NCBI GenBank assembly: GCA_044892505.1 | Contig: CM097883.1 | Span: forward strand, 408,456,001-408,520,000 | Length of the DNA: 64,000 nucleotides | Direction: 5' to 3' | DNA from: Schmidtea nova | Lineage: Eukaryota | Shown here: piece by piece, positions 1 to 64,000 of the stretch | How the letters are laid out: every line of letters starts with the position of its first letter | How positions within the stretch are numbered: the first letter of the stretch is position 1 | Program-made: the position numbers and the translations under genes | The notes under the pieces: model-generated | What the model was told of the DNA's origin: nothing | Database searches by the model: none | The model's input: only the letters and a program-made list of their open reading frames with translations

Positions 1-50
1 TAAATAAAATGAAACCTATCGATGTATATTCAAATAATAATAAGCACACA

Positions 51-270
51 CCATACACCTTCAAGGGTATGACTATCATACTAACCTCTCAATTACCTTT
101 CGAATGACATGTATATTATAAGGATGGAAAAAGGTTGAAGGTTTTTAACCTTTTGAAGGTTCAGGACCCTCCATAAACCCTCGAGGGTATGACCATTGTA
201 TAGACCTCTCCTAGACCTTTCGAATGATACCCTTGTTTGAAGGTTTGATCTTATTTGACCTTTTGAAATT
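51..270. repeat. Two diverged tandem copies of a 120-bp unit; a related copy lies at ~55211-55262 on the minus strand
   Basis: CCTTCAAGGGTATGAC...ACCTTTCGAATGA at 58-107 recurs as CCCTCGAGGGTATGAC...ACCTTTCGAATGA at 178-227. The reverse complement of 55211-55262 carries CAATTACCTTTCGAATGA. Confidence 0.75.
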
Positions 271-969
271 CAAATTTAAAATGGGTCATCGATGAATCAT
301 AACAAAAATGAGTCATCGGGCGGGGGTAGGGTGACTCATTGCCTTTGTTATGCGTCATCGATAAGTCATATGTCTTTGTTTAAGTATGACTCATGGTGGA
401 CACTTCTATCTACTTAGAAAGAGTCAAATCTGACCTGCTAACTGAAAATACTGCCTTTAAATTTGTTAGGAGGAGATTGCCGACTCGTTTACCTAACAAA
501 AACTGAATCATTAGAATCCGAATCCTCAATCTCAAAACCTGACACACTCGACACTTATTCTACCCAGTACGAAGCCCAAGTCAAGGAAAAACAAACAAAA
601 TAAAATAAATAAGATTGCGACGTAAACGCAAAGAGAAGGATGTCCAAGAAAAAAGTACGACTCAAGTTCAAGTGAGGTAACAGATAGATTCTGTATTTTG
701 AACCTTTGATGTTGAATTTATGTAATTTATAATACTCAAAAACCTACATAAATGTATTTTATTTAGTATGGTTTTCATTAAAAAATCACTAAGGACTTCT
801 TTAATTTTGTAATTTTTGACCTATTGTGTAAAAATATATGCAATTTAAAATAACCAAAAAATGAATAAGAATAAAAAAATTTCAATATTTGCTATAAAAT
901 ATATTTTTTATTTGAAAAACAAAAAATTTTCTGAATATAATTTAAATGAAATTAACTTTTAATTAGCTT

Positions 970-1756
970 TTAAGTTGTTTCGACTGAACATCGTATAATA
1001 ATACAATCATTCCTAAGGATGGTCGGATCGTTAAATAAAGTTAATAAATTTATGAATTGAGTGTCTCCATAGCCTAAATTTATAGCGGTTTTTGGTTGAT
1101 AATATGAAGGTAGAAAACTTTTTTCTGCCGTCTCAAATTTGAATTTTTCCGTTGTGTGAGGGTGATTAGTTTCTTGATTGATCAAACTAATCGATATTTC
1201 ATTTTTCATGGGCCACGACAAATTATTATCGTATTCACCTTTGGCAATGTGAAAGAAAATCGATAAAAATGTGCCTTGTTCTGTATCAAATCCATCTGGA
1301 TAGATACCAAGGATTATTTTGTAACCGTTTTTGTGGGAATAGAAGTCATTGCTCATAATGTATGGATCGATTCCGTCTCGGGCTAATTTCCATTTTTTAG
1401 AGAAATTATCGATTTTCCAATTAAATGGAGAGAAATTGTTTTGTTCTAAGTAATAACCCTCTAAAAAACTGGTTTGTCTCAACAAATCAGGAGAATCTTC
1501 TTTATTATTATAGAATATTTCCTGAAATATTTTACTTATCTCGAGTGGAGTTTGTGGCTCTGTCAAATCTTGCATAAATTTCTTTATCATATTTTGAACT
1601 GACTCCTTGAATAACATTTGAAATTATATCAAAATCTCTAAATTTTACTTTGTTAGTTTCTGATTTTGCATTTAATATTTTTTTCATTTCTTTTTCAGTA
1701 GGTTGATTTTCAAGTTGTAATTGTTCGAGACGTATCTCTAATTTTGATATTAACTT
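970..1756 (-). CDS. TRAF-like gene, 3' part: coiled-coil exon 1756-1649 and MATH/TRAF-C exon 1605-970 (alternative acceptor at 1522)
   Basis: MATH motifs FNWKIDNF, SNDFYSHKNGYK, YPDG, FLSIFFHIAKGEYD...WP, YG...FI. Acceptor TTCAG at 1757, donor GTAAAA at 1648. A 43-nt or a 127-nt phase-0 intron joins the two overlapping ORFs. No upstream RING exon was identified. Confidence 0.8.
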
Positions 1757-2164
1757 CTGAATTATTTTAAAAGCAATCATGTTTGTAAAAATATTAATTA
1801 AAAAATCAGTAATAAAACACAATTTTTACCAAATAAATAGAGACAAAAAATTTACTAAATTCTTTGTCATGTTATTTAAAACTCTGCAACAACGCTAGTA
1901 AAAAGTTTCATGTTATTCTTTTAATGGCAAAATGCGACCAAATGCTAAGGTAAAAATTCCGAATTTCGAGATCTAAACCCTTCAAGATATTAATTTGTAC
2001 CTCTTCACCTCTTGTACTTATACTTACAATTACAACTACAATTTAATATTCTTATAATTATTTATTATCCACCATCCATTATTAATTAATCAATCTTTAA
2101 TTATCACTTTTCATCACTGATTATTATAATTTTATAATTTTTAACTTAATTTTTAACTTATATA

Positions 2165-3194
2165 TGTTACGGTAAATGTACATTACCAGGTAAATGTATA
2201 TATTTACCAGTAAATGTATACATTAACTGCAAGATTTGGCAAATGTACATATAACATACATTTACCGATTATTTAGTAATCATATATACTTTTACCTAGA
2301 TGTAATGGTAAAAGTGTAAAGGAATAAAGTTAATTATTCGAGTATAATATAATTGATAATAATGTTTATTATACCAAAACCAAAATTTCTTAATAATTGT
2401 TTTAAGGTTATGTTTATTATTTTATGTTTATGTTTTTAAGCGTAAATTAAAACTCAACAAATTTTCTAGACAAAATAATATTATAGATAACCAATTTCGA
2501 ACAGAAGAATTGGTCTTTTTTTTCTCTAGCTCCCAGTACGTTCTCATAAAAAATATTATGTTTTATGTTTATCTCTCTTTATTTTCTATTTCTATTGGTC
2601 TCTATTCTATTAAATTTTTAAAAAAAATAAGAAAAGAAGCACTGAGAAGAGAATTTTTATAAATCATGGGAGCTAGAGCTTGAATTTTTGCTTGTATGAA
2701 TTTGGGGATCTATAATAGTTATTTAGTCTGTGGTTATACTTATGTGCAGACATTTTATTGATATACCAGTTTAAAAGGACTTACGAGTTTTCCTCCTCAA
2801 AAATAAAAAGATAAATTGGATTTGAGAGTTTTTATTACATTTTTTTCGAAATAAAAACATAAATTCAATATTTTTCAAATACAAAACATAAAAAAAATTA
2901 AATGTCCTGAAATTAACTCCATCTATATGTTCGAAAAAACAATAATATATTTTTTAGGTAAAATTTTATTTGATATAAATGCCCCGAAGCCGATATGTAC
3001 TTTTCCCGGTACATATACATATTTGTCAATTATTTCTATATTTTACAAGACCTTGATATAATGTATACATTTACCCGTAAATGTATGTATAACAAACTTT
3101 TTCGAAATAGTAAACTTACATTTACCCATTGGTGTGGTCTATGTGTACATTTACCGGCGAATGTGTACATTTTGACATTTTGTACTATAACCGT

Positions 3195-3198
<4 letters not shown>
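2165..3198. mobile_element. Non-autonomous TIR element (1034 bp) in a TA run, with subterminal GGTAAATGTA arrays
   Basis: TGTTACGGT at 2165 and ACCGTAACA at 3190-3198, both flanked by TA. Several GGTAAATGTA-like copies on the left and TACATTTACC copies on the right. Confidence 0.75.

Positions 3199-3257
<59 letters not shown>
3199..3257. repeat. (TA)n microsatellite
   Basis: Pure TA run. Similar runs at 14992-15055, ~28737-28768, ~29709-29770, ~35004-35064 and 55126-55211. Confidence 0.95.
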
Positions 3258-3260
<3 letters not shown>

Positions 3261-3767
3261 CACAGGGTTCTTACTAGATACGCATCAGTATTAAAACCAC
3301 CATTATACTTTTCTATTATTATATTTAATCTATTATTTTAATTTTCCAGATTTATGTAATTTATATTCTTATAATTTATAACTTAATTCATTACAATCCC
3401 AATAATTTATTTTATTGTTTTAATCATTACTGATTTTATTTAGATTTATTTTTCATTTAGCTATATAATACATTATTTGTTTATTCTTATTCTTATTTTA
3501 TTTAATTGATTATTTTTATAAAGGATTTTACTTAATAATACATTTTATTAATATTTATTTGAAGGTGGAAGCGCTATAAAACACTAGACTTAAAATAATA
3601 ATTTTATTGATCCAACACAATTTTTACTTTTTTATTGTCCTTTCTATAAACAGCTATAATTTTTGAAAGCTGCATTTCTTCTCCATCAATCAGTATATGC
3701 TTTTTAATCACCACTCTCTCCTTTATTGTCTAAATTTGGTTTTCTTGAATAGATTTTCTCTTTCTAG

Positions 3768-4090
3768 CTCTCTATATTGTGCAAAAACACCTAAAAAGCC
3801 ATATTAGGGCTATTACTTTCGACAGATGGATTACACCAAGGGCGACTACAGTTGAGACCCAGGCGGATATCCTATCGACAGAGCATTCGGTAGAATCAGG
3901 AATAGTGGATGCGGTACAGCCAACATATCCCGCTCAACCAAAACCAAAAAAGAGAAATCGCTTAGGAGCGAAGAGGCGTTGGGAACGAAGGGCGTTTGCC
4001 GAAAAGATGAATATACAGGTTGACCTGTTAAGTGGCCTGTCGGAGAGACAATTGATAAACTTAATCGATACGTCCGTTTATATTAAATAA
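3768..4090 (+). pseudogene. 5'-truncated copy of unassigned cassette ORF2 (coiled-coil/basic protein)
   Basis: HIRAITFDRWI and KKRNRLGAKRRWERRAFAEKMNIQVDLLSGLSERQLINLI align with LIRTSTFDRWV...RNRLSAKRR...IEVELLSGLTEKQLLAVI (17.5-17.8 kb) and KRKRISQKRRRQKKLFAQRLQTQVDRLSSLTELDLLAEI (22.3-22.5 kb). Confidence 0.7.
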
Positions 4091-4210
4091 TTGTATTTAT
4101 ATTTTGTACATGACAATTAATTTGTGAGTGAATGATGGGTATGACAAAGCTGTATGATGAAGAATAGTTTGATGAGAGTTTAAAACGAAGGGACATAGAA
4201 TAAATCACTG

Positions 4211-4390
4211 AGACCTTCTATCGGCCAGAAAGAACCCTCAGGGGCAAGAGGGGAATAGTCACTGCGGAGTAGCTTACCTGCCCTCTTGACCTACACTGGT
4301 TAGTACATTTCCAACGTGATGTGCAATTAGGTGCAAATCACGGGTACTATCGCAGGGTTATAACTTTTTATGTTGGTGGAGTTACCCTAA
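4211..4390 (+). ncRNA. Conserved two-domain structured RNA motif, copy 1 (unassigned)
   Basis: CAAGAGGG-GAATA-GTCACT-GCGG-AGTAGC-TTACCTG-CCCTCTTG (4245-4288), then CCAAC-hairpin-GGG...TGTTGG...CCCTAA (4311-4390). Stems covary with three other copies. Confidence 0.6.
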
Positions 4391-5213
4391 TAATAACATC
4401 ATTTTTAAAAACTCCATGTTAAACACCACTAACAAACCAACAACTATAACGACTCCCACCCGTAAGTCACATGACAATAAAATCATTGGTTTCCGGAGTA
4501 GTTATGTGGGAGGTGAGCATGTGAATTTTCCCAGGAAACGAAATGACGACAAAAAATCTAGTATCCATTATCTCATATCCGTCAATGTCAGAAGAGAGAG
4601 AAATTTAGCTAAAATAACAGACAGCAGGAAACGCAGTTAGTTAAGTAAATAATCAGGCTACTAGGATTAATCTAAATTTTCGTTGAATTCATTTCCTGTA
4701 GATGTTCCATTAAGCAGATAAAATTTAAATCAAAGTGCGAAACTTGCCCCTGTTGGTCTCTGGTGTGGACATGGATATTTAAATGACGACCTAGGGGGTG
4801 GATGTGACCCATACAGCGAATTTGATAATTTCAAAGATTTTCAAATAAATTATAAACATAATTCGATTGTAATGTTCGTTGATTGACAAAACAAGGAAAG
4901 TAGCTTTATTATTTGTAGTGCTTAAAGCAGTTCTTTTGATTTGAATTTTTGAACATTTATGACAATACGAATTTCAACCTGAAAACTTTTTATCTTATAA
5001 AAGTTTTTTATTCTTGTCTTAAAAAATTAAATTGAAACCAAAAAATAATTTTTGTAACAAAATATGTTGCAATAAGAAATTTTCATATTAAGGTTCTTAT
5101 TATAATATTACTGAAAGATTAAAGCAATTGTAAAATTTTACTTATTTTCAAATTCTAAGCATTGTTAGATTATCTCAGACAATTAGAAATATTTTTTGCA
5201 ATATAAAAACATT

Positions 5214-5550
5214 AACTAGTAAATCAAAAAAAATTCTTTTTTCAAATCCATGCTTTATGCGAGCAGAACTCCTGAGAAATTTTTTTTTGCAATTTATATT
5301 ACATTTACACGCAAAATTTCTCTGAAGACACCAACACATTTACCTCTCGTCCATTGTTAAATGTATGGGGAAATTCAAATTGTTATTTAGTTAACTTAAT
5401 TAACTTTTTTTGGTCAAATTTATCAATTTCCATGTATTGTCACCGGAAGTGAGCAAGTGTGCAAAATTTGAAGTGAATCGGTTGAGAGAAAAGCACTAAA
5501 AATTGATTTGTAATTTTGTGGCACACACATATATATAGAAAGCAACCTTA
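5214..5550 (+). mobile_element. Helentron-associated (HINE/DINE-1-like) non-autonomous element, truncated by a Tc1-like insertion
   Basis: Starts AACTAGT...TCCATGCTTTATGCGAGCAGAACTCC and ends CACACATATATATAGAAAGCAACC. Near-identical inverted copy at 25955-26509 retains the subterminal IR ATAAAGCATGGA. Confidence 0.55.
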
Positions 5551-5552
5551 TA

Positions 5553-6670
5553 CACCAACAGTCTGCAATTAAGGGCCATAAAGACACTTATTGCAGTCAA
5601 TTGGTATTTATTATTACTTATTTTTTTAAATTAAATTTTTTATCTATGTATTTAAATTACTTTAACATATTTTAAGTTTATTTAATATTTTATGTTAAAT
5701 ACTTATTTATTTCATATAGATATTTTTTAGATATTTATGAAATTCAGAAAGAGGTAAGTAATTATAATTTTTATTCGGTAATAAAATTACATTTCCTTAT
5801 TTACATGTCTCCCAAGTCTTTGTAATTTTATCAGCTTATTTTTTAAACATTTGGATATTGTTTTTGTGTATACGTTGTAGCTAATTGTATTTAAGAAGTT
5901 TTTAATTTCTTCCAAAGTAATCCAATAATTTTGGTCCACAATTAATTCATTGTATTCCATTTTCTTCAATTATTAGGCTAACATTTTATTTGCCTCTTTT
6001 CCCTGCTGTAAGAATGCCATTTTTTCTACCTCGACTCTATGTCTTTAATAATCTTAGGTTCAAAACCTATTTACCTGCCGAATTCTTCATAAATTTCACG
6101 CCGTTTCATTACTTCTTTTAATAATTTTTTGTCATGTTCAGATTATCTATAAAATTTTAAGTTAAAAATTAAAAATTCAAATTTGTTTTACGTTTTTCGA
6201 TGTTTTCTTTCTACAGTTTCGGCCGTTTGAGGCATTATAGCTTCATTTTCTGCATTTCTAAAAATATTTTTTTAAAATTTTTTAATATAATTGTAAGTTT
6301 ACATTTCTTCTTGGTCCTCTCCAATAAATGGTACAGTTGATTCCAAAAACGTTTCTGAAATATCATCATAAATCATGATTTTTTAAAATTTTAAAATCCC
6401 TTAATTAAAGACTGTCCCTTAAATTATGTCCATGTGTTTGTATTTTTCATTATATACCAAAGCGCATAAATTAAGGGCCAGACAGGCAAAATTTAAAGTT
6501 TCTATAATAACAAATTATTTTATATATAGAAAAAATATACATACCTACTGCAGATTAGGACAAAGTAAAAAAGCACGGTCATAAATTACGGGCCTACACT
6601 ATAGAAAATAAGAAAAATTAATTAGGTCAAAAAAAACACACTTACACAACACACAAAAAATCTATAATGA
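5553..6670 (-). mobile_element. Tc1-like deletion derivative with its left ~215-bp arm inverted
   Basis: 5553-6450 is the reverse complement of 40890-41762, while 6453-6670 matches 40684-40895 in the same orientation. Transposase HTH remnant MEYNELIVDQNYWITLEEIK. Confidence 0.8.
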
Positions 6671-6671
6671 A

Positions 6672-6850
6672 CAAATCCCATTAATTGACTCCGCTCTGAA
6701 ACTCGAATACAGAGAAGACGGGCAGTCTTTTCCAATGTATGTGGCATTTCACCCATGGCGTTTGATAAAATAAATGAGAATAGAGCAAAGAACAATACAG
6801 AAAACTTAGAATCGCCAACAATCACACCAATTAGTTCATAAACAATAGAA
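6672..6850 (-). repeat. Fragment of hammerhead-bearing repeat family A
   Basis: AAATCCCATTAATTGACTCCGCTCTGAAACTCG... matches 33355-33535 and 48135-48250. Confidence 0.8.
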
Positions 6851-7744
6851 TAAGAGAAGGAATCAGCACGAATGTAAACCTCATCATTTAATCGAAATAC
6901 TAATTCGGCAATACAAAACTCTACATTTAGAATTATAAAAATTATCTTTCATTCTAGACATTAATAATCCAATCAGAAGCAATACAAAGTCTAGGTGGTT
7001 ACGCCTTTCAATCTTCAATTCTAGAACGTCAATCCAAGTTCTTTGATCAATGAATCGAACATCTTCAATCTCTACAAATACAAATTAAAAATACAAATTA
7101 AAAATACAAATTCATTAAAAATAATTAATAAATTTATTTGACTAATGGGAAATCCGAGCTGACAGCAAAATATATAATAGAATTATTCCATAAAGCCGGA
7201 CAATAAGTGACTAGACGGTTAAAATAAATTATTAAGGGAGAGTGCCCAGTTTAAAGGCAATGTCGCCTGGCTAATTGTTTTGTTTTACGCTTGAGTTATT
7301 ATCAGATTATCAAAGAACCCGATATAAGGAATTATCTATTTTGCTAGTTGGTTCAATATACATTGAGAGAATCGATTGATTTGAAAGAGAAGTCAGAGAA
7401 AATAATAAAGTTTTAGCGAATCAAATTAATTAAAAGTTGTACCATAAAAGGCAGTTTTCGTTGGAAGTACCTACCTTGTCTCTTTTAAATTAAAAAATAT
7501 AGATAAAAATATAATTGTTCTTGACAATATTCAAAAAATTTATTGCGTTGAGTGTATTGTTCTTTTTTTAATAAATAGCACATGGAGTCAAAATGTGGTA
7601 CCGACTTCATTAAATATCCCAAAAAGTATTATGAAAATGAATGTTAAAAGTAGGTCGATTATTGCCTAGCAACAATTAAATTAATTCATCTAATATAATT
7701 ATTTTTTAAATCAATATCAATATTGCAAATTATATATAGGTTTA

Positions 7745-9109
7745 ACCGGAAAGTTTCTGCAGTTAGAAAAATTAATGCCATTCAAGTTTCTGCAGTCACA
7801 TTGATCAATGAATATATATTTAACAAAGACAAATAATTTTATGAAGCAAATTAATCATCCATATCATCGAGGAACTCAAAATAGTTTCCACCATGCTGGA
7901 TGCAACGTTGCCAACGTGCAGGGAGTTTGTTAATGCCAGCTGCGAAGAAATTTTCATTTTTATTCTCTAACTACGACTCTAGCTGCACTTGAACATCTTG
8001 TGCGCAGTTGAATGCCTTACCACGTAGAGCTGATTTAAGTGAGGAGAAGAGGTAGAAGTCTGATGTGGCTAGATCAGGTGAGCAGGGTGGATGTGGTACG
8101 ACATTGAGATGAAGTTCAGCCAGCTTCGCCTGAGTTAGATGAGCGGTATGTGGCTTAGCATTGTCATGCTGAAGGTAATGGTATCCATCCAACATTCGTC
8201 TGCTCCTTTTATCCAGCAAGCATCCTTCAAATTGTCAAGCAATCAGCAATAATGGTTGGCATTCATTGTTGCACCGCAAGGTAAAACATCCATTAAAATG
8301 ACCCTCCTGCAGTCCCAAAAAATTGTTAACAAATGTTTCTTGCTGGTAAGACTGCCTCTCACCTCGGTATGTGGTTCGCTATGATCGATGGTGTTTGCTC
8401 ACACTTCCATGCCAGTAGACCCAACTTTCATCAATGGTGATCATACGATGCAGGAAATTGTTTTTTTCATACATTTCCAGAAGTATTCTGCACACATCCA
8501 CTCTTTTTTCCTTTTGTGCGTTCGTTAAGAACTGTGGAATCCACACTGTTGAAAGATATCACTTTCCCATCTTTAGTAGATGACTTCTCACTGTCTCTCT
8601 TCCAACTTGTAACTTAAAAGCAATTTCTCTAACAGAGGCATGATGATTCTCATCAAGAATTGCTTCAATCTGGTCATCTATGTCACAGGAAGGTCGTCCA
8701 CTTCGTGCGTTGTCGTTTACGTCGAAATTTTCCGCCTTGAATTTGGCAAACCATTCATAGCATGTTCGAATACTCACTGTTCCTTCCCCTAGTGTGTTGT
8801 TGATTTCTTTTTCGATGTCTCTGGTTGATAGGCCTCGTTTCCAGCAGTAGTAAATTAGTTTTCTAACGTCTTCGCGAATAAAATCCATGATTTTTTCAAT
8901 TTAAAGCCAAATTCTGCATAAACGGAAAAAGACAATATAAACAAATTAAACAGTTTCATTAAAATGACATTGATATTCTTAGATTTTTTAAACTAAATTT
9001 CGTTTATAACATCAAAAATTATCCTTCTTTGTGTCCACAAAATTTGAAATATATAATATGCATAGATCTTGAATGGCATTAATTTTTCTAACTGCAGAAA
9101 CTTTAAGGT
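7745..9109 (-). mobile_element. Full-length mariner (Mos1-like) element with a disrupted transposase (8888 to ~7850)
   Basis: TA-flanked TIRs ACCGGAAAGTTTCTGCAGTTAGAAAAATTAATGCCATTCAAG and CTTGAATGGCATTAATTTTTCTAACTGCAGAAACTTTAAGGT. HTH ORF (YEWFAKFK...RSGRP), LQHDNAKPH and HPPCSPDLATSDFYLF motifs; frameshifts and stops. Confidence 0.92.
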
Positions 9110-9356
9110 TAGATCTTAAGCAATTTTTAATTTATTATATTTTTTATTAAAATTTCAGGAAAGTGGTTTTAATGATAATTTATTGCATTTTACAAAATTA
9201 TCTTTCAAAATAAATATAAATTGATTATTTAAGTTCTATAATAATTTTATCGTTTTTAAAGCTTTGATTATTTTATAATATTCGATATTACGTTTTTAAA
9301 AATTATGATTAATTTGTTTAAATCTATTTATTTGATTCACATTGGAATGTTTGAAA

Positions 9357-9430
9357 AGCACATGAAATGATGAGGAAGTTCTAGAAATATATTCTACAGA
9401 ATATATATTTGGATTGGCGTTTGTTTTTAA
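9357..9430 (+). repeat. Degenerate copy of the family A hammerhead region
   Basis: AGCAC...GAAGTTCTAGAAATATATT...AATATATATTTGGATTGGCGTTTGTTTTTAA matches the flank of the intact copies; the catalytic core is mutated. Confidence 0.6.
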
Positions 9431-11696
9431 TTATTTCAGTGTCATATCCGTTGTATTGAATAATGATAAATGTTGTGTTCATTTTAAGTCTGTATAAATA
9501 TTTGACTCCTCGTGCCCTTTAAAATCTATTAAAGTCATCCCACAAAACAACTTTTATTTGAGTTCGACTAAAAATCTACAATTTTCAATAAAACTTTAAT
9601 TTTTCTGCACTTTTCTAGCGTTAGGGCTAGGTCTTACAACGGGAGATCCCCGGTTCTGGTACGCAATAATTGATTTGATGTGACTGATATTCTCTATTTT
9701 GATATATTTTACTGTTACTAACGTTTTCTAAATTAACTTGATATTCTGAAAATTTATTGTCGATCAACTGGCAATTTGCAAATTTTATGATCCCTTATAT
9801 AGGACGTTCTAAAACAACAATATATGGATTTTCAGGAATCCTTCAGAAAATTATCCAATAATCAAGCTCTTTCAATTATTGTTTTTCTCCGCCACCTCCA
9901 CAATCTTTTCTCGATTTGTGCTTCGATCCATTTCTTGTGCATTCTCTTCTGTTGTTTGTGTTTTTTTCTGACTTTGTTTTGGTCTCTTGGATGCTTTAGT
10001 GTTTGCAGCAGTATTCTGTCTCAAGGCTGAGATATGCTTTTTCGCAAATAAATTCAGTTTATCTTTTTTTTCGGGACAGATAAGCCGGGTTCTTAGTACC
10101 AGCTCCTTGTTGATGTACGCACGATCGATCGATAATTCCTCATTTTTAGTTTAGTGGTGTACTTTGCTGGTAACTTTATTTGCCCCACCTGATCTATGCG
10201 ACCAGAATCCCAGTTAGTTTCTTGTTTAATCGATACAATTCTAGCTACGGCTTATAATTCAGACCTACTTGGAAAGGCCATTCGTGGCTTTTAGTCACAC
10301 TTAAGTTTACCAGAGATGTGACACTCTTCTTCTGACGGTCCTAAACCGATTAATCTGCCAAAATTTGCTGATGTCGGAATTGAGAAAATATTTTAAGTGT
10401 GATAGCCTTCCTCGATTGTTTTGGATTTGATTGGATAGTGTTCTTTCCACGTATAAATTGAGACGACCATTTCCTATAATAAATTATAAACATTTCCAGA
10501 GTTTCTCGATTCTTAATTAATGACTCTGAATTAATAGACTCTTTGAAACTTTCTTTTGTTCAGCGATACTGAAGCAAATTATCTGATGACTAATCTCGTC
10601 ATTTTGAACTTTAGGAATCACACTCAGCCTTCGTTTCGGCTGCTATCTGCTTCATTTCCATGCATGGATATCAACGACTTAGATTTATTCAGTTTACGCA
10701 ATTCATATTACACCGCCGAAAAGAGATTCATTTGACAATCTCCATTTTGGGGATTCGTTACCATAAATATTTTTTTTTATTTCGGTTAAATTTAACATCT
10801 TGAGACTATTGGGATGACTTTTAAGTTTCTCCGAGTTTTCATGTTTATATTTGACCAAGACATCGACCAGAGAAAAGTATGAGTTGAGTGTGCCAACCAA
10901 ATGGGCACCTTCCAGTGAATCAGAGAGCCGCCGGAGATTCACCCTTGTCATAGTTAGGTGAGGATCGAGAAAATTAATAACAAACAAAATAAACTTAAAA
11001 ATGGATTGAGTTTTTAATAGATACTAATTAATAGGCAAGGATTAAATAAAATTTAAACTTTTGTTGACAAAGTTGAAAAAAGTGTGTTTTAGTGTTGTTG
11101 CCGCTTCCTTGTATACTCTTTCCGGGTGGAGGAATCCACCAATCAGCATTGATCCGCCCACTCGAAAACTTTCTTTTATTAAATATGTAACCCAATTATC
11201 TATTTACTTTTACTTAAATTGAATTTATTTGTTCCTATTAGTCGTTTTATTTTCGCTAATTAATTTAGATTTATTTCAACTATAATTCTCTTGTTATGGT
11301 CTTTGTGACGGTTTTGATAACTTTTCATTATTTATTATTTCTTTGGGATTCATAATTATTTTTATTTCTCTACAATTAGCTGCTATTTCGGTTGTACTTA
11401 TTTTTAATTATCTCTCTCTCTCTCTCTCTCGCTCATGGCGGATAAAAATTATTATTTTAAGGAAATGTTTGGCAATAATTATTTATTAAAATTAATTACA
11501 TTTCAAGATTTTCTTTAATAACTACAGTTTGTGTAAATACTTTATTGTCTTTCAAAAGTTTTCATGCTGTGTACACGATATTACAAAAACTTTGATGTTG
11601 TTTTTGTTTCTAGAAAGCGATAGTGTTTCATACAACTGTTCAATAGAAAAACTTGACTCGTTCAAAAAAAATTGTAATATAGTCGTACGTTTGTTC

Positions 11697-12620
11697 TTAA
11701 GATTTGTTGACAGTAACAGTAAAAGCAGGTATAACCGGAAACTGTCTTCTGTTTAGCGCGAATTGAAGGTTATTGCCCTTAGGTGCTAGGTCTACCCGAG
11801 GTATGTTCACGATTTGGCCTTGATTACACACTGAAATAATTTCTACTGTGATTGAGTAGCGCTGAAGACTCCTAACAATCAAACAGGTTCCATTGCAAAG
11901 TCTTCTTTTTGCTGAAAGATTACGAATCAAGTTGATAAGGACTCCTGGTTTTTGAATTAGTTGATGAGGCGACATTCCAAAAAGACAGAGAGTTTGTGTT
12001 TAAATATTCTTTTGGATAGTTGGTGGCATCATTGTGATCATATGAGACGATCTAGTCTGTGATGTAGCCGATACGTTCGTTGCCGGGTTGCTGCTTAATT
12101 ATTTCCTTGTTTATATTTAAGCAAACATTATTAGCGGACGCCAACACCACTCTTTTTATTAGTTCATCAGTCGACAGTTGTTGGATATTCTTTTCGTAGA
12201 TGGTTTCCACAATCGGCTTGAAGTTACTATGTCCTTGGTAATTTCAATTGCTACATCAGGAAGTCAATTAGTTGTTTGAGTTGTTCCAGATCCAATTTCC
12301 AAAAGCCAGTTGTGGAAATCATGTTGACCTTCACTTCTCATGTTGTTTGTAATTGATAACTTTATAAAACGTTTCCACAGATCGGGCGATTTTATGCACC
12401 ATTCGATAATGTCAACTTTGCTTCCACGAGTTACTACAGTTAACGTTTGTCGAAAATCTCCTCCTGTCATTATTAATTTCTCTCAAAACGGTATTTCCAC
12501 TTTTAAAAGTTCTTATAAAAATTGATCGATACAACTAGAACCATGTTTATCCGTGACTGTACATTCATCTATTACACCGTGTTTCACTCAGTAACATCAG
12601 CTATAATGCACGTGAATGTG
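11697..12620 (-). pseudogene. Helitron PIF1-like helicase remnant
   Basis: Motif II (IDECT), GGDFRQTL...NNMRS and RNLSAKRRLCNGT...IPRVDLAP...RRQFPVIPAFTVTVNKS, broken by frameshifts. Confidence 0.85.
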
Positions 12621-13229
12621 ACGCATCCAAGGTTATTGCCAATTTTTTTTGAAAATTTTTTTTGCATTAGCCATTTTAAAATGCCTTTCAAGTAATTTAA
12701 TTTATTTGGATACCTTTTAAGGCTTTTATTTTGATCTCATAATGATATGAAATCACTAAAAAACGTTAATAGATTATCTGTGCTCTACAATTTTATTTTT
12801 AATCACTTTGTACGAAATTATGACTTAAAAAGAAAATTTTGGAATTATTTAAAATCAAAGTTAAAATGATTTTTAACTAGCATTTATTTATAAAACACTA
12901 ATCTTCGAGACTTACTAGTACATTTTCTGTTTTTGATAGATGACCATATTTTACATTTATAAATAATATTTCTTATCGAATTTTGTGGTATTCCAAGTGA
13001 ACTTTCCAAATGAAAATGGTAATGGCTATTTTCAATGGTATTTATTATCCTACTTTGGCAATGTCTGAAATCCTAATGACAATCTAATAATTTTTTAAAT
13101 ATATATTATTTGAACTTTCGATTATTGAACATTTTTTCGGGTATCAAGTGCTGCGTAATCGGTAGACGTACCTGGAATATATGAAAGGCCAAGAACATTG
13201 TAAATATTGATAATTCATCCCATAGTACA

Positions 13230-13440
13230 TCCACATCTATGCAAAACGTTATAGTTATTAGTGAAGGATTTTCTGAAATTCTTTGAAAATATAAATTTAT
13301 TATAACTTAAAATATAGAACCTACGATGTTATTTCATCATTTTCCCGAAAACTCAGAGTAAATTGCTTTGAAACACTTAAAAAATTCATCCGCCACATTT
13401 AAATTTCAATAATTGTATAAATTAAAATTTTATATGTTGC
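13230..13440 (+). repeat. Dispersed repeat, homologous to ~59865-60060
   Basis: Shared GATTTTCTGAAATTCT..GAAAATA..TTTATTATAACTTAAA..TACGATG.TATTTCATCATTTTC.CGAAAACT block. Confidence 0.65.
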
Positions 13441-13901
13441 ATTTACCCATTGAAACGGTTAACACATCTGAAAGTTTGCATCTGTTTTTTGTTTTGTGTG
13501 TTCTTAGATTTTTTCTATCTCTTTTTACGACATACACTTTTTTCATGCATTAAGAGTTTTTATAATATAAGATAAAAATTACCAATACCGAATGAAAACT
13601 TACATTGATGTTAAATTTTGATTTTACATAGCTTAAGAGATTTATTTTGTGATAGACAAAGCGGAAAAAATAAATAATACACACAAACACACACACTATG
13701 AAAAATGCATGCAAACATTAAAAGGTAAATTATTTTACGCGATTAAGAGATCTATAATAAATTTATTTATTTTTTAAATATAATTTTTTGGGTAAATATT
13801 TAAAATATTTCCTAGGGGAGTTGTCGAAAAAATGGATAAATAACGTCGTAAATTTTATTTTAATATAAAATTTCATATATTTCAGTTACTCTTAAACTAT
13901 G

Positions 13902-14560
13902 AAAACAGGTGTATAAATGAGTAAAACAGCAATGAATAAGGTACATGTAGGTGTGCATTTTTAATAAATGGTTAATTGATATATTATATATAAAACTATA
14001 TTTATATATTGAACTAATTTTTTTTTCGATTTTCTTTAATTTTGTTTTGTTTATCATTTTTCAATTTTTCTCCATCATCCTTTTCATTTAATAATATTAC
14101 ATTTCAATCGATCAATTGATTCAATTTAACGCATAATCCAAATTGATAATTGATACCATTCACTTTATACATATATTTTTTTCATCACTCACATAAAAAA
14201 TTATTTCTTAACTGATATACTATAGGTGTATAAAAACAGGTGTATAAATGAGTAAAACAGCAATGAATAAGGTACATGTAGGTGTGCATTTTTAATAAAT
14301 GGTTAATTGATATATTATATATAAAACTATATTTATATATTGAACTAATTTTTTTTTCGATTTTCTTTAATTTTGTTTTGTTTATAATTTTTCAATTTTT
14401 CTCCATCATCCTTTTCATTTAATATTATTACATTTCAATCGATCAATTGATTCAATTTAACGCATAATCCAAATTGATAATTGATACCATTCACTTTATA
14501 CATATATTTTTTTCATCACTCACATAAAAAATTATTTCTTAACTGATATACTATACTTTT
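13902..14560. repeat. Tandem duplication, 331-bp period
   Basis: AAAACAGGTGTATAAATGAGTAAAACAGCAATG... at ~13902 and ~14233; the two units are near-identical. Confidence 0.9.
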
Positions 14561-14914
14561 TATTAAATAATGTCCAAAGAAAATAATTTTTTTTCACCAA
14601 TTTAATTTTTAATTAAATATTATCTATGGATATATGCAATATGTTTGTTTATGTTTTTCCTAGGAAAAATAAAATTTTTTTTCCGGTATACAAAATTGAA
14701 AATCCAATAAAAAAAAGCTTACTATGTGGTTTTGATATTTCACGACCACAATTCACAATTACATATTACAAACCACTGCGACTACGACACTATTTGTTTG
14801 ATTATTTTCAACCAGTGGCCTCTCTTAGGAAATTTTTTAAATTATTCATAATTTTTTTTGTAATATCATAAATTATATTTGAAAGTGCAAATTTTATCAA
14901 ATTTATGGCTTTTA

Positions 14915-14989
14915 TAAAATTTAAGGCGCCCCTTCACTCACGGCGCCAACTGTGCTTAGCACAGTTAGCACAATGGAAGAGACGGCGCT

Positions 14990-14991
<2 letters not shown>
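14915..14991. mobile_element. Single hAT-like terminus abutting a TA run
   Basis: GC-rich GGCGCC/GCACA subterminal motifs ending GAGACGGCGCTG; no partner end found. Confidence 0.3.
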
Positions 14992-15057
<66 letters not shown>

Positions 15058-15197
15058 ATTAACCATTTCTGTGGTTTTTTCTCTAACTTGTATTCATTTC
15101 CTCCATTATTAAATAAATGATTTCTTTGAAAAAATGCAATAACAAAAAATTATCAAAAATTAATTTTTTTATTTAAATTTATTTACCATTTATCCAG

Positions 15198-15916
15198 AAT
15201 CAAATTAATTCACTAACACAACAACTATCTAAACTCCAAAATGAATCACAAAATTCAAAGAAAGAAAAGCTAGACAAGCAAAAGAAAAATGTTTGTACTA
15301 AACAAAAATGATTACATCAAATAATAATGTTCTCCTTTAGACCAACCTTGGTGCCTCGTCAGCAAATGACCAATTAACCGATTGCACTAAAATCAAAAAT
15401 GAAATTCAGTACCCCATTATCGAATGTACAAATATCATAAACGGTGTACGATATTCCCCATTTATTTGGAGAATTGAAAATTTCTCCGCTAAAAAAAATA
15501 CAGCGAAAAATGTCTGCGATTCGTTTATTTTAAGTGATTCATTTTATTCACACGTGAATGGATATAAACTTTGTTTGACTCTTTTTCCTGACGGTTCAAA
15601 TGTGTCACAAAATGATTGGCTGTGCGTTGGATTTCATTTGATGCAAGGTGAATACGACAAGGATTTGATTTGGCCAATGATGAGGAATGTGACGATTGGA
15701 TTGGTTAATCAGAAATCCAATGAAAGTTATGTGAGCGAAACATATAATGTCAGTTATGCTCCTGAAAATAGTAGATACAAATTTTTTAAGCCAACTTGCG
15801 GGTTGAACGAAGCTTTTGTTGCGTATAAATTTGTCAAATTCAGTGAGTTGACATCCAATGGAAATCTGTGTAGGAAGGAATGTATTGTTATCAAATGCAT
15901 TGTAGAAAAGAATTAA
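15198..15916 (+). CDS. TRAF-like 3' half: coiled-coil exon 15198-15290, 50-nt intron, MATH exon 15341-15916; inverted duplicate of the gene at 27014-27717, no RING exon seen
   Basis: CAG/GT/TAG splice sites, all phase 0. MATH motifs PFIWRIENF, SDSFYSHVNGYKLCL, GEYDKDLIWP. Confidence 0.82.
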
Positions 15917-16486
15917 ACGAATTCGAATTTCGAATAAAAATGGATTTGATATCATTTTTCTTGATTTTTTAGCAGATTTCCATTTTAATGTTTAATATAG
16001 ATTGGCATCATTTGTCTTTTTTAATGGAAATATTTTTGTATTAAATGGTAAATAGTCAAGTAAAAATATTTGGAACCGGCCAATTTGGATATAGATGATT
16101 TGGATAATAAATATTAAATAGAAACAACTTGCACGAGAAAGTTTTTCTTGAAAAATGTTTTTTTTGAAATAATGTTTTTAATTGATGAAAATATTTGTGT
16201 ACGGCATTTTTGAATGCTGATTCCAAAAAAGAGGTTAAATTGTCCCTCACGTCCGGTTTTTTTTATATAAAACGATATCGAAAATGAGTAAAAAGGTTAT
16301 TTTGAAGTAAAATCAGCCTAATGTAAACAGACAGTCAAAGATAATTGAATTACACAAAACTGTAAATGTTACTACTGCTAATATTCGTGAGTATAATCAA
16401 AAGTCACATTAAAGAGTTTCTAGATAGAAGTGTTGGTTGTGCGTTGAGAAAATTCAAATTAATATTGTTATTAATCAACGGTCACG

Positions 16487-16613
16487 CAACAACACATAAA
16501 TGTTCCCTGTGCGTATAACCGTATATACTTTACTGTATACACGTTGGTACTGTATAAGACAGTCTAATGCAAGTCGGCAGGTGAGCGCCTTTGTTAGAGC
16601 TACTCCCGGCTTG
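16487..16613 (-). ncRNA. Conserved structured RNA motif, copy 2
   Basis: Minus strand CAAGCCGG-GAGTA-GCTCTAACAAAGGCGC-TCACCTG-CCGACTTG (16613-16570), then CCAAC-GTGTATAC-AGTAAA-GTATATAC. Confidence 0.5.
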
Positions 16614-17170
16614 TCATTCTGGAAGGTTTCATGCCGCAGATAAAATTTCTTACGCGTCTAAATATTTTTTATTTCCAAAGGTCCTTTAAATTTATCAATA
16701 CCTAACTTTTAATATCAATACTCATCTTATTTAAAATATTGCACCTATTTATCCTAAGAATCTTTATCGTTTTCTCCCTACCTCAACTGACTTATAAAAT
16801 GTGGTTCGTAATCCTACTATTAATGCTTCTATATCGTATATACTTTCATGCTATTTTCCTGTTTAATGCTCTTATGTGTTATTGTGCGCTTTAAATTGTC
16901 CTCTTTTTGTATTTATTTAAATTTTGACGTATTTAAGCAAAAATCGAGCCTCACTTTTTCCAGCCCAACAGAAGAATTATTATTTTGCAACAAACAAAAA
17001 TTACCCATTAATACTTGGATATGCCCGGCCTTCTGTAAAGATTCTCAAGAGACTATGGTCTGGTTTTATTTCATGTCATGTCTCTCAAAGTTCATTTCGT
17101 CAAGAATTATCTTTACTTTTGCTTGTTTGTTGGTTAGAATTTCAATGGAGGTTATACTTGATTTTATAGG

Positions 17171-17344
17171 TTAGGGTAACCTCGCCAACATAAAAACGCT
17201 TCCCCGCTGACACCCATGATGTATCCCTAACTACTCATCATGTTGGAACTGTGTCAACGTTGTGAAATGACAAGGCAGGTGAGCAACCTTGCGGCTACTA
17301 TTCCCTTGTTTATTCACGAGTCCACTACTACCGTTAGAAGGTCT
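17171..17344 (-). ncRNA. Conserved structured RNA motif, copy 3
   Basis: Minus strand AGACCTTCTA, CAAGG-GAATA-GTAGCC-GCAA-GGTTGC-TCACCTG-CCTTG, CCAAC-ATGATG...TTAGGG...CATCAT-GGG...TGTTGG...CCCTAA. Confidence 0.62.
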
Positions 17345-17539
17345 GTGTGGTTTTCTTCCGGTCCCTAACATTAATTTAAGTTCATTAGGTCTAGGGTGCA
17401 TTTACTTGCTTTATATCCTTTGGCCGAAAATGAATTGGTTTTTTTCAATCATTCCATTTACTTAAATTCACATTCATTTCTCATACATTCGTAATACTAC
17501 AATTGAACTATGATACTTTTATTTCAATTTATCAATACT

Positions 17540-18077
17540 GCGGGGTTAATAACAGCCAGTAATTGTTTTTCGGTAAGACCGCTCAGGAGCTCTACTTCGA
17601 TCTAGATTCGTTCTGCATATTCCCTTCTTGCCTTCTTTTAGCGCTTAACCGATTCCGTCCTTTAGTCCGTTTAGACCCTTAGGTTTTCGGAGTACTTTCT
17701 GGGGGTTCTGGATTCGAGTTCAAAATCATCTCCGTCTGTACGCCCATCGAGACGCTGCTTGATTTTACCCATCGATCAAAGGTGCTGGTTCGTATGAGTG
17801 GCCGTAATTGCTGTTCAATGAACTCCTTAGTAGAAGCCCGCAGATAATTACTTAATTCCAACTTTACAGCGGCCGTCTTTCGCGCTTGCTCTTCCGCTAT
17901 TCTTTCGGCACGATATCTAGCCTGTTGTATGACCTTTACTCGTTCCGGGTGGAACCAAGTCGATTTTATTAATTGATGTTCGGCATCCAACTGCCGAAAT
18001 CGACCTTCAAGAGCCTTGACTCTTTTCTTAGCTTCCTTAGCCTCTGCTCTTTAGTCGTGGGTCTTGGCGGCACACAT
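17540..18077 (-). pseudogene. Cassette ORF2 (coiled-coil plus basic C-terminus), with stops and frameshifts
   Basis: TTTCAG acceptor immediately before 18077. WF...R.K...RA.R.AE...K.EL..YL...IE..LR..IR...WV pattern shared with 21883-22476. Confidence 0.7.
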
Positions 18078-18333
18078 CTGAAACGAGAAAATGAGTAGAT
18101 TAGTATGTTCTCTGCAACCACATTTTTCACGCATCTCGCTCATTCTCATAGTTTACATATCGTCGTCATTTACAATTGTGCACAGTTAAGTCACGCCCCG
18201 AGGTCATTAATCTCTTTAACGACATCACCCCCTTTCTTTATCTCATACATTCCAATCAACTACAAAATTCACAAAATCATTTATTTATTATTCATGAACA
18301 GTAATCAGTCTATCCCAATGATGCGATGAATTT

Positions 18334-19055
18334 TCACAGATATTCGACCAGTTCTTGGTCATAGGCTCGATCCATTAGTCCTCTGCCATTGGTTTGATAG
18401 ATTTTTGTGCAGGGCTCCCAGCAAAGTCCATCTTGGAAGATGAATACTTCCCATAGTCGAGTTTCTTCCTCCCACTGCTGCGGATTCATATTCCTGTTTC
18501 CTGGGGCATTGAGATACGGATGGAGTGTACCCGTGTAGATACATATTGGCTCATTCAACAGGATATAGTCTAGCTGGCGGAATTCGGGCCCTGACATGGA
18601 GTTGAATGACAATACCCATCGGGGTTTGGCCTGGTGGTCCTCGAATTGGATGAACCATTTCGGCTGCCTCGGCACTTGAATGCTTAGCGATGTCGGCCAC
18701 TATGGGTCACCTTCCCACCGATTTCGGGTTTTGAAGAATGATGTTACCGGTTGCACGTCTGGATCTATATGGCTACGGTTCCACTCCCTGAGGTGGCGTT
18801 CTGCCACTTTTCTGATGGCTTCAGGAATTGTATTTGCATCTACGAATGTTAGTTTGCGCGACTGAGCTCGCAAGGGTCGTGACTTTCTTTTTTCTGGCAT
18901 CTGAATGATGGTGGCTATTAGTTTTCATCTAGTTTACGTCATCACCTCCACATTCATCCACTCTACTCATCATTCCTCATATTAGGTCATTCATTCATAC
19001 ACCATCAATAAAAAGTTTTACTTACCAGTACTTCGATTTTCAGTTGATTGTACAT
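18334..19055 (-). pseudogene. Cassette ORF1: short exon 19055-19026, intron, then 18900-18334 with one in-frame TAG
   Basis: The listed ORFs 18700-18900 and 18334-18675 share a frame. Donor GTAAGT at 19025, acceptor CATTCAG directly before ATG at 18900. Confidence 0.55.
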
Positions 19056-19439
19056 TTTGTTTTCTGATGTTAATGGTTTATGGACTTAAGAAATATTTTG
19101 GAAAATATTGAGCGATCGATTTTCTGGAGCAACACAAAAAAAAGTGGCAAAACAATTTCTTGCATGAATAAATAGCAATGGCTATAAATAAATAATGTTT
19201 GGGTAATAGTCGCATGTGCACGTATAAATGTTCGCCACCACTGGTTTAAAGTTTCAAGCAACCTGAATCTTTCAGTTTTCTTTTCATTACGATTTTTATA
19301 TAATTGAATGCAAAATATGCTCTTTTATTTTCATAGATTTATAACTCTTTCCGTGCTTTTTATATAGAAAAATTGTTCCTGTTATTTAGTAGAAGACTTT
19401 TTATTTTGAACACAACAAAATTTAAAACTTAAATGATGT

Positions 19440-19630
19440 GAATCTTTTAATATAACACCTTGAGTATCCTACTCCCACTGTTCTCTTGCATCTGCGCAAG
19501 TATGAGTCAAGAGTTGGTTATTCTTCGTGTCACTCTCAGGGGGTTAGACTGACGGGCGAATCCACTCCCTCCAAGTGACTCACGCAAGCATACTCGCGTC
19601 AAAAACAAGCTGGAAATATTCACAGTGAGT
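19440..19630 (+). mobile_element. LTR-like fragment related to the solo LTR at 55407-56263
   Basis: CACTCT..GGGGGTTAGAC...CTCCCTC..TGACTCACGCAAG resembles CACTCT..GAGGGTAGAAC...CTCCCTC.CTGACACGCAAG at 55554-55612. Confidence 0.4.
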
Positions 19631-19867
19631 TCGCGACTCAAAAAGCCCAAAAAACAACAAAAAAGAAAAAAAATCATTTTTATTTCTTGCTTCTTTCATT
19701 GAGAAGACATTGATAGAAAATACATCATTAATATTTTTCGAAAAACATCAACTTGGAATAAAAAATAAAATAGGCAACCAGGCATGAGCCGGTGCAAATG
19801 ATATACAAAAAAATGACACGGCAAAAACAATCAATTTGGCATACCAAAAATACAAAAATTGATAATA

Positions 19868-20445
19868 GTTTCTCTGGATAAAATTAATACTTTATACTAA
19901 TTTTAAATAAGTCAAATTTTATTTTTATGACAAACATTTTCTTTTGGAATTTTCTCATTTAAGTTACTAAAATTAAAGTAATTAATTATAAAATTCTTTG
20001 AATTTTTTAATTTTTAAATTACTTTCTTTTATTTGGTGTTTCAGAATACTTTTTTTATTTTTTTATTATCAAATCTTTATATTTTATTTTAATTTTAACT
20101 ACTTTAATTTTTACAATTTACTTTTAAAATTTTTCTTATGGGTGATAGTCGCAAAGTTTCTCTGGATAAAATTAATACTTTATACTAATTTTAAATAAGT
20201 TAAATTTTATTTTTATGACAAACATTTTCTTTTGGAATTTTCTCATTTAAGTTACTAAAATTAAAGTAATTAATTATAAAATTCTTTGAATTTTTTAATT
20301 TTTAAATTACTTTCTTTTATTTGGTGTTTGAGAATACTTTTTTTATTTTTTTATTATCAAATCTTTATATTTTACATTAATTTTAACTACTTTAATTTTT
20401 ACAATTTACTTTTAAAATTTTTCTTATGGGTGATAGTCGCAAAGT
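19868..20445. repeat. Tandem duplication, 288-bp period
   Basis: TCTCTGGATAAAATTAATAC at 19871 and 20159; the units are near-identical. Confidence 0.9.
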
Positions 20446-21239
20446 TCCTGTTTGATGTTGCATCATTTACGTATAGCCGGGGCTGAGGATAATTGATTAA
20501 ATAAAATAGCGTTTCATGGACACATGGTTTTCTAGTTTTAATCTCGCAAAGGGTTGTTTTCCTACCACTCAAGAACGGCAGCGCATGGGATATGTAGTAA
20601 CTCTCAGACAATATATTAGGACGAGGGGGAAATGGGGAAAATAAATGGATTCCGAACATAATGACTAATAGAATTTACCCTGCAGAGGTAGACACAGATT
20701 TTCTCAAGTTTATCGCGCACCACTTTAAATCCACACGACATTTACATGACCAAAATCGACTGATCGGAAGCAGCCGAATAAATTTTCATACTGTAAATAG
20801 AACTAATCGATATTTTTCATCAAAAATAAACAAATCAAGTGAGGGTAACTTAAATGTCCAAACAATAATTCAGACACATGCATCAAAAACTTCATAGTAA
20901 TGAATGTCAAGTCCTGAACTCGGATACAAACAGTCGATTTGATTATACACAATTAACGCTAATAATCCTGATCGCTTTAGATAGCGCAGGAGTTTAACGA
21001 GAATTTTTATGATATTTATCCGGATCGCTGTATATAGCGCAGGGAATATATGAAAATAAATTAGAAATTATTCCGATTGTGGTATATCGCAAAGGTGTTG
21101 ATTGAACCAGTAGATTTTTTGTTCTTTTTCCAAATATTTGATTTCTCGCTATAATTTCATGGAGTTTTCTATAAAATAACTCAAAATCTTGATTAATCAA
21201 CCAGTTAATTCGTTAATCCTATTATGGTAATAATGCAGA

Positions 21240-21589
21240 TGGAACCAAATGATGTAGAGAAATTCCTAACTACTCATAGAGAGTCGTCCAAATCCGTCAA
21301 GGCCGGACCCTCTAGGATACTTCGAATGGGGCTAAAAACCTTACCATCATCAATACTGCGGACCGTAAATGCACAAATGTTTAAATGGCGGAGGGAATTT
21401 GGAAAGAAATGCTCGTTCTCCATTTGGAACACCGGCAAGGATCTCGTGTTGTATCGGGGAGGCCCGGGGTGGCCGATTTCCAACCAGAACTACTCATCAA
21501 AGTTTGGACGACTGATAATTACAATAAATGACCGAATCGAGAACCAGCTAAAACTGTTTATTGGGGACATATTCCGCAAAGTGAAATAG
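21240..21589 (+). pseudogene. Cassette ORF1, second copy
   Basis: AATGCAG acceptor directly before ATG GAA CCA. Weak colinear similarity to the 18.9-kb ORF1 (TLPSSI..W.R vs TIPEAI..W.R; GGPGWP vs GDP*WP). Confidence 0.45.
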
Positions 21590-21882
21590 CAGAATTGGGC
21601 CTGCAATTATTGACATCGCCTCGGCCCCTTGGAGATGAATACGAACAGAGCCAACCGAAGTTTTCCCTGAGCAATTTACGTCAATCACCAATAAATCAAG
21701 GGCTTCATGTTGCCTATGTTTTTAGAACAAATTTTCCATTTCATAAATCCGTGTGTATTAGTACAAAATAAATAATTGCGTTTAACTTTCTTATTTTGTT
21801 TCTTGTATTAAGCAGTTATATGCATAGGATCAACTATTCTGAACTAAAATGATAAAATAATCATTTACTTAACTATTTCAGT

Positions 21883-22476
21883 ATGAACTCAGAAACTCAT
21901 CAACAGAAGGAGATCGAGAAGTTATGGTGAATCAAACGGGCTCAAGAGAAAGAGCTGGTTCAAGTAAAAGCCCAGTTATCCAAAGCTGAGGCGCAAATAA
22001 CCTATCTACGAAAAAGTTGGTTTGCTACTGCCAGGATGAAGGATCGAATTTCCTGAACAGAAAGGGCACAACGAACTGCAGAGGACTACAAGTTGGAGTG
22101 GAAGGCCACAAAGATCGAGTTGAGAAAATACCTCCACTCGGTAACGACTTTTTACATTGAAAAGGAGTTGAGGTCGCAAATCTGACCCGTCACTTATCAA
22201 AGTTGGGTGATGGAGCAAAGAACCATGTGCTCGATTGGTACGGATGTCGAAGGACTATCAGATGGGAAAATAGACAACGCCCAGCAGGCTACGAAGGACG
22301 TTCCCACGAGCAACACGCATCTGAAGCGAAAACGGATCAGTCAAAAGCGCCGACGTCAAAAGAAACTTTTCGCCCAGCGGCTCCAGACCCAAGTAGATCG
22401 TTTGTCGAGCCTAACGGAACTCGATTTACTAGCCGAAATCTTTCCACCAGAAGGAACTTTCACCGAATTGTTATAG
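21883..22476 (+). pseudogene. Cassette ORF2, 197 codons with three in-frame TGA and no frameshift
   Basis: TTTCAG acceptor at 21876-21881. TGA at 21928, 22054 and 22183. Aligns along its length with 18077-17540. Confidence 0.72.
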
Positions 22477-22649
22477 TTAATAAAACTTTATACGAAGTGT
22501 GCCGAGATCTTTGTTGTTATTTGGGAATCCTCTCTAATTATAATGCAATTAAACAAAACGTAACTAATTGTAACAATCACATTTTTGGTAAAGCTAAATA
22601 ATAAATAATAAACACATACGAAATACATTAATGAATTAGTAAATAAAGC

Positions 22650-22837
22650 GTCAGACTTCCTAGCGGCAGCATGAACCCGTGAACATAAATGGGGAGTAGT
22701 TCTAGTAATAGAGCTCACCTGCCCATCATTGTTCAATCACCTTGCGCATCACCAACTTGGTTATATAGGGAAATAATCAAGGGCGCTCGAGTGAGAAAGA
22801 AACTACTTATGCATGATCATGGATGTGGTATCCCTAG
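22650..22837 (+). ncRNA. Conserved structured RNA motif, copy 4
   Basis: ATGGG-GAGTA-GTTCTA-GTAA-TAGAGC-TCACCTG-CCCAT (22689-22726); CCAAC-TTGGTT..TAGGG..AATCAA-GGG...TCCCTAG. Confidence 0.6.
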
Positions 22838-23220
22838 CCACTATTAGAAATTATGGTCTAACCCCTCCATGAACCCAGCATTTGTACGAAGTCTTAAAAT
22901 GAAAAGTTCTGTAATAGAAACGCAGTGATCAAAGGTGAAATAAAGAGATAAAAATGCTAATATTTTCTATATAAATTAAATTGAAACGCTTTTATAATTT
23001 TTGTAAATTGTTGTCACTTTCCCCGATCCCTAAAAAAAGACTTTTTTTAAATTGCAATTATTAAAAATAATTTCTTAAATAGTTTATTTCTTTTTTAAAC
23101 GAATTGTCGAAATATGCCTAAGAATAGCAAGAATTGCTAACTATATATCCGCATTAAAAAAAGATGAAAATACAAAATGTATAGAATGATAAATCGCAGA
23201 ATTAAAGAAAGGAAATAGCG

Positions 23221-24560
23221 ATGAAAAGATGTGCCTAATATTTTACGGAGAATACAGTGATGATTACGCAATACTTAATGAATGCAAGCATGAGCTGTGC
23301 AAGGAGTGATCCGCTGAAATCACCTTCAGATCGGAGCCTCGCTGTCCACTTGACAGAAATTCAATTCAAACAAATCCTGTCACTTCAACTGCCACCCTGA
23401 CTACCATCCTCGATTTCAATTGTTGAATACCAAAACGCAATTCTCAATTTAAAACCGAAGCAATTGATGGGATAAATTGATAATATTTGGTCAAGTTATT
23501 TCACGGATAATGACAGTTTTTACATTTGATGCAGAAATTGACGGAAAACTGCCGAATTCTGCACAAAAATTGACTTGAACAAAATATCACAATCGGAAAT
23601 GAGGAAATTTCAATGATTTCAGACTTTCTGGACTACTTTAACAAAGCCTTCAGGAATTTCGAGGACTTCTCATCACTTGAAATTGAGAAGAAAGAGGTCT
23701 TTGAGAGATGAATTTATTCGTTGTCAGAAACTGCAAACAGTCTGTGCCTCATCAACCTTATCAATATTGATAAGGTACGTCGTAACTTATTCTTCACAAA
23801 ACTGAACAGCATACGATTTTAAACGTAATCTGGTTCAAGAAAACATCAATGTTCTACAAAACGATCTGGACCTGATAGAATAGTTGAAAATGTATGATAA
23901 TCGAATTGGTAACGAACAACGAAGAGACTTAAAGAAACCTGGAAAAGACAATTAATTTTACTGATGTCGATAAATGTTTGATCTGCACAGAAATGATCGA
24001 TGCAAAACGCTTTGCCGGATTTCCGAAATGTGATCACAAAATATGTTTAGCTAACATAGATAAATTCATCATTACCCATGGTAGTTGTCCGTTTCATGAG
24101 TGTCATTTGTTCAATCTTAAGGTGTATAGAATTTCAAAACTGTTGTATTTTATCGAGAGATTTGGTGTAGAACTTCAAGGTAAACCTTTAAATCACAAAA
24201 AGATAAGAATGTGGATAACGTCGATAGTATTTGCGTTCCGGAATTTACCCAAGTCCGCTTTCTATCATTTCCACGTTCAACGTCGGTCAAAGTTTTTTCT
24301 TGTCAATTACTAGTATGTTTGCAACGAAATTCTCTCAGAATTCTCCTTTTACTTCAATCTATCCAGAGATGGGGGTAATTCTCTGCGATTTAATAAAACT
24401 TACAGAAGGTTACGATCCTTTCTCATATCACTTGTCGAGGTTCGAGAATTATTTTCGGAAATTTAATATGGACAAATCAAAATTGATATCAGACCTAGAG
24501 ACACTTCTCCATTTTGGGGGATATCTGGCAATTTCTCGATAAATGGTTCCCCGGTCCCCA
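23221..24560 (+). pseudogene. Degenerate, apparently intronless ORF with two RING-finger-like motifs
   Basis: MCLIF...ECKHELCKE*...RCPLDR (23.23-23.36 kb) and KCLICTE...KCDHKICLAN...SCPFHEC (23.97-24.11 kb). Confidence 0.55.
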
Positions 24561-24662
24561 CTTTATCCACAGCTTCAGTCATTATCAAGGAGAACAAATT
24601 GAGAGATTTTATCCGATCGGAAAGCCAATTCGAAAATGAAAATATTTTTCTTCAATTTTTAA

Positions 24663-25027
24663 CCCTTTCAGGACGGGCGTACTATATATAGTAACTCAAA
24701 TATCTTGAGAACGGATTAACAATTTTTTTATTTAGGAATCGTTTGGATGATAATTAAAAGATGCACATTTTGATATATAGCATGACCTACTTTGAAAAAA
24801 TTAAAAAATTTTGATATTTTTTCCTATTGTAAAATCAAAGAAAATGAAGTTTGTACAACAGGATCAAAAAAACTTGCAAATAAGCGATCAAGATTTGAAT
24901 GTAATGATTGTGATGTTGAGTTGTGTGTTGTTGATTGTTTTGAAATTTAGCATACAAAAATAAACTTTTGAAAAAAAACACTTATTTTTTTAAAAACTTT
25001 TTTTTAAAAAATCCCGTCCTTAAAGGA
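24663..25027 (+). mobile_element. piggyBac-derived MITE (365 bp)
   Basis: TTAA TSDs; TIRs CCCTTTCAGGACGGG and CCCGTCCTTAAAGGA. Internal remnant RSRFECNDCDVELCVVDCF of the piggyBac C-terminal Cys-rich domain. Confidence 0.88.
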
Positions 25028-25717
25028 TTAAAGAATTCGAAATTAATATTCGATAACTTTACACAAAATTATAATTGTTTATCAAATAGAAACGACATTT
25101 CCTGACAGAGGGAATAATTGCGATTGAGCAAGATGAAATGTACATCCTATAATACGGGAAATGCAGCATTTCTACATAAACTGCAAGTTAATAAAATTGT
25201 TTATTCTAAATAAATATTTTTAAATATGTTTGGCAAACGTGATGTTTTTATTTGAGATTATATCCAAATGTTTTTGCGATCCCCACAAGTAACACGGAAT
25301 TCGTAAGAATGCCAAAAACAAATTGTTGACAAAGTCTGAAAAATATTTTGAAATTTAAAATTTTCACTATTACGCCTTCCACTTACAAAGCCACCTACGT
25401 AGAATATTGATTTAATTATTAAAATTTTACGTTGTTTTTTTCTAAAAAAAACTTTCTCGTGCAAATTGACACACAATTTTTAATTCCAAAATTGTCTGCT
25501 TCCTCATTTCCAAAAAAATATATTTTAAAATCTTTTATATTATTTTATTAATTTGTTTCTATTTAATATTTATTCTCCAAAACATCTATATCCAAATTGG
25601 CCGGTTCCAAATATTTCTGGACTTTAAAACATAAATTCTTACTTGACTACTTACCATTTAATACAAAAATATTTTCATTAATAAAGACAAATGATGCCAA
25701 TTATTATCAATATTAAA

Positions 25718-26927
25718 CAGGGCCGTAACAAGGCATTATTGCGCCCTGTGCGGTTCACATATCTGGCGCCCCCAGCACACGAATTCAAAACAGCCTAATC
25801 TAATAATTATAATGTTCATGTTAAGATTGTTAACTATGTATTCATCTCCAGCTATTGTAATAGATAGTAAGGCTCTTAAAATTCTGTTGCTAATTGAAAA
25901 AATGACAAGAACCAATTTTGTGGACTAAAATTTTACAAAATGAAACTTTTATTTTTCCATGCTTTATATAAGGTTGCTTTCTATATATATATGTGTGTGC
26001 CACAAAATTACAAATCAATTTTTAGTGCTTTTCTCTCAACCGATTCACTTCAAATTTTACACACTTGCTCACTTCCGGTGACAATACATGGAAATTGATA
26101 AATTTGACCAAAAAAAGTTAATTAAGTTAACTAAATAACAATTTGAATTTCCCCATACATTTAACAATGGACGAGATGTAAATGTGTTGGTGTCTTCAGA
26201 GAAATTTTGCGTGTAAATGTAATATAAATTATTGTTCGAATCATCTCAAGTGAAATTTTTTTTTAATTTTTTTAATGCTTTTTTTTGCTTTTTTATTTAA
26301 TTAATTTAACTTTTAATATAAAAATAAATGTTTTGAAAAAAAATTTGAAAACAAATTTTTTTTTAAAAATTTTTTTTGAGGACACACGAAAAATGTAATA
26401 TAATTTTCCTTTCTACAAAATATAACAAAAAAAAATTTCTCAGCCAAGTGGAGTTCTGCTCGCATAAAGCATGGATTTGAAAAAAGAATTTTTTTTTGAT
26501 TTACTAGTTATCATCAGCTAGCTGGTATAGTAATGGAGTTGTAAGATTTTATAAACAATATTATATAACCAGCTTATTCAAACCTATTTAATAAAAATTT
26601 TGCGAGCTTTTGATGATGCAAAATCGTCAATCGTTGTCAGTTCAAAGAAATTGCAAAATAAATTTCAATTGACACACTTTATCAACTTGTCAAAAGTTCC
26701 AAAATACACACCTACGAAGGCACGCTAATGGACCAGTCCAACCAGTAATGTTAAAGATAGGCTATCTAGGGTGTCTTTTTTTACGAGCATGCTATTTGAT
26801 AATTTTTTTATTAATATTTTTTTATTTTTTCGAAACATTAAAAAAATTTTGCATCCCAATTTTGCGCCCCTTTCAGGTGTGCGCCCTGTGTGACTGCACC
26901 GCTTGCACCACCCTTGTTACGGCCCTA
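25718..26927. mobile_element. hAT MITE with 8-bp TSD ATATTAAA, containing a nested HINE-like element (25955-26509)
   Basis: TIRs CAGGGCCGTAACAAGG and CCTTGTTACGGCCCTA. The paralogous empty site near 15990 has a single ATATTAAA. Confidence 0.9.
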
Positions 26928-27013
26928 ATATTAAATATTAAAATGGAAATCTGCTAAAAAATCAAGTAAGAAAAATGATCCCAAATCCATTTTTATTGGA
27001 AATTCGAATTCGT

Positions 27014-28730
27014 TTAATTCTTTTCTACAATGCATTTGATAACAATACATTCCTTCCTACACAGATTTCCATTGGATGTCAACTCACTGAATTTGACAAA
27101 TTTATATGCAACAATGGCTCCATTAAAATCGTAAACTGGCTTATAAAATCTATATCTATTATTTTCAGAAGCATAACTGACATTATATGTTTCGCTAACA
27201 TGAATTTCATTGGATTTCTGATTAACCAATCCAATCGTCACATTCCTCATCATTGGCCAAATCAAATCCTTGTCGTATTCACCTTGCACCAAATGAAATC
27301 CAACGCACAGCCAATCATTTTGTGACACATTTGAACCGTCAGGAAAAAGAGTCAAACAAAGTTTATATCCATTCACGTGTGAATAAAATGAATCACTTAA
27401 AATAAACGAATCGCAGACATTTTTCGCTGTATTTTTTTTAGCGGAGAAATTTTCGATTCTCCAAATAAATGGGGAATATCGTACACCGTTTATGATATTT
27501 GTACATTCGATAATGGGGTACTGAATTTCATTTTTGATTTTAGTGCAATCAGTTAATTGGTCATTTGCTGACGAGGCACCAAGGTTGGTCTAAAGGAGAA
27601 CATTATTATTTGATGTAATCATTTTTGTTTGGTACAAACATTTTTTCTTTCTTTCTGTTCTTCTAATGATTCATTTGTAAGTTTATATAGTTGTTGTGTC
27701 AGACAATTAATTTGAGTCTGAATAAATGGTTATTAAATTTAAATCAAAGATTAAAATGTAACAGAAAATAAAAAATGCAGAATTTCTTAAACTTTCTTTG
27801 TTTGCTAATTCATTTTTTCATAGAAATTATTTAAATAAGGAGAATATATATATATAGTGCCTCAGACATTCCAATTTAATATTTACATTAATTTAATAAT
27901 TAAATTATTAATGTGTTATTAATTTAAATAACTTCTTTAAAAAAACCTTGTTTAAATATTCATAAAAAATTCACTTTTTATCTTCTCAAAAAATCACTGC
28001 CGAAACATTCCAAATAATTCCAATTATCGAATCTGCTCTACAATCCGATGCAATTACCGATAAACTCAAGATGGAAGAGTAGTCAACCTGAAATCAAATT
28101 ACACTAATTTCAACATAAAAGTTGATATTCCATTTTACATATACGATGTAGTAATGGAGAACAAAAGCATTCGTACTAAACTAGACTTACTATTATCTCT
28201 TGTTTACAGTAAAAACAACAGTCAACAATTTTGTTTTGACAGAAGACGGCTGTTTATTACACCCAAATGGTACCTAGGCAAAGATGCTGAAAACTTTACA
28301 ATCAACAATGTTGAAATATCGATACAATGTCAACTACAATTTTGAAGAATTCCAAAGAATATTTCCAAATGATCTATATTGTCTTTAACAATATTCAGAT
28401 ACTCATGGCGCAAGGAAATATCAAGAGACAGTTTTTAACGGGCTTAGTCAGAAAGTAGAGGGATTAAAATTGTATCAAAGCTTTCTAAAAATGGAAAACT
28501 TCGAGATATTAGGAGGATATTCTACTACAATTACGAGAGGAACAAATGAGAATGGAACCGAATCAACTTTGTTGTACCGTGTTCTCAATAAAAACAGTCT
28601 CATATCAGTTTATAGACCAGATCAAATCAATCTATTAATCGGTAGAGATATCATAATGAAGTACAACAACAAGACGACTAAATCCGTTGATTTGAATAGA
28701 ATGTATTTTGTCATTAATCTTTTCCTTTTC

Positions 28731-28769
<39 letters not shown>

Positions 28770-29705
28770 CAGGTTTAGTCAAAAGTTATTCATGTTTTTA
28801 TGTGAATATTTTATTTACACTAATTTTAACAAACACTAATCATAACAATAATCTATAACGCCAATAATATGATTATTGTTTCTAAAAATTATAAGTTAAA
28901 AATCATTATTCTGTAAAATGTTATAAATTATCATTAAAACTCACTTTCCTAAAATTATAATATAGAAAAGATAATAAACAAAAAAATGGTTAAAATTTAA
29001 AACTATTTATTATGTTTTAACCATGTTTTAAAGCTATTTTAGCATATTTTAAATTTATTTAAAATTTAAAATTAAATATTAATTATATATACTTACTTAT
29101 AGGTTAAAAACCCATTTGACAACCAAATTCTTGATAATCTTCATCCTGTTCCACTTCAATAAATATTTTTTTTCCTGTACTGTATGTCTATGAATGTTGA
29201 AAATTCAAATTTATTTTACGTTTTTCGACGTTTTCCTTCTACCGGTTCGATTGGTTAAGGCATAATAACTTTATTTTCTGCATTTCTAAAAATATTTTTT
29301 TAAATTTTTTAAATATAATTGTAAATTTTCATTTCTCCTTGATCATCTCCTATAAATGGTATTGTTGATTCCGACGAAGCTTCTAAAATGTCTTAGTAAA
29401 TCATTTTATTTTCTGTTTTTATATTCCTTAATTAAAGATTGTCAATTAATATTTGTCCCTGAATTTTTTATCATAGGGTTTTTGTGTGTTTTGTAAACCA
29501 AATTTATTTTTCAGCTCTTCTACACTATAAGTCTCTAATTTATCACTGCACATAATTTGTGTCCTTATATTTTTTCCTATAATTTAAATTGTTATTATAG
29601 ATAACCTTAATTGTTGTCTATCTCGTCATTAATTTATGCTCTTTAGTGTATATATAATTCGAAATATTGATTTTGATTTATAAATAATTATATAAGATAA
29701 ATATT

Positions 29706-29771
<66 letters not shown>

Positions 29772-31024
29772 AGCTGATATATTTCAAAGAGTTAAATAAC
29801 GGTCTTTTATCTGATATAAAGGAAGAGTTATTTAATTGTTGCTAGGCAATATTTGACCAATTTTTATAAATTCATTTCCATAATAGTAAATATTTTCTTT
29901 CGCATTTCCATTTTTGCAAAAGATATATTTATAAATAAATATATAAATAATAGATTTTTCCATGAAATTCATTTTAAATATATATATTTCGGCGTATAAG
30001 ACGACCCTTAAAGTCAAAAATCACCCTTGAAAATTGTGGGTCGTCCTATACAACCGATATAAAAGAAAGTATTACAGTACAAGATGTATTTATACTAATT
30101 TATGCATATCTAAAACCCATCAAATTCATCACCATCATCACCGTGATTGCTCTAATTTTGTACCTCGTCTTATCTGACGGTCGCCTTATACGCCGAAATA
30201 TACGGCAAATTCCCAATATTCACGGACAACTCAGTTTTGTAGGTCAAGTGCAAATTAATAATTTAATATAATAATTATACTATTAATATATCAGTAAAAA
30301 TACTTCTTTTTTGCTAAAGGTTTTCTTGAAATTTTTCAATTCATTAGTCAAATTTGCAACTTCAATTTTCAAATATTTGACGACATTTTGATTTTCTTTA
30401 GTTTCTCTTTTTAATGTTTCAATAGCTTCCTCATTTCTACTGTTGGTAATTCTTGCATTGTCCAATAATTTCTGTGTGATAAGAATCACTTCGTCTTTTC
30501 TCAAGCACGCCTCTCGTAAAGTAGCGATATCATTCTTCATGTTCTGAATGGAATCCATCAACAGTGATGCATGATTCCCGTGTTCAATATCCATGTGATT
30601 GTTAATTGTGCCAATAATGATATCCCCTTTACCGCATCCTATATCAAAATATGGACACTTGATTTGATGGGACTTGATGTGGATTTCCATTTTTCTTATC
30701 TCGTCTTTGAATTGACAAGATGGATCTGGACATTTCACAGATACTTTTGATATTTTAACGTTTGCTACATGGTCGACTTGTACGTCAAATATGCTTATTA
30801 ATTGCTCTTTACAATCCTCTCCTTTGCCTGGACACAATTTTTTTTTTATATTCTAGATATTTCTCAATACAATTATAACAATATCGACAGCCACAACAGC
30901 TCTGATGGGCATTAACTAAAAGTCTTTTACACATGACACAAATTAGATCACGGGAGTTTTTTGCTGTTACTTCAAAATTATACTTTACCAACAAATCCCA
31001 TAAATTATCGTGTTTAGAATTCAT
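27014..31024 (-). CDS. TRAF-like gene, RING-ZnF-coiled coil-MATH: exons 31024-30304 (1-nt frameshift in an A10 run at 30838-30847), 27717-27640, 27589-27014; ~457 aa if corrected
   Basis: RING CVMC...CCGCRYCYNC, TRAF zinc finger CPDPSC..H..CPYFDIGC, coiled coil. Phase-0 donor after KKE at 30303, CAG acceptor at 27718, 50-nt second intron, intact MATH exon. Confidence 0.8.
29150..29650 (-). mobile_element. Diverged partial copy of the Tc1-like element at 40684-41762
   Basis: Ends TTAATTTATGCTCTTTAGTG-TA (left TIR-like); internal similarity to 6170-6410. Confidence 0.6.
29980..30205. mobile_element. pogo/Tc2-like MITE
   Basis: Inverted termini TATATTTCGGCGTATAAGACGACC and GGTCGCCTTATACGCCGAAATATACGG. 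Confidence 0.65.
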
Positions 31025-32066
31025 TGGTAAAAATTTAAATCAAAATTAATCGATATTAAATAATATATATTTACCACAAATTTGAAAATAGTCGACAACA
31101 GCGCGAGACCTTGAAATCAGTCAATTGATGTAAATGTAGAATGAATTATATTGAAAATTTAATTTATCATACTAATTTAATTATTAAATTCAATGATTAA
31201 TAATAAATATAAAAATTATTAACAATTCGATATTTTTAAATCTTAAATTAAATATCTTTAAAAAATTTATAACTGTAAAATTTTGTGATGATAAAATTTA
31301 CAATAAAAATGAAAATTTATCCATAGTAGATATGTAATCGTGTAAATTCTGAAACAATAGACTCAACTTCGATTAAAAATAATTACAATATGTCGACCTA
31401 AATTAAAAAGATAATTAATAAAAGAATGTATTAAGTTGATTGCAAATCACTTACCAATCATTTAAAATTAATTGAAAAAACACGCAATCAAAGTGATTAA
31501 TAACAACTATTTGATACTTATGCTTCACTAATTGCTTAAGAACACAATTTCTTGCCATTGCTATTTTACTGTTCATATCCATTGACCCTTAAACTTAAGT
31601 CTCATTCCATTAGATGGAATACATGTGACTCGAGTTGGAAAAGACTGGGTGTGCCGTATTTTGTAAAAGAAATTGCTTCGGTGTTTGAGAATAAGTCAAG
31701 CTACAAATTCATTATTTTAGACATCTACTTCATTATTGTCCCGGACTTCTAATTCGTGACAATCTTTTGATGGGGACAAAATTATATGCTCTTACTGGGT
31801 TGTTGGCGTTGCTGTGACTCATCATTAACAACACAACACATAAAACATTTATCAAAACCCTCTTATTGCCAGTCACAGTGTAACGTTGGTAATGCAACAA
31901 ATGGGTGGATGTCCCCAAAACAGTGAGCGTCGAAAAATCGAAACTATGAATGATCGAACATCACAGTGGGTTCAAGAGCGACTCATAGAAGGTTCAATGC
32001 CCATTTTTAATCCCTCATTATATCATAATTATGTCTAATTTATCATCCATCTACATCTATAATTTT

Positions 32067-33092
32067 TGTTGGGTTCTGGGGTGTTGGTGAAATGGTAAAA
32101 GTTACCAATCAAATATCTTACTCCAAGCGTGCCTTCTAATTGACCACAATAACTATTAACACTGGAAAATTTTATTGAATACTACAAATATTTTCTTTAA
32201 CACTGAATTGACCAAAATCAACAAACCAGCAACTGATTATACGGTGCTTTTTACGACACGATGGTGAAAAATAGCACTTTGTATAATCTTGGTTCAAACG
32301 ATCACTCACCACTGAGGGGTATAACAATTGGTAATTTTGCTGGTTGTCTTCTGGATTTGACTTGGATTTACTGGTTGAGTTTTACTCTATTATTAATCGA
32401 TGATAACGGGTTTCACTCAATTTTCTGTCACGTCCCTTATTTCTGATTTAAGATTTCGTCGGATTTTATTCGAATTATTTTCTAAACTTCTCTTCCAATT
32501 TTCTCTGGCCTCACACAATCTTTTAATTTCTCCAATGATTTACTCTGTATTTTTCTTTAACCGTTTGTCGGTAATGTTCTGTTTAATTTGTCTTTCGTGA
32601 TTTTCTCCCGTCAAATGTTCTGTCTAAAATCTTCTGCAAATCTTCTGATTATTATGTTCTGACTATTTCTGCTGCGCTTCCTCTTTTTATACCTCGTCAA
32701 TTTGTGGCACTTAAGTTTGTTTTTCATTTACCCTTTTTCCTCCACATAATTCCCCAACATTTTTCTGCAACGGAGTTATCTCTGACAGCTGTCAAGAACT
32801 TCTCTGTTTTCCTTTTTGCCACTCCGGCCTGTTTTCTTTTCGTTTTTTATTATCTTTAACAGGCTGTCGAGATTTTTGATTTTTGTTTTTCCCGATTTAA
32901 ATTCCTTTTCCTTTTGCATTAATTAATTAGTGCTGACCTTTGTTTTTTGTTTTCTTGTCTGATTTCTCTTTCTCGTTTCTTTTTTTCCCGTTTTATTTCC
33001 CGAGTTCCCATTAGTCATCTCATTTGTCATGACGATTTTCCCTCAGGTAATTTTAGGTAATTTTTTTTAATTTTTAATTTCCCTCAGGTAAC
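32067..33092 (+). mobile_element. Gypsy-type LTR-like sequence, right end joined to family A repeat
   Basis: Starts TGTTGGGTT like 55407. Shares CACTC..TGAGGGGTA.AAC and GAGTTCCCATTAG motifs and a pyrimidine-rich body with the solo LTR at 55407-56263. Confidence 0.5.
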
Positions 33093-34007
33093 GAAATCCA
33101 TAATCCCCAATTGAAAATGCTCTAAAACTCGAGTACAGAAAAGACGGTCAGTCTTATCCAAAGTATGTGGCATTACGCCCATGACATTTGAAATATTAAA
33201 CGAGTATAGAACACAAATCAAAAGAAGAAAATAAACACCATCAACAACCACATCAGTTAATTTACTTAAACCGCAAAAAATGAGGCAAACACACGGACTC
33301 AAAACTCTCATACTCACATATTCACAAACAACGATATGACTGAAAACAACGCTAAATCCCATTAATTGACTCCGCTCTGAAACTCGAATACAGAGAAGAC
33401 GGGTAGTCTTTTCCAATGTATGTGGCATTTCACCCATGACGTTTGAAAATATAAACGAGAACAGAGCAAAGAACAATACAGAAAACTTAGAATCGCCAAC
33501 AATCACATCAATTAATTCATAAACAATAGAATAAGACAACTGTGGTTGTAGATGGTGTTTATTTTCTTCTTTTGATTTGTGTTCTATACTCGTTTTATTT
33601 TTCAAATGTCATGGGCGTAATGCCACATACTTTGGATAAGACTGACCGTCTTTTCTGTACTCGAGTTTTAGAGCATTTTCAATTGGGGATTATGGATTTC
33701 GTTTTCAATCATTCTGTTGTTTATAAATATGAAAATATTTATAATATATTCTTAAAAAAAATATTTTTTTGTATAAAAATAAAAGAATATTATATTTTTA
33801 AGATTAATTTATTTAAATTTAAAAGTTTTTAATCGATATAAATTTTTTGACTATAATAGAATTTAAAATATATATTTTATTTTAAAAGTTAATACTAATT
33901 TGTTCGAATAAATCGATTTACGTGATTTATATTTCGATGTAAGATTGGGTAGCACCTGATGAAGAGAATTAAGTTCTCGAAATATATTGTGCAAAATATA
34001 TATTTGG
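33090..34007 (+). mobile_element. Family A Penelope-like/retrozyme-like repeat with an inverted 5' segment
   Basis: 163-bp inverted arms 33090-33252 and 33541-33703; continues into an AT-rich stretch and a hammerhead; colinear with 47540-48250 on the minus strand. Confidence 0.7.
33952..33992 (+). ncRNA. Minimal type I hammerhead ribozyme (family A)
   Basis: GCAC-CTGATGA-A-GAGAA/TTAAG/TTCTC-GAA-ATATAT-T-GTGC: helix I GCAC/GTGC, helix II 5 bp, palindromic helix III, predicted AUU cleavage site at 33988. Confidence 0.8.
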
Positions 34008-35002
34008 NNNNNNNNNNNNNNNNNNNNNNNNNNNNNNNNNNNNNNNNNNNNNNNNNNNNNNNNNNNNNNNNNNNNNNNNNNNNNNNNNNNNNNNNNNNNN
34101 NNNNNNNNNNNNNNNNNNNNNNNNNNNNNNNNNNNNNNNNNNNNNNNNNNNNNNNNNNNNNNNNNNNAGCATTAAGTATTAAATTAATTAATAAATAAGT
34201 AACAAAATAAGCCGTTGCTGCAAAAATAATTTTCTCACTTAATAAAATTATTTTTGCAGCAACGGNNNNNNNNNNNNNNNNNNNNNNNNNNNNNNNNNNN
34301 NNNNNNNNNNNNNNNNNNNNNNNNNNNNNNNNNNNNNNNNNNNNNNNNNNNNNNNNNNNNNNNNNNNNNNNNNNNNNNNNNNNNNNNNNNNNNNNNNNNN
34401 NNNNNNNNNNNNNNNNNNNNNNNNNNNNNNNNNNNNNNNNNNNNNNNNNNNNNNNNNNNNNNNNNNNNNNNNNNNNNNNNNNNNNNNNNNNNNNNNNNNN
34501 NNNNNNNNNNNNNNNNNNNNNNNNNAAATTTAATTATTTTGGAATTTTTTTGATGAGGTCGAGATAACCGGAAGGTACCTTTTTTAATAATGAAAATGAG
34601 CAAAAATTGGCTGTTCATAACTTTTACCTAAAGGGTGCCATTCTGAAATGTTGCGGGGTCCTCCTAAAAGCCTGAGACGGCTATGCACCGTTGATTGAAT
34701 AGTATGCCAACATGAAATATACTTTTCTCTACATTCTAACATCGAGTTTGTCACGCTGCTTATTTATATTTTTAAATTAAATTCAATTTTTTGTCAAATT
34801 TAGTTTATTAATTGTCCCATTTATTTCGTTTATATTTCCTATGAAAGCGTCCGTCAGGGTATTTATAGCATAGCACCAAGTGCAAATACTTTTTGGCACT
34901 GTTTCCTCAGTGTGGGATCCTGCACCCAATAAATAATTTATTTCTTGATCTATTTTTTCCATAGGTTCCTTTCTTTCATTAATTATCGCGCATTTTTAAA
35001 TG

Positions 35003-35067
<65 letters not shown>

Positions 35068-35244
35068 CATTATTGCATCCCTCCATGATTACATTATTTC
35101 ATTTTCTATGTCGTGTTTGAAGTTTGAAGACGTGTGACAGTCTGGCTGTCAATCTATTGGCCACCCAATGACCATTTAACACAGACGCCAGTCTGTCAGT
35201 TATACTCTATCAATTTGTATTTACTTTCATTGTAATTGTACAAA

Positions 35245-35680
35245 ATGCATTTAATAATCTACGTTGCTCTTCTCATTTCAGGTAAATAATTTTCTTGTCA
35301 AATAATTTGGGTTTCATATCCCTCTAGTATCCCATTTGTCGTCTGGCTCCATAAAATGTTACGAATACAACCGCAATTCTTCGGATTGTCTCTCATGCAT
35401 TGTTAAGTGATTTGTCAAGTTTGACATTGATATTCTGAACATTTTTCTATTTCAGAGGATGTCTCAATGGAAAGGAAGTCAAGAAACCGTAACGTTGTTA
35501 TGCAACAGATTGACCACTTGTGAGCTATTCCAGTGGGACCGTGAAGCCAAAGACGTCAAAGAATATGCTGGATGCTGTCAAACGAACTTTTGCAATTCAT
35601 CGGAATCTTTATTAACATCTGTTTGTGTTTTCATATCGACGGAGATTATTTTTCTTTTTTTAACATTTTACTTATTTTAA
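35245..35680 (+). CDS. Ly6/uPAR three-finger, predicted GPI-anchored protein, 111 aa; exons 35245-35281, 35328-35401, 35456-35680
   Basis: Hydrophobic signal peptide, IKCY start, 8 Cys ending CCQTNFCN, hydrophobic C-terminal tail; 46- and 54-nt GT-AG introns. Confidence 0.82.
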
Positions 35681-36087
35681 AGATTTTCTTTCATTTATGA
35701 TCTTTTTTAAATTTGTATTAAAATGAGTTTCTTTCATGCTGCTAGTGTGACGCCGATTTCTACTTGGTGATAGCAAGATAATGATAAATATACCATGCGA
35801 ATTCGGTTTGGATAAAAATAATAGATTTAGAAAACGTAAAAATAATCTAAACTCAAATAAATCTGTTTTATTTCCGGTCAAAGTTTCTTTAAAATTAAGG
35901 TTGCTAAGATACCTCTATTTTAGGGAAGGGGTCTCTGTTTTTGTTACTATCGTTTTTTCTATATCTATATTTTTGTTCTCTTTTTCCTAAAATCTTCAAC
36001 TTTGTGATTTTTTTCAGGTCACGTGATTGTGACATTATAAAATACACCAAAATGTGCATTGGGATAGCAGTAGAATTTTATGCAGTA

Positions 36088-36200
36088 TCATATGCGGATC
36101 ATATGCGGGTCATATGCGGGTCATATGCGGATCATATGCGGGTCATATGCGGGTCATATGCAGGTCACATGCGGGTCATATGCGGGTCATATGCGGGTCA
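36088..36200. repeat. 11-bp minisatellite (TCATATGCGGR), about 10 units
   Basis: Direct reading of the tandem units. Confidence 0.95.
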
Positions 36201-37080
36201 CGTGTAAAATAGTAAATACCCATTTTTGACTAAACTAAATTCATTGATCATGAATTTATAACATTTGTACCCCTCAAGGCAGTGTATTTTATTGAATGCT
36301 ATTATTTTTATAAAAAAATGTTATTTTAATTTTTTTTTGAAAAATGAATTATTTTATAAAAAAGACATTTTTATTTAAATTTTATTTTTTTTCTTTATCT
36401 TAGAATAATTTAAACTGACTCATCTGCGTCCTCTCTTTGCTCTCTGATTTAATTTAATATTTTCCCGGATAGTTCTCTTTTAGCATCTTCCGTTTCTGAC
36501 AACTTTATTTAAAATATTTATTTAGAAAATAAAGATAAATAAAGGTATGAGTTTTTATTATAAAATTATTTCCGTATATTTTCATTGAGAATCCAACGTG
36601 ACTCTAATCTCGATCTTTGATGGGTCAAAAGATAATTCTAACATTCTGAAGGAAAGAGACATCCAATACCGCAAAGAGTTCCAAGATGTTTTTAAAATTT
36701 ATAATATAAGAATAAGAACTTTTCAGAAGTGTGATCACTGAGTGTCATAGAAAGAACTGTTTTACTAGTGCCCAGAATCGACAGACTCATTCACATTTAT
36801 CCGATCCATTTGGGTTGCCAAGAAACGGGATCCATCAAAATATAGGACGAATTTAAAAGGGTAGAAAAATATTTTAAACAAGGGCAAAATTTATTATTTA
36901 GCTTCAACCTTCAGAAATAACCAATAAATTGCCCGTAAACTGATAATATAAATTTTTTACCAAATTTCCGGTTTGGATAAATTTCAGTAGATTTACTGCC
37001 CGTGATTCCCCCGGTTCATTTGGAATAGAACCTCACGTGACTGGACTGCAATAAGCCTAAGTAACATGTACACACTAACC

Positions 37081-37500
37081 CGAGCGCCTGGAACCTGCGG
37101 CCCGCCAGCCGCATGCGGCTCTGAGCTTTTCCATGTAGCTCTTGGGTATTTTCCGTTATTAATTCATCAGGTGGCTCTGGGATGATATCTTGCCTAAACA
37201 GGTTCATTTATAATGTTCATATCCAATTTCAGTTAAATATTAACCAGCTTTGTAAGAAAATCCAACATCTGAAAAATCTTTAAATTTTTAATATTTTTTA
37301 TCACATTTATACAAATTTTTAAATGCAAATTTGTATTAATTATTGTGTAATAAAGCTGCAATTTTGTTTGTTTGTTATGGCATCCAAGTTACCCTGTGTG
37401 CATTGTGAACGAGGTGCGCACCATGGCATATCTCATGTGGATCAAACTGGATCAAAATTTATTATTTGGCTCTTTGCAATGGAAAGGTTCCCGACCCCTG
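37081..37500. mobile_element. hAT (Charlie-like) MITE, 420 bp
   Basis: Right TIR AAGGTTCCCGACCCCTG; degenerate left end GGAACCTGCGGCCCGCCAGCCGCATGCGGCTC; TSD CACTAACC/CACTAGCC. Confidence 0.8.
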
Positions 37501-38715
37501 CACTAGCCAAACCCTCAATTTTTTTAAATATAAAATTGGTAGTCTAGAGATTAAAACAATTTCATTATTATGCAGTCAAAAATAATTAAATATATAATTA
37601 TTTAATCAAGTTACTTAACAGGAAGTCCCTCAGATTATTCATTGAAACAATCTTACGCAAATAAATATTTATGTAACATTTATTTTATTTATAACTGTCA
37701 ATTTGTTTCTGATTCATTCTATGAACTGGTTCATATGAGTTTGTGATCACCACCTACTGGCNNNNNNNNNNNNNNNNNNNNNNNNNNNNNNNNNNNNNNN
37801 NNNNNNNNNNNNNNNNNNNNNNNNNNNNNNNNNNNNNNNNNNNNNNNNNNNNNNNNNNNNNNNNNNNNNNNNNNNNNNNNNNNNNNNNNNNNNNNNNNNN
37901 NNNNNNNNNNNNNNNNNNNNNNNNNNNNNNNNNNNNNNNNNNNNNNNNNNNNNNNNNNNNNNNNNNNNNNNNNNNNNNNNNNNNNNNNNNNNNNNNNNNN
38001 NNNNNNNNNNNNNNNNNNNNNNNNNNNNNNNNNNNNNNNNNNNNNNNNNNNNNNNNNNNNNNNNNNNNNNNNNNNNNNNNNNNNNNNNNNNNNNNNNNNN
38101 NNNNNNNNNNNNNNNNNNNNNNNNNNNNNNNNNNNNNNNNNNNNNNNNNNNNNNNNNNNNNNNNNNNNNNNNNNNNNNNNNNNNNNNNNNNNNNNNNNNN
38201 NNNNNNNNNNNNNNNNNNNNNNNNNNNNNNNNNNNNNNNNNNNNNNNNNNNNNNNNNNNNNNNNNNNNNNNNNNNNNNNNNNNNNNNNNNNNNNNNNNNN
38301 NNNNNNNNNNNNNNNNNNNNNNNNNNNNNNNNNNNNNNNNNNNNNNNNNNNNNNNNNNNNNNNNNNNNNNNNNNNNNNNNNNNNNNNNNNNNNNNNNNNN
38401 NNNNNNNNNNNNNNNNNNNNNNNNNNNNNNNNNNNNNNNNNNNNNNNNNNNNNNNNNNNNNNNNNNNNNNNNNNNNNNNNNNNNNNNNNNNNNNNNNNNN
38501 NNNNNNNNNNNNNNNNNNNNNNNNNNNNNNNNNNNNNNNNNNNNNNNNNNNNNNNNNNNNNNNNNNNNNNNNNNNNNNNNNNNNNNNNNNNNNNNNNNNN
38601 NNNNNNNNNNNNNNNNNNNNNNNNNNNNNNNNNNNNNNNNNNNNNNNNNNNNNNNNNNNNNNNNNNNNNNNNNNNNNNNNNNNNNNNNNNNNNNNNNNNN
38701 NNNNNNNNNNNNNNN

Positions 38716-38871
38716 TTTGATCTTTTTTTATTATTATTATCAATAATTCTCATAATGACTATAGATCAAATTTTTTTTGTGTTATTGTGTTATTGTGTTA
38801 TTGTTTATAAAAAAAAATTTGATCTATAGTCATTATGAGAATTATTGATAATAATAATAATAATAATAATA

Positions 38872-38927
<56 letters not shown>

Positions 38928-39115
38928 CAATAATTCTCATAATGACTATAGATCAAAAATTTTTTTTTATAAACAATAACACAATATTTCGGCACAGCCT
39001 TTATATTGTGTCGAAATATTGTGCCAAAATATTGTGTTATTGTTTATAAAAAAAAATTTTGATCTATAGTCATTATGAGAATTATTGATAATAATAATAA
39101 GAAAAGATCAAAGGT
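38716..39115. repeat. Palindromic array of Penelope family B pLTR segments between two gaps
   Basis: ATCAATAATTCTCATAATGACTATAGATCAAA occurs four times in alternating orientation; the same sequence follows the GIY-YIG ORF at 61256. Confidence 0.75.
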
Positions 39116-40683
39116 NNNNNNNNNNNNNNNNNNNNNNNNNNNNNNNNNNNNNNNNNNNNNNNNNNNNNNNNNNNNNNNNNNNNNNNNNNNNNNNNNNNNN
39201 NNNNNNNNNNNNNNNNNNNNNNNNNNNNNNNNNNNNNNNNNNNNNNNNNNNNNNNNNNNNNNNNNNNNNNNNNNNNNNNNNNNNNNNNNNNNNNNNNNNN
39301 NNNNNNNNNNNNNNNNNNNNNNNNNNNNNNNNNNNNNNNNNNNNNNNNNNNNNNNNNNNNNNNNNNNNNNNNNNNNNNNNNNNNNNNNNNNNNNNNNNNN
39401 NNNNNNNNNNNNNNNNNNNNNNNNNNNNNNNNNNNNNNNNNNNNNNNNNNNNNNNNNNNNNNNNNNNNNNNNNNNNNNNNNNNNNNNNNNNNNNNNNNNN
39501 NNNNNNNNNNNNNNNNNNNNNNNNNNNNNNNNNNNNNNNNNNNNNNNNNNNNNNNNNNNNNNNNNNNNNNNNNNNNNNNNNNNNNNNNNNNNNNNNNNNN
39601 NNNNNNNNNNNNNNNNNNNNNNNNNNNNNNNNNNNNNNNNNNNNNNNNNNNNNNNNNNNNNNNNNNNNNNNNNNNNNNNNNNNNNNNNNNNNNNNNNNNN
39701 NNNNNNNNNNNNNNNNNNNNNNNNNNNNNNNNNNNNAGTTCACATAATGATTTAGTAGTTTAAAAGATGTAAATGTTATATTTACACATACAAAAGCATT
39801 TGCTCATTTGCTAGATTGAATTATCTGCCAATTCTGCGCTCAACGTTTGTCATACTAACTGACCAAATCAGATCAAACTTTTCTGAGAAAATCAATTTAT
39901 CCAAAAAGCCAGCAAAACTTGAAACAATTAATTCACATCAACATAAATGTACGTCATGGCAAAAAGTGAAATATAAGATTTATTTGTTTTATCAAACTGT
40001 ATTGTTGTCATAGAGAAATCGGTTTCATATCACCAACAACATCATATTTGCATAATAAAATTCCGAATGCTCTTTTATTTTCTGTCCTTTTTCTGAATAT
40101 CCCTTACAAAATTGTCTTGACGCCTCTCGGTGTTATAAGCTAGGATTTGCCTTTATACACGTGCCATTTCACCTGTTCAAGCACCGAGAAATATTTATTT
40201 CGTGGACAATTAATTGAGATTGTCCCAATAACATATTTGTGATCAGTAAATAAAGTAATAAAACTGATGAGGATAACAAAAGGAATATGAAGGGGGGGCA
40301 GTTATGGGCCATAACAATGAGATACTGCATAACTGAGCACAGTAATAATTTATTAATACAAATTTGAGACTGTAAAAACAAAAATTAAGAAAAGGCTTTT
40401 TTATCAGTGACTTGTTGAGGAAAAAAATTAAATTTAAATCAAATGGGATCTTACTAAGATATCTGTGTTATGGAATAGGACAATAATTATCATTTTGAAA
40501 ATAAGATAAATGTCACTGTAAAAGAAAATTGAAAAGTCATTGATAGAAATGGAGATATGGTAGCAAATGTATGGTGAGGAAAGAGGGGGAATTATCAAAT
40601 TAATTGAGAGAAAACTGTGATCAGACAGATCCTTACATAGCAGGTCATTAAATACACCGTATAACGATGACTGGCATCCTCTA

Positions 40684-41762
40684 CACCAAAGCGCATAAAT
40701 TAAGGGCCAGACAGGCAAAATTTAAAGTATCTATAATAACAAATTATTTTATATATAGAAAAAATATACATACCTACTGCAGATTTGGACAAAGAAAAAA
40801 AGCACGGTCATAAATTACGGGCCTATACTATAGAAAATAAGAAAAATAAATTAGGTCAAAAAACACACTTACACAACACACAAAAAACCTATAATAAAAA
40901 GTACAAACACATGGACATAATTTAAGTGACAGTCTTTAATTAAGGGATTTTCAAATTTTAAAAAATCATGATTTATGAAGATATTTCAGAAACATTTTTG
41001 GAATCAATTGTTTTATTTATTGGAGAGGATCAAGAAGAAATGTAAACTTAAAATTATATTAAAAAATTTTAAAAAAAATTTTTTTAGAAATGCGGAAAAT
41101 GAAGCTATAATGCCTCAAATGGCTGAAACTGTAGAAAGAAAACATCGAAAAACTAAATTTGAATAAATTTGAATTTTTAATTTTTAACTTAAAATTTTAT
41201 AGATAATCTGAACATGACAAAAAATTACTAAAAGAAGTAATGAAACGGCGTGAAAATTATGAAGAATTCGGCAGGCAAATGGGTTTTGAATCTAAAATTA
41301 TTAAAGACATAGTGTCGATGTAGAAAAAACTGGCATTCTTACAGCAGGGAAAAGAGGCAGATAACATGTTAGCTTAATAATTAAAGAAAATGGAATACAA
41401 TGAATTGATTGTGTGGACCACAATTATTGGATTACTTTGGAAGAAATGAAAATCTTCTTGGATACAATTAGCTGCAATGTATACGCACAAACAATATCCA
41501 AATGTTTAAAAGATAAGCTGATAAAATTATAAAGACTTACTTTTTTCTCTATTTCATAAATATCTAAAAAATATCTAGATAAAATAAATTGGTATTTAAC
41601 TTAAAATATTAAATAAATTTAAAATAGGCTAAAATAGCTTAAATACATAGCTAAAAATTAAATTTTAAAAAATAAGTAAATAATAAGTAAATAATAAGTA
41701 ATAATAAATACCAACTGCCTGTCATAAGTGTCTTTATGGCCCTTAATTACAGACTGTTGGTG
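40684..41762 (+). mobile_element. Tc1-like non-autonomous element, 1079 bp
   Basis: TA TSDs; imperfect TIRs CACCAAAGCGCATAAATTAAGGGCCA and TGGCCCTTAATTACAGACTGTTGGTG; internal HTH remnant. Confidence 0.85.
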
Positions 41763-41993
41763 TATAATGCTAGTTGGTGTGCGTATTCATGATTACTCAT
41801 GAATTTTCTTTGTTTTAAGTAAGAAATTTACTTAACTTTATCATTTAAATATCACTTTTTTAGCATTTTGTCAACAATTTAATGGATTAATATTCACATA
41901 AAGTAAGAAACTATAGTAAAATTTATTATTTTATTACATTAATAACATTAATCTCCAGAGATATCTATTTTTTTTACCATTTTGGACTATTTT

Positions 41994-42293
41994 TCAAAAA
42001 TCGAACAGTTTTGTGTATTTAAGTAATTTTTTATTTCTGTTAGATTTGAAAAATAATTTTTTTTCTACATAATCTAACAGTTTGTTTCCATTTTCTTCGG
42101 AAATCTTTGATTTTTTGCCACCGATTTTCCCTTTTGATATAAAGCCAATTTTTTTATACTTAACTACTATTGCTTTTATTGTGTTTTTAGTAATTCCTAA
42201 CAGTCTACCGAATTGAAAATAATCCTCCCCATTTTCCATGGCCTTCACGATTTTTACTTTGTCAGCTTCTGAAATTCTGTTACAATATAACAT
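41994..42293 (-). pseudogene. Tc1/IS630-like transposase N-terminal HTH fragment
   Basis: RISEADKVKIVKAMENGEDY...GITKNTIKAIVVKYKKIG...GGKKSKI pattern; truncated. Confidence 0.7.
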
Positions 42294-42986
42294 TTTTAAA
42301 ATTTTGACAATTAAAACCTATTTTTTCTAGTTTTTTTCCAAACCAAGCCCTGTAGAACTTGATTGCCCTTCATTAAATGATATTCTATAAAAATTTTGAT
42401 TTAATGACATATTGAAAAAAATAATATTTACAAATTTAGCTGGTTGTTTTCCCGAAAGCTTAACGTGGAGCCTTCAGAAATATCAAAATTGCTATCAAAA
42501 TTTAATTATTTTTATAATAAAAAAATAATTTTTACAAATTTGGCTGGTCATTTTCCCGAAAGCTTAACTTGGAGCCTTCAGAATTACCAGATTTGCTATA
42601 AAACATTTATTTAATTTTTAAATGAAAAAAACATCTTACAATATGCCCTTTTGAAATATATTTTTTTTCAATGATTTTGCTTTTAATTTCATTTTAAAAA
42701 TCGATTAAAAAAATTAAAATGAAGAAAATATCAACTTTTTTGTGTGCGTAAGATTTATTATTGTATGCTAGTGATTGATTAGATTTGCACCCATTAAAAG
42801 TTTGCATGGAGTTTTTACTATATAGTGCCTTTTTGTGGTTTACAAAATTTTTCTATCCTTTTTGTCTACCACATAATAAAGGATGTTAATCAATGTTAGC
42901 ACACGAATAACACACAGGTGAGTGTTTGGAATTTCTATAGTTTAATTTTATATTATAGGAGATGCTGCTCATCGTTATACGGTGTA

Positions 42987-43476
42987 ACAACTTATTACAT
43001 GACAACTCATCACATGACAACTCATTACATGACAACTCATCACATGACAACTCATCACATTACAAATCATTACATGACAACTTATCACATGACAACTCAT
43101 CACATGACAACTCATTAGATGACAACTCATCACATGACAACTCATTACATGACAACTCATCACATGACAACTCATCAGATGACAATTCATTACATGACAA
43201 CTCATCAGATGACAACTCATTACATGACAACTCATCACATGACAACTCAGCACATGACAACTCATTACATGACAACTTATCACATGACAACTCATTACAT
43301 GACAACTCATCACATTACAACTCATCACATGACAACTCATCACATTACAACTCATCAGATGACAACTCATTAGATGACAACTCATCACATAACAACTCAT
43401 TACATGGCAACTCATCACGTGACAACTCATCACATTACATCTCATCAAATGAAAACTCACCATATGACAACTCATA
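42987..43476. repeat. 15-bp minisatellite (ATGACAACTCATYAC), about 32 units
   Basis: Direct reading; it produces the periodic HDNSS/MTTHH/SCHVM ORFs. Confidence 0.95.
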
Positions 43477-44091
43477 ACGTAAACAACTCACAACACTAGC
43501 AATAAAAAATAAATAAAAGTTATGAACCAGAGAAAACCCTTGTTGTAATAATATTTTTTTACAACAAATACCGTGTTTCCTCGAAAAATTAAAACTTACA
43601 CGAATTTTTAAGAATGGTTTTAATATGAGACCTGCTTTGAAAATAAGGCCTAATGAATAATTAAATTAAATCAAAAGTTGACGTGTTTTTCACAAGTTTG
43701 GCGCGCTCTTCTGCACGTGCCAATGAGTCATTTTAGCTCCATTTGACTCCATCTGTTATTTAAAGTCTTTTCATTACTTTCTGTGTCTATAGTTACAATG
43801 ACTACAGTTCTTTATAAATTGAGAATGCTATTAAAATACATTGTTTTTTATATATTTTGTTTGTCCCCTTTATATTGTGAAAGAATATCCTTTCTTTATA
43901 GTTGAGAATTCAAAAGTGGAATTCAAAAGTTTAATGTTTAAAATTACCTTTTTTTGTATACAATTATAATACGCGCCCTTATTTTTGCTGACTAAAATGT
44001 TAAAAAAAGTACGTATTATAGTCAAGATTTTAAGGATCATCGATATTAAAAATGCAGGGAAAGACCTGCATTAACATCTGACTTGTAAAAA

Positions 44092-44960
44092 ATGTGGTGA
44101 AAAATAAATAAACCAAACTTTAATTAATTAATTTTATTTAGAATCTTAATTTTATTTAATTAGAATCTTAATTTTATTAGAATATTAATTTTATTAGAAT
44201 CTTAATTTTATTAGAATCTTTTTAATTTTATTAANNNNNNNNNNNNNNNNNNNNNNNNNNNNNNNNNNNNNNNNNNNNNNNNNNNNNNNNNNNNNNNNNN
44301 NNNNNNNNNNNNNNNNNNNNNNNNNNNNNNNNNNNNNNNNNNNNNNNNNNNNNNNNNNNNNNNNNNNNNNNNNNNNNNNNNNNNNNNNNNNNNNNNNNNN
44401 NNNNNNNNNNNNNNNNNNNNNNNNNNNNNNNNNNNNNNNNNNNNNNNNNNNNNNNNNNNNNNNNNNNNNNNNNNNNNNNNNNNNNNNNNNNNNNNNNNNN
44501 NNNNNNNNNNNNNNNNNNNNNNNNNNNNNNNNNNNNNNNNNNNNNNNNNNNNNNNNNNNNNNNNNNNNNNNNNNNNNNNNNNNNNNNNNNNNNNNNNNNN
44601 NNNNNNNNNTATTATTAATTATCATTATTATTAATTATATTAATTTATTTTTAATTTTATTAATTATTAATTATTAATATTAATTTATTATTATTAATTA
44701 TTAATTAATTAATATTAATTAATTATTGATTAATATTAATTAATTATTAATTAATATTAATTATTATTAATTATCATTATTATTAATTTTATTATTTTAT
44801 TAATTTTGTTTTTTATTTTATTTTTTATTTTATTAATTTTATTAATTTTTTTAAATTTTATTAATTTAAATTTTTTTTAAATTTTATTAGAATCTTAATT
44901 TTATTTAATTAATTAAAGTTTGGTTTATTTATTTTACAATTTATTTATTTTACACCACAT
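44092..44960. mobile_element. AT-rich palindromic element with ATGTGGTG termini and a 14-bp TSD (one mismatch); contains a gap
   Basis: Left CTGACTTGTAAAAA-ATGTGGTG, right CACCACAT-CTGACTTGTATAAA. Long inverted arms (AATAAATAAACCAAACTTTAATTAATTAA) and internal TTAGAATCTTAATTTTA repeats. Confidence 0.75.
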
Positions 44961-45507
44961 CTGACTTGTATAAAACGTTGCATTCGGTGTCAAAAATTTG
45001 CTTAACTATTATTATTTATTAGAATATGAAAGCATGGGGCCTCAGGAAAAATCCCCTAAGTCTCTATCTCTGAGCCCGCCCTGCTCCTACACAATCTAAT
45101 TATTTTGTTTGTGTTTCCCACATGGCTCGAGTTTTCGTATATTTTGCTTAATAAATTTAATTATTTTGTTTTGATTGCGAGTTTCTCACACAGTTCGGAT
45201 TTTCCTTTGTCTCACAAATTTGCTCAAAGTAATTTAATTATTTTGATCATGGCTCGAGTTATCGATACAGCTCGCGTTTACTATTAGTTAATTAAATTTT
45301 TAATTAGCTTATATTTTCTGAATGTTTATTTCTGGGGATACCCCATTGAATTTATATTATTATATTTAGATTCGAATTATCATTTGGCATCCACCCATAC
45401 GTGTTTCCACCAAAAAATAATAATTTTTTATTTGCAGCGTGATTTTGGAGAGAAAAAAAAACATTTCAATACAAATTTAAAAAAAGATCATATATGAAAG
45501 AAAATCT

Positions 45508-45943
45508 TTAAAATAAGTAAAATGTTAAAGAAAGAAAAATAATCTCCGTCAATATGAAAACACAAACAGATGTTAATAAAGATTCCGATGAATTGCAAAA
45601 GTTCGTTTGACAGCATCCAGCATATTCTTTGACGTCTTGGGCTTCACGGTTCCACTGATATTTTTCACAAGTGGTCAATCTGTTGCATAACAACGTTACG
45701 GTTTCTTGACTTCCTTTCCATTGAGACATCCTCTGAAATAGAAAAATGTTCAGAATATCAATGTCAAACTTGACAAATCACTTAACAATGCATGAGAGAC
45801 AATCCGAAGAACTGCTGTTGTATTCGTAACAACTGATGGCACCAGACGACAAATGGGATACTAGAACGATATGAAACCCAAATTATTTGACAAGAAAATT
45901 ATTTACCTGAAATGAGAAGAGCAACGTAGATTATTAAATGCAT
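45508..45943 (-). CDS. Ly6/uPAR three-finger protein, inverted paralog; exons 45943-45907, 45860-45787, 45732-45508
   Basis: Same exon and intron sizes as 35245-35680; 10 amino-acid differences; ORF intact. Confidence 0.82.
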
Positions 45944-47539
45944 TTGTTAAAATTAAAATGAAAGTAAATACAAATTAATAGACTAAACGAGACACTTGCG
46001 TCAACATCAAAATATCATTATATGGCCAATAGGTTGACAGCCAGGCTGTCACACATCATCATTGGCATTTTTAAAGAAAATAAAAAAATTATGTAATATA
46101 TATATAATTATACCATATACAAGGAAACAGATAAATGATTAATGATTAAACCATATGATTGTTCCACTTTACTTATTTTATCATTATTTATTCGGCAAAA
46201 ATTTATCAATAAGTTAATTTTCATTAAAATAACTTTTTAATATTTAACATAGTTGTTAAAATAAAATCTTTTACAATAAAATTTTATATACTATTTGTGA
46301 TTAAAAAACAAATGTAAAAAAGAACATTTTGTGTTTTAATATTCAAAGATAAATTGTTTTTAAGCTGGAATTTTTGAATTTTCTCTTATTTTCCTAATAT
46401 TTTGCAATTATAATGGAATAATACATTTGCTTACTATTACAGTAATAAATGCATTTACCATTTTTGAGGAGTCACAAATTGCTATTTTAATTATAAAATC
46501 CTATTTTCAATGTCGCAACAGCTATTGCATTAGTTCATGGCATTTATAATAAAAATTTACCAAAGTTCCTTCAAAAATATTTATAGATTGTGGTTGCATT
46601 ACGGTACGGTGACCAGTTTTCTTGAGACTGAATGTGGAACGGGGAGATTGTACGCTTTAGAAGATTATAAAATATAAAATCATACATTGATTTAAATTTA
46701 ATAAAAATAACAATTGTTAACAATTCATTCGACTAATTAGAAAAGAACATAAATTATGTTACAGTATAATTAATGATATATCTATATGTTATTAATATAA
46801 ACAGTTCTCCCTCGATCTGCGCGCTTTCAGAGTTATGTGATTTTGTTTCGCAAATGTTTCGCAGCAGCGCGTACATATTTCTCTTTTTCGTACAATTTAC
46901 ACATAAAATTTAGTGAATCCACTTAAATTGTGTGATGTAACTTGTATTTTGTTTTCGAAACTACAGGTTTAGACGTGTTAAAGTTGGATTAATTTACTTT
47001 AATTTTTTAATAATTTTACGTAAAACATTGTTGGAGTTAACTGTTGTTTTCTTATTGAAAAAGGTGTATTAAAGGTAGGAACAGTTTTTTTATTTTAGTG
47101 CAATTTATATTAAAGTGAGTGTTACACCAACTTCTGTTGTTTTATTTGATTCTATAACAGTTTTTAATTTATCACTATTAACAAAATTTTTACAGAACCC
47201 TTGGCTGAAATATCAAATTCATCAGAAGATAGTAGTGAAGACAGCAGTGAAAATGAAATGATGTAAAGATTTTTTCATTTGCATATATATTTTATTAAAT
47301 GAATTTATAATTTTTAGGTAATCTTTTACTTTACCGGTCCCGTGCACGTAGTCTATAGGAACACATCTATTTTACTTTACCGGTCCCACATAATAATAAT
47401 AAAAATGCTAATAAAAATATAAAAATAAAAAAATAATAATATTAATAATAATAATAACTATAATAACAATAATAATAACAATAATAATAATAACAATAAT
47501 AATATAATAATAATAATACATAACACAACAAGCATGGCA

Positions 47540-48250
47540 CTAAAATAATTAAAAACAAACGCCAATCCAAATATATATTTTGCACAATATATTTCGAGAA
47601 CTTAATTCTCTTCATCAGGTGCTACCCAATCTTACATTCAAATCTAAATCAAATAAATAGATTTTTTCAAACAAATTAGTATTAATTTTTTAAAAAAAAT
47701 ATATATTTTAAATTCCATATTATAGTCAAAAAATTTAAATCGATTAAAATTTTTTAATTTAAATAAATTAATCTTAAAAATATAATATTCTTTTATTTTT
47801 AAACAAAAAAATATTTTTTTTAAGAATTTTATAAATATTTCCATTTTTATAAATAACAGAATGATTGAAAATGAAATCCATAATCCCCAATTGAAAATGC
47901 TCTAAAACTCGAGTACAGAAAAGACGATTAGTCTTGTCCAAAGTATGTGGCATTACGCCCATGACATTTGAAAAATTAAACGAGTATAGAACACAAATCA
48001 AAAGAAGAAAATAAACATCATCAACAACCACATCAGTTAATTTACTTAAACCGCAAAAAATGAATCAAACACACTGACTCAAAACTGTCACACTCACATA
48101 TTCACAAACATCGACATGACTGAAAACAACGCTAAATCCCATTAATTGACTCCGCTCTGAAACTCAAATACAGAGAAGTCTTTTCCAATGTATGTGGCAT
48201 TTCACCCATGACGTTTGAAAATATAAACGAGAACAGAGCAAAGAACAATA
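47540..48250 (-). mobile_element. Family A repeat, uninverted copy
   Basis: Two diverged ~125-bp internal units, an AT-rich spacer, a hammerhead, then a (TTA)-rich tail on the minus strand. Confidence 0.72.
47582..47622 (-). ncRNA. Minimal type I hammerhead ribozyme (family A), identical to 33952-33992
   Basis: Reverse complement reads GCACCTGATGAAGAGAATTAAGTTCTCGAAATATATTGTGC. Confidence 0.8.
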
Positions 48251-48919
48251 TAGATAAAATAACAGAATAAATTTGATTTATAGTCATACAATTATGAAAG
48301 TTATTGATATAAATAAATTATTTATCATTTAATAAAAGTCGATTTTCAGATTACATTGAATGAAAAATATTAAATTGTCAATTAAAATTAAAAGTTATTA
48401 TAACATTTTCAATGTCAATTGATTGTGTAATAATAATTAGGTAATATTATTATTTACGAAATTGCTCAAAACTGCGGAGTGGAACTGTCAAAATTTTGCC
48501 TGCTGCAATCATCTAATTATTATACGTACTAATAAAAGTTTTTTATTTTCCTCATAATTTTATTAAAATGAAATCACAGAAAAATATTCAATTCTAAACA
48601 TTAAATTAAATATTTTTAACTAGACGAAAATTATATTTATCTGCCAGAGTGATGGTAGATATTTTAATTTTATGCTAACTTTTAAGTATCTTTAATTTTA
48701 GTATCTTATTTTTAAATTTTAATTTTTAAGACAATGGATCAAAATATTTGTTAAGAAAATTCGTGATGTTTTAAAAATGAAATTTTGATCTATTTGTTGG
48801 ATACGTGACCAAATACATACAAAGTTAACGTAAAGCAACGAACAATGTGTGATGACGCTGAAGGCAGGCAAGTTCCCAACAAATCATTAATAATTGAAAC
48901 TTTTATTGCGTCTTATTTT

Positions 48920-49330
48920 ATAAAACGGTATATTTGAAAAACATTTTATGTGATTTTGAAAAAAAATATTTTTATATTAATTAATTTTATTTTAAAATAT
49001 TTTGGAAAATGGTTATTATTTTATATATTTGAAAGTATTTTCATATTCTAATTCAAAGAAATAGATAATAAAATTAATTTATTCCTTTTGTTTAAATAAA
49101 TTATATTTATGTATTACAAAGGTCAACAAAAATAAAATAATATTTTCAATTCCAAGGTATAAAAATTCTGTTATGAGAACAATTTCCTTTTCAATTAACT
49201 CAAGTAAAAAAATAAAAGTTATTGGCAGATTAAATGCATTAAAAATTATTATATAAACTGACTGCATTTTTAGTCAAATCACTTTTAGTATCTTCACTTA
49301 AGAAGAGCTTCTAGCAACTAATTTAACATA
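48920..49330 (+). repeat. Dispersed repeat, homologous to ~59480-59830
   Basis: Shared ATTGGCAGATTAA.TGC.TTAAAAATTA and TTTTAGTCAAATCAC blocks. Confidence 0.65.
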
Positions 49331-50365
49331 GAAAGCTAAATTTCGAGCATACAGATTACACACCCGAACTCAGGTAACTGCAATGAGTAATTAAACGCAA
49401 ATTACACATAATAAAGAAAAGTTATGAAGTCTCTGTATAATTTTGGTTACGGTAAATATTTATTTGTTTGTATATATTTTGTTATTTAAGAAATATTTCT
49501 TAACATATTGTTTTAAAAACTAATACAATTTATAATTCACTCGACTTAATTTTTGTTTCTAGAACAATATGAATTATTATTTACTCTTATTGTTTACTAT
49601 TCGATTCACGCAAAACGGAAAAGGATATATGATAAATTCTTTATTATATATTGAAACAGTTTCGTTNNNNNNNNNNNNNNNNNNNNNNNNNNNNNNNNNN
49701 NNNNNNNNNNNNNNNNNNNNNNNNNNNNNNNNNNNNNNNNNNNNNNNNNNNNNNNNNNNNNNNNNNNNNNNNNNNNNNNNNNNNNNNNNNNNNNNNTGGT
49801 TAATAATATAATGTTACAAAATAAATTTTAAATTTTCATTTTATTCATTATATATAAAAAATATAAATATTTATGATTATTATATTTAGTTTTTATATAA
49901 AAATAATTTAAAATTTCTAAAATAGAACAAAATTGAACAAAGCAAAAAATGTTAATCATAACGTTTAGATTTTATTTTATTTTAAAAATTTATTTCTAAT
50001 AAAATTTCAATAATTTAACATTTTATTTTAAAATTTTTATTCATATTTAACATTTAAATTTTGTTATTTGACACGAAAAATAACCCAGAATAACTGGTGA
50101 AAATTTCATTAGACTCATAAAAAATATTGTGAATTTTTATTTTTAAGATAAATAAAATATAATTTTGAAATTACACTCATTTTTAAACGTAAATATAATT
50201 AATTTAATAATAATTTAATTAATTCATTTAAATATTATTTGTTTTATCGCTTCATATAAATGCATTATTATCATCAAATCGGATTAGATCAAAGTTTCCT
50301 ATTCGGTAAATATTTTATTAATATTAATATTTTCATAAATTTTTTGTCAATTGTTCTAGAGAGAC

Positions 50366-53300
50366 ATGAAGAGTTTATGGGAAACAATGAGAGAAATAAC
50401 CTTTGAAGGCTGCCAGCTAGTTACTAACGAAATGAAATGCATAATTTGCAAAAATATTCTGATAAATGCCCATAGCGGACCTTGCGGTTGTCTTTACTGT
50501 TTCGATTGCATCGAGGCTCACTTGTCAAAAGAAGTCCAATTTTGTCCTGGAAACACTGAGCAGTGCCAAGCGAAAAAGTTAAAGGTCAAAGAAGACATTG
50601 TCGTAGATCGCTCAACAAACATTGTAATTTCCAAACTGTTGGTGAAATGTCCGATGAAGAATTGCGAATTCAAAGATGAATTGAATAGAATCGAGAACCA
50701 CTTGCGAATCTGCAACATGAGACGAGATAAATGTCCTTACTTTGAGATCGGATGCAAAGAATCAGAAATCGCAACAGAGGATTTGAATGATCATATTCTA
50801 CTTGAACTTACCAACCATTCGAAGCTCTTATTGGAATCTATGGATATTTTAAGAAATGAAGTCGAATCGTTGAAACGAGACGTGGAAAGGTTACGAGTTG
50901 AAAAGAAGTTATTGGCTGATGAAATTGAACTCTTAAAGGTCAATGGAGCTGTGAAAGAAGTAAATATTTTTATTGGGTATTTTCGAACAAGTTTTTTCCA
51001 ATAATGTTGACTGATTGTTGGCACTGAAACATTTTATCCTTCAAAGGTCTCAGGTTAATAAACATTCAGAAAATGATATATCCTTGATTTGTCATGCTTC
51101 TAATACCTTTATAATCTCCCCTTCCTTATATTGGCTCAATACGACAAGACCGCTGATATTTACACCCTAAACCTTAATAGGTCCTTGACTCTCCTCTACT
51201 GTTATGGTATCATAGCGTGAATTCGGTAAGTGAATCACAAAATAATCAAAAATAAAATGTAAAATGAGAGGAAGTCTTATACTGATATGAAATCAACATT
51301 CTTAAACTTGTAGAACTCGAAGAGATGTCTAAACCTTCTAAGGAATTCAGCAAAAATATACTTTCTTTAATATTTTCGGGTTGTTCAAAAGGGTGAGTAA
51401 AAGTTAACTGAAAATTAAATAATGAAATTGAAAAATATACAAATCATAATTTTCTGTAGAAAAGTGAAAACATGTAACAAATGAAAAGAATAAAAACAAA
51501 TTTAATAACGTTATATTTGTTGGGGTTGCATAAATATGTACAAATAATGGGTTAAAGAGCAAATATTTAAATGCAAAACATGTTAAACTGAACATTTAAA
51601 TTAAGAGCAAAACTAAGTAAAAAATTAATTATAATCAAAAATCAATATTTTCCGGGGGAAATGATATAACAAATAGAAAGTTAAAGACGAATATAATAAT
51701 TAAGTAAACTTTATGAAAGTCTTCAGGCAAAGGAATCACAAAAAAAATAAAATTTAATTAATTAATTAATTATTCAAAAAAATTGTTGATAATGTGACTG
51801 ATGAATTGGCGGCCAATCAGATTGAAGTTCAATAGTGGATAATTAGATTTTCTTTAGAGCTCAGAAATCACGATTGAGAGATGATCAATAATTGACAGAT
51901 TTGGTGAGTCGTAATTAAAATAGTCAACATAGTGGAAATTCTGGTGATTTTTTAGATTTAGTTAATAATTTGGTCTATGAAAACCGGAACATCCACCATA
52001 CCAGACTGGGGAAAAATCTCATAACAAAAAAAGAGAAAACTTAGAGAAACCGGACAAGTATTAAATGGAAAATTTATTGTCGAAATAGTAAATTTTCAAA
52101 ATTAAGTTAGGAAAAAAATTATTGTTTCTTCTCAAGGCATCATTTGTTTCAAATATCTCTTGAGTCGTTCACATTTGGTAAACTCATTCAATTTTGAAAA
52201 GTGCTGATATTGATTTTTTGTGCAAATTTGTTATAAAGAAATGAACTTTGCTACTTATTGGCCACTAAATTATTTTGATTAAACAAACATACTGAGTCAG
52301 TGCAAAATAAAACCCAACAAGTGTAAATATTTCAGATAGAAAATCCATTTTTCCATGACTATTAGGTTGTCCGGAATGAAATGTCCGAATAATATATAAT
52401 AATTTTAAATCATTATAACTTTATATAAAATGTATTTCTTTATTTATAAGGCGCTTATTTAAAATTCAAATATTAAGTAAGATTTATAATAATTTCATTG
52501 CTATAAATTTCAATTTCAAATAGAAATGTACAAGTTAGAAAATCATGACTTGAGACTTCTTTATTTATATGAGTAGAAATCGAAGAACAATTCATTTGAG
52601 GCGGATAGGAATATTATTAATGCTTTTGAGAGCAATACAGAATGAAAGAACGGTAAAACTGTATTTTAGCGTTTTTTATTATTGTTTAGTCGATGCAAAT
52701 TTATTTCAAAATTATTTCAATTTTAAACTGTTAAACCGTCAACATGGCCGGTCGACCGCGCAATATGCGAATTAATATAGTTAAACCCGCACGTATTATT
52801 CCAACTGTCAACATTGAAGTTGAGCAATGGCGAATGATCATTCTGTCTGTCGAAATCCAAACCGCAGCAGCCCTGGAACCACTAATACTTCAGCACATAT
52901 TACCAGGGACACATATTATGAGCGATGGTTGGTCCGCGTACAGAGGCATCTCAGGATTATCCTATGGCATTTACATGCATTCCGTTGTTGTGCACGACCA
53001 ACATTTCGTCGATCCGAACGATTCTTGACGTTTAATCTACATTTAAGTAAATCCCCGTGTTTGTGTGTTTTTATTTACATAAACTTGTAATATAAACATG
53101 TATTTGTCTTTCAATAATAAAAAACGTTTTTTTTGTAAGGAAAAAAAATTTAATAAAAAACGCTAAAATACAGTTTTACCGAAAGAACTATTAGAAGTTG
53201 GTTTAAAAAATTGGTTGATAACGGAGAAATTGATCTCGAAAATATGCCTCGCGGTAGAACCAATATCAAGCTGTCGGAGGAAGATCTAAGTGAAGCTGTT

Positions 53301-54245
53301 GCTCAAAATTCAGCAATATCTGTTTGATGAAATGGCTATAGATCTATCTATCTCAAAAACAACCTTCCATGACAATATAAAGACAATCGATATGGTCAAA
53401 ATGCTTCAAAAATGGGTCCCACATGAATTGACTGAATTGCAGAAATTAAGCAAAATACAAACTTGCTTATCCCTTCAAGTCCGACTTCGAAAGTCATCTT
53501 TTCTTAATAATATTATTACCTGCGATAAAAAATGGATTCAATATGATAATCGTAAGCAGTCAGGTGAATGGTTGAATAAACATCAATGCCCAAATCAGTT
53601 TCCAAAACCGGAACTTCACCAAAAGAAAGGCATTTAAGTGTTTATATCAATAGAAGGAAGTTCAAAGATTCGGAGGAGATAAAATTGACAGTTATCACTT
53701 TCTTGGACTTCAGAAATGAGACTTTTTTAAAGAAGATATAGAAAAGCTCCCGCTATGATGGAAATAGTGTATTAATGATGATGGATCTTATTTTGGTTGA
53801 ATAATAAATGTTTAAATATATTTCTACGTCTTTTGAATTATAACCCATTTAGCGGACATTTCATTCCGGACAGCCTAATACCAGCAAAATTAAACGATTA
53901 AAAATGACAACCAAAGAAAATTAATTGAATTGAAAATTAGCACTTGTAAAAGGCACTGCTGAACATTCGTGTTGTTTTGGTAAAAGATTTTTTGATTTTT
54001 GTCTTTAAAATGAAAATATATGAAATCAATAATTTTCATATTAATAATAGTTCTCTAAATACCAAAGAAATTCTGATCTATAGTCATACAATTATTAAAA
54101 TGAAATTTATTCATATAGACAAAAAGAGATCAAAAGTGAAACCAAAAGATAATTATGATAAAATAAATGAAATTGAAGAAAAAAAGATCAAAAGTGATGG
54201 ATAACAAAGATTTTAATAATTATTGTGCCGACAGAAAATTTATCG

Positions 54246-54304
<59 letters not shown>

Positions 54305-54494
54305 CATAATTATCTTTTTTCACCTTTGATATTTTTTATTATTATTATTATTAATAATTCCCATAATGATGACTATCTATCAAAAACACTTGATAAAGAC
54401 TGCCGAAATATTGTATTATTGTTTATAAAAAAAATTTGATCTATAGTCATCATTATGAGAATTATTGATATTAATAATAATAATAATAATAATA

Positions 54495-54536
<42 letters not shown>

Positions 54537-55120
54537 ATTTATACAGTGTCGATTATTTTCAACATAAATATTTATGTTATTATTTTATTGATACAGTCAA
54601 CAATCTATTTCAACTTTGATCACAAGACAATTAACACAGTTAATATTAAATTATTCAAAAAAAATAATTTATTCTTATATCTTTTCAACTCTCTGGTTAT
54701 TTTTGTACACGATATGTAAATAGTTACTATAGCATTTTTAAATTTACTACTTTTAAACATATTCAGGAAAAGGCTGCAAAGGTTTTACAAAGCAATAATT
54801 ATTATATCAACGGAACGTCTATTAAAATTAATACACACACATGTACGCGATTATATAAATAAATCATGACATTTTCACAAATTTCTGGAAATACTTCAGG
54901 TGCCTCGGGTTCAATAAAATCTTTTAAGTCTCGGAGATTATTTTTTTACTTGTTTATACTTTTGTATTTAGATTCACCCGCGGAAAGAATTCGATTTGTG
55001 ATAGGCCAGGTGACTTGACAAGCATAATAAAAGATCCTATTCTTACACTGTAAGTAGCTAGAAGTGTGGAGCTGGGAACAAAGAACATGAGAGTCCTGGA
55101 CCTTCAAATTTTTTCAAACC

Positions 55121-55213
<93 letters not shown>

Positions 55214-58200
55214 TTCGAAAGGTAATTGAAAGGTGAGTATGGTGGTAATATCTTCGAAGGTTAATGGTGGATCAACCAGAAATGGAATTAGTGTCAAGGA
55301 AATATTTTTAAATTGATAAAACTAAACGAGGTGTCAAAAATGCTAAAATCACTAATGAATTAGAAGTCCGATAAAGATTCTGAAAAATGGGTTAATAGTA
55401 GAGTAGTGTTGGGTTATTATTGTGAAGTCGGTAATTTCTGACTCCTGTGTTCTCTTTCAATCACGAAAATAAATGAAACCCAACACAATAACTTTATATT
55501 ATTTTTCCAATGAACAATAACACTTTTTATCACAGAAAGTTACTAATGCTCTGCACTCTTCCGCGTGAGGGTAGAACACCCAATGGGATATCTCCCTCTC
55601 TGACACGCAAGAAGATTTAAATTCAATTTCTACCTTTGGTTTTTCTCTACACGCTTCCTCCAAATAGCTTCGTTGTTTGACAAGTTCTGTTTATGCTTGA
55701 AATTTATCTTTGACCACTTTTGGCCCGAGAAATTAGCTTTGACCAACTGGCCATATCGGCAATTTGCTCTCCGTTTATTTAATACTTTTTTTTGTCATCC
55801 TGTCGGCTTAATTGGATCTGTCGAAAATGGTATAATTAAATTTGTTTGACCGCCGCCAAATTGAGTTTCGCCGCTAATGGTTTTTCGGTTCTTCCCGGGG
55901 AATTCAATTAATTTCGATAATTAATTGATTTTGTTGATGCCCCGGGTTTCCCACATCGCTCGGGTTTCCCATTAGCTCGGGTTTCCCATTAGCTCGGGTT
56001 TCCCATTAGACGATTAATTATTTTTAATTAATTTGTATTTTCTTAATTTATCTTTCTGGGGGTCCCTTTTCAATTTTATATACCCATATTTGAATTTGTC
56101 TCATCATTTGCCATCCTCCCATACCCTTTTCCCCCGTTGAATCTTTATTTTTGAATTTTATAATTTTTTAATTAATGTTTGTACTTCAATTATTATTTTT
56201 CCAATTTTCGTATTTTTATCGATTTGCACGATTTTTTTTAAGCCTGTTCAGCCAACCATAACAGTAGTAGTGAATGGTTGAAGAGTTGAATGTATTGAAG
56301 AACAGAAAAAACACAAAATTATATTAAAACACGAAACCATTAATTCGTTAATTAAAAGAACTTGAAATCTGTAAACAACTGGAACTTGGGAAACCATTTT
56401 AATGACAGGAGGATTAATGGGAGCAATAGGGGAAAGATTATTGTAAGAGAAGCTCCTTATAAGATAATAAGTTAATTTTTATATGAGAAGTCACCGAGCG
56501 AAGTTCGTCAAGGGATAATCAAGATATGTGATTTGATTCTAAGTCATTAATTAAAGAGATTAATTTACTACTTAAATCGTAAACAATCGACACTTTCTCT
56601 CAGATAGAGAAGAAGAAACGTGAAATAGGATTATTGTAGTTAACGCTACAAGAAGTAAAAGCCTCGTTATACGGCCAAGGTAAGTTCTTAAAAAATTGGC
56701 CGTAAAGCGAAATACCGCATGACTAAGCAATCCGAAAAAAGTTCAGTTTTTCTCTAACAAAAGAAGAATTGCTAGACTTTTGTGAGGATTGACTAGTTAT
56801 GCAACTTTTCGATAAAACAACAGTTTTAAAAGAACGTACAAAGGTCGTATAACTAGGTACAGATGTAATACGAAACTTTAAAAAAATCTAGAATAATAAT
56901 AAAGATATCTAATCAGTGGAATGAAGAATCGAAAGTTATTTAAGGGGATTATTATTTCATTGCGCAAGGCTTCGCTATTTGGTGGCAGTGGAGACGAGAC
57001 TATCGGTTATTATTCATTGTGTTTGAAACGATTCAATTCTAAATATTTATTTATTTATTTTTATAGCTGAACGCAAATGGTCAGAGATACCGAATGCTGT
57101 TAATTTAATTATTTTAAACTTAACATAATTTATTAATCATAATTATCTTTTTGTTTCACTTTTGATCTTCTTTTATTTATATCAATAATTTCCATAATGG
57201 TATGACTAGAGATTAAACTTTTTATTAACAAGTGAACAATATTTCCGCTGTGCCGAAATGTGGTGTAAAATAAATAAACTGTAAAATAAATAAACCAAAC
57301 TTTAATTAATTAAATAAAATTAAGATTCTAATAAAATTAAGATTCTAAAAAAAATTTTAAAAAAAATAAAATTAATAAAATTAAAAAAGATTAATAAAAT
57401 TAATAAAATAAAATTAATAAAATAAAATTGATAAAATTGATAAAATAAAATAATAATGCTAATTAATAATAATTAATAATAATAATTAATAAATAATAAA
57501 ATTAATAAAAAAAAATTAAATTAATAAAATTAAAAAGATTCTAATAAAATTAAGATTCTAATAAAATTAAGATTCTAAATAAAATTAATTAATTAAAGTT
57601 TGGTTTATTTATTTTACACCACATCCGCTGTGCCGAAATATTTTGTACTTGTTAAAACAAATTTTGATATAAATAATTTATTAATATAAAAATGAAAAAT
57701 TAACCCCGCAGATGGTGACAGAACCGTGGGAACAAGACAATGGTGGGAGTTTAATTGAATTTAACGACGATATAGAGATTTCCTTTTACAACAGTTTTTT
57801 GGGGGATGTTAGCGAAAACAAACAGGTTGGGAATAGTAATTACTAATTATAAATAATTATAATCGAATTTAGATATATGTTAATATAAATAATGAAACAA
57901 CCAATCAATGGAAAAGAAATCCAAATCAGCCAATGAAAGTTTGAAGATAAAAATCAATTTCATTTTAAACATAATCAATAGGATAAATGGTCCAATGGGA
58001 TCGCAGATGCCCAATGTGAGAAAACTGTCCATTTCACGGATAAATCCACAAAATCCATCGAAACTAATATACAAAATCTACAAGCGCAAATTCTGAAAAT
58101 CGAATCGGATTTGGAAAAGCAGAATTTCGGAGACTTTTTATGGATAGTCGAAAACTGGACACAGAAATTGCACCAGGCAAAATCGGCGAATAGGTTGAGT

Positions 58201-58587
58201 TTTTTCAGTGAGGCATTTTACACGCATAGATACGGATACAAACTTTGCTTGAGGATTTATCCCATCGGAATTGGGGAAGGAAAGGATACTCATTTGTCGG
58301 TGTTTTTCCATGTCATGTCCGGAGAGTTTGATGACATGTTATCGTGGCCTTGTAAGTTTGATATTACATTCCAAATTCCCGATCAAGAATCGGGATCGTT
58401 TCATGTGACCCAGTCGACCAAGTATGGAAATAAACCGAATTCATCCTCGTACCGAAAGCCGATCAATCACAGAAATATTGGAATTGGCATTCCGAAATTT
58501 ATTGGACTCGAAGAATTAAATTCCAATCTCAATTTGAGGAAAAATGACAAACTATTCATAAGATGCACCATAAACATGAAATTATAA
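50366..58587 (+). CDS. TRAF-like gene, RING-ZnF-coiled coil-MATH, ~459 aa; exons 50366-50959, 57712-57825, 57873-57938, 57982-58587
   Basis: RING CIIC...PCGCLYCFDC, zinc finger CPMKNC..H..C..CPYFEIGC. Phase-0 donor after VKE at 50960; 47- and 43-nt phase-0 introns. MATH motifs FLWIVENW, FSEAFYTHRYGYKLCLRIYP, HLSVFFHVMSGEFD..WP, GIPKFI. Extra small exons inside the 6.75-kb intron cannot be excluded. Confidence 0.85.
52362..53878 (+). mobile_element. Internally deleted mariner element interrupted by a Merlin insertion
   Basis: TA-flanked TIRs TTAGGTTGTCCGGAATGAAATGTCCG and CGGACATTTCATTCCGGACAGCCTAA; WVPHEL and ITCDKKWIQYDN motifs. Confidence 0.9.
52652..53180 (+). mobile_element. Merlin (IS1595/ISXO2-like) deletion derivative, 529 bp
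   Basis: TIR GGTAAAACTGTATTTTAGCGTTTTTT and its inverse; 8-bp TSD GAAAGAAC; transposase remnant HILPGTHIMSDGWSAY...HDQHFVDP. Confidence 0.9.
54070..54540. repeat. Penelope family B pLTR remnants, partly inverted, with a degenerate hammerhead at ~54386-54415
   Basis: GATCTATAGTCAT and AAAGATCAAAAGTGAAA..GATAATTATGATA blocks; ACACTTGATAAAGACTGCCGAAATATTGT. Confidence 0.65.
55407..56263. mobile_element. Solo LTR (857 bp), Ty3/Gypsy type
   Basis: TGTT...AACA termini, 4-bp TSD GTAG on both sides, internal 17-bp tandem repeats. Confidence 0.75.
57258..57624. mobile_element. AT-rich palindromic element (367 bp) with ATGTGGTG termini and a perfect 13-bp TSD
   Basis: CCGCTGTGCCGAA at 57245-57257 and 57625-57637; same arms as 44092-44960. 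Confidence 0.85.
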
Positions 58588-58771
58588 ATTTCATTTATTA
58601 TTATTTATATCTTTGTCCCCGTTTTATTTATTGGAAAGCTCGACTTTTGTATGCGAGGGCTAATTAAATCTGCAAAGACTTTTCTTCTCAACATTTTGAC
58701 TATTGCTATTTTTAACATTAATCTACTTATAAAGGTCTTTTCAGTAAGGTCGATGGGATTTTAGCATATGA

Positions 58772-58990
58772 TATCAGGAAGATGGTGCTACGGCAAACAA
58801 CGTTCGGAAGACAATAAATTTGTTGCGGGAAAAATTTACAAATCATGTCTTCTCAAAAATCAGTGACTTGAAATGGACTTTGTGACCACCTGAATTGATG
58901 CCTATACGCTTTTTCGTGTGAAGCTACCTGAAGCTGAAGTCTATATCAACAAACAGCGGACTTTCAAGGAACTGAGGGACGACACTTCAG
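58772..58990 (+). pseudogene. Tc1/mariner-superfamily DDD/E catalytic-domain remnant
   Basis: YQEDGATAN...LLREKF...W..*PPELMP..FFV*SYLK resembles FQQDGA...WPPRSPDLTPLDFFLWGYLK. Confidence 0.7.
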
Positions 58991-60899
58991 ATTAAACTTA
59001 GTAAATTAGACTGGTTAAACAGCAAACGTTGATACAATTGTTAGAAACATGAAAAGTAGTCAACTTATTAATGATGACTACAGAATAGGAAAAAATATCT
59101 AGAACATATGTATATGTAGACAGCAATCAAGATCAAACAATGGACCGAATGACAATTTATTTTTGACAATATAATTATGACACTTTATCAATTTACAATT
59201 TGTGATCTTGCGAACATTTATTGACATTTTTTTATTTTATGGCGATGGACACAATTAATGATAAAATTTTACGTCCCAGAAACTTTCATCATGATCCTAC
59301 TGGGATATTTTCAAATGGTCCATAAAAGCCTATTGGGACTTATTATCCCAGGACTTTCTAGGATATTCAGAAGCGCCACGATTACAAAAATGAGAATATT
59401 TCATATTTAGGTCAATATTAACAAGTTCCAATATATAAATTTAGCATAGTGTCATTAGCGGAAAGTCGGTGCGAAAGGGTTAAAGAATATTTTGTTTTGA
59501 AAATATTTTATGTAAATTAATTTTTTAAACTATTTGGAAAATGGTTTATATTTTAATTCAATAAAATAAATAAATAATGTTGATAGTTAAAATGAATTAA
59601 AATAAATAAATAACTGTTTGTTTAAATAACTTATATTTATGATCTACAAGGGTCAGTAAAAGGAAATAATATTCCGAGATTAAAATGCAATACTGTATTG
59701 AAAACAATTTCAATCAGTTCAAGTAGAAAAATAACAAACATTATTGGCAGATTAAGTGCCTTAAAAATTAGTACTTAAACTCACTGATGTTTTAGTCAAA
59801 TCACTAAAAAATCTTCGCTTAAGACAAATTTCTTAGTTGTTATCGACTATCTTCACAACATAGAATCGTTTCCAGTGAATTTTCTGAAATTCTGTGAAAA
59901 TAAATATTTATTATAACTTAAATTACTTTACTTACGATGATATTTCATCATTTTCACGAAAACTTAAAGTAGATTCCTCAGATTCAATTATAGAAATTTT
60001 ATCGGCTATTTTAATTTTCAATATTTCTGATGATTAAAAATTTCTATGTTTTGTGTTTGTGTGTGCTTATTTTCTTTTCTATCTCTTTTTCTAGCACATA
60101 ATAAATGAGCCTTTGACTAAAACAGCAATGAATAAGGTACATGTTGAGTAGAGTAGGGGGAGCGCCCAAGAACAGGAACAGACCCCCCCTAAAAAAAATT
60201 TTTTACCCCCCCCAAAAAAAAATTTTGTTTAAATGAAGTGAATTTTTAAAAATTTTTATTTTGTTTAAATTAAGTGAATTTTTTATTTTNNNNNNNNNNN
60301 NNNNNNNNNNNNNNNNNNNNNNNNNNNNNNNNNNNNNNNNNNNNNNNNNNNNNNNNNNNNNNNNNNNNNNNNNNNNNNNNNNNNNNNNNNNNNNNNNNNN
60401 NNNNNNNNNNNNNNNNNNNNNNNNNNNNNNNNNNNNNNNNNNNNNNNNNNNNNNNNNNNNNNNNNNNNNNNNNNNNNNNNNNNNNNNNNNNNNNNNNNNN
60501 NNNNNNNNNNNNNNNNNNNNNNNNNNNNNNNNNNNNNNNNNNNNNNNNNNNNNNNNNNNNNNNNNNNNNNNNNNNNNNNNNNNNNNNNNNNNNNNNNNNN
60601 NNNNNNNNNNNNNNNNNNNNNNNNNNNNNNNNNNNNNNNNNNNNNNNNNNNNNNNNNNNNNNNNNNNNNNNNNNNNNNNNNNNNNNNNNNNNNAATTTAT
60701 TTTAATTTTAATTAATTTTAATTAATTTTAATTTATTTATTTTAATTTATTTTTAATTTATATTTAATAATTTATTTTAATTTTAATTAATTTTTATTTA
60801 TTTTAATTTATTTATTTTTATTAATTTTTAATTTATTTTTTATAATTTATTTTTAATAATTTATTTTAATTCAAAATAAATTTTCGGTTCAGTGGGAAA

Positions 60900-61890
60900 A
60901 ACTTAGAAAAAATTTTAAAAATAATAATACACTTAGAATAACTTAGAAAAAATTTTTTAAATAATAATAATAATAATAATAATAAAAACTTAGAAAAATA
61001 ATATTAATAATAATAATAATAATAATATCATAATTATCTTTTTTCACCTTTGATCTTTTTTTATTATTATTATCAATAATTCTCATAATGACTATAGATA
61101 AAAATTTTTTTTTATAAACAATAACACAATATTTCGGCACAGCCTTTATCAAGTGTGTATTTCTATCGTTATATTTACTTAATCCTAAATAGTAGCCTTA
61201 ATTATTTTTTTAATATTTTATAATGATTTTATTGGATGAAAAAATTTATTTTATTTTAATTTTTTTGTGCGAATTGAATGTTGATGGACGGTTTGTATTT
61301 TTTTATGAAAAAAGTCTCGGAAGCTAATCTTTGTAATGAATTTTTGAATCCCTCTTGTAGGATCTGGCATTTTGTTTCTTCTATAGATGGAGTTGTTTTA
61401 TGTACTTTTTCCCAGTGTTCGTAATAATTACTGGTTTTGATTTTAGTATGTTCATTAAGTCGGGTGCGAAAAGTTCTATGTGTTTCTCCTATGTAAGTAG
61501 CGTCACATTTTTGACAAGAAAGTTTATATACTATATTTTTGGAAAAGCAAAAGCATCGGGTTGTGGAACGACAAAGACATTTATGTTTGGAGATGTTGGA
61601 AATTGGTGGCTTTCGGAGTTGTGATTTTAACGGTGCGGAGGTTATGAACGTTGGACGGATGTGGATAGGCAAATCTGTTTGATTAAAAATGTTGGTGATT
61701 TTGTTGGCTATAGTGTCATTTAGGAAAGGTAATCTTAGATATGTTGTGTGTTTGTTATTGTTATTGTGTTTCTGGCGTTTTCTATTGTTGCGTTTATTGT
61801 GGTATGGTTCGTTAAGGAAGTGTTTCTTTACAAAGTCTTCAGGGTATCCATTTTGGAGGAATCGTATTTTGAAGTTTTCTAATGTTTCTT
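60900..61890 (-). mobile_element. Penelope-like retroelement (family B): RT thumb, GIY-YIG endonuclease and pLTR; one frameshift
   Basis: QNGYPEDF and YLRLPF thumb motifs; IVYKLSCQKCDATYIGET.R....RLNEH and E..FIKKYKPSINIQ endonuclease motifs (61672-61256); downstream repeat with a hammerhead-like motif. Confidence 0.88.
61124..61156 (-). ncRNA. Minimal hammerhead-like motif with a U3:A8 core variant (family B pLTR)
   Basis: ACAC-TTGATAA-A-GGC/TGT/GCC-GAA-ATAT-T-GTGT, about 100 nt after the endonuclease stop. Confidence 0.6.
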
Positions 61891-62360
61891 ATTATTATTA
61901 NNNNNNNNNNNNNNNNNNNNNNNNNNNNNNNNNNNNNNNNNNNNNNNNNNNNNNNNNNNNNNNNNNNNNNNNNNNNNNNNNNNNNNNNNNNNNNNNNNNN
62001 NNNNNNNNNNNNNNNNNNNNNNNNNNNNNNNNNNNNNNNNNNNNNNNNNNNNNNNNNNNNNNNNNNNNNNNNNNNNNNNNNNNNNNNNNNNNNNNNNNNN
62101 NNNNNNNNNNNNNNNNNNNNNNNNNNNNNNNNNNNNNNNNNNNNNNNNNNNNNNNNNNNNNNNNNNNNNNNNNNNNNNNNNNAAAAAACTTAGAAAAATA
62201 AAAATAATAACAAACTTTTAAAAACTTAGAAAAATCTTTTAAAATTATAATAATAATAATAAAAACTTAGAAAAAATTTTTAAAATACTATTATCACAGT
62301 CTAAATAATACAATAAAATAGATAATTAATAAGAACAAAAAAGAAATAAAATACAAATAT

Positions 62361-64000
62361 TTATTGAAATAAATCTTCATCTTCGTCATCTTCTTGAACA
62401 CCATCTTCGGTAATTGAATCCCCCATAACTGTAAAACTTTCTCTACAATGTCCATGAGCAATACTTTTATTTTTCTCAACCCAAAGTCTCTTATCATCGA
62501 GGTTAGTAAGTGCAATTTTTGAAAACTTATTAGTAAAAATTTGATGATTTTTACTCACAAATCGAGACTGCTCTACTGAAACTATAGTATTATTTCTATA
62601 ACAATCAAGATAAGACCGATGCTTCAGTTTAGTATCTTTCAAACCGACGCCTTTAGCCTTTAAACATTCCTTATCACCTAAAAGACTATAACATTTAGGT
62701 CTAGGAAAAACCCATTCCTTATATTTATGACCCTTATTTTCGTCTTTAAACTTTCCTATAACAGAATCAAGTTTTTTCGAATATAAAGAATGACTAGGGT
62801 CGTAATTCGATGTATCCAAAAGACAATCTCTAACCATCGCAGGTAACAGAACATCTAACCTACAATTCTTAATCTCCAAGAAGAAAGAATCAGTATCGCC
62901 TGCAACTATATTAATCTCACAGTTGAATTCATTGCGATATTTTTGCAATTCTTCATACTGGAGTTGATACATTCTAAGTTTAGATAAATCCAGTACAGTT
63001 TGACCAATGTAACTGGGTCTATCTAAACACACAGAGTCCTTATTAAGCAAGACAGAAATTAGGTCATCGTCAATCCTATAAGTTTTTCTAAAGGTAGGTT
63101 TTGATGTATATGTAATCAGTTTTGATGCTGAATTACATAGTCGTAAATTGAGTCGTTTCTTAAGATTTTCAACCGTTTTCCCGTAAAGACTATTATTTAA
63201 AAGCTTATAAAAATCTTTATCTAAAACAAACGATGAAGCTGCCCTAAGTCGTGTATTCGTATCTATATACTCTTTAAATATAGATTTCTGTTTGTACTGA
63301 ATAGCCCGATGAACACGTGTTATTTTAACACCCAAAGAAAGAAATAATTTTAAAAGTCTCCAATGAAGAACATAGTTGAACTTTGGATAATGTGTCAACA
63401 TTAACTTTTCAACTTTAGAATTGGGAGCACACATTCTTTCTGCCGCTACTGGAAAGTCATTTAATTTATCATGAATTTCAACTGGGATTACCAAGTCAAC
63501 TTCAAATGTTACACCGATTGTTAAAAGTTCCAAGTCAGCATCCATCAAATTAATTAATTTATTTAATTTTTTCTCATCATTAATCCATTTAAATTTACCA
63601 CAAGGTAATTTTTGGCTTAAGGCCCAACCGTACAAATTATTAATGTCGATGTAAAGTAGTTCAGTCGTTTCGGAGGATACTACATGATGCTTGTTGACAA
63701 ATGTCAAACCACCACGGATCCCCCCTTCGAAAAAATTATACATCTCCATATCCTGGAGCAACTCAATAGGTTCTTCCAAGGTAAGAAGTGCAGAAGCCCA
63801 CGACATACCTGGAATACCCAAGAAATTCAACGGTTCTAACCTATTATGAGAAATTGACTTGGCTCTAAACTGTTGGAAAAAGTCAGCAAGAAGAAAGACG
63901 TCAAGTTTTAAGTATATCATCATGTAGTCACAAAGAGTTTGACAATTAGTTTCCCTCCAAATAACTAATGCCTTGTCGTATTCAGCCTGCTTAACACCCT
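62361..64000 (-). CDS. Protein-primed family B DNA polymerase (Polinton/Maverick or adintovirus-like), 5'-truncated by the window edge
   Basis: Open frame of more than 520 aa with motif A YIDINNLYGWAL, motif B KLLNNSLYGK, motif C AGDTDS and RPKCYS; no introns; acidic tail. Confidence 0.9.
   Translation of the reverse strand, partial: GVKQAEYDKALVIWRETNCQTLCDYMMIYLKLDVFLLADFFQQFRAKSISHNRLEPLNFLGIPGMSWASALLTLEEPIELLQDMEMYNFFEGGIRGGLTFVNKHHVVSSETTELLYIDINNLYGWALSQKLPCGKFKWINDEKKLNKLINLMDADLELLTIGVTFEVDLVIPVEIHDKLNDFPVAAERMCAPNSKVEKLMLTHYPKFNYVLHWRLLKLFLSLGVKITRVHRAIQYKQKSIFKEYIDTNTRLRAASSFVLDKDFYKLLNNSLYGKTVENLKKRLNLRLCNSASKLITYTSKPTFRKTYRIDDDLISVLLNKDSVCLDRPSYIGQTVLDLSKLRMYQLQYEELQKYRNEFNCEINIVAGDTDSFFLEIKNCRLDVLLPAMVRDCLLDTSNYDPSHSLYSKKLDSVIGKFKDENKGHKYKEWVFPRPKCYSLLGDKECLKAKGVGLKDTKLKHRSYLDCYRNNTIVSVEQSRFVSKNHQIFTNKFSKIALTNLDDKRLWVEKNKSIAHGHCRESFTVMGDSITEDGVQEDDEDEDLFQ

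What the first reader, a model, noticed from the sequence alone, without database searches (positions are those of the whole stretch)
4311..4390. Covarying RNA domain 2 with a probable TAGGG/CCCTA pseudoknot
About 20-25 nt after domain 1, every copy has CCAAC followed by a hairpin whose stem differs but still pairs (GTGAT/ATCAC, ATGATG/CATCAT, GTGTATAC/GTATATAC, TTGGTT/AATCAA), then GG(G). In three copies the hairpin loop contains TAGG(G), complementary to a downstream CCCTA, and CCAAC can pair with downstream (T)GTTGG. This topology suggests a compact pseudoknotted 3'-UTR element, for example a nuclease-blocking, packaging or replication signal; function is inference.
Basis: partly seen in the sequence, partly recalled or inferred. 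Interest (0 to 1): 0.72.

Follow-up and report, generated by a model that had tools for sequence, protein, structure and literature searches.

The report
Conserved RNA stem beside retrotransposon primer
Thousands of end repeats of a giant, retrovirus-like jumping gene keep the same two-helix stem with a fixed bulge just before the site where its tRNA primer is predicted to bind, so it likely helps start copying the element's RNA; the proposed pseudoknot is only partly supported.

Summary
Real, but not the isolated 3'-UTR knot proposed. The four window copies are 3' ends of LTRs of Burro-like giant Ty3/gypsy elements; in intact elements the domain lies about 130-180 nt before a tRNA-Pro primer-binding site (PBS). 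Both helices covary: 86% of cells pair against 68% shuffled, and the top 6 of 1454 column pairs are predicted pairs. CCAAC/GTTGG is not supported: that strand pairs better with the LTR terminus plus spacer, forming a hairpin that abuts the PBS (21 of 22 and 14 of 14 ends). Loop/CCCTA looks like an accessory kissing contact: compensated in one clade, lost on both sides in the commonest family. Two conserved motifs also match the primer's D and T arms (6 of 500 shuffles), but an out-of-sample family gave only weak support. Best reading (0.5): a U5/leader platform for primer placement and reverse-transcription initiation; packaging is the main rival. No RNA data fix the transcript ends. No Rfam or literature match was found. 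The scan had noted Burro LTRs in this genome before, but my look-ups showed no note on this structure.

The parts
4205..4442 (+). Conserved 3' block of an old LTR copy (likely R-U5); LTR ends ...CA at 4442, no PBS follows
   Evidence: homologous block ends at the TG..CA LTR end in paired elements
4232..4237 (+). GAACCC motif complementary to the 5' strand of the tRNA T arm (PAS-like; inferred)
   Evidence: 5 of 500 shuffles; out of sample 142 of 2000 and tRNA-Lys pairs as well
4245..4288 (+). Domain 1: long stem, small internal loop, terminal hairpin (context, not this finding)
   Evidence: covarying pairs 4248-4285, 4249-4284, 4250-4283 rank 1, 10, 13 of 12619
4301..4349 (+). Domain 2 core: outer helix P1 4301-4306/4344-4349; internal loop 4307-4314 opposite G4343; hairpin P2 4315-4320/4337-4342
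4326..4331 (+). Apical loop ATTAGG, predicted kissing partner of the box (6 bp in this copy)
4367..4383 (+). 5' arm of the terminal hairpin (TTTATG-TTGG-TGGAGTT); pairs with the LTR terminus and, in 5' LTRs, the spacer before the PBS
4385..4391 (+). CCCTAAT box in the terminal hairpin's loop; complementary to the domain-2 loop and, less well in this family, to the tRNA-Pro D arm
4410..4442 (+). 3' arm of the terminal hairpin and LTR end (AACTCCA 4410-4416; CCAAC 4437-4441; CA)
17120..17365 (-). Second LTR-end copy (domain 2 about 17262-17195); 88% identical to the end of a young LTR
22648..22880 (+). Third LTR-end copy (domain 2 about 22736-22800); 82% identical to the end of a young LTR
16431..16655 (-). 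Fourth, decayed LTR-end copy; loop and box both eroded

Best explanation
Domain 2 is a covarying two-helix stem with a fixed CCAA-bearing internal loop at the 3' end of Burro-like retroelement LTRs, and it likely works in the 5' leader (likely U5) of the element's RNA as part of a folded platform that would position the tRNA-Pro primer and control the start of reverse transcription. Shown: LTR location, distance to the PBS, both helices, and a terminal hairpin closed by the spacer just before the PBS. Partly shown: a loop-to-box kissing contact that would dock domain 2 on the terminal hairpin in most but not all families. Inferred: that the transcript starts just upstream of domain 1; that the tRNA T arm pairs with GAACCC and its D arm with the box, displacing the kissing loop on annealing; that the invariant CCAA loop binds Gag/RT or pairs with the TTGG at the start of the PBS.
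For: Motif pairs lie in 1.4-3.2 kb TG..CA direct repeats; the two elements scanned carry gag, env-like, PR-RT-RH-IN, ankyrin and TRAF domains. The PBS equals the last 18 nt of this genome's tRNA-Pro with CCA. 30 of 30 PBS-anchored loci have the block 170-218 nt upstream. Pairing 86.2% vs 68.3% (0/500 shuffles), best slid control 55.1%; top 6 of 1454 column pairs are proposed pairs; G-U 118 vs A-C 51 favours sense-strand RNA. The terminal hairpin uses the spacer that only follows a 5' LTR, and the spacer changes together with its partner between families. A young, very common family, whose one scanned copy runs from protease to ankyrin without RT/IN, keeps the whole core, as a cis element needed for mobilisation would. 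Of 7 conserved motifs, 2 pair with tRNA-Pro nt 1-57 better than shuffles (5/500, 3/500; two-best statistic 6/500), at the T and D arms; the D-arm match is weaker with tRNA-Lys and -Arg (-11.5 vs -8.1, -5.7 kcal/mol). These arms are the ones used by HIV, Ty1 and Ty3 (passages of PMC11251516, PMC5371799, PMC4974528).
Against: No RNA reads: start, poly(A) site and expression are unknown, so U5 versus R is inferred. I saw both tRNA matches by eye before testing. Out of sample (family X) the box no longer matches the D arm well (112/1000, best duplex at the tRNA 5' end); the T-arm match for the common variant is 142/2000 and tRNA-Lys does as well (-15.8 vs -15.0). The best single-motif z is reached by 43 of 500 shuffles. 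In Ty1 the analogous Box 2.1 pairing seen in vitro was not confirmed in particles (PMC3592414, passages). Nothing tested ties domain 2 itself to priming rather than packaging; its invariant loop cannot covary. Covariation counts sequences, about 17-19 effective, not independent events.
Confidence: 0.5

Rival explanations
1. Packaging/dimerisation signal: domain 2 and its neighbours are Gag-nucleocapsid binding sites, and the loop/box pairing acts between two genome copies.
For: 5' leader position; kept in a family whose scanned copy lacks RT/IN; invariant unpaired bases; CCHC gag present; Gag binds the Ty1 5' pseudoknot (PMC4974528, passages).
Against: The loop is not self-complementary in the copies tabulated; the commonest family lacks loop and box. 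It does not explain the hairpin closing next to the PBS. The two roles are not exclusive.
Confidence: 0.25
2. R-region control of transcription or 3'-end formation (TAR/poly(A)-hairpin-like), present at both RNA ends.
For: Conservation begins abruptly just upstream of domain 1 (upstream vs downstream identity 0.57 vs 0.88 and 0.60 vs 0.90 in two families); AATAAA-like words occur in domain 1 of some families.
Against: No AATAAA or TATA position is shared by all families; one family shows no drop (0.76 vs 0.79); the terminal hairpin needs the post-LTR spacer.
Confidence: 0.1
3. Leader element for translation or splice choice of the element's many spliced messages.
For: It would lie in the shared leader; other notes of this scan report spliced accessory genes (e1-9318386, unchecked here).
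Against: No test here; the antisense donor-like word in domain 1 is lost in family X.
Confidence: 0.07
4. One reading: compact double pseudoknot acting as a 3'-UTR nuclease block (xrRNA-like).
For: Loop/CCCTA complementarity of 6-7 bp in the clade of copies 4311 and 17246; there CCAAC/GTTGG is energetically close to the terminal pairing (8 F15 ends).
Against: GTTGG is not conserved while CCAAC is; the terminus wins in 21 of 22 and 14 of 14 ends; no three-way junction in domain 2; no Rfam xrRNA hit; absent from viral contigs.
Confidence: 0.05
5. Self-cleaving ribozyme (HDV- or pistol-like).
For: Invariant internal-loop bases; loop/box words recall pistol (from memory).
Against: No Rfam ribozyme hit; the nested P2 pairing HDV needs is not supported; no conserved bases after the box; box lost in family X.
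Confidence: 0.03

Closest known systems
Burro / GYPSM1 giant Ty3/gypsy elements of planarians (PMC6431247, passages)
   Same: About 25 kb between LTRs, gag-env-PR-RT-RH-IN order, ankyrin and TRAF/MATH cargo, thousands of copies.
   Different: The passages read say nothing on the PBS or LTR RNA structure; no sequence comparison with named Burro records was possible; Grohme 2018 was not held.
Retroviral U5-PBS segment with primer activation signal (HIV-1; predicted in HTLV-1) (PMC11181671, PMC11251516, passages)
   Same: 18-nt PBS; structured region upstream; a motif complementary to the 5' strand of the primer's T arm. tRNA-Pro primer as in MoMLV and HTLV-1.
   Different: The candidate PAS lies about 200-250 nt from the PBS (10 nt predicted in HTLV-1); spacer of 6 or 10 nt between LTR and PBS; an extra D-arm box; no sequence likeness.
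Ty1/Ty3 extended primer pairing and Ty1 5' pseudoknot (PMC5371799, PMC3592414, PMC4974528, passages)
   Same: Extra boxes for tRNA T and D arms; a 5' tertiary fold tied to initiation.
   Different: Ty1 boxes lie downstream in GAG and Ty3's in the 3' region, with a short PBS and tRNA-iMet; here candidates lie upstream inside the LTR beside a full PBS, and the contact is hairpin-loop to hairpin-loop.
Flaviviral xrRNA (recalled)
   Same: Compact size, loop-to-downstream pairing.
   Different: No three-way junction, host element is an LTR retroelement, no Rfam match.

Membership tests
Burro-like Ty3/gypsy LTR | Long direct repeats TG..CA flanking about 25 kb, with PBS | tested here: met
   (intact relatives; the window copies themselves have no PBS)
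Burro-like Ty3/gypsy LTR | gag-env-PR-RT-RH-IN order with ankyrin and MATH/TRAF cargo | tested here: met
   Pfam on 2 of the 4 fetched elements; compared with PMC6431247 passages
Burro-like Ty3/gypsy LTR | Sequence identity or RT tree with named Burro1-4 | not testable with these tools
   no eukaryote repeat library or relative genome held
Retroviral-type U5/PBS initiation segment | 18-nt PBS complementary to a host tRNA | tested here: met
Retroviral-type U5/PBS initiation segment | Lies in U5 of the transcript | not testable with these tools
   no RNA run listed; inferred
Retroviral-type U5/PBS initiation segment | PAS complementary to the primer's T arm | tested here: inconclusive
   5/500 in sample; 142/2000 out of sample, not Pro-specific
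Ty1/Ty3 bipartite PBS | Short PBS completed by a second segment elsewhere | tested here: not met
   PBS is a full contiguous 18-mer
Ty1/Ty3 bipartite PBS | Box pairing with the primer's D arm | tested here: inconclusive
   3/500 in 10 families, median 6-9 bp; 112/1000 in family X
Pseudoknot/kissing contact (loop-CCCTA) | Complementarity kept by compensatory change | tested here: inconclusive
   flank pair G-C 18, A-T 9, G-U 2, U-A 1 of 30 pattern-selected copies in one clade; core AGG/CCT invariant; position T:A broken in two families; absent in family X
Pseudoknot (CCAAC-GTTGG) | Partner conserved or covarying | tested here: not met
Flaviviral xrRNA | Three-way junction with two pseudoknots; Rfam model match | tested here: not met
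   (unbranched)
Flaviviral xrRNA | Xrn1 resistance | not testable with these tools
   bench assay
HDV-like / pistol ribozyme | Family topology and catalytic residues | tested here: not met
   no Rfam hit; consensus features compared from memory only

The most novel reading that the evidence does not exclude
Domain 2 is a built-in primer decoy. Its apical loop copies the tRNA-Pro D-loop word (UAGGG) and occupies the CCCUA box, while its invariant CCAA loop copies the tRNA's CCA end and covers the UUGG at the start of the PBS. The genome would stay locked until the real tRNA-Pro displaces both contacts: a tRNA-sensing switch between translation/packaging and reverse transcription in an enveloped invertebrate retroelement.
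Probability: 0.12. Interest if true: 0.82.

Novelty: new variant of a known kind. Interest (0 to 1): 0.52.

Why it matters
RNA structure of Ty3/gypsy leaders is poorly known (PMC4974528, 2016, passage: Ty3 RNA structure uncharacterised). Here about a dozen families at 45-77% identity give a covariation-backed model of three adjacent domains at the priming site of a giant, env-bearing, abundant element. That makes primer placement and packaging in Burro-like elements testable on a 300-nt RNA, and gives a sensitive marker for their LTRs and non-autonomous relatives. If the decoy switch holds, it would be a new way to time reverse transcription.

Tried and rejected
Rfam, E<=1 on window 1-30000 and E<=5 on six loci: no match over any LTR-end domain. 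Viral contigs: 0 matches to one exact pattern. Sequencing runs: no RNA holder listed; contigs of four unlabelled runs showed no intron joint or poly(A) among the rows displayed and say nothing on transcript ends. RNAalifold on A2 found only 5 pairs of the inner hairpin, not the outer helix. Single-copy folding is modest (z -1.5 to -2.8) and the decayed 16547 copy does not fold P1; the two other folds had misplaced coordinates and were ignored. Whole-region MFE folds reproduce all domains in some families only. Antisense splice donor in domain 1: rejected, lost in family X. Telomeric TTAGG repeat or telomerase template: not pursued, single words inside an LTR. Box pairing with a TAGGGG word before the 3' LTR: seen in 3 of 4 elements but absent from many listed; not tested further. 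I hoped family X used another tRNA, which would have been a natural covariation test; it uses the same PBS. Real-tRNA control covers only Lys and Arg. Literature searches without a description of this structure; subscription papers and Repbase were not searchable, Grohme 2018 and Beerens 2002 were not held, and no supplements were read, so Burro LTR/PBS annotation there may exist.

Full report
Observation. CCAAC, the quoted stems and GG(G) are in all four. TAGG(G) plus CCCTA is in three; GTTGG in two. The feature is a repeat: 4242 exact matches for domain 1 plus CCAAC against 0 for the reversed control, 8108 against 5 for a domain-2 pattern.

What carries it. Many matches come as same-strand pairs 11-13 or 22-27 kb apart. 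Four pairs were fetched; each lies in direct repeats of 1.4-3.2 kb, over 99.6% alike, that begin TG and end CA. Two of the four were scanned: gag zinc knuckles, a viral fusion glycoprotein, protease, RT, RNase H, integrase, ankyrin repeats and a TRAF/MATH gene. This fits the Burro elements of planarians as described in PMC6431247 (passages); no direct comparison with named Burro records was possible. Behind each 5' LTR stands a PBS equal to the last 18 nt, with CCA, of this genome's tRNA-Pro. All 30 PBS-anchored loci have domain 1 at 170-218 nt upstream. The window copies have no PBS and are old solo or 3' LTR ends.

Domain 2 core. From 142 distinct candidates, 111 remained at under 95% identity. 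I dropped 16 rows before aligning: 12 spurious or wrong-strand pattern hits, one doubtful variant, two true copies with deletions, and one true copy by mistake, whose wrong-strand twin stayed in. The structure-blind alignment A2 has 95 rows; searches left out the wrong-strand row. The model has an outer helix P1, an 8x1 internal loop and the hairpin P2. 86.2% of 1679 cells pair against 68.3% in shuffles (0/500) and at most 55.1% in slid controls; 16 of 18 pairs show change on both sides. The model came from these sequences, which favours it over slid controls. Independently of the model, the six highest of 1454 corrected mutual-information scores are proposed pairs, four in P1 and two in P2 (about 19 effective sequences). 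G-U cells outnumber A-C 118 to 51, pointing to sense-strand RNA. Against: RNAalifold alone returned only five P2 pairs and single-copy z-scores are -1.5 to -2.8. Loop bases A, C, C, A, A and the closing C-G pairs hold in 83-93 of 94 rows. Family X, found later and not in A2, keeps all 7 P1 pairs in 29 of 31 copies and all 6 P2 pairs in 26 of 31.

CCAAC-GTTGG. The strand holding GTTGG changes between families while CCAAC does not. In 22 distinct PBS-anchored ends it pairs with the LTR terminus and the spacer before the PBS, better than with the CCAAC segment in 21; in the eight F15 ends the two are close. Family X gives 14 of 14. Own-family pairing was best in 4 of 5 groups, two of them marginally. 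The spacer differs between family X and the rest and its partner differs with it. This terminal hairpin can close only behind a 5' LTR, which places the region's function at the RNA's 5' end.

Loop-CCCTA. The box sits in the loop of the terminal hairpin, so the contact would be loop to loop. Median loop-box duplex is 6-7 bp in the clade of copies 4311 and 17246 and 3-6 bp in seven other families. In that clade the flanking pair is G-C 18, A-U 9, G-U 2, U-A 1 in 30 pattern-selected copies. In another family a loop A-to-G change goes with a box U-to-C change, probably one event. In families 19 and 20 the U:A position is often broken, and family 18 mostly lacks AGG (register chosen as best of 15 windows, which inflates pairing). 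In family X the loop is three bases and 0 of 31 copies have CCCTA. Joint loss fits a real but dispensable contact.

Primer contacts. Seven conserved motifs from ten families (up to four copies each) were paired with tRNA-Pro nt 1-57. GAACCC (T arm) and the box (D arm) beat 495 and 497 of 500 shuffles; the two-best statistic 6/500, the best single z 43/500. I had seen both matches first. The box pairs better with Pro than with Lys or Arg tRNA; GAACCC only slightly. Out of sample, family X fails for the box (112/1000) and is weak for the T arm (142/2000 for the common variant, Lys equal; 12/1000 when a rare perfect variant is included). So these contacts are leads. They sit at the arms used by HIV PAS and by Ty1/Ty3 boxes (passages of PMC11251516, PMC11181671, PMC5371799, PMC4974528); the Ty1 Box 2.1 contact failed in particles (PMC3592414, passages).

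R or U5. No RNA run was listed and contigs do not show ends. Identity among family members drops upstream of domain 1 in seven of eight families (for example 0.88 to 0.57) but hardly in one (0.79 to 0.76), consistent with a U3/R border there. No poly(A) signal is shared. U5 is my inference.

Mechanism. Most likely (0.5) the leader folds into domain 1, domain 2 and the terminal hairpin beside the PBS; nucleocapsid anneals tRNA-Pro; extra contacts and release of the kissing loop set up initiation. Packaging or dimerisation (0.25) is not separable with these data. R-region control (0.10), translation or splicing (0.07), xrRNA (0.05) and ribozyme (0.03) follow.

Novelty. The element class is known. 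The structure has no Rfam match, no match in viral contigs, and seven literature searches found no description; key papers were not held, PMC3185550 and PMC8532177 were seen as passages without bearing on the structure, and no supplement was read. Earlier notes of this scan describe Burro LTRs in this genome but none shown to me describes this structure. It works like a retroviral U5-PBS segment; it is a new variant of that kind. Interest 0.52.

Noticed in passing
L044:737-757 (-), L048, L209: The spacer between the LTR's CA and the PBS is 6 nt and nearly invariant (94 of 99 listed places), and 10 nt in family X; longer than the 2 nt recalled for retroviruses, so cDNA-end processing may be unusual.
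   Followed up: partly
L041:8158-8200 (-): The stretch before the 3' LTR is not a plain purine tract: a conserved small hairpin word followed by a G-rich/C-rich palindrome; 3008 matches genome-wide.
   Followed up: partly
L198, L209-L248 (family X): A very common young family (74 of the first 100 rows, counted by hand) with LTRs over 4 kb, the same PBS and a trimmed domain 2; its one scanned copy runs from protease to ankyrin without RT/IN.
   Followed up: partly
window 4245-4288: Domain 1: covarying stem, U opposite CAC next to A-U/G-C pairs in all families including X, and a terminal hairpin often capped by a GNRA loop; function untested.
   Followed up: partly
window 4211-4225: Motif CCTTCTATCGG is kept in every family with no partner found.
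   Followed up: no
G000:C1:459.61-459.66 Mb (L081): tRNA-Pro genes in a 308-bp tandem array; 899 matches to the tRNA 3' pattern genome-wide, one copy with a changed anticodon.
   Followed up: no
window 17679-18924 (-), 21209-22476 (+), 3800-4090 (+): Decayed protein-like frames inside the LTR copies, with a splice-acceptor-like site at about 18077; no Pfam match for the three scanned.
   Followed up: partly
L045-L046: A 12-kb element with 1.43-kb LTRs shares domains 1-2 with a 25-kb family but has an unrelated upstream LTR part.
   Followed up: partly
L002, L003: Two 99-100% copies of the 4311 region lie 74-78 kb away in inverted orientation, likely a local duplication rather than a partner LTR.
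   Followed up: no
L158:1359-1545 (+), L247:1160-1440 (+): Further divergent LTR-end variants with the same layout; not included in the alignment.
   Followed up: no

What the first reader, a model, noticed from the sequence alone, without database searches (positions are those of the whole stretch)
4245..4288. Covarying RNA domain 1: stem, conserved GARUA/UYACCUG internal loop, GNRA-type hairpin (four copies)
Four diverged copies (4245-4288 +, 16570-16613 -, 17271-17308 -, 22689-22726 +) keep the internal-loop strands GARTA and TYACCTG. The outer stem changes compensatorily: CAAGAGGG/CCCTCTTG, CAAGCCGG/CCGACTTG, CAAGG/CCTTG, ATGGG/CCCAT. The inner hairpin also covaries (GTTCTA-GTAA-TAGAGC, GTAGCC-GCAA-GGTTGC, GTCACT-GCGG-AGTAGC). 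G-U pairs and GNRA loops favour folding on the ORF strand, downstream of ORF2. I do not recognise it as a known ribozyme or Rfam family. Best candidate for a novel functional RNA in the window.
Basis: partly seen in the sequence, partly recalled or inferred. Interest (0 to 1): 0.82.

Follow-up and report, generated by a model that had tools for sequence, protein, structure and literature searches.

The report
Conserved structured RNA tail, orphan element
A hairpin with an invariant internal loop is real and is one of three domains of a ~250-base folded RNA that follows two small orphan genes in five very diverged copies; it matches no catalogued RNA family and is probably the protein-binding 3' handle of an undescribed selfish genetic element.

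Summary
The stems differ between copies but still pair: 86% of cells pair, against 36-46% in slid controls, and 7 of 15 pairs change on both sides. The hairpin is only domain 1 of a ~250-nt, three-domain RNA conserved in all four copies. A fifth, decayed copy lies at 31780-32010(-). In three copies it follows a ~190-codon ORF2 (coiled coil, basic stretch, leucine-rich end). Two of these also have an ORF1. The ORFs are GC-rich in an AT-rich host, recently broken, and have no detectable relatives in Pfam, PDB or 1.8 billion protein representatives. Rfam gives no match, and pattern scans of viral and metagenome collections gave only chance hits. My best reading (0.42) is a cis-acting, protein-recognised 3' module of a multicopy selfish element, working like stringent LINE/SINE or R2 3' tails. 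No reverse transcriptase, target duplications or terminal repeats were found, so membership of those families fails. Eukaryotic repeat libraries could not be searched, so novelty is provisional.

The parts
4245..4288 (+). Domain 1 hairpin, copy 1 (the finding): 8-bp stem, GAAUA/UUACCUG internal loop, 6-bp inner stem, GCGG loop
16570..16613 (-). Domain 1 hairpin, copy 2 (one C-A mismatch in the outer stem; irregular inner hairpin)
17271..17308 (-). Domain 1 hairpin, copy 3 (GCAA loop, continuous 7-bp inner stem)
22689..22726 (+). Domain 1 hairpin, copy 4 (GUAA loop)
4196..4450 (+). Whole conserved RNA module, copy 1. It holds the 5' motif AGACCUUCUAUCGG, domain 1, domain 2 (stem, 8-nt 5' bulge with CCAAC, hairpin), domain 3 (GUUGG/CCAAC closing helix plus hairpin) and an A/C-rich tail
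16420..16665 (-). Whole RNA module, copy 2 (no ORF upstream)
17108..17352 (-). Whole RNA module, copy 3
22645..22885 (+). Whole RNA module, copy 4
31780..32010 (-). Fifth, decayed copy of the RNA module. Domain 1 is lost, the domain 2 architecture and flanking motifs are kept, and there is no ORF upstream
3785..4090 (+). ORF2, copy 1: only about the last 100 codons are present (5'-truncated), with no internal break
17524..18077 (-). ORF2, copy 3 (~185 codons), broken by 2 in-frame stops and 1 frameshift
21883..22476 (+). ORF2, copy 4 (~195 codons), broken by 3 in-frame stops
18334..18900 (-). ORF1, copy 3 (~185 codons), broken by 1 in-frame stop
21239..21589 (+). ORF1, copy 4 (116 codons, open). 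Its N-terminal ~85 residues are weakly similar to copy 3 ORF1

Best explanation
The hairpin is domain 1 of a ~250-nt, three-domain RNA that forms the 3' end of a small multicopy genetic element. The element's order is ORF1, an AT-rich spacer, ORF2, 120-180 nt, then the RNA. I read the RNA as a cis-acting handle recognised by protein. The invariant single-stranded letters would be the contacts: GARUA/UYACCUG in domain 1, the CCAAC bulge in domain 2, and the 5' motif AGACCUUCUAxCGG. The freely covarying stems would only hold them in place. The most likely job is to mark the transcript for the machinery that copies or propagates the element, as the 3' tails of stringent-type LINE/SINE pairs and the R2 3' UTR do for their reverse transcriptases. 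The basic, leucine-ended ORF2 protein is a candidate second binding partner. What is shown: the structure, its conservation, its strand, its position after ORF2, the foreign base composition, the deep divergence of the copies and the recent decay of the ORFs. What is inferred: that a protein binds it, that the element is or was mobile, and that copying goes through RNA.
For: Structure. The full model has 36 pairs with 90.9% of cells paired, against 34-41% in slid controls, and 21 pairs changed on both sides against 6 or fewer. Each copy alone folds into the same domain 1 plus domain 2 architecture. The decayed copy 5 still shows the domain 2 architecture with different letters. The pattern of variable stems with fixed loops is the one described for stringent LINE/SINE tails (PMC3747384, read). 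It also fits the R2 3' RNA of 284 nt, which has helices H0-H5 and little sequence conservation (PMC11194090). Non-coding. Every frame of every copy has at least 2 stops, and there is no 3-base periodicity. Linkage to the ORFs. The ORF2 C-terminal region is homologous in copies 1, 3 and 4 (blastp E 9e-10, 2e-6, 3e-4). Its stop lies 120-180 nt before the RNA. Signs of a selfish element. The copies share the 3' module but differ in how much lies upstream: two have both ORFs, one has a truncated ORF2, and two have the RNA alone. The ORFs are 0.45-0.52 GC in a 0.25-0.30 background, while host MATH exons are about 0.30-0.35. The copies are 40-63% identical yet still pair, so they diverged under selection. 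Each ORF-bearing copy carries only 0-3 breaks per ORF, so inactivation is recent. The surrounding window is a graveyard of mobile-element remnants.
Against: No reverse transcriptase, endonuclease, integrase or any other Pfam domain was found in the ORFs, and no RT was found anywhere in the window. I found no target-site duplication and no empty paralogous site. The 3' boundary is not sharp, and there is no poly(A) or microsatellite tail. An AATAAA or ATTAAA lies 7-20 nt before the RNA in 4 of 5 copies, which could cut the RNA off from the ORF2 message. Each ATG directly follows a CAG acceptor-like site, and AT-rich spacers are retained, which looks like host-style processing. Five mutually distant copies within 30 kb would also fit an old local gene cluster. 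There are only 5 sequences, all from one window.
Confidence: 0.42

Rival explanations
1. The module is a free-standing non-coding RNA gene, or a non-coding third cistron of an operon-like unit. It belongs to an old local gene family. Each copy is kept by selection in place, and the ORFs are neighbours or accessory genes.
For: AATAAA or ATTAAA lies just upstream of the module in 4 of 5 copies, and a second AATAAA lies 30-50 nt after it in copies 1, 3 and 4. That would release the module as its own RNA. Copies 2 and 5 have the module without ORFs. All copies lie within 30 kb, are 40-63% identical and still pair. All four ATGs follow acceptor-like CAG sites, as in operons resolved by trans-splicing.
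Against: No promoter or terminator signature of a small-RNA gene was recognised, and there is no Rfam match. The ORF2-module linkage is kept in three very diverged copies at a similar distance. The GC-rich ORFs look foreign to this genome. Copy 5 has decayed, so selection in place is not general.
Confidence: 0.2
2. The module is a regulatory 3' UTR element of an ordinary but fast-evolving host gene family. It would control export, localisation, stability or translation of the message. The gene's own ORF2 protein, with its arginine-rich stretch and leucine-rich end, might bind it in the manner of Rev with the RRE, or it might act as a constitutive transport element.
For: The module sits in the 3' UTR on the coding strand. 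ORF2 has a conserved basic stretch followed by a leucine-rich C-terminus. A stem with invariant internal-loop letters is the usual form of a protein-binding site. The unit keeps spacers and acceptor-like sites, so its RNA may need help to leave the nucleus unprocessed.
Against: Every ORF2 in the window is broken or truncated. No homologue of ORF2 exists in 1.84 billion protein representatives. The only Pfam trace of REV is E=0.54, which is noise. The bZIP-like hit in PDB is E=0.45, also noise. The composition differs from host exons.
Confidence: 0.15
3. The module is a self-cleaving ribozyme that trims the element's transcript. Related cases are HDV-like ribozymes at retrotransposon 5' ends and hammerheads in Penelope-like elements and retrozymes.
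For: It is a compact multi-helix fold with invariant unpaired letters. It lies next to processing signals. A long-range pairing is possible between the domain 2 CCAAC bulge and GUUGG of domain 3.
Against: No hammerhead, HDV-like, twister, pistol, hatchet, hairpin or VS match appears even at E<=10 in any copy. At 250 nt it is large for the known small ribozymes. No conserved candidate cleavage site can be named from five sequences.
Confidence: 0.07
4. The conservation has nothing to do with RNA folding. It would reflect an exon-intron junction or coding exon on the opposite strand (the reverse complement of the loop strand reads as a 5' splice site), or DNA hairpins of a transposon end.
For: The reverse complement of GCTYACCTGCC is a good 5' splice-site consensus (from established knowledge; a lead only). 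Watson-Crick stems are symmetric between the two strands.
Against: All six frames have at least 2 stops in every copy, and there is no codon periodicity. Stems change by double substitutions, which a splice site or exon does not require. There are 10 G-U cells against 3 A-C, and folding is stronger on the ORF strand in 3 of 4 copies. Homology runs for 250 nt with three separate helical domains.
Confidence: 0.03

Closest known systems
3' tails of stringent-type LINE/SINE pairs (for example the eel UnaL2/UnaSINE1 stem-loop and plant L1-clade tails; review PMC3747384)
   Same: The module lies at the 3' end after the last ORF. Its stems vary with compensatory changes while loop and flank letters stay fixed. 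Short ORF-less copies share only the tail with longer copies.
   Different: Those tails are usually single stem-loops of 40-80 nt. They end in short repeats or poly(A), and they follow a reverse-transcriptase ORF. Here the unit is ~250 nt with three domains, no terminal repeat was seen, and no RT lies upstream or anywhere in the window.
R2 retrotransposon 3' UTR RNA (Rfam R2 RNA element; R2Bm 3' RNA of 284 nt, helices H0-H5; PMC11194090, PMC10499050)
   Same: The size class is similar (~250-280 nt) and the fold is multi-helix. Sequence identity between lineages is very low while structure is kept. It is a cis-acting protein-binding template signal downstream of the ORF.
   Different: R2 sits in 28S rDNA behind one long RT/endonuclease ORF. 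This window has no rRNA and no RT, Rfam gives no hit, and the upstream genes are two small orphan ORFs.
Retroelement RNA export signals bound at internal loops (Rev/RRE type, constitutive transport elements)
   Same: A stem displays invariant internal-loop letters in the 3' part of an incompletely processed transcript. An element-encoded small protein carries a basic stretch and a leucine-rich end.
   Different: There are no retroviral genes and no sequence or profile similarity. This is a likeness of layout only, recalled from general knowledge and not tested.
U1 snRNA 5' end
   Same: The 3' loop strand UYACCUG is the same splice-site-complementary heptamer type that U1 uses. Copies 1 and 4 carry a matching complementary stretch downstream (4511-4518, 22933-22938).
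   Different: There is no U1 match in Rfam at any threshold. No Sm site or U1 stem-loops are present, and the heptamer is internal rather than at a 5' end. I treat this as a lead only.

Membership tests
Any Rfam 15 family (4227 models) | Covariance-model score at or above the family's gathering threshold | tested here: not met
   The whole window gives 0 hits at gathering. E<=10 scans over all four good copies give only scattered, unrelated, sub-threshold hits, and none recurs between copies.
Stringent LINE 3' tail / R2-type 3' UTR | Lies directly downstream of an ORF encoding reverse transcriptase | tested here: not met
   Pfam finds no RVT or endonuclease domain in any upstream ORF piece at E<=1, nor in the other ORFs of 95 aa or more that were scanned.
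Stringent LINE 3' tail / R2-type 3' UTR | Structure conserved through compensatory changes while primary sequence drifts | tested here: met
   21 of 36 pairs change on both sides. Pairwise identity is 40-63%.
Stringent LINE 3' tail / R2-type 3' UTR | Copies share a precise 3' end, are 5'-truncated to varying extents, and are flanked by target-site duplications, often with a terminal repeat or poly(A) | tested here: inconclusive
   Variable 5' extent is seen. However, the 3' boundary is fuzzy, there is no terminal repeat and no convincing duplication, and no empty site is available.
SINE | Pol III head derived from tRNA, 7SL or 5S | tested here: not met
   ARAGORN finds 0 tRNA-like genes in the window. 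Rfam gives no tRNA, 7SL or 5S hits.
Small self-cleaving ribozymes (hammerhead, HDV-like, twister, twister-sister, pistol, hatchet, hairpin, VS) | Match to the family's core fold and catalytic letters | tested here: not met
   None is listed even at E<=10. Cleavage itself cannot be tested with these tools.
U1 snRNA | 5'-terminal splice-site-complementary sequence followed by four stem-loops and an Sm site | tested here: not met
   Only the heptamer is shared. There is no U1 hit in Rfam.
Operon resolved by spliced-leader trans-splicing | Each downstream cistron starts just after a 3' splice acceptor, preceded by the upstream gene's poly(A) signal; mRNAs carry a spliced leader | tested here: inconclusive
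   A CAG acceptor-like site lies directly before all four ATGs, and AATAAA-like signals lie in the spacers. Spliced-leader use needs transcript data, and the organism is not identified.
bZIP / Rev-like basic-region proteins (for ORF2) | Significant profile match to the basic region plus zipper, or to Rev | tested here: not met
   Pfam REV gives E=0.54 and there is no bZIP hit. PDB ATF-2 gives E=0.45. Both are noise.

The most novel reading that the evidence does not exclude
A previously undescribed class of small, polymerase-less, two-gene selfish element (or endogenised virus-like replicon) of an AT-rich animal. Its defining part would be a ~250-nt three-domain RNA that displays a U1-like splice-site-complementary heptamer in an invariant internal loop. 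That RNA sits between two poly(A) signals. It would be a new RNA family that may engage the host's splicing or 3'-end machinery rather than a reverse transcriptase.
Probability: 0.12. Interest if true: 0.85.

Novelty: new variant of a known kind. Interest (0 to 1): 0.6.

Why it matters
Structured 3' RNA modules are how many retroelements and RNA replicons identify their own template, yet few have been defined outside R2 and a handful of LINE/SINE pairs. This one shows unusually clear covariation across very deep divergence. It is attached to two orphan proteins with no relatives in 1.8 billion protein representatives, and no polymerase is in sight. If a census confirms the family, it offers three things. 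First, a new RNA family with a well-defined protein-contact loop. Second, a marker for annotating an unclassified repeat or virus-like family in an AT-rich animal genome. Third, a test case for how polymerase-less elements persist. If the module turns out to be the tail of a repeat already catalogued in Dfam or Repbase, the structural model still adds the missing RNA-level description.

Tried and rejected
I scanned Rfam at gathering over the whole window and at E<=10 over all copies and found nothing. ARAGORN found no tRNA or tmRNA.

Pattern scans gave nothing real. IMG/VR returned 1 and then 11 chance hits in phage-like contigs. JGI metagenomes returned 0 and then 9 chance hits in GC-rich bacterial contigs, none with flanking stems. 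Re-scoring them with the covariance model left only the selected motif itself.

The proteins stayed open. Pfam on 38 ORF pieces found nothing in the element's ORFs. PDB sequence searches gave noise. A word search with a copy 3 ORF1 piece gave nothing. AlphaFold of the intact copy 4 ORF1 reached pLDDT 46, so I ran no fold search.

Identifying the organism failed. MATH and TRAF ORFs hit only unnamed metagenome and Logan proteins at 45-82% identity. Exact-protein look-ups found nothing useful.

Target-site duplications and empty sites were not found. Flanks have no paralogous uninterrupted copy, and the one segmental duplication ends before copy 2.

I rejected several ideas. SECIS, histone stem-loop and kink-turn fail because their motifs are absent in some copies and Rfam is silent. 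CRESS-DNA and deltavirus-like origins fail because there is no Rep and no delta-antigen or ribozyme match. An LTR origin fails because the two same-strand copies, 440 nt apart, are only about 49% identical. A variant genetic code fails because all three stop codons interrupt the frames while host ORFs read normally.

One search used a structure string that I had mis-registered by two columns. It scored like the slid controls and served as an accidental negative control.

Full report
1. The observation.
The four hairpins are at exactly the stated coordinates. Each has the 5' loop strand GARUA and the 3' loop strand UYACCUG. In every copy, 13 nt separate GGGARTAG from GCTYACCTGCC. The combined pattern occurs 4 times in the window and never in 100 dinucleotide-preserving shuffles. 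Seven pairs change on both sides, against 0-3 in the slid versions. A string that I mis-registered by two columns behaved like the controls. The loops are GCGG, GCAA, GUAA and an irregular 6-nt loop in copy 2, so 'GNRA-type' is true for two copies only. Folding each copy alone also reveals a third, outer helix of 4-6 bp that differs in sequence between copies.

2. The hairpin is part of a larger RNA.
Homology runs for about 250 nt: 4196-4450(+), 16420-16665(-), 17108-17352(-) and 22645-22885(+). RNAalifold predicts three helical domains. Counted on that alignment, 36 pairs are 90.9% paired, against 34-41% in slid controls. Of these, 21 pairs change on both sides, against at most 6 in the controls, and no shuffle out of 500 reaches any observed measure.
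- Domain 2 is a stem with a conserved 8-nt 5' bulge ending in CCAAC and a 5-9 bp apical hairpin whose letters differ in every copy.
- Domain 3 is a hairpin closed by a GUUGG/CCAAC-type helix. Copies 2 and 5 lengthen this helix on both strands.
- An invariant motif, AGACCUUCUAxCGG, precedes domain 1.
A profile HMM and a covariance model (R1, domains 1+2) recover the four copies at E of 1e-25 to 1e-56. Both also point to a fifth, decayed copy at 31780-32010(-). That copy has lost domain 1 but still folds into the domain 2 architecture with new letters.

3. It is RNA, and it is non-coding.
Every reading frame of every copy has at least two stops. Variable columns are spread evenly over the three codon phases, at 0.69-0.73. 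In the stems there are 10 G-U cells against 3 A-C cells. On the opposite strand they are -1.9, -1.4, -2.0 and -1.6. The three ORF-bearing copies all have the RNA on the coding strand.

4. What lies around it.
Immediately upstream in copies 1, 3 and 4 is a homologous reading frame (blastp E 9e-10, 2e-6, 3e-4). It has about 185-195 codons: a coiled-coil-like N-terminal half, a conserved TFDRW-type motif, a basic stretch, and a leucine-rich end. Its stop lies 120-180 nt before the RNA.
Copies 3 and 4 also carry an upstream ORF1 of 116-185 codons. The two ORF1s are weakly similar over their first ~85 residues (and by eye). An AT-rich spacer of about 260-290 nt separates ORF1 from ORF2.
All four ATGs directly follow a CAG acceptor-like site, like the acceptor of a neighbouring host exon.
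Counts of breaks:
- Copy 3 ORF1: 1 stop.
- Copy 3 ORF2: 2 stops and 1 frameshift.
- Copy 4 ORF1: none.
- Copy 4 ORF2: 3 stops.
- Copy 1 ORF2: 5'-truncated.
- Copies 2 and 5: no ORF.
The ORFs are 0.45-0.52 GC in a 0.25-0.30 background, while host MATH exons are about 0.30-0.35.
An AATAAA or ATTAAA lies 7-20 nt before the RNA in four of five copies. A second AATAAA lies 30-50 nt after it in copies 1, 3 and 4.

5. Relatives.
I found none.
- Rfam gives no match at any threshold.
- Pfam, PDB, a word search and a profile search of 1.84 billion protein representatives leave ORF1 and ORF2 as orphans.
- Pattern scans of IMG/VR and of JGI metagenomes returned only chance matches in prokaryotic contigs.
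- The organism could not be named. The window looks like an AT-rich animal genome with a TRAF/MATH gene cluster and remnants of mariner, Helitron-like (Pif1), Maverick-like (pPolB) and other DNA elements.
No eukaryotic genome or repeat library was available. This is the main limit on any claim of novelty.

6. Interpretation.
The copies are 40-63% identical yet keep about 90% of their pairs, so most of their divergence happened under selection for the fold. The long, nearly open ORFs in an AT-rich genome show that the proteins were also under selection until recently. Three further points fit insertions from several deep lineages of a selfish element, or an endogenised replicon: the foreign composition, the shared 3' module with varying upstream extent, and the transposon-rich setting.
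The conservation pattern is fixed unpaired letters on variable stems. That is the pattern reported for stringent LINE/SINE tails (PMC3747384) and it fits the R2 3' RNA (PMC11194090). I therefore read the module as a protein-recognised cis handle, most likely for template recognition.
Membership in those families fails on the defining feature that could be tested. There is no reverse transcriptase upstream or in the window. I also found no target duplications or terminal repeats.
The upstream poly(A) signal and the clustering keep two alternatives alive: a free-standing non-coding RNA or third cistron (0.20), and a host 3' UTR regulator possibly bound by ORF2 (0.15). A ribozyme (0.07) and non-RNA explanations (0.03) are less likely.

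7. Verdict.
This is a real, well-supported structured RNA of unknown family. The finding's 44 nt are its best-defined domain. Interest is moderately high at 0.6. I class it as a new variant of a known kind (cis-acting structured 3' modules of selfish elements), provisional until repeat libraries and the full genome are searched.

Noticed in passing
window 31780-32010 (-): Fifth, decayed copy of the RNA module. Domain 1 is lost, but domain 2 with its CCAAC bulge and the copy-2-like extension of domain 3 are kept. No ORF2 lies upstream.
   Followed up: yes
window 4199-4204, 22642-22647 (+); about 20 nt before copy 2 and 12 nt before copy 5 (-); second signal at 4476-4481 (+), 17065-17070 (-), 22939-22944 (+): Poly(A)-signal hexamers bracket the RNA module. 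One lies 7-20 nt before it in 4 of 5 copies, and another lies 30-50 nt after it in the three ORF-bearing copies. In copies 1, 3 and 5 a 4-5 bp stem (GAAGG/CCUUC type) could hold the upstream hexamer in a loop.
   Followed up: partly
window 4495-4501 and 4511-4518 (+); 22933-22938 (+): Downstream of copies 1 and 4 there is a short stretch complementary to the domain 1 loop strand UYACCUG; it also reads as a 5' splice-site-like sequence. In copy 1 it is preceded by a second GGAGUAG. This could be a long-range pairing, a real splice donor, or chance.
   Followed up: no
window 18898-18903, 18075-18080 (-); 21236-21241, 21880-21885 (+); 19020-19055 (-): All four ORF start codons directly follow a CAG acceptor-like site. 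Upstream of copy 3 ORF1 there is a possible 30-nt in-frame mini-exon ending at a GTAAGT donor. This suggests host-style cis- or trans-splicing of the unit.
   Followed up: partly
window, domain 2 bulge, domain 3 5' strand and 3' tail of each copy: CCAAC is invariant at two places, but there is only one GUUGG-like partner. This allows either a nested closing helix or a pseudoknot or switch. Five sequences cannot decide between them.
   Followed up: partly
window 970-1623 (-), 15341-15916 (+), 27014-27589 (-), 50360-51004 (+), 57982-58587 (+), 23933-24310 (+): A cluster of TRAF-like genes (RING, TRAF zinc finger, coiled coil, MATH domains). The closest database proteins are unnamed metagenome or Logan sequences at 45-82% identity.
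   Followed up: partly
window 15167-15998 (+) and 26928-27748 (-): An inverted segmental duplication of a MATH exon and its flank at 92% identity. Patchy continuation runs to 16155 on one side and 25437 on the other, and it stops before RNA copy 2.
   Followed up: yes
window 62361-63998 (-), 61256-61888 (-): A 520-545-codon open frame with a protein-primed type B DNA polymerase domain (Maverick/Polinton-like) lies next to a GIY-YIG nuclease ORF. Masked N runs are nearby.
   Followed up: no
window 8562-8900 (-), 53290-53637 (+), 11700-11999 (-), 52735-53025 (+): Remnants of DNA transposons: a Mos1-type HTH and a mariner transposase fragment, a Pif1 2B domain (Helitron-like helicase), and an ISXO2-like DDE fragment.
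   Followed up: no
window 19867-20446: Two copies of a 288-bp tandem repeat (98% match, about 15% GC). It lies between the heads of the divergently oriented copies 3 and 4.
   Followed up: partly
window 5213-6858 with matches at 25967-26510, 40682-41767, 29100-29652, 33119-33674, 47899-48257: An unrelated dispersed repeat family (75-98% identity), showing that the window is repeat-rich.
   Followed up: no
window 3193-3262, 14992-15063, 28733-28776, 29708-29770, 35004-35071, 55124-55211: (TA)n-type microsatellites recur through the window.
   Followed up: no

Follow-up and report, generated by a model that had tools for sequence, protein, structure and literature searches.

What kind of genetic element carries a pair of open reading frames, each placed directly behind a splice acceptor, and what might the encoded proteins do? 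The question is raised by a 64,000-nucleotide stretch of the Schmidtea nova genome (hereafter the window; assembly GCA_044892505.1, contig CM097883.1, positions 408,456,001 to 408,520,000), in which an initial annotation made from the letters alone had recognized three diverged copies of a two-ORF cassette. We consider it fairly probable that the cassette derives from the 3′ part, now decayed, of a Burro-like long terminal repeat (LTR) of ~3.2 kb, in which each of two conserved genes sits behind a splice acceptor. ORF2 may be a Rev/Rex-like regulator of the element's RNA.

The three copies, designated A, B and C, are homologous. Profiles built from natural reading frames, with close relatives of each window copy included, match ORF2 in copy B at 17527–18044 (E = 7e-56 and 1e-13, in two frames), in copy C at 21934–22446 (E = 4e-57) and in copy A at 3779–4084 (E = 1e-36). 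The corresponding ORF1 matches are at 18376–18903 in copy B and 21266–21735 in copy C. As a check independent of the profiles, direct alignment of the C-terminal halves of ORF2 from copies C and A gives 28% identity (E = 4e-11). The ORF2 motifs said to be shared are present, except that copy A lacks the N-terminal ones because it is 5′-truncated and copy C has Lys where Asn is expected in the basic patch. Similarly, the proposal that both ORFs start right after a YAG acceptor in both long copies is accurate for copy B and for ORF1 of copy C (ATG 21239), but the ORF2 ATG of copy C (21883) lies one base after the YAG. The proposed splice donor behind a 10-codon exon is present in copy B.

The units reach beyond the cassette as first delimited, to boundaries at 17120 (B), 22880 (C) and 4442 (A), and only the 3′ terminus is retained in each. 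Similarity of copy B to its relatives spans 19081–17117, with the 3′ terminus at 17120, and its 5′ part is absent both from the window and from the 10 kb to the left of the window. In copy C the 3′ terminus is fixed at 22880, whereas 20426 is the extent of the remnant and not a mapped 5′ end. All copies in the window are inactive relics, broken by stops, frameshifts or truncation; in copy C, ORF1 is frameshifted and ORF2 contains three stops. The segment at 19082–19244 replaces the 5′ part of copy B, and similarity in the closest relative, L002, breaks off there as well; the end of this segment resembles a hAT-type terminal repeat.

Table 1 Features of the LTR-derived copies in the window.
Feature	Position	Strand	Description
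Copy A	3774..4442	+	LTR 3′ fragment of a diverged family: ORF2 3′ half (3779–4090), module, terminus
Copy D	16431..16970	-	Solo LTR with an internal deletion, from a sister family that lacks the ORFs; similar termini and module; flanking 4-bp duplication
Copy B	17120..19081	-	3′ ~1.96 kb of a ~3.2-kb LTR; lacks the 5′ part (promoter and leader exon)
Structured RNA module of copy B	17149..17359	-	Close to the 3′ end of the LTR; a pair of stem-loops containing internal loops, and possibly a pseudoknot
Poly(A) hexamer, canonical	17518..17523	-	Directly 3′ of the copy B ORF2 stop
Copy B ORF2	17524..18077	-	ATG 18077 directly after YAG; stop at codon 9 and two frameshifts; ~185 codons in relatives
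Copy B ORF1	18334..18900	-	188 codons; ATG 18900 directly after YAG; premature stop at codon 67
Mini-exon of copy B	19026..19063	-	Predicted; in-phase 10-codon start, ATG 19055; GT donor 19025; likely acceptor 19065–19064
Copy C	20426..22880	+	Remnant of an LTR from a third family; contains ORF1 21239–~21735, ORF2 21883–22476, module, terminus 22880

A search of the same genome with ORF2 of copy B returned 7,453 first-look candidates, which is not a copy number; identities among the 150 that were scored are 64–88%, the self match excepted. When extended, copies define a ~3.2-kb unit that begins with TG, ends in CA and is flanked by target site duplications (TSDs) of 4 bp. An automatic scan gave seven valid solo pairings once two mis-paired rows had been excluded, and in six of them both the termini and a 4-bp TSD are present; three further cases were recognized by eye. 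Some of the LTR 3′ ends are followed by a primer binding site (PBS), which is presumably complementary to tRNA-Pro, and a search for a tRNA gene matching the PBS found none. A PBS search that assumed a 2-nt spacer gave no matches; the actual spacer is longer.

Using PBS-bearing copies paired with internal 3′ ends, we obtained five candidate elements. Three are complete two-LTR elements with TG…CA termini, TSD, PBS, polypurine tract (PPT) and ORF1 and ORF2 in both LTRs, which are 99.0–99.9% identical within each element; the LTRs of the other two candidates are damaged or deleted. One complete element is 29.6 kb long and contains a frame of 5,089 codons, and a TRAF/MATH ORF lies downstream of this frame. 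Pfam matches in the internal region of this element include TRAF/MATH and, within the long frame, zf-CCHC, a Monjiviricetes fusion protein (E = 2e-72, upstream of RVP), RVP, RVT_1, RNase H, integrase and ankyrin, and the domain order PR-RT-RH-IN, taken from Pfam positions in this one element, is that of Ty3/gypsy (Metaviridae). BIR, BCL2-like, SUMO-like and dUTPase-like domains gave no Pfam match at E 0.001 or 0.1 in the frames scanned; BCL2- and ubiquitin-like stretches were seen by eye. Giant gypsy-like LTR retrotransposons named Burro/GYPSM1 have been described in planarians (PMC6431247), and the three window copies are decayed remnants of LTRs of such Burro/GYPSM1-like Ty3/gypsy elements, an assignment made by size, domain content and the published description. 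Families A and C are tied to gag-pol indirectly, through termini, TSD, module and one partial PBS: a family C relative has both termini and a 4-bp TSD, and in 1 of 24 family C relatives the terminus is followed by the start of a PBS.

These results bear on the suggestion that the cassette is a separate mobile or viral system. A pol-less independent unit, or a coiled-coil module of the Penelope/Terminon type, would account for the dispersal of most copies with no pol nearby and for the many alignments that end at variable 5′ positions. However, TG…CA ends, 4-bp TSDs, PBS and PPT, and paired copies around gag-pol argue against such a unit, as does, for the Penelope/Terminon type, the lack of a hammerhead or any other Rfam match. 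We therefore regard this explanation as very improbable in general, and for family B an independent pol-less unit is refuted by the two-LTR elements. The retroelement-style derivation that the initial annotation also proposed is borne out by the LTR termini, TSDs, PBS, PPT and linked gag-env-pol that emerged when copies were extended in relatives; its separate system is replaced by the LTRs of an element of a described type.

In the element comprising L119:4465-5001 and L160 (C2:88.37-88.42 Mb), the two LTRs share a deletion of the promoter, the leader and both ORFs, which leaves ~0.54 kb of LTR, 97.8% identical over 490 bp; the shared deletion is likely the product of a template jump during reverse transcription. 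At L030:2316-7576, a solo LTR of family B is nested within the 5′ part of one of family C, and both have a TSD of their own. Relatives of the ORF-less copy D are ~1.35–1.45 kb long, ORF1 or ORF2 matches lie inside the LTR in 0 of 13, and the sister family yields 2,135 first-look candidates in the genome; it is possibly a non-autonomous partner.

Both ORF1 and ORF2 are under purifying selection. Values of dN/dS are 0.13–0.25 for ORF1 (14 of 21 pairs with unsaturated dS) and 0.05–0.14 for ORF2 (8 of 27 such pairs), and shifted-frame controls give 0.94–2.7. The model of ORF1, computed for a natural relative, is an α/β globular structure (pLDDT 82.9, pTM 0.79). Fold searches with this model gave no match, with a best Z of 3.5, which is not proof of a new fold, and no homolog outside the genome was found by single-sequence search, by a profile search against 1.84 billion proteins or among PDB sequences. 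An NTF2/SnoaL-like identity, to which weak ESM Atlas rows pointed, was rejected because the structural Z is about 2. We read ORF1 as a second accessory protein, and the lack of a match for its fold makes it a target for structural biology.

ORF2 is modeled as long coiled-coil helices, a disordered linker, an arginine-rich helix and a short leucine-rich tail, the last of which may be NES-like, to judge by the consensus. No homolog outside the genome was found with the single sequence, the alignment, metagenome contigs or PDB sequences, and an ESM Atlas search with the tail gave no match. The arginine-rich patch is conserved among family members. In 1 of 36 members it matches Pfam REV at the cutoff, and three other REV matches fall on the coiled coil; the signal is marginal, and composition-driven matches of this kind are common. 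From these sequence features we tentatively read ORF2 as a Rev/Rex-like regulator, the most likely of the roles considered. A bZIP-like role is nearly as good: with the same LTR anatomy, ORF2 could instead be a DNA-binding transactivator or repressor of the LTR promoter, a reading we hold possible if somewhat unlikely. The basic patch also fits bZIP spacing, with Asn in 29 of 35 members and Arg eight places on in 29 of 33; Pfam bZIP_1 matches 2 of 36 members (best E = 1e-4), and ATF-2 is the best PDB match of one C-terminal 50-residue piece (E = 0.84). However, every bZIP match is below the curated cutoffs, the basic-to-zipper register is one residue short, the zipper is short and contains Gly, the model helix is broken near residue 168, and family C lacks the Asn.

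A further explanation is that both proteins are cargo that interferes with the host, through anti-silencing or signaling, like TRAF, RING, BCL2-like and ankyrin proteins, and have no role on the RNA or DNA of the element itself. Burro elements are rich in comparable cargo, an ORF-less LTR family exists, and Burro is under PIWI control (PMC8532177). We nevertheless judge this unlikely: searches with ORF1 and ORF2 found no host homolog, and the conserved arginine-rich helix of ORF2 points to nucleic-acid binding or nuclear import.

Evidence for splicing is recorded in genomic DNA. Among 21 distinct ORF2 starts, 19 are preceded by a branch point, a pyrimidine tract and a YAG, and two are fused to the leader exon, one of these having come from a targeted search. 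A genome-wide pattern search for the leader–ORF2 fusion returned two loci, L214 (C2:273172239) and L215 (C2:313620713), and its reversed control returned none. In L214, compared with close unspliced relatives, the join falls exactly at a GT donor and an AG acceptor about 1.7 kb apart. In L215 the acceptor side is confirmed against relatives and the donor side matches the conserved leader end; this copy retains its 5′ terminus and is followed by a PBS. The two loci are 66% identical and therefore represent independent events. Because both lack the leader-to-ORF2 intron, spliced RNA must have been reverse-transcribed and integrated. Thus the earlier idea that one leader is spliced to alternative ORFs holds for ORF2, the only join documented among those considered, and may extend to ORF1. 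An ATG-led exon of 8 or 10 codons with a donor lies 115–127 nt upstream of ORF1 in 10 of the 15 distinct ORF1 loci listed. A genomic search for leader- or mini-exon-to-ORF1 fusions found none; it had no positive control and is uninformative. Four read runs placed on the LTR of a relative gave coverage throughout and no GT-AG joint among the joints listed, and are uninformative on expression.

A CCAAT-TATA set, a leader of ~90 nt and a donor are conserved in 13 LTRs, ~0.4–0.5 kb into the LTR. Of 16 ORF2 frames listed, 14 have a poly(A) hexamer that overlaps the stop or lies within 15 nt of it, and the remaining two terminate at premature stops. A YAG lies 1–3 nt ahead of the internal RING, TRAF and coiled-coil ORFs, and the first Met of gag has no adjoining acceptor. 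A second conserved block, seen at L146:3160-3330 and in relatives, lies in the first intron of the LTR just 3′ of the leader donor and is a candidate packaging or splicing-control element.

These features suggest a model in which a single CCAAT-TATA promoter ~0.4 kb into the LTR would produce the ~90-nt leader. This could then be spliced to ORF1 or to ORF2, which has a poly(A) signal of its own; in transcripts that continue across the PBS, it could be joined to the internal genes (RING, TRAF and coiled-coil). ORF1 and ORF2 would then probably be located in R/U5, which implies a strong-stop DNA of about 2.9 kb. Alternatively, U3 may be very long, contain an internal promoter and include both ORFs, as it includes sag in MMTV, with genomic RNA starting at a second promoter near the LTR 3′ end. 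Such an arrangement would dispense with the 2.9-kb strong-stop DNA and is compatible with the intron-less LTRs. A coding U3 has retroviral precedent (PMC12789967) and BARE has two TATA boxes that feed distinct RNA pools (PMC3735527). The intron-less LTRs themselves cannot separate R/U5 from U3, since the LTR would inherit a splice made in either region. However, the sole conserved CCAAT-TATA set seen is the upstream one, no second TATA was found by eye, and the acceptor-led internal genes require an upstream donor, which the leader offers; we therefore rate a long U3 as rather unlikely.

That spliced RNA can be reverse-transcribed leads one to ask how a genomic RNA so large and so rich in introns avoids splicing and reaches export. 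Genomic RNA must usually remain unspliced because the LTR would otherwise lose its introns, and it would have to escape both splicing and early polyadenylation. Under the R/U5 model we predict, with less than even confidence, that ORF2, which combines an oligomerizing coiled coil, an arginine-rich helix and a leucine-rich tail, binds a structured element of the LTR and so favors export of unspliced RNA.

A candidate for such an element is the RNA structure that terminates every LTR family examined. No part of the LTR is better conserved than its last ~250 nt (88–95%, compared with 20–68%). An alignment of 24 sequences drawn from four families shows compensatory change at 15 of the 23 predicted pairs, and the covariation score is 0.425, compared with 0.18 for a shuffled control that ignores relatedness and at most 0.13 for slid structures. 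Thus the conserved RNA modules noted at the outset are real structures that covary across families. The internal loop is invariant, the pseudoknot helices are weakly supported (73–82% paired, little covariation), and single-sequence folding z-scores are modest (−2.3, −1.7 and −1.2). An Rfam search with the module gave no match, hammerhead included, and likenesses to spliced-leader RNA, U1 or ribozymes found no support and were set aside. The module is kept in the ORF-less LTR family and so need not be the target of ORF2. Together, ORF2 and the module make the question of unspliced RNA testable. The invariant core, for example at 17274–17283 (+) of the window, has a splice-donor-like word on the opposite strand, and splice-donor-like words similar to the core recur in the 5′ part of the LTR.

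Elsewhere in the window, exons recognized by eye are TRAF/MATH-like (970–1623, 15341–15916, 27014–27589 and 57982–58587) and RING-like (30283–30852 and 50360–51004), and 15280–15962 and 26968–27650 form an inverted duplication of 96% identity. The window also contains tandem duplications of 288 bp (19867–20442) and 331 bp (13898–14555) and, at 42987–43475, an array in which a 15-bp unit recurs 32 times. We take 7971–8900, 53290–53637, 41994–42317, 11697–11999, 61256–61888 and 28064–28769 to be fragments resembling mariner/Tc1 transposase, Helitron-type helicase, GIY-YIG endonuclease and the Piwi N terminus.

LTRs are normally regulatory, and here they contain two selected protein genes behind a predicted promoter of their own, so that solo-LTR formation spreads gene units through the genome. 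The class of the parent element has already been described. Burro1-4/GYPSM1 (PMC6431247) share with the present elements a length of ~29–30 kb, a polyprotein of ~5,000 codons, CCHC knuckles, an env-like region before the protease, RT-RH-IN, ankyrin, MATH/TRAF, tandem repeats and accessory ORFs. Unlike in that description, TRAF/MATH here is a separate ORF downstream of pol, and the frames scanned gave no BIR match. The text of the Burro section mentions no ORFs inside the LTRs, although its Figure 2A may show them. No account of the two LTR ORFs was found in the literature searched. The refutation that the initial annotation proposed, a match to something already described, thus applies in part, to the parent element. 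The Ogre elements of dicots also have multi-kilobase LTRs and extra ORFs of unknown function; those ORFs are described in the internal region (PMC6431247), whereas here they are in the LTR.

The closest parallels in organization are with complex retroviruses (PMC12789967). In these viruses Rev, Rex or Rem, together with a structured element, lets genomic RNA escape splicing. Like HTLV-1 Rex/RexRE, MMTV Rem/RmRE and HIV Rev/RRE, the LTRs described here combine a small spliced accessory protein that has a candidate arginine-rich motif with a structured element in or near the LTR. They differ in that ORF2 has no significant homology to these proteins, is larger, has a long coiled coil and lies wholly inside the LTR. 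As with MMTV sag and HIV nef (PMC12789967), coding sequence is duplicated in both LTRs; unlike sag and nef, the two ORFs follow a TATA and a leader that belong to the LTR itself, which would make even a solo LTR a full transcription unit. It is conceivable, if on present evidence doubtful, that Burro-like elements are the first Ty3/gypsy elements organized like complex retroviruses, with an R/U5 of ~2.9 kb that would encode a Rev/Rex-like export factor and a protein of new fold by alternative splicing from one leader, and with a dedicated response element in the LTR. If so, the host genome would contain solo LTRs by the thousand, every one of them a two-gene unit complete in itself.
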